From: an uncultured Acidobacteriota bacterium
GTDB taxonomy: Bacteria > Acidobacteriota > Thermoanaerobaculia > Multivoradales > UBA5704
Reading direction: 5' to 3'
Assembly: GCA_963770895.1 (NCBI GenBank)
Contig: CAVYRF010000002.1
Coordinates: 3,360,001 to 3,424,000 of the forward strand
Length of the DNA: 64,000 bases
Under the pieces are notes generated by a model. That model was not told the origin of the DNA. It saw only the letters and a list, made by a program, of their open reading frames with translations, and searched no databases. Both the position numbers and the translations under genes were made by a program. This document shows, one piece after another, positions 1 through 64,000 of the stretch (the stretch's first letter is position 1; each line of letters opens with the position of its first letter).

Positions 1-2
1 TC

Positions 3-1067
3 GTGGACCGTAGCGGTGCGGTGTGGGCGGCCACCGCGAGCGGCGTTTTCGTGCAGCCGCGGGGTGCCAGCCGGTTCGAGCGGCGGGCGCCGTCGCTCGA
101 TCCGTCCGCCGGCGGCGGCGGGGTTCCGCGCCAGGCGCCCGACGGCTCGATCTGGGCGTCGTCGATGACGCTTGGCCTGACGCAGCTGGCCGATGCTTCG
201 GGAGCGGCGACACCGCCCGCGACGGCGGCGGCCGGACTCGGCGCGGCGTGTAACCTCATGGTGGATCGCCATGCCAAGGCCTGGGTGACGCTCGGCGTCG
301 GTCTGGTGTACGCGCCGCTCCCGGCGCGCACGGACGGTGCATCCGCGCGCCTTCGGCCGCGGCCGCCGCTGCCCTGGGTGCGGGTTCCCGTGGCGAGTGG
401 CGATCAGGTGAGCTCCCTGCTGGAGGACCGCGAGGGGAACGTATGGGTGGGAACCACCGGAGGTCTCGATCAGTATCGCGAGACGAAGCTCAAGCCGGTG
501 GTGTTCCCGCGGCCGATCGTCAAACCGGCTCTTGTCTCCGAGGCGACGAACGGTGCCGAGGCCGTCACGCTCTTCGCGGCCCACCGGCCGGACGTCGTCC
601 TGATCGACCTGCGCATGCCGAAGCTCGACGGCGTGGGCGCCATTCAGGCGATCCGCGCCGTCGACCCCGGCGCGCGGCTGGTGGCGCTGACCACCTACGA
701 GGGCGACGGCGACATCCACCGTGCGCTGAGCGCCGGCGCCTGCGGCTACCTGCTCAAGGACGCGTTGGTCGGAGAGCTGGTCAACGCGGTCCGCGCGGTG
801 GCTGCCGGCAAGCGGGTCATCCCGCCGGCCGTCGCGAATCGGCTAGCCGAGTTCACGCCGCGCGACGACCTCAGCGCCCGCGAGCGCGAGGTGCTGCTGT
901 ACGTGGCACGAGGTCTGGGCAACAAACAGATCGCGCGCGCCATCGGGCGTTCGGCCGAGACCATGAAAGCCCACCTTGAAAGCGCCTTCCAGAAGCTCGG
1001 CGCTCGGGACCGCACGCACGCCGTCACCTTGGCCCCGCAACGCGGGAACATCCACCTGGACGAGTAG
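3..1067 (+). pseudogene. Chimeric ORF (5' partial): two-component sensor beta-propeller fragment fused in frame to an N-terminally truncated NarL/LuxR response regulator
   Basis: Propeller blades VDRSGAVWAAT, APDGSIWAS and EDREGNVWVGTTGGLD run into a REC domain at ...PALVSEATNG. DLRMP, LTTY and GYLLKD are kept but the first strand and DD pair are missing. LuxR HTH follows (LSAREREVL..GLGNKQIA). No histidine kinase domain. Confidence 0.7.
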
Positions 1068-1173
1068 CCGCCGGCGCCATCTGCGCCGACCCGCGGCCAC
1101 GGTCCTGGGACAAGCGCTTGCATGACGGCGCCAGGCAGCAGGGTGGCGACTTTGTGGTCTTATTGCAGGAGCA

Positions 1174-2661
1174 GTGTCGCCGCTGGCTGGGCGATTACCC
1201 CCAGCGCCGTTTCACGCGTGCGGAGATGGAGGAACGCTGATTTTCTCGACACCAGGATCGCGGGCGTCCTCCTCTGCCGTTCGACTCACCTCGGGGCCTG
1301 AGCCGGTGCAGGTCGTCCTGGTGGCCGGTGTCGATCCTGTCCACAACGCCGGCGGGCATGAAAGCTACGTTGTCAGCCATGGGCTCGCGGCTCGCGCCGT
1401 GGGGTTCTCTCCCGCCATCTTCTGCCTTGGTAGCCACAACGCGGAGGAGGCGACGGAGTTCGGTACCCTGCGGCGGATCGCCTCACCGGTGAGGCCGTTT
1501 CGCGGCTTCATGGTCGCTCTGCACAGCCCGTTTCTGGTGGCTGGCATCCTGCGGTTTCTGCGTCATCGACCCGGACCGGTGCTGCTCCACGCCTTTGGCA
1601 TCTGGTCCTATGTCGCGGCCAAGGTCGCCAAGGTGCTGCGTCGCCAGGGCCGCAGTGTCGCGTCGCTGGCGAGCGCCTATACCTCCTGCCGGCATGAGTC
1701 CCGCGAGAAACTTGGCGGGCTTCACCGTGACCACGGGCTACGCCAGCGCTGGCGGCATACCCGCGAGTATGTGCTGCTGCGCCTCATCGGCACGCGCGCC
1801 GAGCGCCGCGGCTACCAGGCGCAGGACCTGGTTCTCGTGAACTACGATGCGGTGCGCCGCCGATTGATCGCCGACTGCCGGTTGCGCGTCGAGATCCGCC
1901 AGGTTCCCTACGCCGCGCCGGCGGCGTTTCGGCACCCGCTCGCCTTGCAGCCCGCTGCAACCACGCCGGTCCTCATGGAGCTGCAACCTGTCGACGCGCC
2001 GCTCATCGTCTCGGTGTCGCGCCAGGATCCACGCAAAGGTGTCGATGTGCTCCTGCGGGCGTTGGCCGTGCTGCACCGCGACGGCCGTTGCTTCCGTGCC
2101 TGCGTGCTGAGCGCTGGACCTCTCCTCCTTCCTCATCGCCAACTCGCCACGCAGCTGGGGCTCGGCGCGACGACGGCCCTGCCGGGCCGGGTGAGCGATC
2201 CCTTCGCCTTCCTGCGCCACGCGGATGTGTTTGTTCTTCCGTCCTTGCAAGAGGGCAGCGGGTCGCTCTCTTTGCTCGAGGCCATGCAGGCGGGATGTGC
2301 GGTGGTCGCGTCGGCTTGCGACGGCCTGGTCGAGGACCTGGTGGATGGAGACAACGCTCTCCTGGTCCCCCGTGGCGACGTCGCCGCGTTGAGCGCCGCG
2401 CTCGGCCGGCTCCTTGCCGATGACGAGTTGCGGCGCCGCCTGGCCTGCCGCGCGCGTGCGACCTACGAGGAGAGGTTCTCGGCCGGACGCTTCGCCGCTG
2501 CCCTGGGAAGCGTCTACACGACGATGATCGATGCTGCCCTGACGGACACAGTGCGCACAACCGACAGGCCTGTCGCCGCGTCCCAGGGCCTGCACGACGG
2601 GACGCGTGCCGGCGCGGCGCGAGATGCAGAACCCATCACGGTGGGAGCAGCAAGAACGTGA
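1174..2661 (+). CDS. Glycosyltransferase family 4 (GT-B fold); true start possibly GTG near 1306
   Basis: VSRQDPRKGVDVLL, ADVFVLPSLQEGSGSLSLLEAMQAG (E-x7-E) and LLVPRGDVAALSAAL motifs. Confidence 0.85.
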   Translation: MSPLAGRLPPAPFHACGDGGTLIFSTPGSRASSSAVRLTSGPEPVQVVLVAGVDPVHNAGGHESYVVSHGLAARAVGFSPAIFCLGSHNAEEATEFGTLRRIASPVRPFRGFMVALHSPFLVAGILRFLRHRPGPVLLHAFGIWSYVAAKVAKVLRRQGRSVASLASAYTSCRHESREKLGGLHRDHGLRQRWRHTREYVLLRLIGTRAERRGYQAQDLVLVNYDAVRRRLIADCRLRVEIRQVPYAAPAAFRHPLALQPAATTPVLMELQPVDAPLIVSVSRQDPRKGVDVLLRALAVLHRDGRCFRACVLSAGPLLLPHRQLATQLGLGATTALPGRVSDPFAFLRHADVFVLPSLQEGSGSLSLLEAMQAGCAVVASACDGLVEDLVDGDNALLVPRGDVAALSAALGRLLADDELRRRLACRARATYEERFSAGRFAAALGSVYTTMIDAALTDTVRTTDRPVAASQGLHDGTRAGAARDAEPITVGAART

Positions 2662-4445
2662 TCCTGGTCGCTCGCGACACCAGGGTGATCGCGCGCCTGA
2701 TGTTGAGCTGCGCCTTGACTGGCTTGATGGCTTGCACGCCACGCGACAATAGCGCTACGGAGCACGATGAAGTGACGGTCGAACGCAGCGTCGCCGTGAA
2801 AATGCGCGACGGCGTCACCTTGCGGGCGCAGGTGTTCCATCCACGAAGGGCAGGCAGGTATCCCGTGCTGCTGGCGCGCACGCCCTACAACCGGAACAGC
2901 CTGACGGAGTTTTCTCTGCAGGCGGCGGCGCGCGGTTACGTGGTCGCCGTCCAGGACGTGCGGGGGCGGTACGCCTCGGAGGGGGAATGGTACCCCTTCC
3001 TGCACGAGGCCTCCGATGGCTACGACACGGTGGAGTGGGCGGCCGCGCTCCCCTGGTCGAACGGCAAGGTGGGAATGTTCGGCGGGTCCTACGTCGGGGC
3101 CACGCAGTTTCTTGCCGCGCTTGCCGATCCGCCGCACCTGGCGGGGCTTTGCCCCAACGACACGGCCTCCGACTACCACGACGGGTGGACCTATCACGGC
3201 GGTGCGTTCGAGCAATGGTTCGGCGAGTCATGGACGACAGCCCTGGCTGACAACACCCTGAGCCGGCGCGTCGCCGCCACCACCCATCCGCAGCGTTGGA
3301 CCCAGATCCTGCCGCTACGGTCCTATCCCGTGCTGGGCGCACCCTCGGCGGCGGTGCCGGCGCCGTACTTCAACGATTGGCTCGCGCACCCGACTGACGA
3401 CGAGTATTGGAAGCGGTGGTCCATCGCCGGCCACTCTTCCCAGATCCGCGTGCCGGTGTTCAACCTTGGCGGGTGGTACGACATCTTTCTGGGCGGCGCG
3501 TTGAGCAATTACCAGCGTCTCAAGACCGAGGCTGGGACGGCTGCGGCGCGCCGCGGCCAACGCCTGTTGCTGTATGTCGCCGGCCATGCCGGCGGATTGG
3601 ACTGGAGGCAGGTCGGCGCCGTCGATTTTGGCAAGCAGCTGCCGCTCGACCTCGGTGAGCTGACCCTGCGCTGGTACGACCATCTGTTGAAGGGTTTGGC
3701 CAATGGCGTCGATCGTGAGAAGCCGGTAAAGATCTTCGTCATGGGAGCGAACGCGTGGCGCGAGGAAGAGGATTGGCCGCTGCCGCGCGCCCAGGTCACG
3801 CCGTTTTACCTGCATTCGACTGGCGCGGCGAAAGGCAGCGAAGGCGGCGGCACGCTGGGTACCGATGCGCCTGCTCAAGAGAAGCCGGATCATTATGACT
3901 ACGATCCCGCCAACGCCGTGCCCACGATTGGCGGGCCCCTTTGTTGCGAACCCTTGCCGACCGGGATCGGCCCGCAGGATCAGCGTCCCGCCGAGACGCG
4001 AGCCGATGTGCTGGTGTTCTCCTCACCGGCCTTGACCGCAAGGACCGAGGTCACGGGCCCCATCGTGCTCGACCTCTACGTCAGCAGCTCCGCGGTCGAC
4101 ACCGACTTCACCGGCAAGTTGGTCGACGTCTGGCCTGATGGGTTTGCCCAGAACCTGACCGAAGGCATCCTCCGACTGCGCTATCGCCGTTCGCAAGAGA
4201 AGCCGGAGCTCGGCACGCCCCATCAGATCTACCGCATCCGCATCGACCTCGGTGCCACGAGCAATGTGTTCCTGCCCCGTCACCGGCTGCGGCTCGAGGT
4301 GTCCAGCAGCAACTTTCCGCGCTTCGATCGCAACCTCAACACCGGCGAGGACCAGAGTCGCGGGCTCCGGATGGTGAAAGCGACCAACGTCATCTATCAC
4401 GACCGCAGCCACCCTTCGGCGCTGATTCTCCCCCTCGTGCAGTAA
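2658..4445 (+). CDS. CocE/NonD family hydrolase (peptidase S15-like), probable lipoprotein
   Basis: MRDGVTL, RTPY, QDVRGRYASEG, GGSYVG nucleophile elbow, GWYDIF and SSSNFPRFDRN; lipobox-like LMAC; GTGA overlap with the upstream gene. Confidence 0.9.
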   Translation: MILVARDTRVIARLMLSCALTGLMACTPRDNSATEHDEVTVERSVAVKMRDGVTLRAQVFHPRRAGRYPVLLARTPYNRNSLTEFSLQAAARGYVVAVQDVRGRYASEGEWYPFLHEASDGYDTVEWAAALPWSNGKVGMFGGSYVGATQFLAALADPPHLAGLCPNDTASDYHDGWTYHGGAFEQWFGESWTTALADNTLSRRVAATTHPQRWTQILPLRSYPVLGAPSAAVPAPYFNDWLAHPTDDEYWKRWSIAGHSSQIRVPVFNLGGWYDIFLGGALSNYQRLKTEAGTAAARRGQRLLLYVAGHAGGLDWRQVGAVDFGKQLPLDLGELTLRWYDHLLKGLANGVDREKPVKIFVMGANAWREEEDWPLPRAQVTPFYLHSTGAAKGSEGGGTLGTDAPAQEKPDHYDYDPANAVPTIGGPLCCEPLPTGIGPQDQRPAETRADVLVFSSPALTARTEVTGPIVLDLYVSSSAVDTDFTGKLVDVWPDGFAQNLTEGILRLRYRRSQEKPELGTPHQIYRIRIDLGATSNVFLPRHRLRLEVSSSNFPRFDRNLNTGEDQSRGLRMVKATNVIYHDRSHPSALILPLVQ

Positions 4446-4447
4446 TG

Positions 4448-5989
4448 TCAGCGCTTCAAGGTCTGGTCGTAGAACTGCGCCAGGTCGGCCTTCAGCTGGG
4501 TGAGCGCCTCGGGATGAAGGTAAATCATGTGGCCGGACTGGTAGTAGCCCCAATGGAGATTCTTCGCAAGGCTCGGATCGAGTCCCATGTGACCGACGGT
4601 GTACTCCGTCTCGAAAAACGGCGTGGCGAAATCGAAGTAGCCGTTGGCGAAGAAGACATGGAGCCCCGGGTTGCGGCTCAGCGCCTGGCGCAGGTCCTCG
4701 GCCACATCCGGCATTGCGGCGCGTCCCATATCAGTGCGGTGACGGTCGTCCCAGTTGCCGCCAATCTCCTGAAAGTTGTTCTCGCGGTAGAGATCCTCGG
4801 TCTCGAACTTGAGATCGCCTCGCAGATAGGCGTTGAAGGCGCCCACGAAGGCCGGGGCGATGGACTGGTCGGCGGCATCGTACTCCGTGGCCTCGCCCGC
4901 GGCGTCGTGGTCGATGCCCTTGAACCGTGCGTCGAGCTGGCCGATCGTGCGCCGCTCGCTGCGCAGCAGCTCCTTCTCGAAGCGAGCAGGACTGATGCGC
5001 AGGTTGGCGTTGCGGAGAAACGCGATCGGCAGGCCGGTGTAGCGGTGGAGCTTCTCCGCGGTCGCGGCAGCCACGCTCTCGCTGATGTGATCCCCGGCGG
5101 CGAGAGCCTGGAGGTACTCGCCGAGCGCAAAGCCGCGGACTTCGGCCAGGAAGGCCGGCAGATCGGCGGGCTGCGGGTCGAGCCGCTTGTGGTACCAGGC
5201 GGCCGCGGCCATGGTGGGTAGATAGAGCGCATACGGAGTGTCGCTCGAGAACGGTGGGCCGTTGAAGTCGTCCCACGCGTTGAGGTACGACGAGACCATC
5301 ACCACGCCGTTGAACGCGACGCCGGAATCGAGCAGACGGTTGAGCAGGCCAGCGGCGCGGGTCGTTCCGTAGGATTCGCCGAGCAGGAACTTCGGCGAAT
5401 TCCAGCGGCCGTTCTGGCTCACCCAGCGCTGGATGAACTGGGCAAACGCCGCGATGTCCGCGTCCGTGCCGTAGAAGTCCTTGCCCTCCCCTTTGCCGAT
5501 GATGCGCGAGAAGCCGGTGCCCATGGCGTCGATGAACACCAGATCCGTCTTGTCGAGCAGGGTCGAGGCATTCTCGGCCACGGTGTAGGGCGGCGGCGGC
5601 GAAGGCGCGCCGTCGGTCGTCACCACGCGCACCGGACTGAACGAGCCCATGTGAAGCCAGATCGATGAGGAACCCGGTCCGCCATTGAAGCAGAAGGTCA
5701 CGGGCCGCGCTTTCGCGTCCCGGCCGTCTGCCGTGTAGGCGACCGAGAACATCCGTCCGATCGGCTCATCCTTGTCGTTCTTGAGCTCGATGGTGCCCGC
5801 CGTCGCCGTGTAGTTGATCGCGGTCCCGCCGACGGAAATGTGGTGATGGGTCTGCGAAGGCTTCGGGGCCTCCGACTTTTTCTCATCCGCGGCCTTGTCG
5901 TCCTTCTTTTCGGGCTCCGCGGCCGCCGCCACGGCAGCCACGATCAGCCACGCTCCACACGCCAGCGCCCAACGCTTGTCGATCCTCAC
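4448..5989 (-). CDS. Peptidase S10 serine carboxypeptidase, secreted (copy 1)
   Basis: FNGGPGSSS, DLVFID..GTGFS, GESYG, GYFD and SGHMIY; GTG start after GAGGAG RBS; signal peptide. Confidence 0.92.
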   Translation of the reverse strand: MRIDKRWALACGAWLIVAAVAAAAEPEKKDDKAADEKKSEAPKPSQTHHHISVGGTAINYTATAGTIELKNDKDEPIGRMFSVAYTADGRDAKARPVTFCFNGGPGSSSIWLHMGSFSPVRVVTTDGAPSPPPPYTVAENASTLLDKTDLVFIDAMGTGFSRIIGKGEGKDFYGTDADIAAFAQFIQRWVSQNGRWNSPKFLLGESYGTTRAAGLLNRLLDSGVAFNGVVMVSSYLNAWDDFNGPPFSSDTPYALYLPTMAAAAWYHKRLDPQPADLPAFLAEVRGFALGEYLQALAAGDHISESVAAATAEKLHRYTGLPIAFLRNANLRISPARFEKELLRSERRTIGQLDARFKGIDHDAAGEATEYDAADQSIAPAFVGAFNAYLRGDLKFETEDLYRENNFQEIGGNWDDRHRTDMGRAAMPDVAEDLRQALSRNPGLHVFFANGYFDFATPFFETEYTVGHMGLDPSLAKNLHWGYYQSGHMIYLHPEALTQLKADLAQFYDQTLKR

Positions 5990-6224
5990 GCTCGTGCCTC
6001 CTCGATCTGTGTCCGTGCGACCGCAGAGGCCGCAGCGGTTCCGTCCGCGCCAGGTCCCACCGATCCGGGTTCCTGCCGAGTCAGGAACGATATCGCGTGC
6101 TGCCTGCTTCGGGGGTCGGGACGCAGCAGTAGCCTGCACGATATACGAGCGGCCACGCTGACGGGTTGCAGCCGCGAGCCGCCCGCTGTCCGCCTGTGTC
6201 GATCGGGCACCGCGGCGGGTGGCC
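4448..6224. repeat. Copy 1 of a ~1.78-kb direct repeat (S10 gene plus ~235 bp upstream); copy 2 at 33853-35629
   Basis: Direct comparison at offset 29405: identical by eye from the stop codon to ~5665, scattered substitutions beyond that. Confidence 0.95.
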
Positions 6225-6629
6225 TGTCTGTGGGTAGAATGGCGCATCTCATTGCAGGTGGTCGCGGCGCCGCGGCGGCGTGGTGGCTTGGCCGGTGCGG
6301 AGCGGGCGCCGCGGGCCGGGAGGAGAGCGATGCGGTCAGGATGGGGTCTGTGCACGTGCCGGGGCGCGGGGCTCGTGGGGATGCTGCTGCTGGGGGCGGT
6401 GGTACGGGTGGCGGCTGCCAGCGCGGCTGGGGTGGGCGCGGTGTCGGCGGCGGCGGGGAGTGCGAGCGGGATGGCCGTGGGAGCGGGGCCGGCGGCACCG
6501 CGGTCTTGGCGGCGGCTTCACGGCTTTTGTACAGTCGGTGCCTCTTCGCAATGTATCGCATCGCGATGATAGTGACTGCGTTGTCGCACTGGCGCAATGG
6601 CTCTCACTGGCCATCGCCAGGCGAAAAAC

Positions 6630-6700
6630 GGTCGCCTTCAGCCTGGAACGGGTGGTCGCCTTCAAACGGAATCAGTGGTCGCCTTCGACCGGAATACGCA
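6630..6700 (-). mobile_element. Orphan IS21-family (IS408/IS1162-like) terminus
   Basis: Minus strand reads TGCGTATTCCGGTCGAAGGCGACC...; three GGTCGCCTTC repeats at 6630, 6654 and 6677 (23-24 bp period), typical of IstA-binding repeats; no istA/istB in the window. Confidence 0.7.
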
Positions 6701-7209
6701 CGCTCCAGGAAGCCATGGGAGTCTTCGACAGGCTGCGGGAGGCCCGGCACCACGTCATGGAGTGTCGGCGCTCGCCGGCCGCGGCGGCGGCCCAGGTGTA
6801 CAGGGACCCGCAGAGATCGCTGCGCGCTCTCCTCGCCGATCGGGGTGGCGCCGCAACGCTGAAGAGAGGACAGGCCCACCGCTACGGCGAACTGCGAGGC
6901 CGAGGCGGCATCCTTCCCGCGAACCGCGAGCGAGCGGCCCTCCACGCCGTATCCTCCCTGACAGGCCGGCTCCATGCTCACGAGCGGAGCGTCGCCGCGC
7001 TGCACGGCGCCAAACAGGAGGCTCGCGAGCTGGCTGCCGGAATCTCCCTACGGCCGCCGAGCGTAGCGCGAGGCATTCATGGCACAAGAGCTGTCGAGGC
7101 CGCCGCCGCCGTCCTCGTCTCCCAGCGACCGCTCAGGATCGCGGGCAGCCAGACACTCCGCAGGATCTCGCCTTTACCGGCGACGGTGCATCGCGAGCGG
7201 GGTGATTAG
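6701..7209 (+). pseudogene. Possible C-terminal fragment of a TraA-type relaxase (BID-like region)
   Basis: AAQVYRDPQRSLRALL...RYGELRGRGGILPANRERAAL resembles the VYxDP...F/YGxLxGxxGxL pattern recalled from BID domains; abuts the IS end. Confidence 0.35.
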
Positions 7210-7337
7210 CCGCGGATTGGACCTCGGACTCGAACGCTAGGGACTTCAACGGCGACGGCAAGGCCGACCTGGCAGTGCGCAAGCACTTGCCGCATCCAAG
7301 GGCGCTCACTCTGTGCCCGCGGCATACCCCAAGCCCG

Positions 7338-9149
7338 TCAGTGGAAGAAGCCGTCCAGAGTCGTGACGTGCTTCTTGATTTCGCCCCAATACTCGGCCGT
7401 GGTGGGGCCCATGGGGTCGCGCCGCATGACTTCGTCGATCTCCCGGAATTTACGCACCAGGTCTTTTGCCTGCACCTTGAGCTCCATCTGATCGGCCTCC
7501 AGCGAGGCATGCGGCCGCAGGCGTTGCGCCAAGCCCTTAAAACCTGTGCCGGTCGCCTTCTGATATGCGCTTTTCAGCTCATCGGTCAAGGACTTGAAGT
7601 CCCCCAGCAGGCGCAGTCCGGCATTGCTCTTTTGCGGATCGTGTTCTGCGGCGTCGTACGCATCGTCGGCCAGGGGAGCCAGGGCAAAGATGACCTCCTT
7701 CATCCTGGTAAGGTCGCTCACTCTGAGGTCCGAGGCGGACGCCGGCGGCGCCGGCTCGGCCGCGCGCGCCACCTTGGCGGTTTCGGCGTCGGCGGGCGCC
7801 GGCGCGGCGGGCTCCGGCGGCGGCGATTTGACGGCATCCGGCGGCAGGGTTCGTGTTTTCTTTGCCTGCGCAAGCTTGGGTTTGGGGGCCGTCGGCGGGC
7901 TCTCGACGTCGGTCGGCGCTGCCGCGTCGGGCGATGAAGTGGGCGGCTGCGCGGCTGCCAACAAGGCCTGGGCAGGCTGGGAGGCCGGCGCCCGCTGGAG
8001 AGGCATCGCCGGCTGCAAGGGGGCTGGCGCCGTGCCAGGTGGCGCGACCAGGGCGACCGCCGCGGGAGGAGGAGCGCTGGCGGCGGGTTGACCGTGCAGC
8101 GCCAAGGCCAGCACGAGGGCCGTACCGGCTGCCACCAACACCGCAGCCGCCGCCAGAATCCAGACGCCGCGCCCCTGCAGCAGCGCGCCCAGCCCGGACC
8201 TGGATACGGGGTTCTGGCCGGAAGCCAGCGCCGCACCCGGATGGGACTGCGCATCCAGGACCGTTGGGTGCGGGGTGAGCATGGCCTGCGGTGCCGCTGG
8301 CGTCGTTGGCTGCGAAGGGGGCGGCTGCGTCGCCGGAGCGGCCTCTTGCAAGGCGCGCAGAAAAGCGCCGGCGCTCGGAAAGCGATCGTCGGGGGCCTTG
8401 CTGAGAGCCACTTCGATCGCTCGCAACACGCCAGGTGGCAGGTCCGGGTTGAGCGTCGCCAGATCCGGCGGCGGCGACTCGATGTGCTGCTTCTTGATCG
8501 CATACTCGGTATCGGCGTCGAACGGTGGCTGGCCGGCAAGCATTTCAAATAAGACCACGGCGGCGCTGTAGATATCGCTGCGGTGATCGACGGTGCGCGG
8601 ATAGAGAATCTGCTCGGGCGACATGTAAATGGGAGTACCGATCGAGGATTGCGAGGCCGTCAAGCGCTTGTCGCCGATAAGCAGCGCGATGCCGAAGTCC
8701 ATGAGCTTGACCCGGCCTTGGGCCGTGATCAGAGCATTGGAAGGCTTTACGTCGCGATGAATCACGCCTTCCGAATGAGCATAGTCGAGTGCCGCGAGGA
8801 TCTGGCCGAAGATGCCCATCGCCTCGCCGAGCGCCATGCCGTGTCCGGCGGCCGCCTTGAGCCGCTGATCGAGCCCTTCGCCGGGGACCAGCTCCATGAC
8901 GATGAAGTACTCGCCGGCGTCCTCGACCAGGTCGTAGACCGCAATGATGTTGGGGTGGTGAAGGTGGGCTTGCGTCTTCGCCTCGGCGAAGAAGCGCTCC
9001 TTGAATTCGGGCTGCCGGGTCAGCTCGGGCGCCAGGGCTTTGATGGCCACCGCACGCCCCAGGTGATCGTGCACGCCGCGATAGACGACCCCCATGCCGC
9101 CGCGTCCGATGAGTCCCTCAATCCGGTAGTGTCCGACGTTGGATCTCAC
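7338..9149 (-). CDS. Membrane-anchored Hanks-type Ser/Thr protein kinase (kinase - TM - Pro/Ala linker - helical C-terminal domain)
   Basis: IGRGGMGVVY, VAIK, HRDVKPSN, DFGIA, GTPIYMSPEQ and DIYS; TM VWILAAAAVLVAAGTALVLALAL; GTG start after AAGGAG. Confidence 0.93.
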   Translation of the reverse strand: MRSNVGHYRIEGLIGRGGMGVVYRGVHDHLGRAVAIKALAPELTRQPEFKERFFAEAKTQAHLHHPNIIAVYDLVEDAGEYFIVMELVPGEGLDQRLKAAAGHGMALGEAMGIFGQILAALDYAHSEGVIHRDVKPSNALITAQGRVKLMDFGIALLIGDKRLTASQSSIGTPIYMSPEQILYPRTVDHRSDIYSAAVVLFEMLAGQPPFDADTEYAIKKQHIESPPPDLATLNPDLPPGVLRAIEVALSKAPDDRFPSAGAFLRALQEAAPATQPPPSQPTTPAAPQAMLTPHPTVLDAQSHPGAALASGQNPVSRSGLGALLQGRGVWILAAAAVLVAAGTALVLALALHGQPAASAPPPAAVALVAPPGTAPAPLQPAMPLQRAPASQPAQALLAAAQPPTSSPDAAAPTDVESPPTAPKPKLAQAKKTRTLPPDAVKSPPPEPAAPAPADAETAKVARAAEPAPPASASDLRVSDLTRMKEVIFALAPLADDAYDAAEHDPQKSNAGLRLLGDFKSLTDELKSAYQKATGTGFKGLAQRLRPHASLEADQMELKVQAKDLVRKFREIDEVMRRDPMGPTTAEYWGEIKKHVTTLDGFFH

Positions 9150-9291
9150 GATCCCTCTCCTTTGCAATCAAGCGTGGTGGGCCTGGGCTCACGCCGGAAG
9201 CTCGATCCGCTCGCCCAGCGGCCAGCAATGTCATCTTCTGTAAGTGGGCGACAGCATACCATTCAACAGAATAACTTCAATCACTCATCGA

Positions 9292-9320
9292 GTCATACAC
9301 AAGTCACAATATTTAGGCAA
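9292..9320 (-). promoter_or_regulatory. Putative sigma70 promoter for the kinase (TTGCCT-N17-TATGAC)
   Basis: AT-rich intergenic region; 17-bp spacer; TG immediately before the -10. Confidence 0.35.
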
Positions 9321-9330
9321 CTGCATGTGT

Positions 9331-9359
9331 TTGCACCTGCGCGCGCTGTTCTCTATGAT
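9331..9359 (+). promoter_or_regulatory. Putative sigma70 promoter for the PP2C-FHA operon (TTGCAC-N17-TATGAT)
   Basis: Near-consensus hexamers with 17-bp spacing in an AT-rich region. Confidence 0.55.
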
Positions 9360-9496
9360 CGGTTTCACGATCGGTAGGTACACCTGCGAAGGAGGCGCCG
9401 GAATGCATGCGGATGCCTCCGCAGAGCTGGCGGCGGATGGCGGTTGCGGCGCTCCCGAAGCGTCCAAACCGCGGGACCCGAGGGAGGCACCGCAGC

Positions 9497-10339
9497 ATGG
9501 AGGCAAAGCTGGAGACCGTCGTGACGCCTTGCTTCGAGGTGGAGCTCGGCCTGGTGTCGGAGTGTGGTCCCGCGCGCTCGGAAAATGAGGACGCCGCCGC
9601 CGCGTGGCATGAAGCGCAGGCGATCGCGGCGCTGGTGGTGGCAGACGGGATGGGTGGTCACCGCGGCGGCCGCGAGGCGGCCGAGATCGTGGTGCGCTGC
9701 AGCTTGGACAGCGTTCGTGAGCTGGCGGCGGCCACGGCGCCCAGTTGGAGCGACATGCTGCGCAGTGCCATGGCCAGCGCGCATGAACAGGTGCTGGCGG
9801 CAGCGCGCGGCACGCGGGACGACGGCAGCGGACGAGCGCTGGCGGGCATGGGAGCCACTGCCGTTCTCGCCGTTGTCGACCTGGCGGCGACTCCCATCCT
9901 GCACGTCGCGCACGTCGGCGACAGCCGCGCCTACCTGTTTCGCGGCACGTCGCTGATGCGCTTGACCCGCGACCACTCGCTGGTCGGCAGGATGGTGGCG
10001 GACGGCCTGCTGACCGAAGCCGCGGCATTCAGACATCCCGACAGCAACGTCATCGAAAGAGCCATCGGGCAATCGGAACCGCTGACTGCGGAGATAGAGA
10101 CGGCGCTGCTGCTCATGGCAGGCGACCTGGTGCTGCTCACCACCGACGGCCTGCATGGAGCATTGCCGGACGACGCCATCCGCCAGCTGCTGCTCGACGC
10201 CGGCTCGGCACAGGCGGCGTGCGAGGAGCTGGCGGCGGCCGCGCTTGCCGCCGACGGCCAGGACAACGTCACGGTCGGCTGCATGAAGCTCGTCGAGCTC
10301 GACGGATTCAGCCGGCGCCCAACCCGCGTCGAGGCGTGA
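9497..10339 (+). CDS. PP2C-family Ser/Thr protein phosphatase
   Basis: RSENED, VADGMGGH, GMGAT, HVGDSRAY, TRDHS, TDGL and DNVT; GGAGG RBS before ATG 9497. Confidence 0.93.
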   Translation: MEAKLETVVTPCFEVELGLVSECGPARSENEDAAAAWHEAQAIAALVVADGMGGHRGGREAAEIVVRCSLDSVRELAAATAPSWSDMLRSAMASAHEQVLAAARGTRDDGSGRALAGMGATAVLAVVDLAATPILHVAHVGDSRAYLFRGTSLMRLTRDHSLVGRMVADGLLTEAAAFRHPDSNVIERAIGQSEPLTAEIETALLLMAGDLVLLTTDGLHGALPDDAIRQLLLDAGSAQAACEELAAAALAADGQDNVTVGCMKLVELDGFSRRPTRVEA

Positions 10340-10364
10340 GCGCGCGAATCGCCAGAGGAGCTCG

Positions 10365-11198
10365 ATGATTGAATGTTCCAGCTGTCACACCTTGAATCCC
10401 GAAGGCGAAGCGAAGTGCCTGCTCTGCCGCGCCGAGCTGGCGCTTCCGCAGCGCGCCGCCGCCGCGGTGCGCTGCGCCGCCGGCCACCCGATCGATCCGA
10501 GCTGGCGCAGCTGCCCGTATTGCGAGCGCCAGGCAGGTGGGCAAAGCCAGTCAAGCTCGCCGCGGACCGATCTGGGCGGCACCGTTCCGCCCCGTCCGAC
10601 GCTCGTCGAGGAGCAACCCACAGCCCAGTTGCGGCACCAGCGAGCGAGCGCTGCTGCCGCGGGCGCAGTCAGGGCGACGCGGCTGGAGTCTCCCGCAAAC
10701 CAGCTTCTGCCGCACCCGACCGTGCTGTCGAGCGCGGTTCCGGCGCCGCCGGGTGCAGGGGCGGCACCCGCCGTTCCCGGTACCCGTGTGCTTGACGCGA
10801 CAGCGGGTGCCGCCGCGCCGGCACTCGACACGCGCCCCCTGGTGGCGGTCCTGGCGGCACCGCTGCTACGCGCCGGTGGCGCGGTCTTCGCGGTGCGGGC
10901 GGGCAAGAATGTGCTCGGTGCAAGCGACGCCAGCGACATCTGCCTGGCAGAGGACCGGCGCGTCTCCGCCGAGCACGCCATCTTGTTATATCGCGGTGGT
11001 ACCTTCCAACTGGCGGATCGCATGTCGTCGAATGGCACATGGCTGAACGGCCGGGAGGTGCCTGCCAATGGCGCCGTCGAGGTGCGCGACCGCGATCGCA
11101 TTCGTTGCGGCGGTGTCGAGCTTGTGCTGCTGGTGATCGACGGAGCCGCCGGCAGCGCCGCGGCGGCAAGCGAACCAGGCCGATCGATCTCAGGCTGA
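10365..11198 (+). CDS. Double zinc-ribbon + FHA domain protein
   Basis: CSSC, CLLC, CAAGH and CPYC; C-terminal FHA (VSAEHA, DRMSSNGTWLNG) with GA in place of the canonical GR. Confidence 0.85.
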   Translation: MIECSSCHTLNPEGEAKCLLCRAELALPQRAAAAVRCAAGHPIDPSWRSCPYCERQAGGQSQSSSPRTDLGGTVPPRPTLVEEQPTAQLRHQRASAAAAGAVRATRLESPANQLLPHPTVLSSAVPAPPGAGAAPAVPGTRVLDATAGAAAPALDTRPLVAVLAAPLLRAGGAVFAVRAGKNVLGASDASDICLAEDRRVSAEHAILLYRGGTFQLADRMSSNGTWLNGREVPANGAVEVRDRDRIRCGGVELVLLVIDGAAGSAAAASEPGRSISG

Positions 11199-11217
11199 AA
11201 AGCGGAGGGATCCTAAA

Positions 11218-12780
11218 GTGTCAACGGTTGTGACTATCAAGTATTTTACCGGCTCGCTCGCCGGCCGCAGCCAGCCGCTCGTTCTCAACGAAGGCCAGCG
11301 AGTGCGCATGGGCCGGGCGCAGGACTCCGACATCAGGTTCATCGATGCAATCGACGATTCGGTAAGCAGCCTGCACGCGGAGCTGAGCCTGCAACAGGGC
11401 CGCGTCTATCTCGAAGACAAGCGCAGCACCAACGGCACTTTTGTCAATGGCGAACGCTGCGTCCCATTTCAGGCGATCGCCCTTGCCGACGGCAGCCGCA
11501 TCCGCCTGGGCAAGGAGGGCCCGGAAATGCAGCTCCTGGTGGAGGCGCCTGCCGCCGCCGCGGCGGGTGTTGCTGCGCGCAGCGTGGACCCGGCGGCGCC
11601 GGCGGCCTCAGCGGGAGCCGCGCCGGGAGGTGCGACGCTCGCCGGGACCGCCGCCACCGACGCCGGCTCGGGCTTGGTACCGGCAAAGGTGTCCGTTGGC
11701 CGCGCCACGCTGCTGCGCGAAATCGATCGCGCTCGCCAGGACGAGCGCAACGTCGTCTCCGGGCAGCTTGCCAACTCTCGACGCAACACCGGCGTCTGGG
11801 TTGCGCTCGGGCTCGTTTTCGTGCTGGTGCTGGCCGCTCTCGGCATCGGCGGTGTGGTGCTCTGGAATCGCCGCCAGCTCGAAGCCCAGCGCGCGACCAC
11901 CAGCGCCGAGGTCGCCAAGGCCGAGACGGACGCGGCGCGGGCGGCAAGCTTGGCAAAGGAAAACGTCTGGGCGAGCGTCGAGCGCCATGCTGGGCCGGCG
12001 GTGGTTCACATTCGCTGCGGGTTCCGCGTCTTCCGGCCGAGAATCGCGCACAAGCTGACCAGCGCGACGGCGCAACTTGTCGAAACCAGGGGCGAGTTTT
12101 ATCAAGAAGAAGCGGTCGAAGGTTCCGGTGTCCTGGTGAAGCCCGGGCTCGTGCTGACGGCCAGGCATCTGATCGAACCCTGGCAGTTTGAGTTCAAGCC
12201 GTGGAGCGATCTCGAGCGCCGCGGCTGGAAGGCCGAGGACCAGATGCTCGAAGTCCAGTTTCCAGGTCAGCAGCCGATCAAGGCGAGCCTGGTCGCGGCC
12301 TCGGATAAATTCGACCTCGCACTGCTGCAGATTCAGCCAACCAACGCTCCGTATGTGGCCATAGCGAAGTCCAACGAGGGCGTGAAGGTGACGGACCGTA
12401 TCGCCGTGATCGGGTACCCCGCCGACGTCGGCCAGACGACGAGGCCGGTGGCGAAGCCGACCGGAGCCGGCTCGGAACCGGCGGAGGTGACCGACATTAC
12501 GCCGACCTTTGTCGTGGGCACGATCACCCAAGGAATCCACAGCGCACTGGACTACCAGAAGATTACCTTCGACGCCTCGATAACCAACGGCAACAGCGGC
12601 GGTGCGGTGCTCAACGAACGCGGCGAGCTGATCGGAATCGTCACGGCGCAGTACATCATGGATAAGAAAAAGGTGATCATGGGAGTTACCGTGTGGATGC
12701 AGGACCCCGTCCCTGGAGCCAACGTGGCAGTGAGCCCGCAAGCGATTCAAGAGTTCCTGCGCACGTACGGCATGACCTAG
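11218..12780 (+). CDS. FHA domain - TM - trypsin-like serine protease
   Basis: FHA: MGR, VSSLHA, DKRSTNGTFVNG. TM: VWVALGLVFVLVLAALGIGGVVLW. Protease triad: LTARH, FDLALL, TNGNSGG. Confidence 0.9.
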   Translation: MSTVVTIKYFTGSLAGRSQPLVLNEGQRVRMGRAQDSDIRFIDAIDDSVSSLHAELSLQQGRVYLEDKRSTNGTFVNGERCVPFQAIALADGSRIRLGKEGPEMQLLVEAPAAAAAGVAARSVDPAAPAASAGAAPGGATLAGTAATDAGSGLVPAKVSVGRATLLREIDRARQDERNVVSGQLANSRRNTGVWVALGLVFVLVLAALGIGGVVLWNRRQLEAQRATTSAEVAKAETDAARAASLAKENVWASVERHAGPAVVHIRCGFRVFRPRIAHKLTSATAQLVETRGEFYQEEAVEGSGVLVKPGLVLTARHLIEPWQFEFKPWSDLERRGWKAEDQMLEVQFPGQQPIKASLVAASDKFDLALLQIQPTNAPYVAIAKSNEGVKVTDRIAVIGYPADVGQTTRPVAKPTGAGSEPAEVTDITPTFVVGTITQGIHSALDYQKITFDASITNGNSGGAVLNERGELIGIVTAQYIMDKKKVIMGVTVWMQDPVPGANVAVSPQAIQEFLRTYGMT

Positions 12781-12809
12781 CCTGCGTTCCATAGCTAAGC
12801 TCAGCCGCA

Positions 12810-13754
12810 ATGGTTTACGACCTCTTCATCAGCTACGCGACCAAGGATGCCGCGAGCGCCAAGGCGATCTGCCAAGCGCTGGAGGCCAGGGGCCTGGTCT
12901 GCTGGATCTCGCCGCGCGACATCGTTCCCGGCACGGACTATTCCACCGCGCTGGCGCAAGCCATTCCTTCCTGTTGCCTGTTCTTGCTGCTGCTTTCCCG
13001 TCACTCCAACGAGTCACCCTGGGTGCATCGCGAATTGGAGCGTGCGATCAGCCGTGGAAAGCCGGTGCTGACGGTACGCCTGGAGAAGGTCGCCCCCAAC
13101 GAACACCTGGAGCTGTTCATCTCGAGCTCGCAGTGGTTCGATGCGTTTGGGCTCAGGCCATCGTCCTACCTCCCGGACCTGGGAGACAAGATTCGCCTGC
13201 TGCTCGGCCCTTCACGCGATGGCGGTGTGGCCGCTGCGCCCGCCGTCGAAGGCAAGTTGCCTCGCCCCGCGCCACCGGCCGGAGAAGTTCAGCAAGGCGG
13301 CGCAGCCGTCGATCCAAAGCCGCAGCTTCAAGTGAGCGACGCTGGCGCCGTGAAAGTTAGAAGCGGCACGGATGCCCACTCTCCAACCGCACCGATGGCG
13401 CCTTTACGTAGGCGCAGTGTGCTGCTGGCAGCAGTGGGGGTGCTGCTGGTGCTTGCGGTAGGTGGCGTGGCCTTCCTTGGCATGGTCGTCAGACCTGCAC
13501 CCGGTGAGCAACCCTCGCCTGCCCAAAGCGGGGAGCCGCAGGGGCCATCGCCCGAGCAGACGATCACGAAGTTCCAGGAGGCTGAGAAGAGCTTCGCGGA
13601 CACGATCGCGAATGGAACCTGCTCGCCGACCTCTGACGAGTATCAAGCCCTTGAGACATCTGCCGGCAAGGCGCCCGTGTCGGAGGAGGGTTGGATGAGG
13701 AGAGATATGAATAATCTCCTCACGGAATGTGAAAAAGAAACGGGTGGGCCATGA
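12810..13754 (+). CDS. TIR domain - linker - TM protein
   Basis: YDLFISYA, CWISPRDIVPG and SPWVHRELERA (catalytic Glu position); TM VLLAAVGVLLVLAVGGVAFLGMVV; short tail with two Cys. Confidence 0.9.
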   Translation: MVYDLFISYATKDAASAKAICQALEARGLVCWISPRDIVPGTDYSTALAQAIPSCCLFLLLLSRHSNESPWVHRELERAISRGKPVLTVRLEKVAPNEHLELFISSSQWFDAFGLRPSSYLPDLGDKIRLLLGPSRDGGVAAAPAVEGKLPRPAPPAGEVQQGGAAVDPKPQLQVSDAGAVKVRSGTDAHSPTAPMAPLRRRSVLLAAVGVLLVLAVGGVAFLGMVVRPAPGEQPSPAQSGEPQGPSPEQTITKFQEAEKSFADTIANGTCSPTSDEYQALETSAGKAPVSEEGWMRRDMNNLLTECEKETGGP

Positions 13755-13817
13755 CCACGGCAGACAGATGGTGGGTGACTCTTAAAGTACGTCGCTTGCA
13801 GGGTAAGGGGCGCTGAC

Positions 13818-14927
13818 ATGTTGATCGGTGACGGGGTGCGAGGAGGTGGGGTGAAGCTGCGCCAAGGGTGCCGGCGTGCCTGCCGGATGACGTTCGCCGT
13901 ATGTGCGGTGCTGCAATGGGGGATGACGGCAGGCGCTCATGCGGCCACGACAACCGCCGCGAGCTCCGGCACCGTGGGCAAGGCCGGCGATGCACCGTAT
14001 GTGCTGCTCCGGTTTGCCGCTGAGGCGGGAAGTCAGGTCGGCAGCGATGAGCGCCGCGAGGCGCTGACGCAGGCCCTGATCGCGAGCGCTAGCGCCGCGC
14101 ATGTCCTGATCTGTCGTCACGGCGTCGCCGCGGCCGGGGGGCCCTCCTTCGATCGGATGTGCTCCGAGCCCAACCGGGCGATTCCGGAGCTGTGGTGGGA
14201 TGCGGCCATCGCGATCCATCGGGCCGGCGAGACGACGGTCACCTGTTCGCTGCAGCTGGCGCTGGGTGACAGGGCTCCGAAGGCGGCGCCGGCGTTCTTT
14301 CTGACGCCTCCGATCACGCTTCCCGCAGATCTCGGTGCTGCGAGCGTCGAAGGCGCTGCCCTCCGCGAGGTCAGCGCGGAGATCGCCGCCAATCCTTACC
14401 TGGTTGCGTGGTTCAGGCAGGTGGCGAAGCTGCCTGGACCGACGGGCGCAAAGGCGGCGGAGACCCCGCCAGCGGCTCCGCCAGCTGCAGCCGAACGTCC
14501 CGCGCGCGAGCCGGCTGTGGCCGCAACCAAGGCGGCTGGCGCAGGCAGCGGCAAGGCGCCGCCGCCTCCCCCCCAGGCGGAAACGTCCTTCACCGTGCGG
14601 CAAGCGGTGATTGGCGAGGGCTTCGGCGGCGGCGCGGACGGGTACCTGCGAATCGGCAGCGAGGGAGTGGCTTTCAGCCGCAAGGAGCAGGGGCCAGCCG
14701 AGTGGACGATCCGGTGGAAAGACCTGGCTTCGGCCTCCCAGAACGATGGTATCTGGGACGCTCCCTTCGTGATCGCCCTGGTGGAGAAGGGCGGCAGGGT
14801 GCGCTATCTCACCCGCACTGACGGGCGCGGCCACTATCTCGCTGGCGACGCGGTGCTGGCCGCAATAACCCACCGGCGCGAATCGCCCCCCAAGACCGAC
14901 TCGAGCGAGGATGGGGTCCAAAAGTAG
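13818..14927 (+). CDS. Hypothetical exported two-domain protein with Ala/Pro linker
   Basis: Signal-like segment ending AHA; protein-like composition; co-oriented with the operon; start uncertain. Confidence 0.6.
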   Translation: MLIGDGVRGGGVKLRQGCRRACRMTFAVCAVLQWGMTAGAHAATTTAASSGTVGKAGDAPYVLLRFAAEAGSQVGSDERREALTQALIASASAAHVLICRHGVAAAGGPSFDRMCSEPNRAIPELWWDAAIAIHRAGETTVTCSLQLALGDRAPKAAPAFFLTPPITLPADLGAASVEGAALREVSAEIAANPYLVAWFRQVAKLPGPTGAKAAETPPAAPPAAAERPAREPAVAATKAAGAGSGKAPPPPPQAETSFTVRQAVIGEGFGGGADGYLRIGSEGVAFSRKEQGPAEWTIRWKDLASASQNDGIWDAPFVIALVEKGGRVRYLTRTDGRGHYLAGDAVLAAITHRRESPPKTDSSEDGVQK

Positions 14928-15383
14928 CGCCCGCGCCACCGCCTTCCCGCCCCGGAGCTGCTTGACCGCGCAACGGCGCGACGGCGACGCTGCTGTCGGA
15001 TCCTATAGTAAATGGCGCCACCCGCACTCCGTGGCGAACGTCGCGGGGTGCAGGGTGGCTGCGGTGCAGCTGGTGCAGCGCTTAAAGCGACAGGGAAGCG
15101 GCCAGCACGTGCCTGGGGTAGGGGGATACCCACTGCGTTGCCGGCGCGGGGGTATCGCCGGAAGATCAGGCCCTGATAGCAGGACACTCCAGCATTGCCG
15201 CGGCACATTTACAGGTAGACCTCGGCGCGCGTGACGCTCGCCGGAGGCACCCGAGAGGAGAACGGAATGAAGATCCGGTTGGGACTGCTGTTCACGAGCA
15301 TCCTGCTGGTCGCGGCCACGGCTGCTGCCGCATCTCCGGCCGCCGCGTCGCCCCCCGCGCCACCCGCCCTGCAGGCTGGCGGC

Positions 15384-16809
15384 GGGGATGTCCCACTTTC
15401 CGTTGAAAGTCGACGGCGAAGTTGGCGGTAGTTTCACGCAGTGAGCGTCTCCTGGTCAAGCTTTTCTGGGTAAGAAGGGGCAGACCGAGCGAGGGCGATG
15501 CTGAGAGCCGGCAGGTCGCGGTAGCCCTTGATGCGACGGAAGCGCTTCTCGGCTTCGAGGATCCCGGTGACCGCCCAGCGCAAGACCATCGTCCCTCCTC
15601 GCCAGCGCTTGACACGGCGAGCCAGGTGCTTCAGAGCACTGTTGAGATTCTCGATTGGATTGGTCGAGCGCAAACTGCGAGTGAGCGTCGCCGACATGCG
15701 CAGGCCGATGATTGTTAAGGTTTCATCGAGACCTTCCCGCAACGACGACGCTGCGCCTGGATGCGCCTCTTCCAGTTGCTCTGCCAAGCCCACGAGGCGC
15801 TTCCGGGCTTGCTCGACAGAGCCAGCGGCCCAAGCCTTCCGGATCACCGTTCGCACCCACGCGTGCTTACTATCAGGTAAATGATCGATCACGTTGCGCA
15901 TCTTGTGGATCTGGCAGCGTTGGATCAATGCCCAGCCCGCAAAAGTCTTTCTAATCGCGGCACGCACGCCCTTGCCGCCGTCCACAACGAACAGGCGCAT
16001 CCGCTCTACCAGCAGGCCGCGCTCGATCAAGTTGCGCAGCAACGCCCGCCCTGCCTGCTCGCTCTCGCTGCTGCCTTCCACCACCCCCAGCACTCGCTTC
16101 GACCCATCCGCCTCGATGCCCATCGCCAACAGCAGCACATGGTCGCCAAGCACCGTGCCGTCGATCATGAGCACCGGGAAGTCCCTGCCTTCGAGGGACT
16201 CGGACAGCCGCTGGGTGATCTGCTGGCGGGTCCGCGCGACGAAGCGCCGGGACACGCTCGAACGGCTGACCGAGCACGAGTTCCGGCTCTCGGGCAGGGC
16301 CTCCAGGCTCCGGGCATACTTGCGCGTCGATACGCCCACGATCATCTGCTCGAGAGCTCGCTCGTCGAGAGGATCTTCCTGTCGCATCGCGACCCAACTC
16401 GGCAGCGCCAACTCCTCGCCCCCGACGGTGCGCACCCGCGGCCGGCCCAGCTGCACCTTGCGGCCTCCGAGGACCACGCGACCCTGCTCATGTCCGTAGC
16501 GATACGCCGTGCGCTGCGCTCCCTGCCGGCTGCCGGCAGGACCCACCAGCGCCTCGCGGTCCTCCTCCAGCATCGCCTCGAACACCGCGAGCCCCGTCGC
16601 CATCACCAGCTCCCGTAGCGCCTCTCCGGCTCGCACCAGCACGCCCCCCACGCCTACTCGCCGACAGGCTCCCTCGTGCCCAGCAGTTGCCTCTCTCCCT
16701 CTCGCCGTGGCACTCTTCTTCATGACGGTGACCCTCCTTTAGTTGGCACCCCCATGCTCTATGGGGGCGAGGATCGCCGTCAACTTTCAACGGATTCTGG
16801 GACAAGGCC
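15384..16809 (-). mobile_element. Complete IS256-family insertion sequence (1426 bp)
   Basis: 36-bp imperfect inverted repeats (GGGGATGTCCCACTTTCCGTTGAAAGTCGACGGCGA / GGCCTTGTCCCAGAATCCGTTGAAAGTTGACGGCGA); 9-bp TSD GCTGGCGGC at 15375-15383 and 16810-16818. Confidence 0.95.
15434..16723 (-). CDS. IS256-family DDE transposase
   Basis: GVSTRK, LMIDG, VVDGGKG, QRCQIHK and STNPIENLN motifs. Confidence 0.95.
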   Translation of the reverse strand: MKKSATARGREATAGHEGACRRVGVGGVLVRAGEALRELVMATGLAVFEAMLEEDREALVGPAGSRQGAQRTAYRYGHEQGRVVLGGRKVQLGRPRVRTVGGEELALPSWVAMRQEDPLDERALEQMIVGVSTRKYARSLEALPESRNSCSVSRSSVSRRFVARTRQQITQRLSESLEGRDFPVLMIDGTVLGDHVLLLAMGIEADGSKRVLGVVEGSSESEQAGRALLRNLIERGLLVERMRLFVVDGGKGVRAAIRKTFAGWALIQRCQIHKMRNVIDHLPDSKHAWVRTVIRKAWAAGSVEQARKRLVGLAEQLEEAHPGAASSLREGLDETLTIIGLRMSATLTRSLRSTNPIENLNSALKHLARRVKRWRGGTMVLRWAVTGILEAEKRFRRIKGYRDLPALSIALARSAPSYPEKLDQETLTA

Positions 16810-17137
16810 GCTGGCGGCGCCGTCACGCCGGATTGCGGCCTATCGCCCGCCGCTCCCTTGACCACCTCCCTGACGTTCCCATCCTCGAGCCCCGCGCCGA
16901 CTTTTCTCGCCTCCGGTGTCACCTGTGGCTCGTGCAGCAGGAATCCTTGCGTGGGAGCGGCCTACAATTCTATTTGCGGTGAGCAGAACGACCAGTACGG
17001 GCTCTGCCTGTCGCCGCTGGGCAACAACTGCAGCGACGGCATCACGTTCAAGTGCCAGTGCTGGTACGGTCCGCTGCCGTAGCCCGTTGAGTGGCGCCGC
17101 CAGGCGGCGCCACGCCGCCGGCCCGGGCGGAGGCTGC

Positions 17138-17420
17138 TCATGCTCGGTGCAGCAGCGCGAGCAGGCGCTGCTGCACCTCCGGCCACTCCGTGCGAGGATC
17201 GTGTCGCGGGCCGTGACGGCCAGTCCGCGCCAGCGCGATCAACGGCCCTGTATCGGCAATGATTGCGGAGCTCAACGTGCGATTTCGACCTCATCTGCCA
17301 GCTCCTCGGAGCCGCATCGCACCGCCGGCACGGCCGCTTGGCCGAGCGTCTCCAAGAAGAGTTCCACGGGAAGCTCCGCCATCCTCGCCGCCTGAGCCAG
17401 GGTCAACTGCTCGTCGACCA
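17138..17420 (-). pseudogene. Remnant UPF0175 antitoxin C-terminus plus N-terminus of a PIN-like (DUF3368-type) toxin
   Basis: LTLAQAARMAELPVELFLETLGQAAVP..EELADEV ends at 17272 and overlaps (TTGA) an ORF starting MSSAIIADTGPLIALARTG that stops after 45 aa. Confidence 0.6.
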
Positions 17421-17625
17421 CCGTCACAGGCCCGGTGTTCCTGGCCGTAGATCCAGGCGACTGGGGCGTAAGCACGGCAGGGCCGAGGAACTCTTCTGAA
17501 GCGTTCACCGCCTTCGGAGAAACCGGTGGCTCCCTGGGCGCTCGCCAAGCGCCGGCCGAAGTTCCAGCATGGCCGTAGCGTTGCCGGAACCACAATAGAA
17601 AACGCTCCACCGCCTCAGGGCAGGC

Positions 17626-18006
17626 TCACGTCGAGTGTTTTTGTCCGAAAGCTGGTTCGCCTTCGCCGATATCCATTCGCTCGATGAGGCCGTTCTCCAG
17701 AGTATAGACATGTATCAGGACCTGATCAGAAAGAACGTCGCCACTCAAGGTCTTCACGAGCTGGTGAACCTTCACGTCGACCTTGCCGTTGTTCAGGCCG
17801 CTTACCTCGATCGGTTCTACGTGCGGATCAAACTCCTTCCACTGCCGCGCCCAATAGGCGCGTATTTCTTCCTTTCCAATGACCCGCCCCCCTTCGGAGG
17901 CCTTCGGCCAGTTGACGCTAGGGCTCATGCGGGCGAGGGCTCCGTCGATGTCGCGCCGATTGAATGCAGAATAGATCCCTTCAATCAGAGCTCGTGTGTT
18001 GTTCAT
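17626..18006 (-). CDS. SnoaL/NTF2-like family protein
   Basis: YSAFNRRDIDGALA..VNWP..GKEEIRAYW..HVYTLENGLIERMDI; GGAG RBS. Confidence 0.85.
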   Translation of the reverse strand: MNNTRALIEGIYSAFNRRDIDGALARMSPSVNWPKASEGGRVIGKEEIRAYWARQWKEFDPHVEPIEVSGLNNGKVDVKVHQLVKTLSGDVLSDQVLIHVYTLENGLIERMDIGEGEPAFGQKHST

Positions 18007-18428
18007 TTGCTCCCCGGATCTCGTCGGTGGCGGCGTTAAGATTCTGTAAAATAGGGCGCCCTTAGACCTACGTTCCAAGCGATCCGCGCAGAGTCCAGAT
18101 CAGTTACTGGGCAGGCGCCCCGCCGCGGCGTGGATACGAGAAATCGCCATTCCAGGTGAGAGTATATCTCTTACGTAGACGCAGAACATATCCCAATCTG
18201 CCGATCTCGCGCCGCATCTGGTGGGCCTCTTCAAGGCAGCTCGCTCGCTCCGTCGCGGCGAGGGGGGGGCGGCTTCCCGCCTGGTCAGCATCGGCACCCA
18301 AGTGGTCGGCTCGGTAACCAACGCCTCGTTTGGCCAAGACCGCTGCGTACTTGTCCGCCTGGATCTAATGGCCAGGAGCACCGCGCCGCCCGTGATACAC
18401 TCTGTAGGCACAATTTAAGGAGTTCTCA

Positions 18429-18875
18429 ATGAACAGCGTACAAATCGAGCAGAAGACCTATGAGATGCCCCCACAGGAGGGGATCAGCATCGCGCATTTT
18501 CTCACCGTCACCAACATCGAGCGATCGGCTCGCTACTACGAGACGGTCTTCGGCGCTCGTATTCTGAGCCTGGGTGACGGCAACGCGCCTGCGTACCTTC
18601 AGCTCGCGAATATCTGGATGATTTTGAACGTCGGGGGCGGGCCGACACCGGACAAGCCTACGGTAACGCTCAGCGTTCCCGACCCGAATCACATCAACAG
18701 CTTTATGAACATTCGCGTCGCAGATATTCAGGCGTGCTATGAATTATGGAAAACCCGAGGGGCCGAGTTCATCACGGAACCCTTGGAGAAGTACGGCGAG
18801 TGGCGCTGCTACATCCGCGATCCCGACGGTTATCTGATCGAGATCGGACAGAGCACCACCCTCAAGTATGGTTAA
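18429..18875 (+). CDS. VOC/glyoxalase family protein
   Basis: LTVTNIERSARYY, IRVADIQ and YIRDPDGYLIEI; AAGGAG RBS. Confidence 0.9.
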   Translation: MNSVQIEQKTYEMPPQEGISIAHFLTVTNIERSARYYETVFGARILSLGDGNAPAYLQLANIWMILNVGGGPTPDKPTVTLSVPDPNHINSFMNIRVADIQACYELWKTRGAEFITEPLEKYGEWRCYIRDPDGYLIEIGQSTTLKYG

Positions 18876-19131
18876 CGCTTGGCCCGAATAGCAGCAGGTT
18901 TATTCAGCCGACAACAGCCGGAGAGTGTCATGCCCGTGAGGCGGCTGAGCGGGTTCTCATCAGAGGTCCAGTCGCGACCCGCCTGGAAGTCAGCGGGGTG
19001 GGTGGTTGCGAACAGCCTCACCGTCTCCATCCAGCCGGCAGGCGGGGACATCGGCGGATTCGCCAACTTCATCCGGGATGTACAGGGCCGGCCTTGTGGT
19101 GCGGCGCCGTTTGCGCCAGGATTGCGAAACC

Positions 19132-20295
19132 ATGTCGAGATCGCAGCCGTCGCCTTCGCGCGCCGCCCCCGGCGGCATCCTGGCGCGCGTCTGGCTGGTC
19201 GCGTGCTGGCTCGCCGTCATGGTGCCGCCGCCGGGCCGGGCGGTGGCCGTCGGCGCCGGGCCGCTCGGGCTGCTCCTCGCCAGCTCCGACGTGGTGCTCG
19301 TGGCCCGTGTCGAATCTATCGAGCGCTCCTCTGAATATGAGTATCTCGCCTTTCACGCCGAGACCATCGCTGTCCTCGCGGGGGCCGATCCGATCCCTGC
19401 CCACCTCACGCTCACGCCGGCATTTCCGATCTGGCCGGCGGACCTCGGCGTGCCCTACGAGGTGGGGACGACCGTCATCGTCTTCCTGGAGCGCCGGAGC
19501 GATGGCCTCGCGTTGATCAACGAGGTGCGAGCTATCCTGCCGGCCGGCGGTGCCGCGGGGGCGGGAGCGGGTGGAGCGGCGGTGGGGGCGAGGGTGGGGG
19601 TAGGGGTACGCTACGGAAACCTGCGCGCCGGTGTTTTCGATCAGCTCTCCGCCGCGCTCGGCCGTACTCACGATGACCGCCAGGCGGCTCGCCTGCTGGT
19701 GCTGCTCGCCGAGATATCGATCGACAGAGACGAAGGCACCTTCGTGCCGTTCCTCGACGGCACCGGCACCGGCGTCTGGAGCCGCCGCGCCGCGCTGGCC
19801 GCCCTGCTGCGCCTCCATCCCACGCCGGCGCGGGTCCGCCTTGCCGGCGAAGACTTCCGGGGGTTCCTCGCCAGCCCCCCAGACGCAGCCGACCGTTTCC
19901 TGTTGCGGGAGCTCTACGAATCGGTGCTCGACGACCGCTTCGTCTCACCCCAGGAAGCGCCGGGGCGGGCGGCGCCGTTTCTCCCCATCTACCGCGCCAT
20001 CGCCGACGCGCCGGATGAATTGGGTCTCGAAGAGGCCGCCCTGCACGGCCTGCAGCACGCCGGGCAACGCGCCGACGCCCTGCGGCTTTACGCCTACGCC
20101 AGGAGTCCCCGGCCGTACCTCCGCCACCAGGCGCTCGACACCCTCTGCCAGATGTTCGGCGTCCCCCTCCGCCAGCACACCGTGATCTCCTACGAGATGC
20201 CGCTCGCCCCGGAGGTCGTCGAGCAGGAGCAGCTCATGCAGACCGCGGTCCGCGCGGCGCTCGAGCGCGAGGGCCTGCTCCCTCCCGGCGGTTGA
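19132..20295 (+). CDS. Hypothetical exported protein with helical (HEAT-like) C-terminal region
   Basis: Long ORF with GC3 bias, hydrophobic N-terminus and an SDVVLVARV motif; start uncertain. Confidence 0.6.
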   Translation: MSRSQPSPSRAAPGGILARVWLVACWLAVMVPPPGRAVAVGAGPLGLLLASSDVVLVARVESIERSSEYEYLAFHAETIAVLAGADPIPAHLTLTPAFPIWPADLGVPYEVGTTVIVFLERRSDGLALINEVRAILPAGGAAGAGAGGAAVGARVGVGVRYGNLRAGVFDQLSAALGRTHDDRQAARLLVLLAEISIDRDEGTFVPFLDGTGTGVWSRRAALAALLRLHPTPARVRLAGEDFRGFLASPPDAADRFLLRELYESVLDDRFVSPQEAPGRAAPFLPIYRAIADAPDELGLEEAALHGLQHAGQRADALRLYAYARSPRPYLRHQALDTLCQMFGVPLRQHTVISYEMPLAPEVVEQEQLMQTAVRAALEREGLLPPGG

Positions 20296-20384
20296 CCTTT
20301 GTTGAGCTCGCCGATCTTCACGAGGAAATCTGTCACATTGCCGCGCGGCGGGGCGACCGCCGCGCGGACACGTTCAGGTGCTGG

Positions 20385-20434
20385 TTGTCGGCTCCGCGAG
20401 CGGCGCGTGGGTTCGAGTCCCACTCCCTCCGCGA
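20385..20434 (+). other. tRNA 3'-half fragment (tRNA-Ser-like), possible att remnant
   Basis: GTGGG-TTCGAGT-CCCAC T-arm followed by TCCCTCCGC, resembling an acceptor 3' strand; no matching 5' half found. Confidence 0.5.
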
Positions 20435-20470
20435 CCCGGTTCTTGACGCCGGTTTTGCTTCAGCTTCGGA

Positions 20471-21964
20471 CTACGGGGCAGCGCAGGCCACGCCTCGGCT
20501 TTCGGCGGCGTTGAAGACGAGTTGGGTGCAAAGCGCGGCCTGGTCTGTGGTGACGGTCAGAACGGAGAGCGGCACGCCATTTTGGAGGACCCCGCACTGG
20601 TCACCGGCTCCGGGTGTATTCCCTCCAGCGGCCAGGCTGAAGATCGTTGGGTCGTACATTACGGGTGGATCGATCGAGGTGATGACGGCGCCCCCGAGAT
20701 TGACGCAGTAGTTGAGGTTGGCGAGGATGGAGTTGAACTGATCGATGGTGGAGCAGGGGCAGGTCGCCGGCTGGGCCATCACCGACACGTTGTCGACCAT
20801 CGGTCCGGCGCACGTCCCGTCGTTTTCCAGGCTCGCAAACGAGATCACCGTCGAGGCGCCGACGGCCGTAAAGCTGAGCGAAGCGGCATGCCAGATGTTG
20901 GTGCCGTCCAGGTAGCCCTCGGCGAGCGGATCGGCCGAGACCACGGTGGAGCCGCTCCCGGCGCTCGCCTGCATGGTCTTCGGTCCAAAGTAGCAGGGCG
21001 AGTAGGAATTGGCGGAATAGGAGAAGCTCATGGTGTACGAAACGCCGGGCGTCGTCGGTATCGTCTGCGAGACCGTTCCCGGTGCGTTGCCGCAGCAGCT
21101 GTTCAGGTCGATGAAACGTTCGCCGTCCGCGGCGACCATCGAGTCGGGGACGGTCAAGTCCGCATCCTGCCAGTCCACGCCGCCGCCGCTGACCGTCCAG
21201 TTGGGAATCGTGTCCGTCGCCCCAAAGTACCCGATCGGCGCCCAATAGCCGTGGTTGTTGGGCCAGCCGCCGTCGATCTGGGTGGTGCTTTCGAACCCCA
21301 CCTCGAAGCTTCCGTTCTGGACCAGATTGGGCAGCACCGAGACGTTGTCGACCATCGGCCCGGCGCACGTCCCGTCGTTTTCGAGGCTGGCGAACGAGAT
21401 CACCGTCGACGCGCTGGCGGCCGTAAAGCTGACCGAAGCGGCATGCCAGATGTTGGTGCTGTCCAGGTAGCCCTCGGCGAGCGGATCGGCCGAGACCACG
21501 GTGGCGGCGCTCCCGGCGCTCGCCTGCATGGTCTTCGGCCCAAAGTAGCAGGGCGAGTAGGGGTTGGCGGAGTAGGAAAAGCTCATGGTGTACGCAACCC
21601 CGGTCGTCGTCGCTATCGTTTGCGAGATCACGCCCGGTGCGTTGCCACAGCAGCTGTTCAGGTCGATGAAACGCTCGCCGTCCGCGGCGACCATCGAGTC
21701 GGGGACGGTTGAGTCCGCGTCCTGCCAGTCCACACCGCCGCCGCTGACCGTCCAGTTGGGAATCGTGTCGGTCGCCCCAAAGTACCCGATCGGCGCCCAA
21801 TAGCCGTGGTTGCTCGGCCAGCCGCCGTCGATCTGGGTGGTGCTTTCGTATCCCACCTCGAAGCTTCCGTTCTGGGCCAGGTTGGTTTGAGCCGCGGCCG
21901 GGCTTGACACCAGCGCCAATGCCAAGCCGACAAGCATGAAAAGGCCGATGACACTTCTCCTCAT
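20471..21964 (-). CDS. Secreted protein with two tandem DUF642/choice-of-anchor C-like carbohydrate-binding domains and a Cys-rich tail
   Basis: Signal peptide; NL.QNGSFE...WTVSGGGVD...DGERFIDLN...GPMVDNVSV twice; GAGGAG RBS. Confidence 0.85.
   Translation of the reverse strand: MRRSVIGLFMLVGLALALVSSPAAAQTNLAQNGSFEVGYESTTQIDGGWPSNHGYWAPIGYFGATDTIPNWTVSGGGVDWQDADSTVPDSMVAADGERFIDLNSCCGNAPGVISQTIATTTGVAYTMSFSYSANPYSPCYFGPKTMQASAGSAATVVSADPLAEGYLDSTNIWHAASVSFTAASASTVISFASLENDGTCAGPMVDNVSVLPNLVQNGSFEVGFESTTQIDGGWPNNHGYWAPIGYFGATDTIPNWTVSGGGVDWQDADLTVPDSMVAADGERFIDLNSCCGNAPGTVSQTIPTTPGVSYTMSFSYSANSYSPCYFGPKTMQASAGSGSTVVSADPLAEGYLDGTNIWHAASLSFTAVGASTVISFASLENDGTCAGPMVDNVSVMAQPATCPCSTIDQFNSILANLNYCVNLGGAVITSIDPPVMYDPTIFSLAAGGNTPGAGDQCGVLQNGVPLSVLTVTTDQAALCTQLVFNAAESRGVACAAP
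20781..21880. repeat. Intragenic tandem duplication, 555-bp unit (185 aa), two copies
   Basis: ACGTTGTCGACC at 20787 and 21342; the two units are highly similar, with many synonymous differences. Confidence 0.92.
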
Positions 21965-22103
21965 GAGGAATCCTCCTCTTTCTTCTGATCAGGTAGCGAG
22001 ATTGCCGCCTCACTACCTATTCGGAATTCGGAGGCCGGACCTATCACGAGTCGTCAACGCAAGGCCTCGATCGCGTCCACCCTGTGCGGTCGGGCGTTCG
22101 CTC

Positions 22104-24890
22104 TCACCCCCCAGCTCGCACTGAGCCGGTGGCGGGCCGTGCCGCTGTTGCCAGCACCTTGAGGTGAGCGAGAAGCGGCGCGGTCGGGACCAGCGCCCCT
22201 TCGGCCTGCTTCAGGATGGTCGCCGCGAGCGCTGCGCCCGCGGCGCGTTGGGCAGCGGTGCCGCGCGCCAGGAGCTCGGCGCGCGGCACCTTGCCCACGG
22301 CGCAGAGGATGTGCCCGGCACCATAGTACTGCTGCTCGGTCTGCTCGGCGCGCAGCAAGCCTTGGAGCGCCTCCGTGGTGTGTCCGAGTGCCGCCTCGGC
22401 GAGAGCGGCTTGGCGCTCTACCTCGATGCCCAGCCACGACTTTGTCACCGGCACCAGCGGCCGGATGCTGGCCATCTCCGCCAGCGCCCGCGCCGCATCG
22501 CCCTTGCGCAGGTACCACATCGCTTGCACGAGGCGCGCCTTGAGCGTATCCGGTGCGTTCTCACGGCGGGTGGCGAGGCGCATCTTGAGCGCCATTGCGA
22601 CCTGCGGGCGGGCGGCGTCGAGCTCGCCGGCGCGCACCAGCGACAGGGCGTAGTTGACGCGGATGACCGCCAGGCTGCCTTCCGAGGAGGATCTGGCGAG
22701 CGCGGCAAGCGACCGTTCCCAGGCGCGCGTGGCGGCGCGTTCATCGCCGACCGCGTCTTCGGCCATCGCCAGGTTGTGAAGCATGATGCCGACCGGTGCC
22801 GAGGACGGGCCCATCCTGCGGGTCGCGATCGAAATCGCCTGTTGATAGAGCGGGATGGCCTCGCGCCCGCGTCCCGCGAAGTCCAGGCCGCGCGCCAGCT
22901 CCGCCATCGCCCAGGCGGTCGCGAAGGAGTCGGCGCCCTTGATGCGACGGTTGGCGGAGAGCGCGGCGCGGAATTCCGCCACGGCCTCGGGGAAGCGCTG
23001 CGCGTCGTCGAGGGCCCGGCCGATGTTCTCGTACGTCTCGATGTAATCATTGTCATTCTTGCCATGCAGCTGGCCGTACATTCCCTGGCCGCGGCGCAGC
23101 GTCGCGATCGCATCGTCGTGCCAGCCTTCCTTCGAAAGCGTCATGCCGAGCACATCGAGAGCATCCGCCAGGTCGTTGCTCGGGCCGCCGCGCGCCAGGA
23201 TCGCCACGTTGCGTCGCCGCAGCGCCTCCGCTTCGCGGGTCCGATCGGTCAGATGAAGGATGGCGGCGAGCTCTTCGCGCGCCGTGACCGCCAGCATCCC
23301 CTCCGCTCCGGCATGCCGTTCGACGAGTGTCAGCGCCTCGCGTGCGTCGGCCTCGCCGCTGGCCGGATCGAACGTCACATCGCGCAGGTCCGACAGGTTT
23401 ATCAAGAGGCGGGCCAGGGCGAGCGGCCGGTCCAGGCTGCGCTCGATCGCGACGGCGCGGAGCAGGTGATCGCGCGCCTTGACGGTATTGCCCATGTTCT
23501 CCTGGACCTGGCCGAGTGCGCCGTGAATGTCGGAGAGCGCCGCGGCCTGTCCCTTGAGCTCGGTCTCGAGACGCGCTTCGGCCTGGGCGATCAGCGTCGC
23601 GGTCGGCACCGGGGCGACCTCGCCAGCCTCGTGCGAGGCGCGGAAGATCGACACCAGGAAGTCGCTGACTTGGCGCGATGCGGCTTCGGCCCGCGTGGCG
23701 CGGTTGCGGTCGCTCTCCGCCTTGGACGCGGCGGCGCGGGCGCTCCGTTCGGCGGTGCGTGCCAGGTGCGACTCGAACATCGCCTGGGCGGCGGCCGCGG
23801 AGACGGTCGCGGCGAGGAGCAGGGCGGCCGCCGCCGCCGTCCGGCGGCGGGCGAGGAGCTTGCGCAGCACGTAGCCGCGCCGCCCCTGCCATTCGGCAAT
23901 GGGAAGGCGGTCGCGGAAGCGTCGGATGTCGGCGGTCAGCGAGTCGACCGTGGCATAGCGCTCGGCCGGGTCGCGACGCGTGGCACGGGCGATGATCGCC
24001 GCGAGCTCGCGCCGGCGCAGCGCAGACAGGTGTTGCCGGCCGGCCGCCGCCGCGAGGAGCTCGGCCAGGAGCACGCCGAGGCTGTAGATGTCGCTCGCCG
24101 TGGAGAGCGCTCCGCGCTCGATCTGCTCGGGACTGGCGTAGCGCGGCGTAAAGGCGTGCGGCGGCGGGGCGGCGGGCAAGGCGGGCTCGGCGCCCGCCTC
24201 GACGCGGCCGAGCAGGTGGGCGATGCCGAAGTCGAGCAGCACCGGGCGGCCGCCGGCGTCGATCAGCAGATTCGACGGCTTGAGGTCACAGTGGATGACC
24301 AGCTGGCGATGGGCGAACGCCACCGCGTCGCAGGCGGTGAGAAAGAGATCGAGGATCGCCTCGACACCGAGCTGCGCGTGGCGGCAGTGCACGTCGATGT
24401 GATTTCCCTCGATGTACTCCATGACCAGGTAGGGCCGCTGGTTCGGTGTCGCGCCGCCGTCGAGCAGGCGGGCGATGTTGGGGTGGGTGAGGTGGGCGAG
24501 GAGCTGCCGCTCGCGGGTGAAGAGCGCCAACGCCTGCGGGCTCGGCACGCCCTGCAAGATCTTGAGAGCCGCGCGCTGCTCGAAGTGGCCGTCGCTACGT
24601 TCGGCCAGGAAGACGCGCGCCATGCCGCCACGGCCGATCTCGGCCGCGATGCGCCAAACCCCCAGGGTGTCGCCCGGCGCGATCGCGTGCGTCGCCGCTT
24701 CGTCGAGCACCGAGGCGATGGGTTGCCAGGCGAGCGTCGTACCAGTGGTCACGGCGTGGAGTGCCAGCACCTCGGCGATCACCCCTGCATCGTCGGTGAG
24801 CCCCGCCAGGGCCGCGGCGCGCTGGTCGGGCGGCAGCTCGGCGACCACGGCGAAGAGGCGCTTGATGGTTGCGTACTGCTCGGGGCTCAT
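22104..24890 (-). CDS. ECF-associated Ser/Thr kinase with TM and TPR repeats
   Basis: IGRGGMARVF, HCDLKPSN, DFGIA and FTPRYASPEQ; TPR-like helices; ATGA overlap with the sigma factor stop. Confidence 0.9.
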   Translation of the reverse strand: MSPEQYATIKRLFAVVAELPPDQRAAALAGLTDDAGVIAEVLALHAVTTGTTLAWQPIASVLDEAATHAIAPGDTLGVWRIAAEIGRGGMARVFLAERSDGHFEQRAALKILQGVPSPQALALFTRERQLLAHLTHPNIARLLDGGATPNQRPYLVMEYIEGNHIDVHCRHAQLGVEAILDLFLTACDAVAFAHRQLVIHCDLKPSNLLIDAGGRPVLLDFGIAHLLGRVEAGAEPALPAAPPPHAFTPRYASPEQIERGALSTASDIYSLGVLLAELLAAAAGRQHLSALRRRELAAIIARATRRDPAERYATVDSLTADIRRFRDRLPIAEWQGRRGYVLRKLLARRRTAAAAALLLAATVSAAAAQAMFESHLARTAERSARAAASKAESDRNRATRAEAASRQVSDFLVSIFRASHEAGEVAPVPTATLIAQAEARLETELKGQAAALSDIHGALGQVQENMGNTVKARDHLLRAVAIERSLDRPLALARLLINLSDLRDVTFDPASGEADAREALTLVERHAGAEGMLAVTAREELAAILHLTDRTREAEALRRRNVAILARGGPSNDLADALDVLGMTLSKEGWHDDAIATLRRGQGMYGQLHGKNDNDYIETYENIGRALDDAQRFPEAVAEFRAALSANRRIKGADSFATAWAMAELARGLDFAGRGREAIPLYQQAISIATRRMGPSSAPVGIMLHNLAMAEDAVGDERAATRAWERSLAALARSSSEGSLAVIRVNYALSLVRAGELDAARPQVAMALKMRLATRRENAPDTLKARLVQAMWYLRKGDAARALAEMASIRPLVPVTKSWLGIEVERQAALAEAALGHTTEALQGLLRAEQTEQQYYGAGHILCAVGKVPRAELLARGTAAQRAAGAALAATILKQAEGALVPTAPLLAHLKVLATAARPATGSVRAGG

Positions 24891-25576
24891 GTCGATCGCG
24901 GCCTGCGCGGTTGCGACGGGTGGAGAGCATGCCGTTGGAAACCTGGCGGCTGGTGCTGCGGCGGCGCATGCCGCCGCGGCGGGTCCCTGCGCGCCGGGGC
25001 GCCGAGCGCCTTGTTGAGCCAGGCGCGGGCGAAGCGGAGCTCGCGGTCGACCGTCGGCACCGAGATGTCGAGGAGGCTCGCGATCTCCTCGCGGTCCAGG
25101 CCGCCGAAGCACTTGAGATGCATGATCTGGCCGCAGCGCGCATCGAGCCGCGCCAGGCGTTCGAGCGCGTCATCGATGACCAGCAAGTCGACCGCCGCCG
25201 CGCCGCTGCCGCCAGCCGCCTCCGCCACGTCCGCCAGGGTGACGCGCAGGGCGCCACCGCCGCGCTTTCCGGCGGCACGCGCCCGCGCGTGATCGACCAG
25301 GATCGAGCGGATGGCGAGCGACAGCGTGGCAAAGAAGTGCGCTCGGTTCTGGAACTCGGCGGGCGACGGCAGGAGGCCCAACAGAGCCTCGTGCAGCACC
25401 TCGGTCGGCGAGAGCGTGACCGGGTGGCTGCCGCGGCTCACTCGCCGGGCGGCCACCGCCTTGAGCTGGTCGTAGACCTGGTCGATGAGCTCGCCGAACG
25501 CAGTGCCGCTTCCCTGGCGCCAGGAGCGGAGGAGGGCGGTGAGCGGCGGCGGCTCGGGGGGCGGGGTTGGAGGCAT
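24887..25576 (-). CDS. ECF-type RNA polymerase sigma factor (kinase-associated type)
   Basis: LTALLRSW, TLSPTEVLHEA, NRAHFF, ILVDHARAR.AGKRGG, FGGL..EEIA and TVDRELRFARAWL. Confidence 0.92.
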   Translation of the reverse strand: MPPTPPPEPPPLTALLRSWRQGSGTAFGELIDQVYDQLKAVAARRVSRGSHPVTLSPTEVLHEALLGLLPSPAEFQNRAHFFATLSLAIRSILVDHARARAAGKRGGGALRVTLADVAEAAGGSGAAAVDLLVIDDALERLARLDARCGQIMHLKCFGGLDREEIASLLDISVPTVDRELRFARAWLNKALGAPARRDPPRRHAPPQHQPPGFQRHALHPSQPRRPRST

Positions 25577-25881
25577 CGTGCCAGGGAGCGATGCGGTGAT
25601 CGGGTGCCGCCAGGAGACAAGCTCCCGGCAACTCCAGCCGCGCCCGCAATGAGTCGTGTGCGGTGCCTGAGCTTCCTTGTGCAGCCGTCCATTATACAGC
25701 TATGCAGCACAGGTGTGTGGGTGCAGCGCCGGCCCGTCGCTGCGAGCGTTCACTGGTGCTGGACCTGCGGTTGCAGCACTTTCCTGGCGTACACTTGGTC
25801 GAGACCGTCGAACGCCGCAGCGAGATCGCGCGGCGCCTCCGGCGGCTCGCCTGAAACGCCCAAGACGCAAGGAGAATGGAT

Positions 25882-26364
25882 ATGGCCGATCTCGTTACGT
25901 GCCTGTGGTTCGACCACGGCGAATCAAGCAAGGCGGCGGAATTCTACGCCGCGACATTTCCCGACAGCCATGTCGACCGGGTGAACGCTGCCCCCGGTGA
26001 TTTTCCCGGCGGCCACGAAGGCAGCGAGTTGACCGTCGAATTCACGGTGCTCGGGCGGCGGTTCGTCGGTCTCAACGGTGGCCCGAATTTCACGCCGAAT
26101 GAATCGGTCAGCTTCATGGTCGTTACCGAAGACCAGGAAGAGACCGACCGCTACTGGGACGCGATCGTCGGCAATGGAGGCGTCGAGAGTGCCTGCGGCT
26201 GGTGCAAGGACCGTTGGGGCTTTTCCTGGCAAATCACGCCGAGGCGGCTGCTTGACCTGACGACGAGTTCCGACCGTGGCAAGGCAAAGCGCGCCTTCGA
26301 GGCGATGATGACGATGACGAAAATCGACGTCGCCAGGATCGAAGAGGCGGCGGAAGCCGCCTGA
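25882..26364 (+). CDS. VOC family PhnB-like (3-demethylubiquinone-9 3-methyltransferase-like) protein
   Basis: [33 protein letters not shown]; AAGGAG RBS. Confidence 0.9.
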
Positions 26365-26618
26365 AGGGCGCCCGCCAGGGCTGAGCCGGAGCCTGCACGT
26401 CTCATCGAGAACCAGGAGGAGCGCTCCGCGGCACTCCACCGCGCACCGCGGAGAGCGGCGAGCCCAACACCGATCTGGGCAGTCGGCGGCCACTTTTACT
26501 CGGCGCCGAACCCACCTCCAGCGTCGCCCTTTCGGCCAATCCCTCCAATGCTTGAGTGAGCGGCGCGGCTGCGCCGGCGCAGGTGCGCCGCGGTGGGTTA
26601 GGCCGCTTTGCGGCGCGG

Positions 26619-28970
26619 TCAGGGGCCCGGCGGCGGCTCGACGGCGGCCAGCCAGGTGGTGAAAGCGGCGCCGAAGTCCAGGTGGCCAGCTGGCAGCGGC
26701 AGCCATTGGGCGAAGTCGGGGAAGGCGCGCAGGCCGTCGAGGAAGAGCGGCACGCCGGTGGGCTGCCTGCCGGCTTCCGACCCTCCCGCGATGCGGGCCA
26801 GCGCCGCGGTGTCGGGCAGGTCGGGGAAGTACGCGGTCAGATTTGCCACCACCTCGGGCAGCGCCTGCCGGCGGCGGCGCCGAACTAGCTCGAAGGCGGC
26901 CAGGCAGGCGCCGATCGGATCCACCCACTTGATGGACAGCGCCTGATCAAGCCGGGCGTCACTGACGTCAGTTTCGAGGCGTCGCCGGCGGCGGAAGGCG
27001 CGGCTGAGCTGGGCCAGGAAGCGAAGATCCTGCAGGGCGTTTCTGCCGGCAAGCATCTGTTGCATCCCCGTGGGCAGAGAGCCCAGAAGATGTCCCAGCG
27101 GCAGCAGAAACTGGCTGACGCGCGGCACGTGCTCTTCGTCCAGGGTCAAGACGATAAGAGTGCCGCGGTTCGGTATGGCGAAACTCGCGACCGTCGAGGG
27201 CGCCATGTCGTCCACCTGCAGCGAGACCAGCATGCCACCCGATCGCGGAGCGAAGACGGCGTGGCGAATGCCTGGCATCGCCGTGGGCTCCGCCGCGGAC
27301 TGCCAGACCAGTGAGGCTGTCGCGCCGGCGATCTGGGGTGAGGCTTCCGGTGTCGCGGGCACCTTCAGTTCGGTGACGGCCACTTTGAGCGTGGTGGCCG
27401 GCTGCTCGAAGCCCGCCAACACATAGAGGGGAGAGCCGCCCTGTGCAATCTGCGAAAAATTGCCCAGCGGCAAGGTGGCGATCTTGCTGTAGTCGCCCTG
27501 CGAACCGAGAATGCGGCCGCCGCCCAACAGGGTGAGCCACAGATCTAGGTCCGGATCCGCGATCGGGCCGCCGAGCGATTCGGAAAAGTCGAGCCCGTCC
27601 TGCGCCGCAGGCAGCAGGCGCGCGATCGACTGATGAGGGATGCTATCTCCCCACGCCGCAGGGTTCAAGACCGTACGCTCTCCCGGCTGCAGATAGATCT
27701 CCCGGCGCAGCAGGGCCGGCCCGTGCGGGGTGTTAAACGTCACCGCGTAGGTGCCGGGTGTGAGCGCCGCAGTGACGGACCTCTCGAAGAACGACTTGAT
27801 GCCGGTTTCGACGTTGTGCAAGGCGACCTCGCTCCCCTGCGGCACGAGCAGATCCACCTGTGCTGCCAGGCTCTCGCTGCTGGCGCCGCCGATCTCCCCA
27901 TCGCCGTCCCATCCGCCGCCGAGCAGAGGCTTGAATTCGACGGTCGCGTCCTCGAACAGCTCGACGGGCGCCTCGCCGGCCGGCAGCACCTGCGTCGCGG
28001 GCAGGTTGAGGCGCACTGTGTAGAAATCCGGCTCCAAGGCGAGCACCAGCCGCTGCTGGTCGAACGCGTGCGCCGTTTCTGCAGGCGAGGTCGAGCGTTT
28101 CAAAAACAAGGTGCCGGTGAGGCCCGTGTGGGCGGACGCCAGATTGACGGTCAAATTGCACAATGGCACGGGTTTGATCTTGGCGAGAATCGCATCCGCT
28201 TCGCCGTCCTCGCCTGCAACCCAGTGAGTGATGGGTTGCCTTGACGCTAGACGCTCCTTAAGGAATCGGCGCAGGGACTCGTAATTGACCACCATCGCAT
28301 CGGCCATGGGCAGTTGCCAGATCTTGGCTTTACCTGCACCCCTGAGGCCCGCTTCGAGGGTCGAGGCGAAGGGGCCACCCACCAGCGCCGGGGCTCCCCG
28401 TACCGTGGATTGCAGGACGTAGATCGTGGACTCTTCAGAATCTTGCGCATCTTGCTGCAGCTGGAGCCCTACTTGGACGGAGTTCGGCTTGAGGATATTC
28501 CGGCAGGCGTCGATGAAGTGGAAATGATGACCGATGCCCATGTTCGTCTGTAGCCAGCCGACGATCTCGTCAAGCTTGAAGCAGCTGGCGCTCGACACCT
28601 TGCCATTCTTGAAATCGGCAGTGACCAGGACATCCGAGCGGGAGCCCGGTGTGCCCTCAAAGCAAAATCCGTGGCCGCTGAAATAGAAGAACAGCTCTTC
28701 GGTCATGTTGCGTCCTGCGGTCTTCAGGTCTTCCAGAGCCGTGATGAGATCCTCGCGGGAAGCGCCGCGACCGCCGGCAACCTGCGGTTCGGAGCAGAAC
28801 AGAAGCTGCGTCTCAGGGGGGTTCCTTCCCTGATCGGATTGCCACCTCTGTTCCAGCCAGGCGCGGAATCTGTTGGCGGCCGCGAGCGTTCCTGGCAGGA
28901 TATCCGCCAGCCCTCCCTGGTCGATGCGTGGGTACCGTTCGATGGCAATGATGAGGGCGCGGGAAGTCAT
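26619..28970 (-). CDS. Caspase-family (peptidase C14) protein with a long uncharacterised C-terminal region
   Basis: RALIIAIERY, YFSGHG (His) and FIDACRN (Cys) dyad; two beta-rich repeats (LEPDFYTVRL, LTPGTYAVTF); helical C-terminus. Confidence 0.88.
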   Translation of the reverse strand: MTSRALIIAIERYPRIDQGGLADILPGTLAAANRFRAWLEQRWQSDQGRNPPETQLLFCSEPQVAGGRGASREDLITALEDLKTAGRNMTEELFFYFSGHGFCFEGTPGSRSDVLVTADFKNGKVSSASCFKLDEIVGWLQTNMGIGHHFHFIDACRNILKPNSVQVGLQLQQDAQDSEESTIYVLQSTVRGAPALVGGPFASTLEAGLRGAGKAKIWQLPMADAMVVNYESLRRFLKERLASRQPITHWVAGEDGEADAILAKIKPVPLCNLTVNLASAHTGLTGTLFLKRSTSPAETAHAFDQQRLVLALEPDFYTVRLNLPATQVLPAGEAPVELFEDATVEFKPLLGGGWDGDGEIGGASSESLAAQVDLLVPQGSEVALHNVETGIKSFFERSVTAALTPGTYAVTFNTPHGPALLRREIYLQPGERTVLNPAAWGDSIPHQSIARLLPAAQDGLDFSESLGGPIADPDLDLWLTLLGGGRILGSQGDYSKIATLPLGNFSQIAQGGSPLYVLAGFEQPATTLKVAVTELKVPATPEASPQIAGATASLVWQSAAEPTAMPGIRHAVFAPRSGGMLVSLQVDDMAPSTVASFAIPNRGTLIVLTLDEEHVPRVSQFLLPLGHLLGSLPTGMQQMLAGRNALQDLRFLAQLSRAFRRRRRLETDVSDARLDQALSIKWVDPIGACLAAFELVRRRRRQALPEVVANLTAYFPDLPDTAALARIAGGSEAGRQPTGVPLFLDGLRAFPDFAQWLPLPAGHLDFGAAFTTWLAAVEPPPGP

Positions 28971-28994
28971 GATGGTTCTCTGTCAACTCGCCAG

Positions 28995-29957
28995 TCAGGC
29001 TGGCGCGGAGGCGAACGGGCGCAAGGCATCGGCATCGAGCGCCTCGTTGCGGTACATGAAGAAGCCCGCGCGGTGAATGCCTACCGCGCGGCCCGATTCC
29101 AGCGAGAAGATCGGCGATCCCGAGCTGCCCCCCGTGGTCGAACAATCATGAAACAGATCAGGGGCTTGGGTACCGTCTAGCGACTCTCCCAAGGCGGCAC
29201 GTTTGACGCCAAACCTTCCCTGGTAGACGGCCGACAAGAAGAGCGGATTGCGACCTGCATCCGCGGCAGGGTAACCGACCGCGACGACGCGGTGCCCCGC
29301 TTCGACGGCTGCCGGCGCGATGTCGACGACGGGCCGGCCGAGCTTACGTACGGCGAGCAGGACGATGTCGAGATGCGGATGGATCGCGGCCACATCCTCG
29401 ATCTCGACGGTATGCTCAGGTGCGTCAGTCGATTTTTCCTCGCGTTGAAAGAGTACGCGGGCCTGCCCGGGTTCGAGCTTTTCAGCGCCGAAGCTCAGGT
29501 CGTCCAAGACGTGCCGGTTGGTGGCGAGCACTCCGTCCTGCACCAGGAAACCGCTACCGACCTGGTTGCCGTCCGCGCTCTCGATCCGGCCGATGGAGTA
29601 AAGCAGCGGCTGGATTTTCTTGCGGAAGGCGCTCCACAAGTCCTTGAGCTCGGGCGGCTGCAGATTGTGTTCCGGCGTGTCCGGCAGGTCGTCCAGCATG
29701 CCTCCATGGGAGAGCGGTGCCGGACGCAGGACGCGAATGACGATTTCCAGGGCGGCCAACTGGGTGGCGGAAGGCGCTACGCCGTTGCGCAGCTGGTCCC
29801 ATGCGGCCTGCGCGGCCACTTCGCTGGCGGGAATCGTGACCGGTCCGATGATGGCGCGCGTTTTCTTGAGCGCCTGGGAAATCTGGTGCGGTCCCAGCGC
29901 CCGATCGGCGCGGGCGAGAAGAAGCTGCTCCCTGGTGGTGAGCGGCAGGGCGTTCAC
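28995..29957 (-). CDS. Cytoplasmic trypsin-like serine protease
   Basis: VGSGFLV, ATNRHV (His), HLDIVLL (Asp) and HDCSTTGGSSGSP (Ser); GTG start overlaps the upstream stop (GTGA); no signal peptide. Confidence 0.9.
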   Translation of the reverse strand: MNALPLTTREQLLLARADRALGPHQISQALKKTRAIIGPVTIPASEVAAQAAWDQLRNGVAPSATQLAALEIVIRVLRPAPLSHGGMLDDLPDTPEHNLQPPELKDLWSAFRKKIQPLLYSIGRIESADGNQVGSGFLVQDGVLATNRHVLDDLSFGAEKLEPGQARVLFQREEKSTDAPEHTVEIEDVAAIHPHLDIVLLAVRKLGRPVVDIAPAAVEAGHRVVAVGYPAADAGRNPLFLSAVYQGRFGVKRAALGESLDGTQAPDLFHDCSTTGGSSGSPIFSLESGRAVGIHRAGFFMYRNEALDADALRPFASAPA

Positions 29958-31252
29958 GCCACCAACTCGCGCTCGTAGATGACTCGCCCCTCGGGGTCGA
30001 GGACCTGCTCGGCGAGCCGCGGTCCGTCGAGCGTGAGGATGGCATAACCGTGCGGCAGGAACTTCTCCGCTTCGTCGCCGAGATAGGGGTTGCGGCCTTC
30101 GAGCACGAGCGCGGCCGGGATCGGGTTGCCGTTGCCGTCCAGCTTCGCCGCGGCTCGTCGCCAGTCCGCCGCGGTCTGATCCGGCGCGGCCGGCAGCTCT
30201 TTGGTTGTGGCCCGGCTTTCGGGCATCCCGCCGTGGCCGATGCAGCGCGCCCAGATGCCGGATCGCGGGTCGCATTCCTCGTAGAGGCAGCAGCGATGCT
30301 CGTGTCCCCAATACCAGGCGAAGATGCGCCGGCTGGCGAGGATCTCGGCGAAGCGCGGGTGTTGCCACAGCTTGTCGCCCTGGGCGTCAAACTGCGAGTA
30401 GAGCTGGTGATGGGAGAAGAGCACGACCTTGCGGTTTTCCGCCTGCGCGAGAATCGCTTGCAGCCAGGCCACCTGTTCGTCGTCGATCGCATGATCCAGG
30501 TACGCCACATCGAGCCCCACCAGGGTCCAGTGATCGTTCTGCAGGGCGAAATAGCTCGCATCCTGGTGAAAGGCTGCCAGGGTGTCGTCGAAGTAGGCGT
30601 AGCCGCCGGAGTACATGTCGTGGTTCGAGTTGAGCGCCCGCTGCAGCGCGTCATCGCGGGCCGGCCACAGATCGAGGAAGCGCTCCCGAACCTCCTTCCT
30701 GGTGCCGGCGTAATAGACATCTCCCAGGTGGAGCAGCAGGGCGAACGGATTCTTGTCGTCGCGGATGGCCCGTGCGATCTGCGGCGCGCCGTAGAGTCCC
30801 GTCCCCCAATCGCCGACGACCACGATACGCCCGAAGTTGGGAAAGGCCGCAGGTGCGGACCGGCTCGGCCGCAGCAGAGGGTGCTTGCGCGGGTTCCTGA
30901 TCTTAGCCCAGGCGACCGTCGCCCACCCTGGCCAGTCATGGGTGTCGAACTTTGCCTCCATGCCGCCGCCGGGGAGGGGTTCGAGGCGCAGTTGGGCCGC
31001 CTCGCCGGAAGCGAGGAGGCTCTGCAGGCGCGATGACGGCCCGTGCTGGGCGGTGACCAGAACGGCGTCGCTGCCCGCCCGGCGTTCCGCCTTGCCAAGT
31101 TCGGTCAGGATGGAGCCGAGGGTCGCCATGGCGACGGCGGCTTCGAGGCCGTCGTCGGCCGCTCTTTCGACGACAACCGATTCCGCGCTCGTGAGAGCTT
31201 TTTTCACCTCGCGGAAAGTGACGATGACAGGTGCCGAAGATGAGTCTGACAT
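29954..31252 (-). CDS. Calcineurin-like metallophosphoesterase with ~135-aa N-terminal extension
   Basis: GDWG, LGDVYY, SNHD, FSHH and WGHEH metal-binding motifs; TAAGG RBS. Confidence 0.9.
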   Translation of the reverse strand: MSDSSSAPVIVTFREVKKALTSAESVVVERAADDGLEAAVAMATLGSILTELGKAERRAGSDAVLVTAQHGPSSRLQSLLASGEAAQLRLEPLPGGGMEAKFDTHDWPGWATVAWAKIRNPRKHPLLRPSRSAPAAFPNFGRIVVVGDWGTGLYGAPQIARAIRDDKNPFALLLHLGDVYYAGTRKEVRERFLDLWPARDDALQRALNSNHDMYSGGYAYFDDTLAAFHQDASYFALQNDHWTLVGLDVAYLDHAIDDEQVAWLQAILAQAENRKVVLFSHHQLYSQFDAQGDKLWQHPRFAEILASRRIFAWYWGHEHRCCLYEECDPRSGIWARCIGHGGMPESRATTKELPAAPDQTAADWRRAAAKLDGNGNPIPAALVLEGRNPYLGDEAEKFLPHGYAILTLDGPRLAEQVLDPEGRVIYERELVA

Positions 31253-31261
31253 CGCAGTACC

Positions 31262-31615
31262 TTAGCGGAGGCTCGCGTTCTGCGCAACGATATTGCCCGA
31301 GACCAATGGATGGCGATGCCCGTTCGCGTGCCCGGACTTCAGCGGGCGAGGGCGGGGTAGCTGTCGAACCAGCGGCGGGGGCGGATGACGATGGCCGGCG
31401 CGAAGCTCCACGCCTGTGCTCAAGGGGCCGTAGGCGGCGGAGAGGATGCCGTCGCTGTGGCCGCCGGCGAAACGCAGGCGGGCTTCGATGTCGGCTTTGC
31501 CCGAGGTGACGGCGAGGTTGTCGATGGCGACGTAGCCGTTGCCGAGCGTCAGCTCGCCGCTCGCGTCGATGGGGTGGAGGTCGAGCAGGGGTCGAGCCAG
31601 GAGAGAGGCGGCCAC
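31262..31615 (-). pseudogene. Possible gene fragment (beta-rich, AsmA-like C-terminus)
   Basis: Short coding-like stretch [24 protein letters not shown]..; no clear start; tail looks non-coding. Confidence 0.3.
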
Positions 31616-31790
31616 GAGGCGCCAGCCGGCGGCGCGGCGGATGGGTGCTCAAAGACTGCCGCGACGCCCGGCATGCTGGCGAAGGAAAAAAGAACGGGCG
31701 GCGAAGGCTGGTCGAAGACAGGTCGGGCGCGCAGGGCCATTCTTCTTGGGCATTGGAACTGGATCCCGTGTCCACCAAGGAGAGTGGCCT

Positions 31791-33122
31791 ATGAATACCT
31801 CCCGTCCTCACACGATCGTCGACCCGAGCCCGTCCCAATGCCGGCCCAGGAGAGGTGGTCTCACGGTGGTCACGATTGCCGCGTCCTTGCTTCTGCCGCT
31901 CGCGAGCTGGGCCCGCGCAGACGTGCCGCCCGGACTCGTCTATACCCCGGTTCCGCCGTGCGTTCTGGTCCGCACCGCTGGGTCGCCGGCAGGTAGGATG
32001 GCAGCTGACGAGACTCGCGAGTTCCTGGCGCGCGGGGCGACGAGCCTCTCAGCGCAGGGCGGAACGGCCTCCGGCTGTGGAATCCCGGACGACGCTGCTG
32101 TCCTGTCGGTGTCGCTTCGCGTCGCCAATGCGGCGGGCGCCGGGCAGCTCAAGGCGTGGGCGAGCGATCAGGCGGAGCCACCAACGGTCCTGGTGGATTA
32201 CGCCTCCGGGGGCACCGGGATCAGCATTCCTGCGACCGTCGAATTGTGTTCGGCAAGCTGTGCGGCAGATTTCGAGATCAAGACCGTGAAGAGCGGCGCC
32301 CAGGTGCGCGTGGATGTCGTTGGGTACTTCGCCCCCGGCGCGACCGGCGCACAAGGGCCACCCGGCCTTCCGGGCACGACCGGTCCGCAGGGTCCCCCGG
32401 GTTCGCCAGGCCTCCCTGGTGCGCCAGGTCTCCAGGGACCGCCGGGGCCGATGGGACCCGTCGGCCCGCAAGGCCCACAGGGACCGCAAGGCGTCTCTGC
32501 GCCGGGTGGCGTGCGAGTGTTCACCGCTTCCCAATGCAGCAGCGGCTGCACGCTTGTGGTCCCCGCCGGAGTCGGCCAGGTGGTCGTCGAGGCCTGGGGA
32601 GCCGGTGGTGGAGGTGGTGGCGCCATCACCAGCAGCGGTAGTGGCGATGGCGGCGGGGGCGGCCAGGGCGCGCATCTGCGCGGAACGCTGACCGTACAGC
32701 CCGGTGACTCGCTCCAGGTCGTGGTCGGGGCTCACGGTGGCGGCGGAGTGGGCTACAGCGGCGGCACGACGTTCACCCTGGCAAACGGCACCGACGGAGG
32801 TAGCACCACCTTGTCCGTGAACGGCGGCTCGGCGCTCAACGCGGGCGGCGGTAAGGCTGGAACTGCGGCATCGGTCCAGGGCTTGAGCGTCGTCGACGGT
32901 GCCGGCGGACTCGGGGGCTCCCCGAACCAGGTGCTGGGTCTCGCTTTGGTGCAAGATATCGGCGCGGAGGGTGGAACCATTATCGTTTTCCTCCCGGGCG
33001 GCAATCCGGGGCTGGCGGGAAGCGGCGGAGCAGGAGGCTTCATCGAGACCTTTCTGGGACTGACCGTTGTCAACGGCGGCGACGGCGTCGACGGCCTGTT
33101 CATCGTCGCGATGTCGCCGTAG
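31791..33122 (+). CDS. Secreted collagen-like protein: PPC-type N-domain, 18 Gly-X-Y triplets, glycine-rich C-domain
   Basis: AAGGAG RBS; signal ending ARA; YTPVPPC..CGIP..DVVGYF domain; GXY run 32337-32498; [16 protein letters not shown]. Confidence 0.85.
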
Positions 33123-33251
33123 CACGATGCAGAAACAACCCCTGAGGTCGCGGCGATCTCGCCGATGGGCGTGGAGGGCATCGCGGACGGGACGGCCAGG
33201 AGCGTATCGTCGGGCTCAGCGCCATGCGCGTTTGAGAAAGGGAGAATTGCC

Positions 33252-33398
33252 ATGAAGAAGCCCGTAAGGATGCTGTCTCTGCGCCGCGAAGTCGTACAAC
33301 TTCTCACCCGTCCGGAGGTGCTCCGGTTGCCGATCGGGGGCATGGGCAGCACGGTCCATACGGCCACCGGCTACCTATACAGCTGCGGGTGCCCGTAG
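33252..33398 (+). CDS. Putative RiPP (lanthipeptide-like) precursor, 48 aa
   Basis: GGGAG RBS; leader MKKPVRMLSLRREVVQLL, double-Gly, Ser/Thr/Cys-containing core MGSTVHTATGYLYSCGCP. Confidence 0.65.
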   Translation: MKKPVRMLSLRREVVQLLTRPEVLRLPIGGMGSTVHTATGYLYSCGCP

Positions 33399-33544
33399 AG
33401 CAGTGAGCTGCGCCGCGGCGGCGGCCGGAAGTGCGGCGGCGGGCCGCCGGGCTGCTGGCGGCCACCTCGCTGTCTTGGTTACGCGAGGTGGCCGCCCGTC
33501 ACCTTTCATAACTCCGGCTGCGGCGGCGAGGCTCATTGATCGCC

Positions 33545-33805
33545 ATGGGAACGGTCGCCTTGGGGGTGGCCGTCGCGGCGGCGCTGGTCGCGGCGGCGGT
33601 GCCGGTGCTCTGCGCCCAGCCTCTGCCGGCGGCGATTTGGCTACCACTGGGGCGGCGTCAGCTCGCTCGTCAGGGGACGGCTCACCAGTTGGCCGCCGGG
33701 GGACGCGCTGCCCAGCGGCACGGTCACCGGGCTCGCTCGCGACGGCAGGGGGGAGATCTGGGCGTCGACGACGACCGGCCTTGCGCGGTTCCGCGGCGGG
33801 CGCGC
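33545..33805 (+). pseudogene. Frameshifted N-terminal remnant of a two-component sensor beta-propeller protein
   Basis: Signal peptide MGTVALGVAVAAALVAAA, then in another frame GYHWGGVSSLVRGRLTSW..LPSGTVTGLARDGRGEIWASTTTGLARFRGG. Confidence 0.6.
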
Positions 33806-33852
33806 TTATCGGCGGCGCGCGTCCGCGCATGGTGGAGCGGCCTTTTGCCCGT

Positions 33853-35394
33853 TCAGCGCTTCAAGGTCTGGTCGTAGAACTGCGCCAGGTCGGCCTTCAG
33901 CTGGGTGAGCGCCTCGGGATGAAGGTAAATCATGTGGCCGGACTGGTAGTAGCCCCAATGGAGATTCTTCGCAAGGCTCGGATCGAGTCCCATGTGACCG
34001 ACGGTGTACTCCGTCTCGAAAAACGGCGTGGCGAAATCGAAGTAGCCGTTGGCGAAGAAGACATGGAGCCCCGGGTTGCGGCTCAGCGCCTGGCGCAGGT
34101 CCTCGGCCACATCCGGCATTGCGGCGCGTCCCATATCAGTGCGGTGACGGTCGTCCCAGTTGCCGCCAATCTCCTGAAAGTTGTTCTCGCGGTAGAGATC
34201 CTCGGTCTCGAACTTGAGATCGCCTCGCAGATAGGCGTTGAAGGCGCCCACGAAGGCCGGGGCGATGGACTGGTCGGCGGCATCGTACTCCGTGGCCTCG
34301 CCCGCGGCGTCGTGGTCGATGCCCTTGAACCGTGCGTCGAGCTGGCCGATCGTGCGCCGCTCGCTGCGCAGCAGCTCCTTCTCGAAGCGAGCAGGACTGA
34401 TGCGCAGGTTGGCGTTGCGGAGAAACGCGATCGGCAGGCCGGTGTAGCGGTGGAGCTTCTCCGCGGTCGCGGCAGCCACGCTCTCGCTGATGTGATCCCC
34501 GGCGGCGAGAGCCTGGAGGTACTCGCCGAGCGCAAAGCCGCGGACTTCGGCCAGGAAGGCCGGCAGATCGGCGGGCTGCGGGTCGAGCCGCTTGTGGTAC
34601 CAGGCGGCCGCGGCCATGGTGGGTAGATAGAGCGCATACGGAGTGTCGCTCGAGAACGGTGGGCCGTTGAAGTCGTCCCACGCGTTGAGGTACGACGAGA
34701 CCATCACCACGCCGTTGAACGCGACGCCGGAATCGAGCAGACGGTTGAGCAGGCCAGCGGCGCGGGTCGTTCCGTAGGATTCGCCGAGCAGGAACTTCGG
34801 CGAATTCCAGCGGCCGTTCTGGCTCACCCAGCGCTGGATGAACTGGGCAAACGCCGCGATGTCCGCGTCCGTGCCGTAGAAGTCCTTGCCCTCCCCTTTG
34901 CCGATGATGCGCGAGAAGCCGGTGCCCATGGCGTCGATGAACACCAGATCCGTCTTGTCGAGCAGGGTCGAGGCATTCTCGGCCACGGTGTAGGGCGGCG
35001 GCGGCGAAGGCGCGCCGTCGGTCGTCACCACGCGCACCGGACTGAACGAGCCCATGTGAAGCCAGATCGACGAGGAACCCGGTCCGCCATTGAAGCAGAA
35101 GGTCACGGGCCGCGCTTTCGCGTCCCGGCCGTCTGCCGTGTAGGCGACCGAGAACATCCGTCCGATCGGCTCATCCTTGTCGTTCTTGAGCTCGATGGTG
35201 CCCGCCGTCGCCGTGTAGTTGATCGCGGTTCCGCCGACGGAAATGTGGTGATGGGTCTGCGATGGCTTCGGGGCCTCCGACTTTTTCTCATCCGCGGCCT
35301 TGTCGTCTTTCTTTTCGGGCTCCGCGGCCGTCGCCACGGCCGCCACGATCAGCCACGCTCCACACGCCAGCGCCCAACGCTTGTCGATCCTCAC
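33853..35394 (-). CDS. Peptidase S10 serine carboxypeptidase, secreted (copy 2)
   Basis: Same motifs as copy 1; one visible amino-acid difference in the signal region (AVAAA vs AVATA). Confidence 0.92.
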   Translation of the reverse strand: MRIDKRWALACGAWLIVAAVATAAEPEKKDDKAADEKKSEAPKPSQTHHHISVGGTAINYTATAGTIELKNDKDEPIGRMFSVAYTADGRDAKARPVTFCFNGGPGSSSIWLHMGSFSPVRVVTTDGAPSPPPPYTVAENASTLLDKTDLVFIDAMGTGFSRIIGKGEGKDFYGTDADIAAFAQFIQRWVSQNGRWNSPKFLLGESYGTTRAAGLLNRLLDSGVAFNGVVMVSSYLNAWDDFNGPPFSSDTPYALYLPTMAAAAWYHKRLDPQPADLPAFLAEVRGFALGEYLQALAAGDHISESVAAATAEKLHRYTGLPIAFLRNANLRISPARFEKELLRSERRTIGQLDARFKGIDHDAAGEATEYDAADQSIAPAFVGAFNAYLRGDLKFETEDLYRENNFQEIGGNWDDRHRTDMGRAAMPDVAEDLRQALSRNPGLHVFFANGYFDFATPFFETEYTVGHMGLDPSLAKNLHWGYYQSGHMIYLHPEALTQLKADLAQFYDQTLKR

Positions 35395-35629
35395 GCTCGT
35401 GCCTCCTCGATCTGTGTCCGTGCGACCGGAGAGGCCGCAGCGGTCCTGCCCGCGCCAAGTCCCACCGATCCGGGTTCCTGCCGAGTCAGGAACGATATCT
35501 CGTGCTGCCTGCTTCGGGGGTCGGGACACAGCTGCAGCCTGCACGATATACGACCGGCCACGCTGACGGGTTGCAGCCGCGAGCCGCCCGCTGTCCGCCT
35601 GCGCCGATTGGGCACCGCGGCGGGTGGCC
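33853..35629. repeat. Copy 2 of the ~1.78-kb direct repeat
   Basis: Matches 4448-6224. Confidence 0.95.
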
Positions 35630-35697
35630 CCGCAAACCGTTCGCTGTCGCCGGCCGAGCGGCAGAAGATGGCGGCGCTGCTGGCGGTGCCGGTTCCG

Positions 35698-36717
35698 TCA
35701 GGCGGCTGAGGCTGGCGCAGCTGGGCAGGGGGATTTGCGGCCGATCACCAGGCCGAAAATGTCGGCGCGCCTTTCGAGGTCGAGGAAGCCGGCGGCGGTG
35801 AGAAGTTCCTCCACGTCGCCGTAGCTGGGCTGCCAGGTGTCGCGCCCCATGAAAAAGGCGTGGAAGACCGGTTCGATGTTGCCGGTCCAGTCGTCTTCGA
35901 AATAGGTCTCCTTGACCAGGATGGTGCCCCCCGGCTCAAGCGCCTGGTGGATCTTGGTCAGGATGGCCAGGTCCTGCTCCGGCGTCCAATTGTGGATGAT
36001 GTTTGACAGCAGCGCCACGTCGGCGCCCCGCGGCAGGTCGTCGATGAAGAAATCGCCGGCCACGAAGCGGACGTCGTCGCCGTCGCCGGCTTCCCGTATG
36101 CAGCGCCAGGCGAACTCTTCGGCCTTGGGCTGGTCGAAGAGGATGCAGCGCAGGTGCGGGTTATGGCGGCGCACGCCGAGCGAGATGCCGCCCGACGCGC
36201 CGGCGACGTCGAGCAGCACGCGGTGCCCCTTGAACGAATAGAGCTGCGCCAGCTGCTCGCCCCAGATGATGCGGCGGACGTTGACGTCGATGAAGTGATC
36301 TTCGTCGGACAACCGTTCGTAGCCATCGGTGGTCGGCGGATCGAGCAGCAGCGCCAGCAACTTCTCGCGCGACAGGTTGAACTTGAAGACCGCCTGCAGC
36401 TCTTCGAAATCGCGATCGTCGGCGAGCAGGAATGGGCCGATCTGCGGCGCGTTGGCCAGCTGCTTGTCGCGATAGACGAGCAGCCCTTCGCGGCACAGGA
36501 ACTGCGCCATGACGCGCGCCGACCAGACCGGCAGCGCGAGCATGGCGGCCAGCTCTTCCACGGTGGCGCGGCGGCCGGCCGGCTTTTGGAATACGCCCAT
36601 GTCGATGGCTACGGCCAGCATCGTGCTGGTCATCTTGCCGGCGGCCAGCGCCCGCACGCGATCCATGAAAAGCGCTTGGTCCAGGTTTCGCGCCAGCTTG
36701 TTGGAGTCGATGGTCAT
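35698..36717 (-). CDS. SAM-dependent methyltransferase (O-methyltransferase family 2 with dimerisation domain)
   Basis: LLDVAGASG, LFDQP, FVAGDFF and LSNIIHNW; divergent from the biosynthetic operon. Confidence 0.88.
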   Translation of the reverse strand: MTIDSNKLARNLDQALFMDRVRALAAGKMTSTMLAVAIDMGVFQKPAGRRATVEELAAMLALPVWSARVMAQFLCREGLLVYRDKQLANAPQIGPFLLADDRDFEELQAVFKFNLSREKLLALLLDPPTTDGYERLSDEDHFIDVNVRRIIWGEQLAQLYSFKGHRVLLDVAGASGGISLGVRRHNPHLRCILFDQPKAEEFAWRCIREAGDGDDVRFVAGDFFIDDLPRGADVALLSNIIHNWTPEQDLAILTKIHQALEPGGTILVKETYFEDDWTGNIEPVFHAFFMGRDTWQPSYGDVEELLTAAGFLDLERRADIFGLVIGRKSPCPAAPASAA

Positions 36718-37021
36718 GGACGGATCGCCTTTTCTTGCGCACCCTGCGTCCTCGGCCTGCCGGGCACGCACCGGTTGTTGGAGCTCAGCACGGGGGCGCG
36801 ACCGCGCCGGGCTGGACGGATCGCATCGTTGGTCCTCAGGCACATGTGTGCGCCGGCCACACCCGCGCCTTGCGGCGAGACCGCAAGCGCCAGGCATAGC
36901 CCGCCCGTTAATGAGTGTGCTCTAGCTTAAGGAAAAGAGACAGGCGGCGATGAATCTCCGGGCGCCCCTGCCGTGGCCATACGGGGTTGGGGCATTCGCA
37001 GCATCTCATTAATAGACATAC

Positions 37022-37049
37022 TTGACAAACAACAAAATGTAACTATATT
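37022..37049 (+). promoter_or_regulatory. Putative sigma70 promoter of the NRPS/PKS operon (TTGACA-N16-TATATT)
   Basis: Consensus -35 in a sharply AT-rich patch about 50 bp upstream of the desaturase start. Confidence 0.6.
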
Positions 37050-37096
37050 TAGATGCGTAAGTGAGAATAGAAGTTAGAAAGTTGGAGGTGACTTCG

Positions 37097-38029
37097 ATGC
37101 TGACCATAGGCAAGCCGCTCGCCGATATGAACTTGAGCGAGTTGGGCCACGTGAGAATCGCTCCTTTCCTGCTGCGCCTGGCGATCTGCATCGCTCTTGC
37201 GGCCGGAGCCATGGCGCTGATCCTGACCTCGCACGGCTGGCTGACCGCCGTCGGGATCGTCGCGCTGGGGCTGATCTATGCGCATGCCGTCGAGCTGCAG
37301 CACCAGGCCCTGCACAACACCGCCCTGCCCAGCAAGAGCTGGAATCGCATCGTCGGCTTCCTCCTCGGCCTGCCGATGCTGGTCTCGTATTCGGACTATC
37401 AATACAGCCATCTGCGCCATCACCGGCTGTTGGGCACCAAAGACGATCGTGAGTTCTTCAACTACGGTTACGACCATCTGACGTCGCTGAAACCGCTGGT
37501 CCTGCACCTGCTGATGGCGCGCCACTACCGCGACGTCACCGTGTTCATCGCCCAATCGCTGGTCGGTCGCACCAAGCAGTCGATCACCAAGCGCGACTCC
37601 GCCGAACACGTGCGCGCCGAATACCAGTTGATGGCCGTCTTTCTTGCCACCATGGCGGCGATCACGATCTATGCCCACACCGGGCTGTTCCTCAAGGTCT
37701 GGCTGCTCCCCCTGCTGATCGCGGTGCCGGCGCACGCCTTGATCGAGCTGCCGGAGCACTGGGGGCGCGATCACGGCACGCTCGACGTGGTGACCAACAC
37801 CCGCACCATCCGCGCCAGCTGGCTCGGCTACTGGTTTACCAACGGCAACAACTACCACATCGAGCACCACTGGCTGCCGGCGGTGCCCAACGACCGCTTC
37901 CCCGAGGTGCACGGCAGGATCGCCGACCAGATCCAGGTCGACACCTATCCGGGGTTCTATTGGCGCTTCCTCCAGGAGCTGTTCCGCAACACTTTCTCAA
38001 GCCGCGGCGAAGCGGAAAAGCTCGCCTGA
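37097..38029 (+). CDS. Membrane fatty acid desaturase family protein
   Basis: His boxes HQALH, HLRHH and HIEHH; TM segments; GGAGGTG RBS. Confidence 0.9.
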   Translation: MLTIGKPLADMNLSELGHVRIAPFLLRLAICIALAAGAMALILTSHGWLTAVGIVALGLIYAHAVELQHQALHNTALPSKSWNRIVGFLLGLPMLVSYSDYQYSHLRHHRLLGTKDDREFFNYGYDHLTSLKPLVLHLLMARHYRDVTVFIAQSLVGRTKQSITKRDSAEHVRAEYQLMAVFLATMAAITIYAHTGLFLKVWLLPLLIAVPAHALIELPEHWGRDHGTLDVVTNTRTIRASWLGYWFTNGNNYHIEHHWLPAVPNDRFPEVHGRIADQIQVDTYPGFYWRFLQELFRNTFSSRGEAEKLA

Positions 38030-38044
38030 CGGCGGGTCTTGATC

Positions 38045-63519
<25,475 letters not shown>

Positions 63520-63539
63520 CGGCCCGCGCTGGAGGAACC

Positions 63540-64000
63540 ATGGAGACTCTCTGGCAGGACATCCGGTTCACCCTCAGGACCCTGGCACGCAATCTCGGCT
63601 TTGCATGCATTGCGGTCTTCACTCTCGCGGTGGGAGTCGGCGCCACGACCACCGTCGCCACCGTCGCCGGCGCCGTGCTGCTGCACAGCCTGCCCTACCC
63701 CGATCCCCAGCACCTGCTGGTGCTGCAGGGCTACAAGAACGAAAAGGGGACGTTGGAAACCTTTCTCACCTCCTATCTCGACTACCGCGACTGGAAGAAC
63801 CGGCTGACCTCGTTTTCCGCACTGGGCGCCTACAACGGCCCCAAGAGCATGAACCTGCTGAGCGCCGGCGAGCCGGACCGGGTCAACGCCGAGATCGCCG
63901 ATTCCGACTACTTCCGCCTGCTGGGGGCGCAGCCGGCGCTCGGCCGCACGCTCACCCGCCAGGACGACGCCAACCCAGGTGCGTCGCGCGTTGCGGTGCT
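63540..64000 (+). CDS. ABC transporter permease (MacB-like, ADOP-type), 3' partial
   Basis: GGAGG RBS; METLWQDIRFTLRTLARNLGF..TLAVGVGATT..LPYPDPQHL..SYLDYRDW. Confidence 0.88.
   Translation, partial: METLWQDIRFTLRTLARNLGFACIAVFTLAVGVGATTTVATVAGAVLLHSLPYPDPQHLLVLQGYKNEKGTLETFLTSYLDYRDWKNRLTSFSALGAYNGPKSMNLLSAGEPDRVNAEIADSDYFRLLGAQPALGRTLTRQDDANPGASRVAV

Follow-up and report, generated by a model that had tools for sequence, protein, structure and literature searches.

A six-gene cluster from an uncultured Acidobacteriota bacterium is best explained, with about an even chance of being right, as a trans-envelope signalling operon in which threonine phosphorylation switches an outward-facing membrane protease, and in which an optional second receptor has exchanged its kinase output for a TIR domain with predicted NADase activity. 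We document the genes, their domains, catalytic residues and order, together with the interchange of kinase and TIR on one ectodomain. The cluster was analyzed within a 64,000-nucleotide stretch (the window) of a genome that is 95% complete and assembled in 3 contigs. It belongs to a gene cluster conserved among uncultured soil Acidobacteria, which likely switches the protease via threonine phosphorylation.

Gene content and distribution of the cluster

An ORF check recovered all six genes proposed by an earlier sequence-only reading, and Pfam assigned the domains it had named. Its count of three single-pass proteins also held, with one strong hydrophobic helix in each of the kinase, protease and TIR proteins, as called from hydropathy (mean KD) alone. 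The cluster is conserved in Thermoanaerobaculia: genes for a PP2C phosphatase, a zinc-ribbon FHA protein (ZnR-FHA) and an FHA-TM-trypsin protease are contiguous and in that order in 23/23 non-redundant loci with enough upstream sequence, PP2C is the first gene in all 23, and a long RD receptor kinase adjoins this core wherever the contig extends far enough. Carriage is patchy, at 14 of 92 family genomes and 3 of 10 in the window's own genus. Only in the window was the full six-gene set seen on one contig, and a 51-kb contig appears to bear P0008 plus the TIR protein P0126. The proposed unit thus stands in part: the three core genes do co-occur elsewhere, whereas the TIR is not core, and the fourth position (slot 4), which it fills in the window, is missing in 8 loci. 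The view of kinase, PP2C and FHA as a writer–eraser–reader unit was borne out, these genes being co-inherited independently of T6SS.

The RD-type Hanks receptor kinase, KinB (7338..9167, minus strand; 609 aa), was annotated by Pfam, hydropathy, motif alignment and AF2. It has a Pkinase domain at residues 14-231 (Pfam) with Lys43, HRD and DFG present, a juxtamembrane TxL motif, and a TM helix at 337-355 (mean KD 2.6) followed by a Pro/Ala linker. The ectodomain is a conserved four-helix bundle (AF2 pLDDT 87), for which a fold search against the PDB returned no match at E≤0.001. The gene is divergent in the window, whereas most relatives have it at the end of the operon and in the same direction. 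Window KinB shares 65% identity with a genome of another genus versus 50–54% with its own genus, pointing to apparent transfer between genera. KinB matched PADLOC PD-T4-6 (E 2e-96) through a domain that 33 kinase-bearing PADLOC families match as well, and NF033483 in the kinase domain only, at 302 bits against a cut-off of 450. Paralogous or extra kinases in the loci carry variable outer domains (TonB_C, Ig-like, TPR-like), and glycine-zipper and SPFH-FHA genes are present in 3–4 loci.

The soluble PP2C Ser/Thr phosphatase (9497..10339, plus strand; Pfam PP2C_2, NCBIfam) comprises 280 aa from 9497 in an ORF that reaches back to 9407. After correction, the likelier start sites are 9497 for PP2C and 13851 for the exported gene (GGAGG upstream). 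A scan for promoters and terminators gave chance-level counts (1 vs 0.8 and 2 vs 4.0).

Protease, adaptor and proposed phosphorylation circuit

The FHA-TM-trypsin (S1) protease (11218..12780, plus strand) was identified by Pfam FHA and Trypsin_2, hydropathy and alignment. Its cytoplasmic FHA domain is canonical (G32-R33, S50, H53, N72), and the juxtamembrane Thr164 (codon 11707-11709) is near-invariant; GR is retained in 100/102 homologues and GxxTxxxE likewise in 100/102. As the sequence-only reading had it, the trypsin triad (H317/D366/S460) lies C-terminal to the TM helix (197-215, mean KD 2.79), and 100 of 107 homologues retain it in full. The arrangement resembles HtrA/DegS, in which a trypsin-fold triad lies beyond an N-terminal TM anchor, but here Pfam found no PDZ, the chain stops ~45 aa past the trypsin domain, and scores against HtrA models are all far under the cut-off.

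Immediately upstream in the conserved order, ZnR-FHA (10365..11198, plus strand; Pfam DZR and FHA, motif alignment) combines a double zinc ribbon, a repeat-bearing linker and an atypical FHA domain. The linker contains 2–6 repeated R-x-T-x-L(E) motifs; across 24 linkers TxL was observed 96 times, against 11.2±3.1 expected from 2000 shuffles (shuffle maximum 23). In 24/24 orthologues the FHA domain lacks the conserved pThr-binding Arg after Gly. Together, the repeats and the missing Arg suggest that ZnR-FHA is likely a multivalent phospho-substrate or scaffold.

With a canonical FHA and a near-invariant Thr on the protease and RxTxL repeats on ZnR-FHA, phospho-clustering of the protease is plausible. 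The same claim had been made for the TIR, where it is unsupported: the TIR protein has neither an FHA domain nor a conserved Thr in its cytoplasmic linker, for which reason we rejected its phospho-control.

We propose that the four-helix ectodomain lets KinB detect an envelope cue, on which the kinase would phosphorylate a shared R-x-T-x-L motif in the ZnR-FHA linker (2–6 copies), in its own juxtamembrane segment and at protease Thr164. The protease FHA would bind these pThr sites, so that the multivalent adaptor clusters the protease and switches periplasmic proteolysis, and PP2C would reset the switch. The model for the protease step is M. tuberculosis Rv1747, described in PMC11326607 as an FHA-ABC transporter whose kinase/phosphatase-controlled clustering runs through the FHA and a phosphorylatable disordered linker; compared with that account, reader and multivalent substrate are here separate proteins, the cargo is a protease and the clustering is putative. 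Such a circuit would most likely respond to envelope damage or to surface contact, and is less likely to be a dedicated defence against phage. It would give the FHA-TM-trypsin proteases of Acidobacteriota, Bacteroidota and Planctomycetota, widespread but unstudied, a concrete proposed mechanism in which the phospho-motif (RxTxL) is defined, the scaffold is multivalent and a single near-invariant Thr can be mutated.

Kinase and TIR on one receptor ectodomain

The TIR gene (12810..13754, plus strand) encodes a TIR domain at residues 1-135 (Pfam TIR_2, E 5.8e-23), a TM helix at 204-222 (hydropathy, mean KD 2.79) and a helical ectodomain (13542..13751, plus strand) with Cys271/Cys307, which HHalign identified as a homologue of the KinA ectodomain. 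'KinA', which fills slot 4 in most relatives, is a receptor kinase of the non-RD type, and its ectodomain is of the same disulfide type. The two ectodomains matched at 98.5% in HHalign (E 2.7e-15), and P0122 is 39% identical to the KinA of L006 over 98 aa. In a search of 1.84 billion representatives, the clear full-domain matches were KinA-type kinases, TIR proteins, or their fragments. Among the 13 family genomes bearing the ectodomain, slot 4 is a TIR in 2 and a kinase in 11, and the loci with a TIR fall within one clade (FastTree 0.974) beside lineages whose KinA has the same Cys pair. With the same ectodomain under both KinA and TIR, and the TIR loci in one clade, this looks like a single kinase-to-TIR swap on a kept ectodomain in the window's lineage. 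The window's own ectodomain is one helix shorter than most, and its match to a KinA-only profile is weak (E 0.0005 when the loci's ORFs were searched; E 0.09, though the top rank, in 66,023 genome segments); the swap therefore rests on the window's relatives. A TIR-TM-trypsin protein (L002/P0105) represents a second, independent TIR recruitment.

The catalytic Glu claimed for the TIR is present: Glu75 (WVHRE; codon 13032-13034) is kept in 7/7 full-length relatives, in which the TIR core is strongly conserved at ~45% overall identity, and it aligns with the catalytic-helix (alpha-C) Glu of PDB 3h16 and 6wt6. The TIR is thus predicted to cleave NAD+ and, if that prediction is true, the swapped receptor would be a bacterial Toll-like receptor. 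Here a natural swap has occurred on one receptor ectodomain with the rest of the operon unchanged, which makes it possible to test directly whether a bacterial TIR can serve an outside-in receptor as its output, and whether a TIR and a non-RD kinase can stand in for each other functionally, as Toll/Pelle and plant receptor-kinase parallels suggest.

In 17/17 loci slot 4 is followed by an exported two-domain protein (13851..14927, plus strand; AF2, fold search), comprising a signal peptide, an alpha/beta N-domain, a Pro/Ala linker and a conserved C-terminal PH-fold domain (nt 14571-14897, plus strand; AF2). The protein has no Pfam match; its signal peptide is weak by hydropathy in the window copy and clear by eye in orthologues. 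The PH-fold matches PH/PTB/FERM-F3 structures (Z 13.2, rmsd 2.5 Å over 100 aa), and a class-wide profile search found it in 2 of 401 genomes, both from the window's own family. In the Atlas the PH domain gave only leads of 0.88–0.90, and the N-domain (residues 50-195), which is optional, nothing beyond unnamed clusters and DUF6175 as a lead of low rank. When the exported protein was modelled in complex with the TIR ectodomain, the score was 0.00 against a mark of 0.32, a result uninformative either way. The slot-4 receptor may pair with this protein, which would be its ligand or co-receptor; ectodomain clustering of the receptor, rather than phosphorylation, would trigger the non-RD kinase in most relatives and, in this lineage, the TIR NADase, yielding a nucleotide signal or an NAD+ drop.

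Competing readings and known systems

Envelope signalling is our best reading, and its main rival is Toll-like immunity. In animals, the Toll pathway runs from a protease cascade through Spaetzle and the Toll TIR to the non-RD kinase Pelle. By analogy, the operon type studied here brings together a trypsin-family protease, an exported protein, a single-pass TIR receptor and a non-RD kinase, although it has no LRR or cystine-knot homology, and TIR and non-RD kinase are alternatives rather than partners. If the operon served immunity or conflict, the kinase would be triggered by an invader or by a breached envelope; the clustered protease would then cleave the flexible linker of the exported PH-fold protein, and the freed domain would cluster the slot-4 receptor, whose non-RD kinase or TIR NADase would bring about dormancy or death. 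The patchiness (14/92; 3/10 in the window's own genus), apparent transfer and second TIR recruitment are also expected of an immune system. However, the flanks hold mixed housekeeping genes, and at 1e-20 PADLOC matched 3 of 99 flanking proteins, none adjacent (a raw count without a random-gene baseline, on proteins picked from ~150 favouring unannotated ones); no defence-island setting was seen among these 99, and no Thoeris, CBASS or Pycsar effector or cyclase adjoins the operon. The TIR is rare, 8 loci have no slot 4, the KinB ectodomain is conserved and not hypervariable, the same core lacks a TIR in Bacteroidota, and the immune association of non-RD kinases was drawn from eukaryotes and need not hold here. 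Of the Toll-like TIR effector first proposed, the Glu is kept, the defence role is a candidate one, and we consider this reading unlikely, if the foremost alternative. Less likely again is a complete bacterial Toll-like pathway in one operon, in which the receptor kinase clusters the outward protease via the multivalent pThr scaffold, the protease matures the exported PH-fold ligand, which in turn clusters a single-pass receptor with interchangeable non-RD kinase or TIR NADase output, so that an attack on the envelope brings immunity or programmed dormancy. TIR effectors of Thoeris, CBASS TIR-SAVED and Pycsar share the catalytic Glu and an expected activation by self-association, but here the TIR sits on a single-pass receptor with a KinA-type ectodomain, ThsA, cyclase, SAVED and CNBD are absent, and scores fall far under curated cut-offs (PADLOC ThsB weak at E 1e-5 to 1e-3; ThcB4 30 vs 220 bits).

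It is improbable that the TIR is instead a decaying replacement, or a domain that serves dimerisation or scaffolding without enzymatic activity, leaving kinase, PP2C, FHA and protease as the working system. The loci without slot 4 and the window's shortened ectodomain fit this idea; so do the closest PDB matches, which include the non-enzymatic adaptor TIRAP and also TLR6, and the TLR4 and MyD88 TIRs, which lack NADase activity according to PMC7282519. Yet TIRAP has Gln where Glu75 stands, Glu75 and the TIR core are conserved as described above, and all prokaryotic TIRs examined in that review required the Glu for NADase. Were the TIR inactive and without a defence phenotype, the operon would still be an undescribed envelope-signalling variant.

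Cell-contact, motility or developmental signalling, as in myxobacterial kinase-FHA networks, with surface proteins tuned by regulated proteolysis, would account for the variable ectodomains of the extra kinases and for the glycine-zipper and SPFH-FHA genes, but 78/92 family genomes lack the cluster and its flanks show no recurring motility or developmental genes, making this quite improbable. In the T6SS threonine-phosphorylation pathway (PpkA/PppA/Fha1-TagH), a membrane Hanks kinase with a periplasmic domain acts with a PP2C, an FHA reader and exported accessory proteins. The window likewise co-encodes a membrane Hanks kinase, PP2C and FHA with an exported protein, and TssC occurs in 6/20 carrier genomes in a separate count; its outputs are nonetheless a protease in the membrane and a receptor that bears either a TIR or a kinase. 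The absence of T6SS structural genes noted earlier extends genome-wide, TssC/VipB and Hcp having no match anywhere in the window's genome. TssC is not enriched in carriers (5/14 vs 24/78 non-carriers, Fisher p 0.76), the FHA proteins reach 31–35 bits against a cut-off of 120 for the TagH model TIGR03354, and neither tss nor T7SS genes occur among 107 scanned flanking proteins, so the homologues are not confined to T6SS clusters. We thus rejected T6SS linkage and regard an orphan module acting in trans as largely refuted, with only a minimal residual chance.

The sequence-only reading knew of no described system with this composition, and we found no description of the operon in the literature, although gene-neighbourhood supplements (e.g. 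PMC7159879) or subscription papers could list it. Kinase-PP2C-vWA triads (TerY-P; GAP1-N2-linked, PMC7159879) differ by their vWA partner, which is missing from the window operon and found in opposite-strand flanks of 2 loci only. Among other relatives, the Bacteroidota core recurs without a TIR match and comprises an FHA-TM-trypsin with intact GNSGG (triad Ser), several kinase-TM genes, a PP2C and further FHA; it differs in identity (~21%), order and a TM helix in PP2C, in a comparison that left out the ZnR-FHA, ectodomain and PH profiles. The Actinobacterial pknA-pknB-pstP-fhaA-fhaB cluster groups two receptor kinases, one PP2C, and one soluble and one membrane FHA protein. The operon type described here also has kinases, a PP2C, and soluble and membrane FHA proteins, but the scanned region holds no PASTA, rodA or pbpA, the PP2C is soluble, carriage is patchy rather than core, and the membrane FHA is fused to trypsin.

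Conservation and distribution of the operon

All six open reading frames proposed in the sequence-only reading were found in the window (7338..14927), and Pfam upheld their domains: a Hanks kinase (KinB, a long RD receptor kinase of 609 aa), a PP2C phosphatase, a double zinc ribbon–FHA protein (ZnR-FHA), an FHA–trypsin protease (FHA-TM-trypsin) and a TIR_2 protein; the last gene, encoding an exported protein, had no Pfam match. By hydropathy, the three proposed single-pass proteins (kinase, protease and TIR protein) indeed have a single strong helix apiece. The genome (8.16 Mb, 3 contigs, 95% complete) contained neither TssC/VipB nor Hcp, in line with the reported absence of T6SS structural genes, and carried 12 FHA matches and nine TIR_2 matches; of the latter, only the operon's TIR copy has a clear downstream TM helix. 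The operon has a GC content of 66.8% versus 70.7% genome-wide (10th percentile), and named homologues belong to Thermoanaerobaculia/Acidobacteriota.

The operon is real and conserved. We identified 107 close homologues of FHA-TM-trypsin, including 102 full-length sequences. Of the loci bearing true orthologues, we collected 17 from genomes and 14 from metagenomes, then dropped four of the latter (L064–L067) that repeat proteins of loci L009 or L006, which left 28, window included. PP2C, ZnR-FHA and FHA-TM-trypsin were adjacent and co-directional in all 23 loci whose upstream sequence was sufficient; contig ends truncate the remaining five. Co-occurrence of the six genes, the check proposed earlier, holds for this trio but not for the TIR, which is confined to a minority. 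A long RD receptor kinase adjoins the trio wherever the contig extends far enough; in most loci it is downstream and co-directional, and the window and L013 instead have it upstream in divergent orientation. Within the window's family, the protease is carried by 14 of 92 genomes (3 of 10 in its genus), and embedding of homologues in T6SS clusters was not seen among the 107 flank proteins scanned, with TssC present in 5/14 carriers versus 24/78 non-carriers (p 0.76). The window kinase shares 65% identity with its counterpart in G369, a genome from another genus, and 50–54% with those of G468 and G472 from its own, a pattern that suggests transfer or differential loss.

Many Bacteroidota loci contain distant FHA-TM-trypsin genes (~21% identity) alongside kinase, PP2C and FHA genes, and a Planctomycetia locus has such a gene beside kinases; none of these loci gave a TIR match. 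On this linkage, the operon core is a cross-phylum module. The T6SS PpkA/PppA/Fha1 switch and the actinobacterial pknB-pstP-fhaA/B cluster work similarly, but the operon does not show the defining features of either. Comparison with Pfam, PADLOC and curated models led us to reject Thoeris, CBASS, Pycsar and HtrA identities. Full-text literature searching found no published description of the operon, in agreement with the earlier statement that no described system of this composition was known; of related sets, the accessible part of PMC7159879 covers only kinase-PP2C-vWA triads, and that of PMC12204202 mentions neither kinase nor trypsin. The operon is a new form of a known switch, in which a kinase/PP2C/FHA circuit is joined to a protease output and to a receptor whose kinase is exchanged for a TIR.

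Several loci carry further genes. A longer operon form with an added glycine-zipper exported protein is seen at L006 (7579-9618), L009 (7666-9650), L075 (7910-9900) and L017 (13295-13999); three longer-form loci also add an SPFH/Band7-FHA protein, and CHAT proteins come next in some. Extra kinases include a receptor kinase with a TonB C-terminal ectodomain (L002, 13756-15366) and others with Ig-like or TPR-like ectodomains, and an Rv1747-like triple-FHA ABC transporter is divergent from the operon in L005 (4304-7309, minus strand).

Probable kinase-to-TIR exchange at slot 4

Slot 4, the gene after the protease, usually encodes KinA, a kinase-TM protein of 374–404 aa (12 complete cases in the 28 loci, plus L152 and L156), and is missing in eight loci. 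Each of the 13 KinA sequences examined is non-RD (HLD) and has a short activation segment; the long operon kinases are RD. A TIR-TM protein takes its place in the window and L062, and slot 4 of G369 has a near-identical TIR-type ectodomain, the outward part beyond the TM helix, the protein's N-terminus being truncated by a contig end. The ectodomains of the TIR proteins and KinA are homologous by HHalign (98.5%, E 2.7e-15), with 39% over 98 residues between TIR protein P0122 and the L006 KinA. This homology rests on the family, since the window copy is shorter by one helix and gives a weak score with a KinA-only profile. A Cys pair common to all seven full-length TIR proteins and the KinA of L006 and L009 fits an extracytoplasmic disulfide. 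When 1.84 billion representatives were searched with an ectodomain profile, 37 matched. Fourteen of these, made up of 11 that we retrieved and three TIR proteins identified before, were either KinA-type kinases, TIR proteins or fragments; the remaining 23 matches were multi-stretch and repeat-like. Strong ectodomain matches among family genomes were kinase-type in 11 and TIR-type in two. A midpoint-rooted FastTree of 37 proteases placed P0008 with the window and L062 in a single clade (0.974), which nests next to the L006/L009 lineage, and this grouping of TIR-type loci points to one kinase-to-TIR replacement event. The TIR lies outside the operon core and is probably a swap at slot 4. In L002 (5642-8224, upstream of the operon) and P0105, a TM-trypsin paralogue carries a fused TIR of another family in place of FHA, and a gene adjoining the operon in L013 (11729-13978) has a TIR region 54% identical to this second TIR; TIR has therefore been recruited twice.

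The exported protein follows slot 4 in 17/17 loci (L062 shows its N-domain only), is present without slot 4 in three loci and is missing along with it in five. This one-way dependence of slot 4 on the exported gene suggests, from gene order only, a ligand or co-receptor of the slot-4 receptor. In an AlphaFold2 model, a disordered linker connects an alpha/beta N-domain to a C-terminal domain that matches PH/PTB/FERM-F3 folds (Z 13.2, rmsd 2.5 Å over 100 residues); the PH domain alone is common to all complete copies.

Proposed phospho-signalling logic and competing readings

ZnR-FHA linkers hold two to six T-x-L motifs per protein (consensus R-x-T-R-L-E), and 24 linkers contained 96 versus 11.2 ± 3.1 in 2000 shuffles, a comparison among related and hence non-independent sequences. 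The Arg after Gly in FHA domains binds phosphate; it is absent from the FHA of ZnR-FHA in 24/24, and the protease FHA retains GR in 100 of 102 proteins, SxxH in 98 and NGT in 100. The protease further carries a juxtamembrane segment, G-R-A-T-[LM]-L-R-E, with Thr164 in 105/107 and an intact catalytic triad in 100/107, and R/H-P-T-x-L lies beside the membrane in many KinB orthologues. The simplest reading would be a one-motif writer/reader/eraser scheme: KinB would write one substrate motif on three proteins, the adaptor ZnR-FHA would multiply sites, the protease FHA would read the pThr motif, and PP2C would erase it, motif reading leading to protease clustering and switching. Rv1747, in the accessible part of PMC11326607, is an FHA membrane protein with phosphorylation-controlled clustering.

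Phosphorylation had also been proposed to cluster the TIR effector, a claim that is not supported: the TIR protein lacks an FHA domain, and its linker has no conserved Thr; we infer that it would instead be activated through its ectodomain. Its catalytic Glu75 is necessary for, yet no proof of, NADase activity, which is a prediction from sequence. According to the accessible part of PMC7282519, the prokaryotic TIRs examined need the catalytic Glu, and probably self-association, for NADase activity, and the TIRs of TLR4 and MyD88 are non-enzymes.

Envelope signalling is the best reading of the operon, with an even chance of being correct. A Toll-like immune role, its main rival, is rather unlikely; the operon flanks vary between loci and are mostly housekeeping genes, with PADLOC matches at 1e-20 for 3/99 scanned flank proteins, none adjacent to the operon. 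A full protease-ligand-receptor cascade we consider improbable.

Surroundings in the window

A 1,777-bp direct duplication with a serine carboxypeptidase S10 gene (4448-6224 and 33853-35629; 98.9% identical, 29 kb apart) brackets an accessory-looking region containing the operon. About 500 bp downstream of the operon lies a Mutator-family (IS256-like) transposase (15434-16723, minus strand), with three more near-identical (99.8–99.9%) 1.43-kb copies of the element in the genome. Co-directional genes at 26619-31252 (minus strand) encode a metallophosphoesterase, a small trypsin-like protease and a caspase-like (C14) protein, a trio that resembles protease-coupled conflict modules. A kinase-TPR gene coming after an ECF sigma factor gene (22104-25576, minus strand) makes up a pair common in these bacteria. 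Within an NRPS/PKS cluster (38039-63519, plus strand), a ketosynthase ORF (49941-52244) overlaps the next, 4161-aa ORF (from 51034) in another frame, which suggests a frameshift or assembly error. A repeat element of ~80 bp (6615-6700) has at least eight related matches elsewhere on the contig.

What the first reader, a model, noticed from the sequence alone, without database searches (positions are those of the whole stretch)
26619..31252. Candidate undescribed proteolytic-cascade system: metallophosphoesterase - trypsin - caspase operon
Seen: three co-oriented genes with a GTGA overlap and a 24-bp gap. All lack signal peptides and all have intact catalytic motifs (GDWG/GDVYY/NHD/HH/GHEH; H-D-S triad; HG/DAC dyad). 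The block looks less GC-rich than its neighbours and is flanked by gene debris. Known: caspase-like and trypsin-like proteases activate effectors in bacterial immunity (gasdermin, Avs, CRISPR type III-linked proteases), and calcineurin-like phosphoesterases occur as effectors in conflict systems. Inference: the large caspase C-terminal region is the sensor, and the caspase and/or trypsin unmasks the phosphoesterase as a toxic nucleotide or nucleic-acid effector. No gasdermin, STAND ATPase or cyclase is present, so it fits no named system I know.
Basis: partly seen in the sequence, partly recalled or inferred. Interest (0 to 1): 0.85.

Follow-up and report, generated by a model that had tools for sequence, protein, structure and literature searches.

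The report
Two-protease phosphoesterase conflict operon

Summary
The three genes are real, intact and arranged as described: metallophosphoesterase (MPE), then trypsin-like protease, then caspase-like protease, on the minus strand, with a GTGA overlap and a 24-nt gap.

MPE, trypsin and caspase lie in the same order and tight spacing in 35 of 74 loci fetched with the caspase, from record titles of seven phyla. No fourth gene is shared. All catalytic residues are invariant.

The operon is very patchy. It was not found in 0 of 9 congeners, 0 of 400 other genomes of its own phylum, and 1 of 300 in a family that holds it.

The MPE belongs to a large family that is repeatedly fused to, or sits beside, proteases of at least five families. 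On plasmids it sits beside TIR genes and caspase or CHAT genes. A related pair joins the caspase to a trypsin fused to a nuclease.

My reading: the proteases gate a latent MPE effector. The order caspase, trypsin, MPE is inferred, not shown.

A protease-linked "MPE" module is already listed, uncharacterised, in a 2025 preprint. This is therefore a new variant of a known kind, not a new category. The MPE fold resembles purple acid phosphatases, not Mre11-type nucleases. There is no experimental evidence.

The parts
29954..31252 (-). Metallophosphoesterase gene (432 aa, P0001), the predicted latent effector
   Evidence: ORF and translation. PF00149 at residues 142-321. All MPE metal and catalytic motifs invariant in 31 homologues. 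AF2 model pLDDT 85.5, pTM 0.88. Best PDB folds are purple acid phosphatases (1war, E 4.9e-13).
30848..31252 (-). MPE N-terminal region, residues 1-135. It holds a helical hairpin (H13-33, H36-59) and the family-specific segment around E99, F102, D106 and W110. Candidate pro- or regulatory segment.
   Evidence: Secondary structure and lower pLDDT (49-83). Invariant E99, F102, D106. Plasmid and viral relatives align only from residue ~47-138 onward. The regulatory role is inference.
28995..29957 (-). Trypsin-like serine protease gene (320 aa, P0002). Its GTG start overlaps the MPE stop (GTGA).
   Evidence: PF13365 at residues 134-294. H149, D197, S279 invariant in 32 homologues. The start position is supported by aligned N-termini in A3.
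29643..29957 (-). Trypsin N-terminal domain and linker, residues 1-105. The conserved helical region has an invariant R78-P79 and is followed by a linker of variable length. Candidate pro-domain or adaptor.
   Evidence: Alignment A3. No Pfam hit. The same N-domain is present in the planctomycete caspase-linked trypsin-nuclease fusions (tblastn from residue 13). The function is inferred.
26619..28970 (-). Caspase-like (Peptidase_C14) protease gene (783 aa, P0003), 24 nt after the trypsin gene
   Evidence: 67 mostly full-length homologues. H100 and C156 invariant. AF2 model pLDDT 85.0, pTM 0.83.
28173..28970 (-). Caspase catalytic domain, residues 1-266
   Evidence: VIA-align Z 19.3 to the MALT1 caspase domain (3v4o_A, rmsd 3.0, 205 aligned); caspases and metacaspases follow. 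Foldseek finds Yca1, MALT1 and GSU0716.
27666..28166 (-). Two beta-sandwich (Ig/CnaB-like) domains, residues ~269-435, the most variable part of the protein
   Evidence: DSSP of the model. Residues 269-351 match Ig/CnaB-like chains at Z about 8, and 365-478 match at Z 8.7 and 7.8. Indel-rich columns in A1.
26622..27653 (-). Caspase C-terminal region, residues 440-783 (helices, a beta-rich domain 515-624, a helical domain 626-756). Candidate sensor or scaffold of unknown fold.
   Evidence: Model. Strongly conserved motifs in A1. No hit in the local Pfam copy. PF27295 (named 'Y4kD_C' by the Atlas) is precomputed on 3 of 67 homologues, and an Atlas cluster carrying it scores 0.86. The fold was not tested alone (note).
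26560..26591 (.). GC-rich palindrome 28-59 nt downstream of the caspase stop codon. Possible transcription end; weak evidence.
   Evidence: Inverted repeat I4, 20-nt arms, 90% complementary. Not called a terminator by the consensus scan, as there is no T-run.

Best explanation
This is a horizontally acquired, cytoplasmic, three-gene biological-conflict module, most likely anti-phage abortive infection. Proteolysis gates a latent phosphoesterase.

The components, as I read them:
- The caspase-like protein has a MALT1/metacaspase-like domain, two Ig-like domains and a conserved ~340-residue C-terminal region. I take it to be the sensing and initiating protease.
- The trypsin-like protease carries a conserved ~105-residue N-terminal extension. 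I take it to be a second-tier protease.
- The purple-acid-phosphatase-like metallophosphoesterase is the effector. It is held inactive until cut, and then hydrolyses an abundant phosphoester, with a nucleotide or phospholipid more likely than DNA. The result is arrest or death of the cell.

Shown here: gene integrity, invariant active sites, strict co-conservation of the three genes, patchy distribution, recurrent fusion or adjacency of this MPE family with proteases, and swapping of the effector.

Inferred: that the MPE is cleaved, the order caspase then trypsin then MPE, the sensor role of the caspase C-terminus, the substrate, and the immune role itself.
For: 1. Conserved unit. tblastn finds MPE, trypsin and caspase in this order with near-zero spacing in 35 of 74 loci fetched with the caspase profile. 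The exceptions among close relatives of the caspase are contig ends (L011, L024, L028) or an IS-disrupted locus (L009). In all-against-all ORF clustering of 37 loci, only these three genes are shared widely: 37, 37 and 35 loci. The next real flank cluster reaches 5 loci.

2. Co-inheritance. Pairwise distances of the three proteins correlate at r 0.86-0.92 over 24 loci.

3. Active enzymes. All catalytic residues are invariant.

4. Accessory and mobile character.
- The caspase family was found in 0 of 9 same-genus genomes. One of 40 relatives gave a weak hit.
- It was found in 0 of 400 other genomes of the phylum, and in 1 of 300 (partial) in the family of a Bradyrhizobium that carries it.
- Record titles span seven phyla.
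- GC is 5 points below the genome.
- IS elements disrupt two copies.

5. The MPE family is protease-linked. There are 1007 cluster representatives at E<=1e-30. I scanned 9 long hits and 8 carried extra domains:
- Trypsin_2-MPE (twice)
- S41-MPE
- MPE-S8
- M23-MPE
- abhydrolase-TPR-S-Trypsin_2-MPE
- WD40-Trypsin_2-FGE-sulfatase-MPE
- response regulator-GAF-MPE

6. Immune-type contexts of MPE relatives on plasmids.
- R. rhizogenes pC6.5d: 2 TIR genes, a caspase and the MPE, beside a SIR2 gene and IS110/IS256.
- Rhodopseudomonas pBAL398.3: TIR, TIR, caspase, a 99-aa gene, MPE.
- A. tumefaciens pTi: TIR, MPE, CHAT.

7. Effector swapping. In planctomycete loci a caspase is followed by a protein with the same trypsin N-domain, two trypsin domains and Endonuclease_NS (L039). 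In L042 it is followed by a two-trypsin protein.

8. Precedent.
- Trypsin-gated MBL pro-nucleases and the caspase-nuclease system Canu (PMC12799240, abstract and section 8 read).
- MPE listed among protease-associated effector modules (Evans et al. 2025 preprint, passages and section 4 read).

9. The trypsin scores against defence-linked trypsin models: PDC-M35A, RT-Protease_XI and LmuA.
Against: - There is no experiment of any kind, and no RNA data (one search lists no RNA holder).
- Defence-island signal around the triad is weak. Among 107 nearest flank ORFs of 33 loci, few match PADLOC models: RT-protease-type trypsin 4, and PD-T4-6, mad, ThsB-like TIR and caspase one each. The Pfam list is mostly ordinary genes. 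Many of these loci are kin, so the counts are not independent.
- The window's own neighbours are ordinary: kinase, PhnB-like, S10 peptidase, O-methyltransferase, NRPS.
- In the 24-row concatenated tree, Acidobacteriota and Pseudomonadota each form one group. Much of the spread could therefore be vertical inheritance with loss rather than frequent transfer.
- I found no conserved basic residue or other obvious cleavage site in the MPE inter-domain linker or the trypsin linker.
- The caspase C-terminal region is strongly conserved rather than diversifying, which is unusual for a sensor of variable phage proteins.
- The MPE fold is closest to phosphomonoesterases and small-molecule diesterases. 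How it would be toxic is unknown.
- One Ralstonia relative of the MPE sits beside cytochrome c genes with no protease annotated nearby. Not every family member is protease-linked.
Confidence: 0.55

Rival explanations
1. The proteases are the killing effectors, cleaving many cell proteins as in type IV Thoeris or PCaspase. The MPE is a regulator that degrades or processes a nucleotide signal, for example an ADP-ribose-derived one, to set a threshold or reset the system.
For: MPE relatives sit with TIR genes and caspases in three plasmid loci. TIR proteins make nucleotide signals, and the type IV Thoeris caspase cleaves indiscriminately (passages). The structural neighbours of the MPE include nucleotide and cyclic-nucleotide phosphodiesterases: SMPDL3A and Rv0805. 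From recall, not a call: some metallophosphoesterases hydrolyse ADP-ribose and cADPR.
Against: The triad encodes no TIR, cyclase or other signal-making enzyme. The family's recurrent partners are proteases of unrelated folds, often fused in one chain without any nucleotide-signalling domain. In the planctomycete variant, a nuclease fused to the trypsin takes the place of the separate MPE gene, which is an effector-type swap.
Confidence: 0.15
2. This is a non-immune regulated-proteolysis pathway of soil bacteria, such as a stress response, programmed cell death in development, or protein and phosphate turnover. It happens to be an accessory operon.
For: The neighbourhoods are mostly ordinary genes. 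The carriers are soil-type lineages by record title. The tree is largely congruent with phyla. The conserved C-terminal region could bind an endogenous ligand.
Against: Extreme patchiness is hard to square with a physiological pathway: 0 of 400 in the phylum and 1 of 300 in a carrier family. IS disruptions occur in two copies. The MPE family has plasmid contexts with TIR, SIR2 and toxin-antitoxin genes. The module shows the fusion and effector swapping typical of conflict systems.
Confidence: 0.15
3. The three genes are unrelated neighbours, or a secreted or inter-bacterial toxin set, with no functional coupling between them.
For: Purple-acid-phosphatase-like enzymes and proteases are often secreted scavenging enzymes (general knowledge, not from a call).
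Against: Order and spacing are the same in 35 loci across phyla. Distances are correlated. There are gene fusions of the MPE with proteases. No signal peptide or membrane segment is seen by hydropathy. No secretion-system gene is among the conserved neighbours.
Confidence: 0.03

Closest known systems
Protease-associated 'MPE' effector module, listed by Evans et al. 2025 (bioRxiv 10.1101/2025.11.14.688446) citing Krishnan et al. 2020 NAR
   Same: A metallophosphoesterase-like enzyme genetically linked to a defence-type protease. [quoted passage not shown]
   Different: The preprint gives no characterisation of MPE. I could not read Krishnan et al. (not held), and supplements are closed. I therefore cannot tell whether their MPE is this family, or whether the stand-alone MPE-trypsin-caspase triad is shown there. 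Here no ABC ATPase, STAND or other known sensor is present.
Trypsin-MBL gated pro-nuclease modules (Hachiman, AVAST and others; Tuck et al. 2025, PMC12799240; Evans et al. 2025)
   Same: The effector gene lies just upstream of a trypsin-like protease gene. The effector is a metallo-hydrolase proposed or shown to be a zymogen. The trypsin here scores against the same defence trypsin models, RT-Protease_XI and LmuA.
   Different: The effector here is a calcineurin-like MPE, not an MBL. The trypsin is not fused to a sensor but carries a private N-domain. A caspase gene follows.
Canu (CanABC caspase-nuclease system, Tuck et al. 2025)
   Same: A MALT1-like caspase with an Ig-like domain activates a separate latent hydrolase. 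It is a three-gene operon (section 8 read). The caspase here is also MALT1-like with Ig-like domains.
   Different: There is no MBL nuclease and no CanB-like gene here. A serine protease sits between the caspase and the effector, and the gene order differs. Sequence relatedness to CanA was not tested, as I held no CanA sequence.
Type III-B CRISPR SAVED-CHAT to PCaspase cascade (bioRxiv 10.1101/2023.06.23.546230; search listing and abstract start only)
   Same: A two-tier cascade in bacterial immunity in which one protease activates a second.
   Different: That system uses two clan-CD proteases triggered by a cyclic oligoadenylate. Here a Cys protease is paired with a Ser protease, there is no SAVED or CRISPR context, and the terminal effector is a phosphoesterase.
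Type IV Thoeris (TIR + caspase-like protease; Rousset et al. 2025)
   Same: A caspase-like protease acts as an immune component. MPE relatives sit in TIR + caspase loci on plasmids.
   Different: There is no TIR gene in or next to the triad. The caspase here carries a ~500-residue C-terminal extension. MPE is not mentioned in the preprint's main text.
Mammalian purple acid phosphatase (TRAP)
   Same: It is the best structural match of the MPE catalytic domain (1war E 4.9e-13). PDB entry 2bq8 is titled as having an 'inhibitory conformation of the repression loop'. From recall: TRAP is activated by proteolytic removal of that loop.
   Different: Sequence identity is 18-19%, and TRAP is a secreted or lysosomal eukaryotic enzyme. 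This is an analogy of regulation only, not homology of the regulatory element.

Membership tests
Calcineurin-like metallophosphoesterase superfamily (PF00149) | Conserved metal-binding motifs (GD, GDxxY/GDxxDR-type, GNH[DE], H, GH, GHxH) on the alpha/beta sandwich fold | tested here: met
   PF00149 at 38.8 bits against a 21.5 cutoff. GDWG, HLGDVYY, NSNH[DE], SHHQ and WGHEH are invariant in 31 sequences. The fold matches PAPs, GpdQ and SMPDL3A.
Mre11/SbcD-type MPE nucleases | Closest structural or sequence similarity to Mre11/SbcD nuclease domains | tested here: inconclusive
   No Mre11/SbcD chain appears among the Foldseek rows listed; the top hits are PAPs, SMPDL3A/B, GpdQ, ASMase and Rv0805. 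NCBIfam gives only weak PDE-type hits. Absence from a list does not exclude nuclease activity.
Chymotrypsin-fold serine proteases (Trypsin_2, PF13365) | His-Asp-Ser triad in the conserved motifs | tested here: met
   PF13365 at 69.7 bits against a 27.6 cutoff. H149, D197, S279 invariant.
Caspase/metacaspase/paracaspase (Peptidase_C14, clan CD) | His-Cys dyad on the caspase-hemoglobinase fold | tested here: met
   PF00656 at 25.8 bits against a 21.4 cutoff. SGHG H100 and DAC C156 invariant. Z 19.3 to the MALT1 caspase domain.
Protease-gated effector modules of prokaryotic immunity (MBL, a/b-hydrolase, Pepco, EACC1, gasdermin, MPE) | Effector gene conserved next to or fused with a protease | tested here: met
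   35 syntenic loci. MPE fusions to S1, S8, S41 and M23 proteases. Adjacency to C14 and CHAT proteases.
Protease-gated effector modules of prokaryotic immunity | [quoted passage not shown] | not testable with these tools
   This needs biochemistry. No conserved cleavage motif could be identified in A2 or A3.
Protease-gated effector modules of prokaryotic immunity | Confers phage defence or abortive infection | not testable with these tools
   There is no experiment. Context evidence is indirect.
Canu (CanABC) | Caspase paired with an MBL-fold gated nuclease (CanC) and with CanB | tested here: not met
   No Lactamase_B/MBL domain is found in any of the three proteins or the neighbours. The effector is PF00149.
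Type IV Thoeris | A TIR-domain protein encoded with the caspase-like effector | tested here: not met
   There is no TIR among the window's neighbours or among genes shared by the 37 loci. One of 107 flank ORFs had a ThsB-like hit.
Bacterial gasdermin systems | A gasdermin gene next to the protease | tested here: not met
   Pfam scans of the operon and neighbours show none.
Avs / STAND-protease systems | A STAND NTPase fused to or beside the protease | tested here: not met
   There is no NTPase domain in the three proteins. The Avs1b NCBIfam hit is 11.4 bits against a 1500 cutoff.
PADLOC candidate PDC-M35 | A match of the operon's proteins to all PDC-M35 component models | tested here: not met
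   Only the trypsin hits PDC-M35A, weakly (4.7e-11, 40.9 bits). The MPE has no PADLOC hit.

The most novel reading that the evidence does not exclude
A self-contained three-gene immune system built as a heterotypic two-step protease cascade. A MALT1-like caspase has a private C-terminal domain, of a fold not yet matched to anything, that senses infection. The caspase cuts the pro-region of a trypsin-like protease. That protease in turn unmasks a purple-acid-phosphatase-like enzyme, which kills the cell by destroying nucleotides or membrane phospholipids. This would be the first Cys-to-Ser protease relay, and the first phosphoesterase death effector of this fold, shown in bacterial immunity.
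Probability: 0.3. Interest if true: 0.8.

Novelty: new variant of a known kind. Interest (0 to 1): 0.62.

Why it matters
Protease-gated latent effectors have become a central theme of bacterial immunity over the last two years (trypsin-MBL, Canu, Pepco, EACC1). The MPE module is on the published list but remains uncharacterised.

This operon offers a compact, sensor-included version: three genes and 4.6 kb, with no ATPase, TIR or CRISPR partner. It could be cloned and tested directly. It would address three questions:
- What does a phosphoesterase effector of this fold destroy?
- Can bacterial immune proteases of different clans be wired in series, as in animal cascades?
- What does the conserved caspase C-terminal region recognise?

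The family-wide link of this MPE to at least five protease families suggests a general regulatory principle worth biochemical study.

Tried and rejected
- **Shared adaptor domain.** hhalign of the MPE N-region, the trypsin N-domain and the caspase C-terminal parts against each other gave probabilities of 0.1-1.2%. No similarity was found, so I dropped the idea of homotypic adaptor domains.

- **Complex prediction.** Full-length caspase (A1) with trypsin residues 1-128 (A3) gave no verdict (score 0.00, controls not run). This is not evidence either way.

- **Insertion-site mapping.** I searched 6.2 kb of the left flank as DNA in 5 same-genus genomes. Only multicopy kinase-domain paralogues at 65-69% identity were found, with no synteny, so the island borders could not be set. 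No tRNA gene lies in the window. No convincing flanking direct repeats were found.

- **Promoter and terminator scan.** It found 0 promoter-like sites and 2 terminator-like sites inside genes, fewer than in shuffles. This is uninformative for a 70% GC genome.

- **Expression.** No RNA holder is listed. Four soil-metagenome DNA runs of one study hold small shares (0.07-0.15) of the stretch. I did not lay the reads.

- **Plasmids and phages.** The caspase has no plasmid match and the MPE has no match in the phage collection. In viral contigs the caspase profile gave only two short weak hits, and the triad was not found.

- **Caspase C-terminal fold.** Foldseek and VIA-align lists are filled by the caspase and Ig-like domains, so residues ~480-783 were barely tested. 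The Atlas nearest clusters are unnamed, and the PF27295 'Y4kD_C' cluster scores only 0.86, which is a lead only. My local Pfam copy lacks PF27295.

- **Trypsin domains in the fusions.** The trypsin domains of the Trypsin-MPE fusions are only 24-26% identical to this trypsin and lack its N-domain. The fusions therefore show a family-level MPE-protease link, not a fusion of these very genes.

- **Literature.** Searches, and in-paper searches, found no description of an MPE-trypsin-caspase operon. They may contain it.

Full report
**What is there**

On the minus strand of the window lie three tightly packed ORFs:
- a 432-aa calcineurin-like metallophosphoesterase (MPE, 29954-31252)
- a 320-aa trypsin-like serine protease (28995-29957)
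- a 783-aa caspase-like cysteine protease (26619-28970)

I read the junctions directly. The MPE stop and the trypsin GTG start overlap as GTGA. Exactly 24 nt separate the trypsin stop from the caspase ATG.

Pfam places Metallophos at MPE residues 142-321, Trypsin_2 at trypsin residues 134-294 and Peptidase_C14 at caspase residues 3-193. This leaves three regions with no family:
- about 135 N-terminal residues of the MPE
- about 105-125 N-terminal residues of the trypsin
- about 500 C-terminal residues of the caspase

Simple hydropathy shows no signal-like or membrane segment. GC3 values of 0.78-0.83 mark all three as real genes in a 70.7% GC genome.

The triad is 65.65% GC, the 8.7th percentile of same-sized windows of the genome. 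The lower GC continues into neighbouring genes.

The left neighbour is a full-length PhnB-like gene. The right neighbour is a Gly-rich ORF with relatives in related genomes. Only a 117-aa ORF just upstream of the MPE is of unclear status.

**Is the trio a unit?**

The caspase has 67 mostly full-length homologues in the large protein collection. A profile scan of one genome per species returned 74 loci.

tblastn with the three window proteins finds MPE, trypsin and caspase in this order in 35 of the 74 loci. Gene lengths are 417-443, 306-337 and 730-847 aa, with spacers of a few bases or overlaps.

Among loci whose caspase is a close, full-length relative, the exceptions are as follows:
- contig ends (L011, L024, L028)
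- L009, where a DDE transposase sits between the trypsin and a truncated caspase
- L022, where an IS interrupts the MPE

The remaining loci hold more distant caspases without the partners.

In all-against-all clustering of ORFs from 37 loci, only these three genes are widely shared (37, 37 and 35 loci). The next cluster of real flank genes reaches 5 loci. Larger clusters were antisense ORFs inside the three genes. There is no fourth component.

Pairwise distances of the three proteins correlate at r = 0.86-0.92 over 24 complete loci. This fits inheritance as one block, although related genomes inflate such numbers.

Record titles place the carriers in seven phyla: Pseudomonadota (Bradyrhizobium, Afipia, Pseudolabrys and others), Acidobacteriota, Gemmatimonadota, Planctomycetota, Verrucomicrobiota, Nitrospirota and Actinomycetota. 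Most are metagenome bins, which can hold stray contigs.

**Distribution**

The caspase family was not found in any of 9 same-genus genomes. It gave one weak hit among 40 relatives. It was found in none of 400 other genomes sampled from the window's phylum. Only 1 of 300 other genomes (a partial hit) in the family of a carrying Bradyrhizobium has it.

A quick concatenated tree of 24 loci puts the window's copy with the alphaproteobacterial and Gemmatimonadaceae copies, apart from a single acidobacterial group. Together with the lower GC, this points to horizontal acquisition by the window's lineage.

Within Acidobacteriota and Alphaproteobacteria the tree does not demand frequent transfer.

No tRNA gene, flanking repeat or synteny break could be used to define an island.

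**The three proteins**

All catalytic residues are invariant:
- MPE: D148, H175/D178, N210/H211, H281, H317/H319, in 31 sequences
- Trypsin: H149/D197/S279, in 32 sequences
- Caspase: H100/C156, in 25 sequences

*MPE.* The model (pLDDT 85.5, pTM 0.88) is closest to mammalian purple acid phosphatases (1war, E 4.9e-13). Plant PAPs, SMPDL3A/B, GpdQ, acid sphingomyelinase and Rv0805 follow. No Mre11/SbcD chain is in the listed rows. This favours a small phosphoester substrate (nucleotide, phospholipid head group or phosphoprotein) over DNA, though it does not exclude a nuclease.

The MPE N-terminal region is a lower-confidence helical hairpin followed by a family-specific segment with invariant E99, F102 and D106.

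*Caspase.* The model (pLDDT 85.0, pTM 0.83) has these parts:
- a MALT1/metacaspase-like catalytic domain (Z 19.3 to 3v4o_A)
- two Ig/CnaB-like beta sandwiches (Z about 8)
- a helical, beta-rich and helical C-terminal part whose fold was not effectively tested

That C-terminal part is strongly conserved. It carries the precomputed Pfam label PF27295 in 3 of 67 homologues. The Atlas names that family Y4kD_C (score 0.86, a lead only).

*Trypsin.* The N-domain is a conserved helical region with an invariant R78-P79. A linker of variable length precedes the protease core.

The three unassigned regions show no similarity to each other.

**What the wider MPE family says**

A profile of the MPE finds 3120 cluster representatives at E<=1e-3 and 1007 at E<=1e-30 among 1.84 billion. 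Many of the best hits are longer proteins. I scanned nine of them:
- two are Trypsin_2-MPE
- one is Peptidase_S41-MPE
- one is MPE-Peptidase_S8
- one is Peptidase_M23-MPE
- one is abhydrolase-TPR-S-Trypsin_2-MPE
- one is WD40-Trypsin_2-FGE-sulfatase-MPE
- one is response regulator-GAF-MPE
- one showed only the MPE

The trypsin domains of these fusions are distant from the window's trypsin. The link is therefore between this MPE family and proteases in general.

On plasmids, MPE relatives (30-36% identity, E down to 8e-40) lie in these settings:
- in R. rhizogenes pC6.5d, directly after a 331-aa caspase, beside two TIR genes, a SIR2 gene and two IS elements
- in Rhodopseudomonas pBAL398.3, in the row TIR, TIR, caspase, 99-aa gene, MPE, followed by a toxin-antitoxin-like pair
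- in an A. tumefaciens Ti plasmid, in the row TIR, MPE, CHAT protease, with two more CHAT genes

A Ralstonia relative beside cytochrome c genes shows that not all members are so placed.

**Effector swapping**

In two planctomycete loci a shorter caspase (444-459 aa) is followed by a long second protein. In L039 that protein begins with the same N-domain as the window's trypsin and continues with two trypsin domains and a DNA/RNA non-specific endonuclease. In L042 it carries two trypsin domains only.

The caspase plus N-domain-trypsin pair thus recurs with a different terminal hydrolase. This is the behaviour of a transducer core with exchangeable effectors.

**Mechanism I consider most likely**

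By analogy with the trypsin-gated MBL pro-nucleases and the caspase-nuclease system Canu (Tuck et al. 2025, PMC12799240; abstract and section 8 read), I read the MPE as a latent effector released by limited proteolysis. Evans et al. 2025 (passages and section 4 read) place MPE among protease-associated effector modules, which fits this reading.

The caspase carries the only large unassigned region, so it is the best candidate for the sensing and initiating component. The trypsin, translationally coupled to the MPE, is the best candidate for the protease that cuts the MPE.

The title of PDB entry 2bq8 mentions a "repression loop" of purple acid phosphatase. From recall, that enzyme is activated by proteolysis, which offers a structural analogy only.

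Everything in this section beyond the gene-level associations is inference. I found no conserved cleavage motif. I could not inspect model coordinates for active-site occlusion. There is no expression or functional data.

**Rivals**

The main rival is that the proteases are the killing effectors and the MPE trims a nucleotide signal. The TIR contexts prompt this idea. The lack of any signal-making enzyme in the triad, and the protease fusions, weaken it.

A non-immune accessory proteolysis pathway cannot be excluded. Defence-gene enrichment around the triad is weak: few of 107 flank ORFs from 33 partly related loci hit PADLOC models. The window's own neighbours are ordinary.

Chance adjacency is excluded by the synteny.

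**Comparison with the known, and novelty**

The locus fails the defining features of these systems:
- Canu: no MBL
- type IV Thoeris: no TIR
- gasdermin systems: no gasdermin
- Avs: no STAND NTPase
- PADLOC's PDC-M35: only a weak trypsin hit

It works like, and probably belongs to, the broad class of protease-gated effector modules, in which an MPE module is already listed but uncharacterised.

My literature searches and in-paper searches found no description of the MPE-trypsin-caspase triad. Two key computational papers are not held, and supplements are closed, so prior depiction cannot be excluded.

I therefore rate it a new variant of a known kind. It is interesting because it is compact, contains its own sensor, pairs two proteases of different clans, and carries an effector fold whose lethal chemistry is unknown.

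**Verdict**

- Confidence that this is a protease-gated MPE conflict module: about 0.55.
- Confidence in the specific caspase, trypsin, MPE relay: about 0.3.
- Interest: 0.62.

Noticed in passing
L007:3424-5526(-), and equivalents in L008 and L030: In the Afipia and Bradyrhizobium loci, a 700-aa protein fusing Trypsin_2 to a DNA/RNA non-specific endonuclease lies immediately upstream of the triad, transcribed divergently. It may be a second, single-gene protease-nuclease conflict element.
   Followed up: partly
L039:178-4586 and L042:7956-11441: Planctomycete loci with a 444-459-aa caspase followed by a long second protein. In L039 this is a 1025-aa protein (trypsin N-domain, two trypsin domains, Endonuclease_NS). 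In L042 it is a 696-aa two-trypsin protein. This is a related two-gene architecture.
   Followed up: partly
L077 (R. rhizogenes pC6.5d), L087 (Rhodopseudomonas pBAL398.3), L086 (A. tumefaciens pTiCFBP5877): Plasmid loci combining TIR genes, a caspase or CHAT protease and an MPE of this family look like type IV Thoeris-like systems with an added MPE. MPE is not mentioned in the main text of the two Thoeris preprints I searched.
   Followed up: partly
L091:3970-5082(+): A T4-like viral contig (Gp23 major capsid protein, S77 prohead protease) carries a 370-aa MPE homologue. It is 39% identical to the window's MPE over residues 47-432 and is divergent from the prohead protease gene. It could be a phage decoy or counter-defence, or an unrelated phage phosphoesterase.
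   Followed up: no
L022:5013-6098(-) and L009:7330-8007(+): DDE_3-type transposase genes interrupt the MPE (L022, where the trypsin is also frameshifted) or separate the trypsin from a truncated caspase (L009, where the MPE is missing). These are decayed copies of the operon.
   Followed up: partly
L010:8001-10193(+): A Xanthobacteraceae bin carries a second, lone full-length caspase copy (37% identity to the window's). It lies 2.3 kb from a complete triad in the opposite orientation.
   Followed up: no
L023:7064-10379, and equivalents in L025, L027, L033, L035: In Pyrinomonadaceae-type loci, a conserved unknown ~720-738-aa protein follows the triad in four of the five loci (L015 also carries it, on the other side). 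A ~315-aa DUF676-type alpha/beta hydrolase follows it in four of the five. This is possibly another protease-type effector pair, lineage-restricted.
   Followed up: partly
G435 (L051) C1:1391781-1394041: In the Planctomycetaceae chromosome, the caspase reads as two ORFs of 575 and 221 aa. This is either a frameshift or a natural split.
   Followed up: no
window 31262-31615(-): A 117-aa ORF with coding-like GC3 ends 9 nt before the MPE start. It has no Pfam hit and no counterpart in the other loci. It could be a remnant of another gene.
   Followed up: partly
window 15434-16723(-); 38039-49948(+); 51034-63519(+): A Mutator-family transposase lies about 10 kb from the triad. Two giant ORFs of 3969 and 4161 aa lie to the right. 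I did not scan them; they are presumably NRPS/PKS genes.
   Followed up: no
window 22104-25112(-): A Ser/Thr protein kinase with TPR repeats (1002 aa) sits next to the locus. Its kinase domain has many paralogues in same-genus genomes.
   Followed up: no
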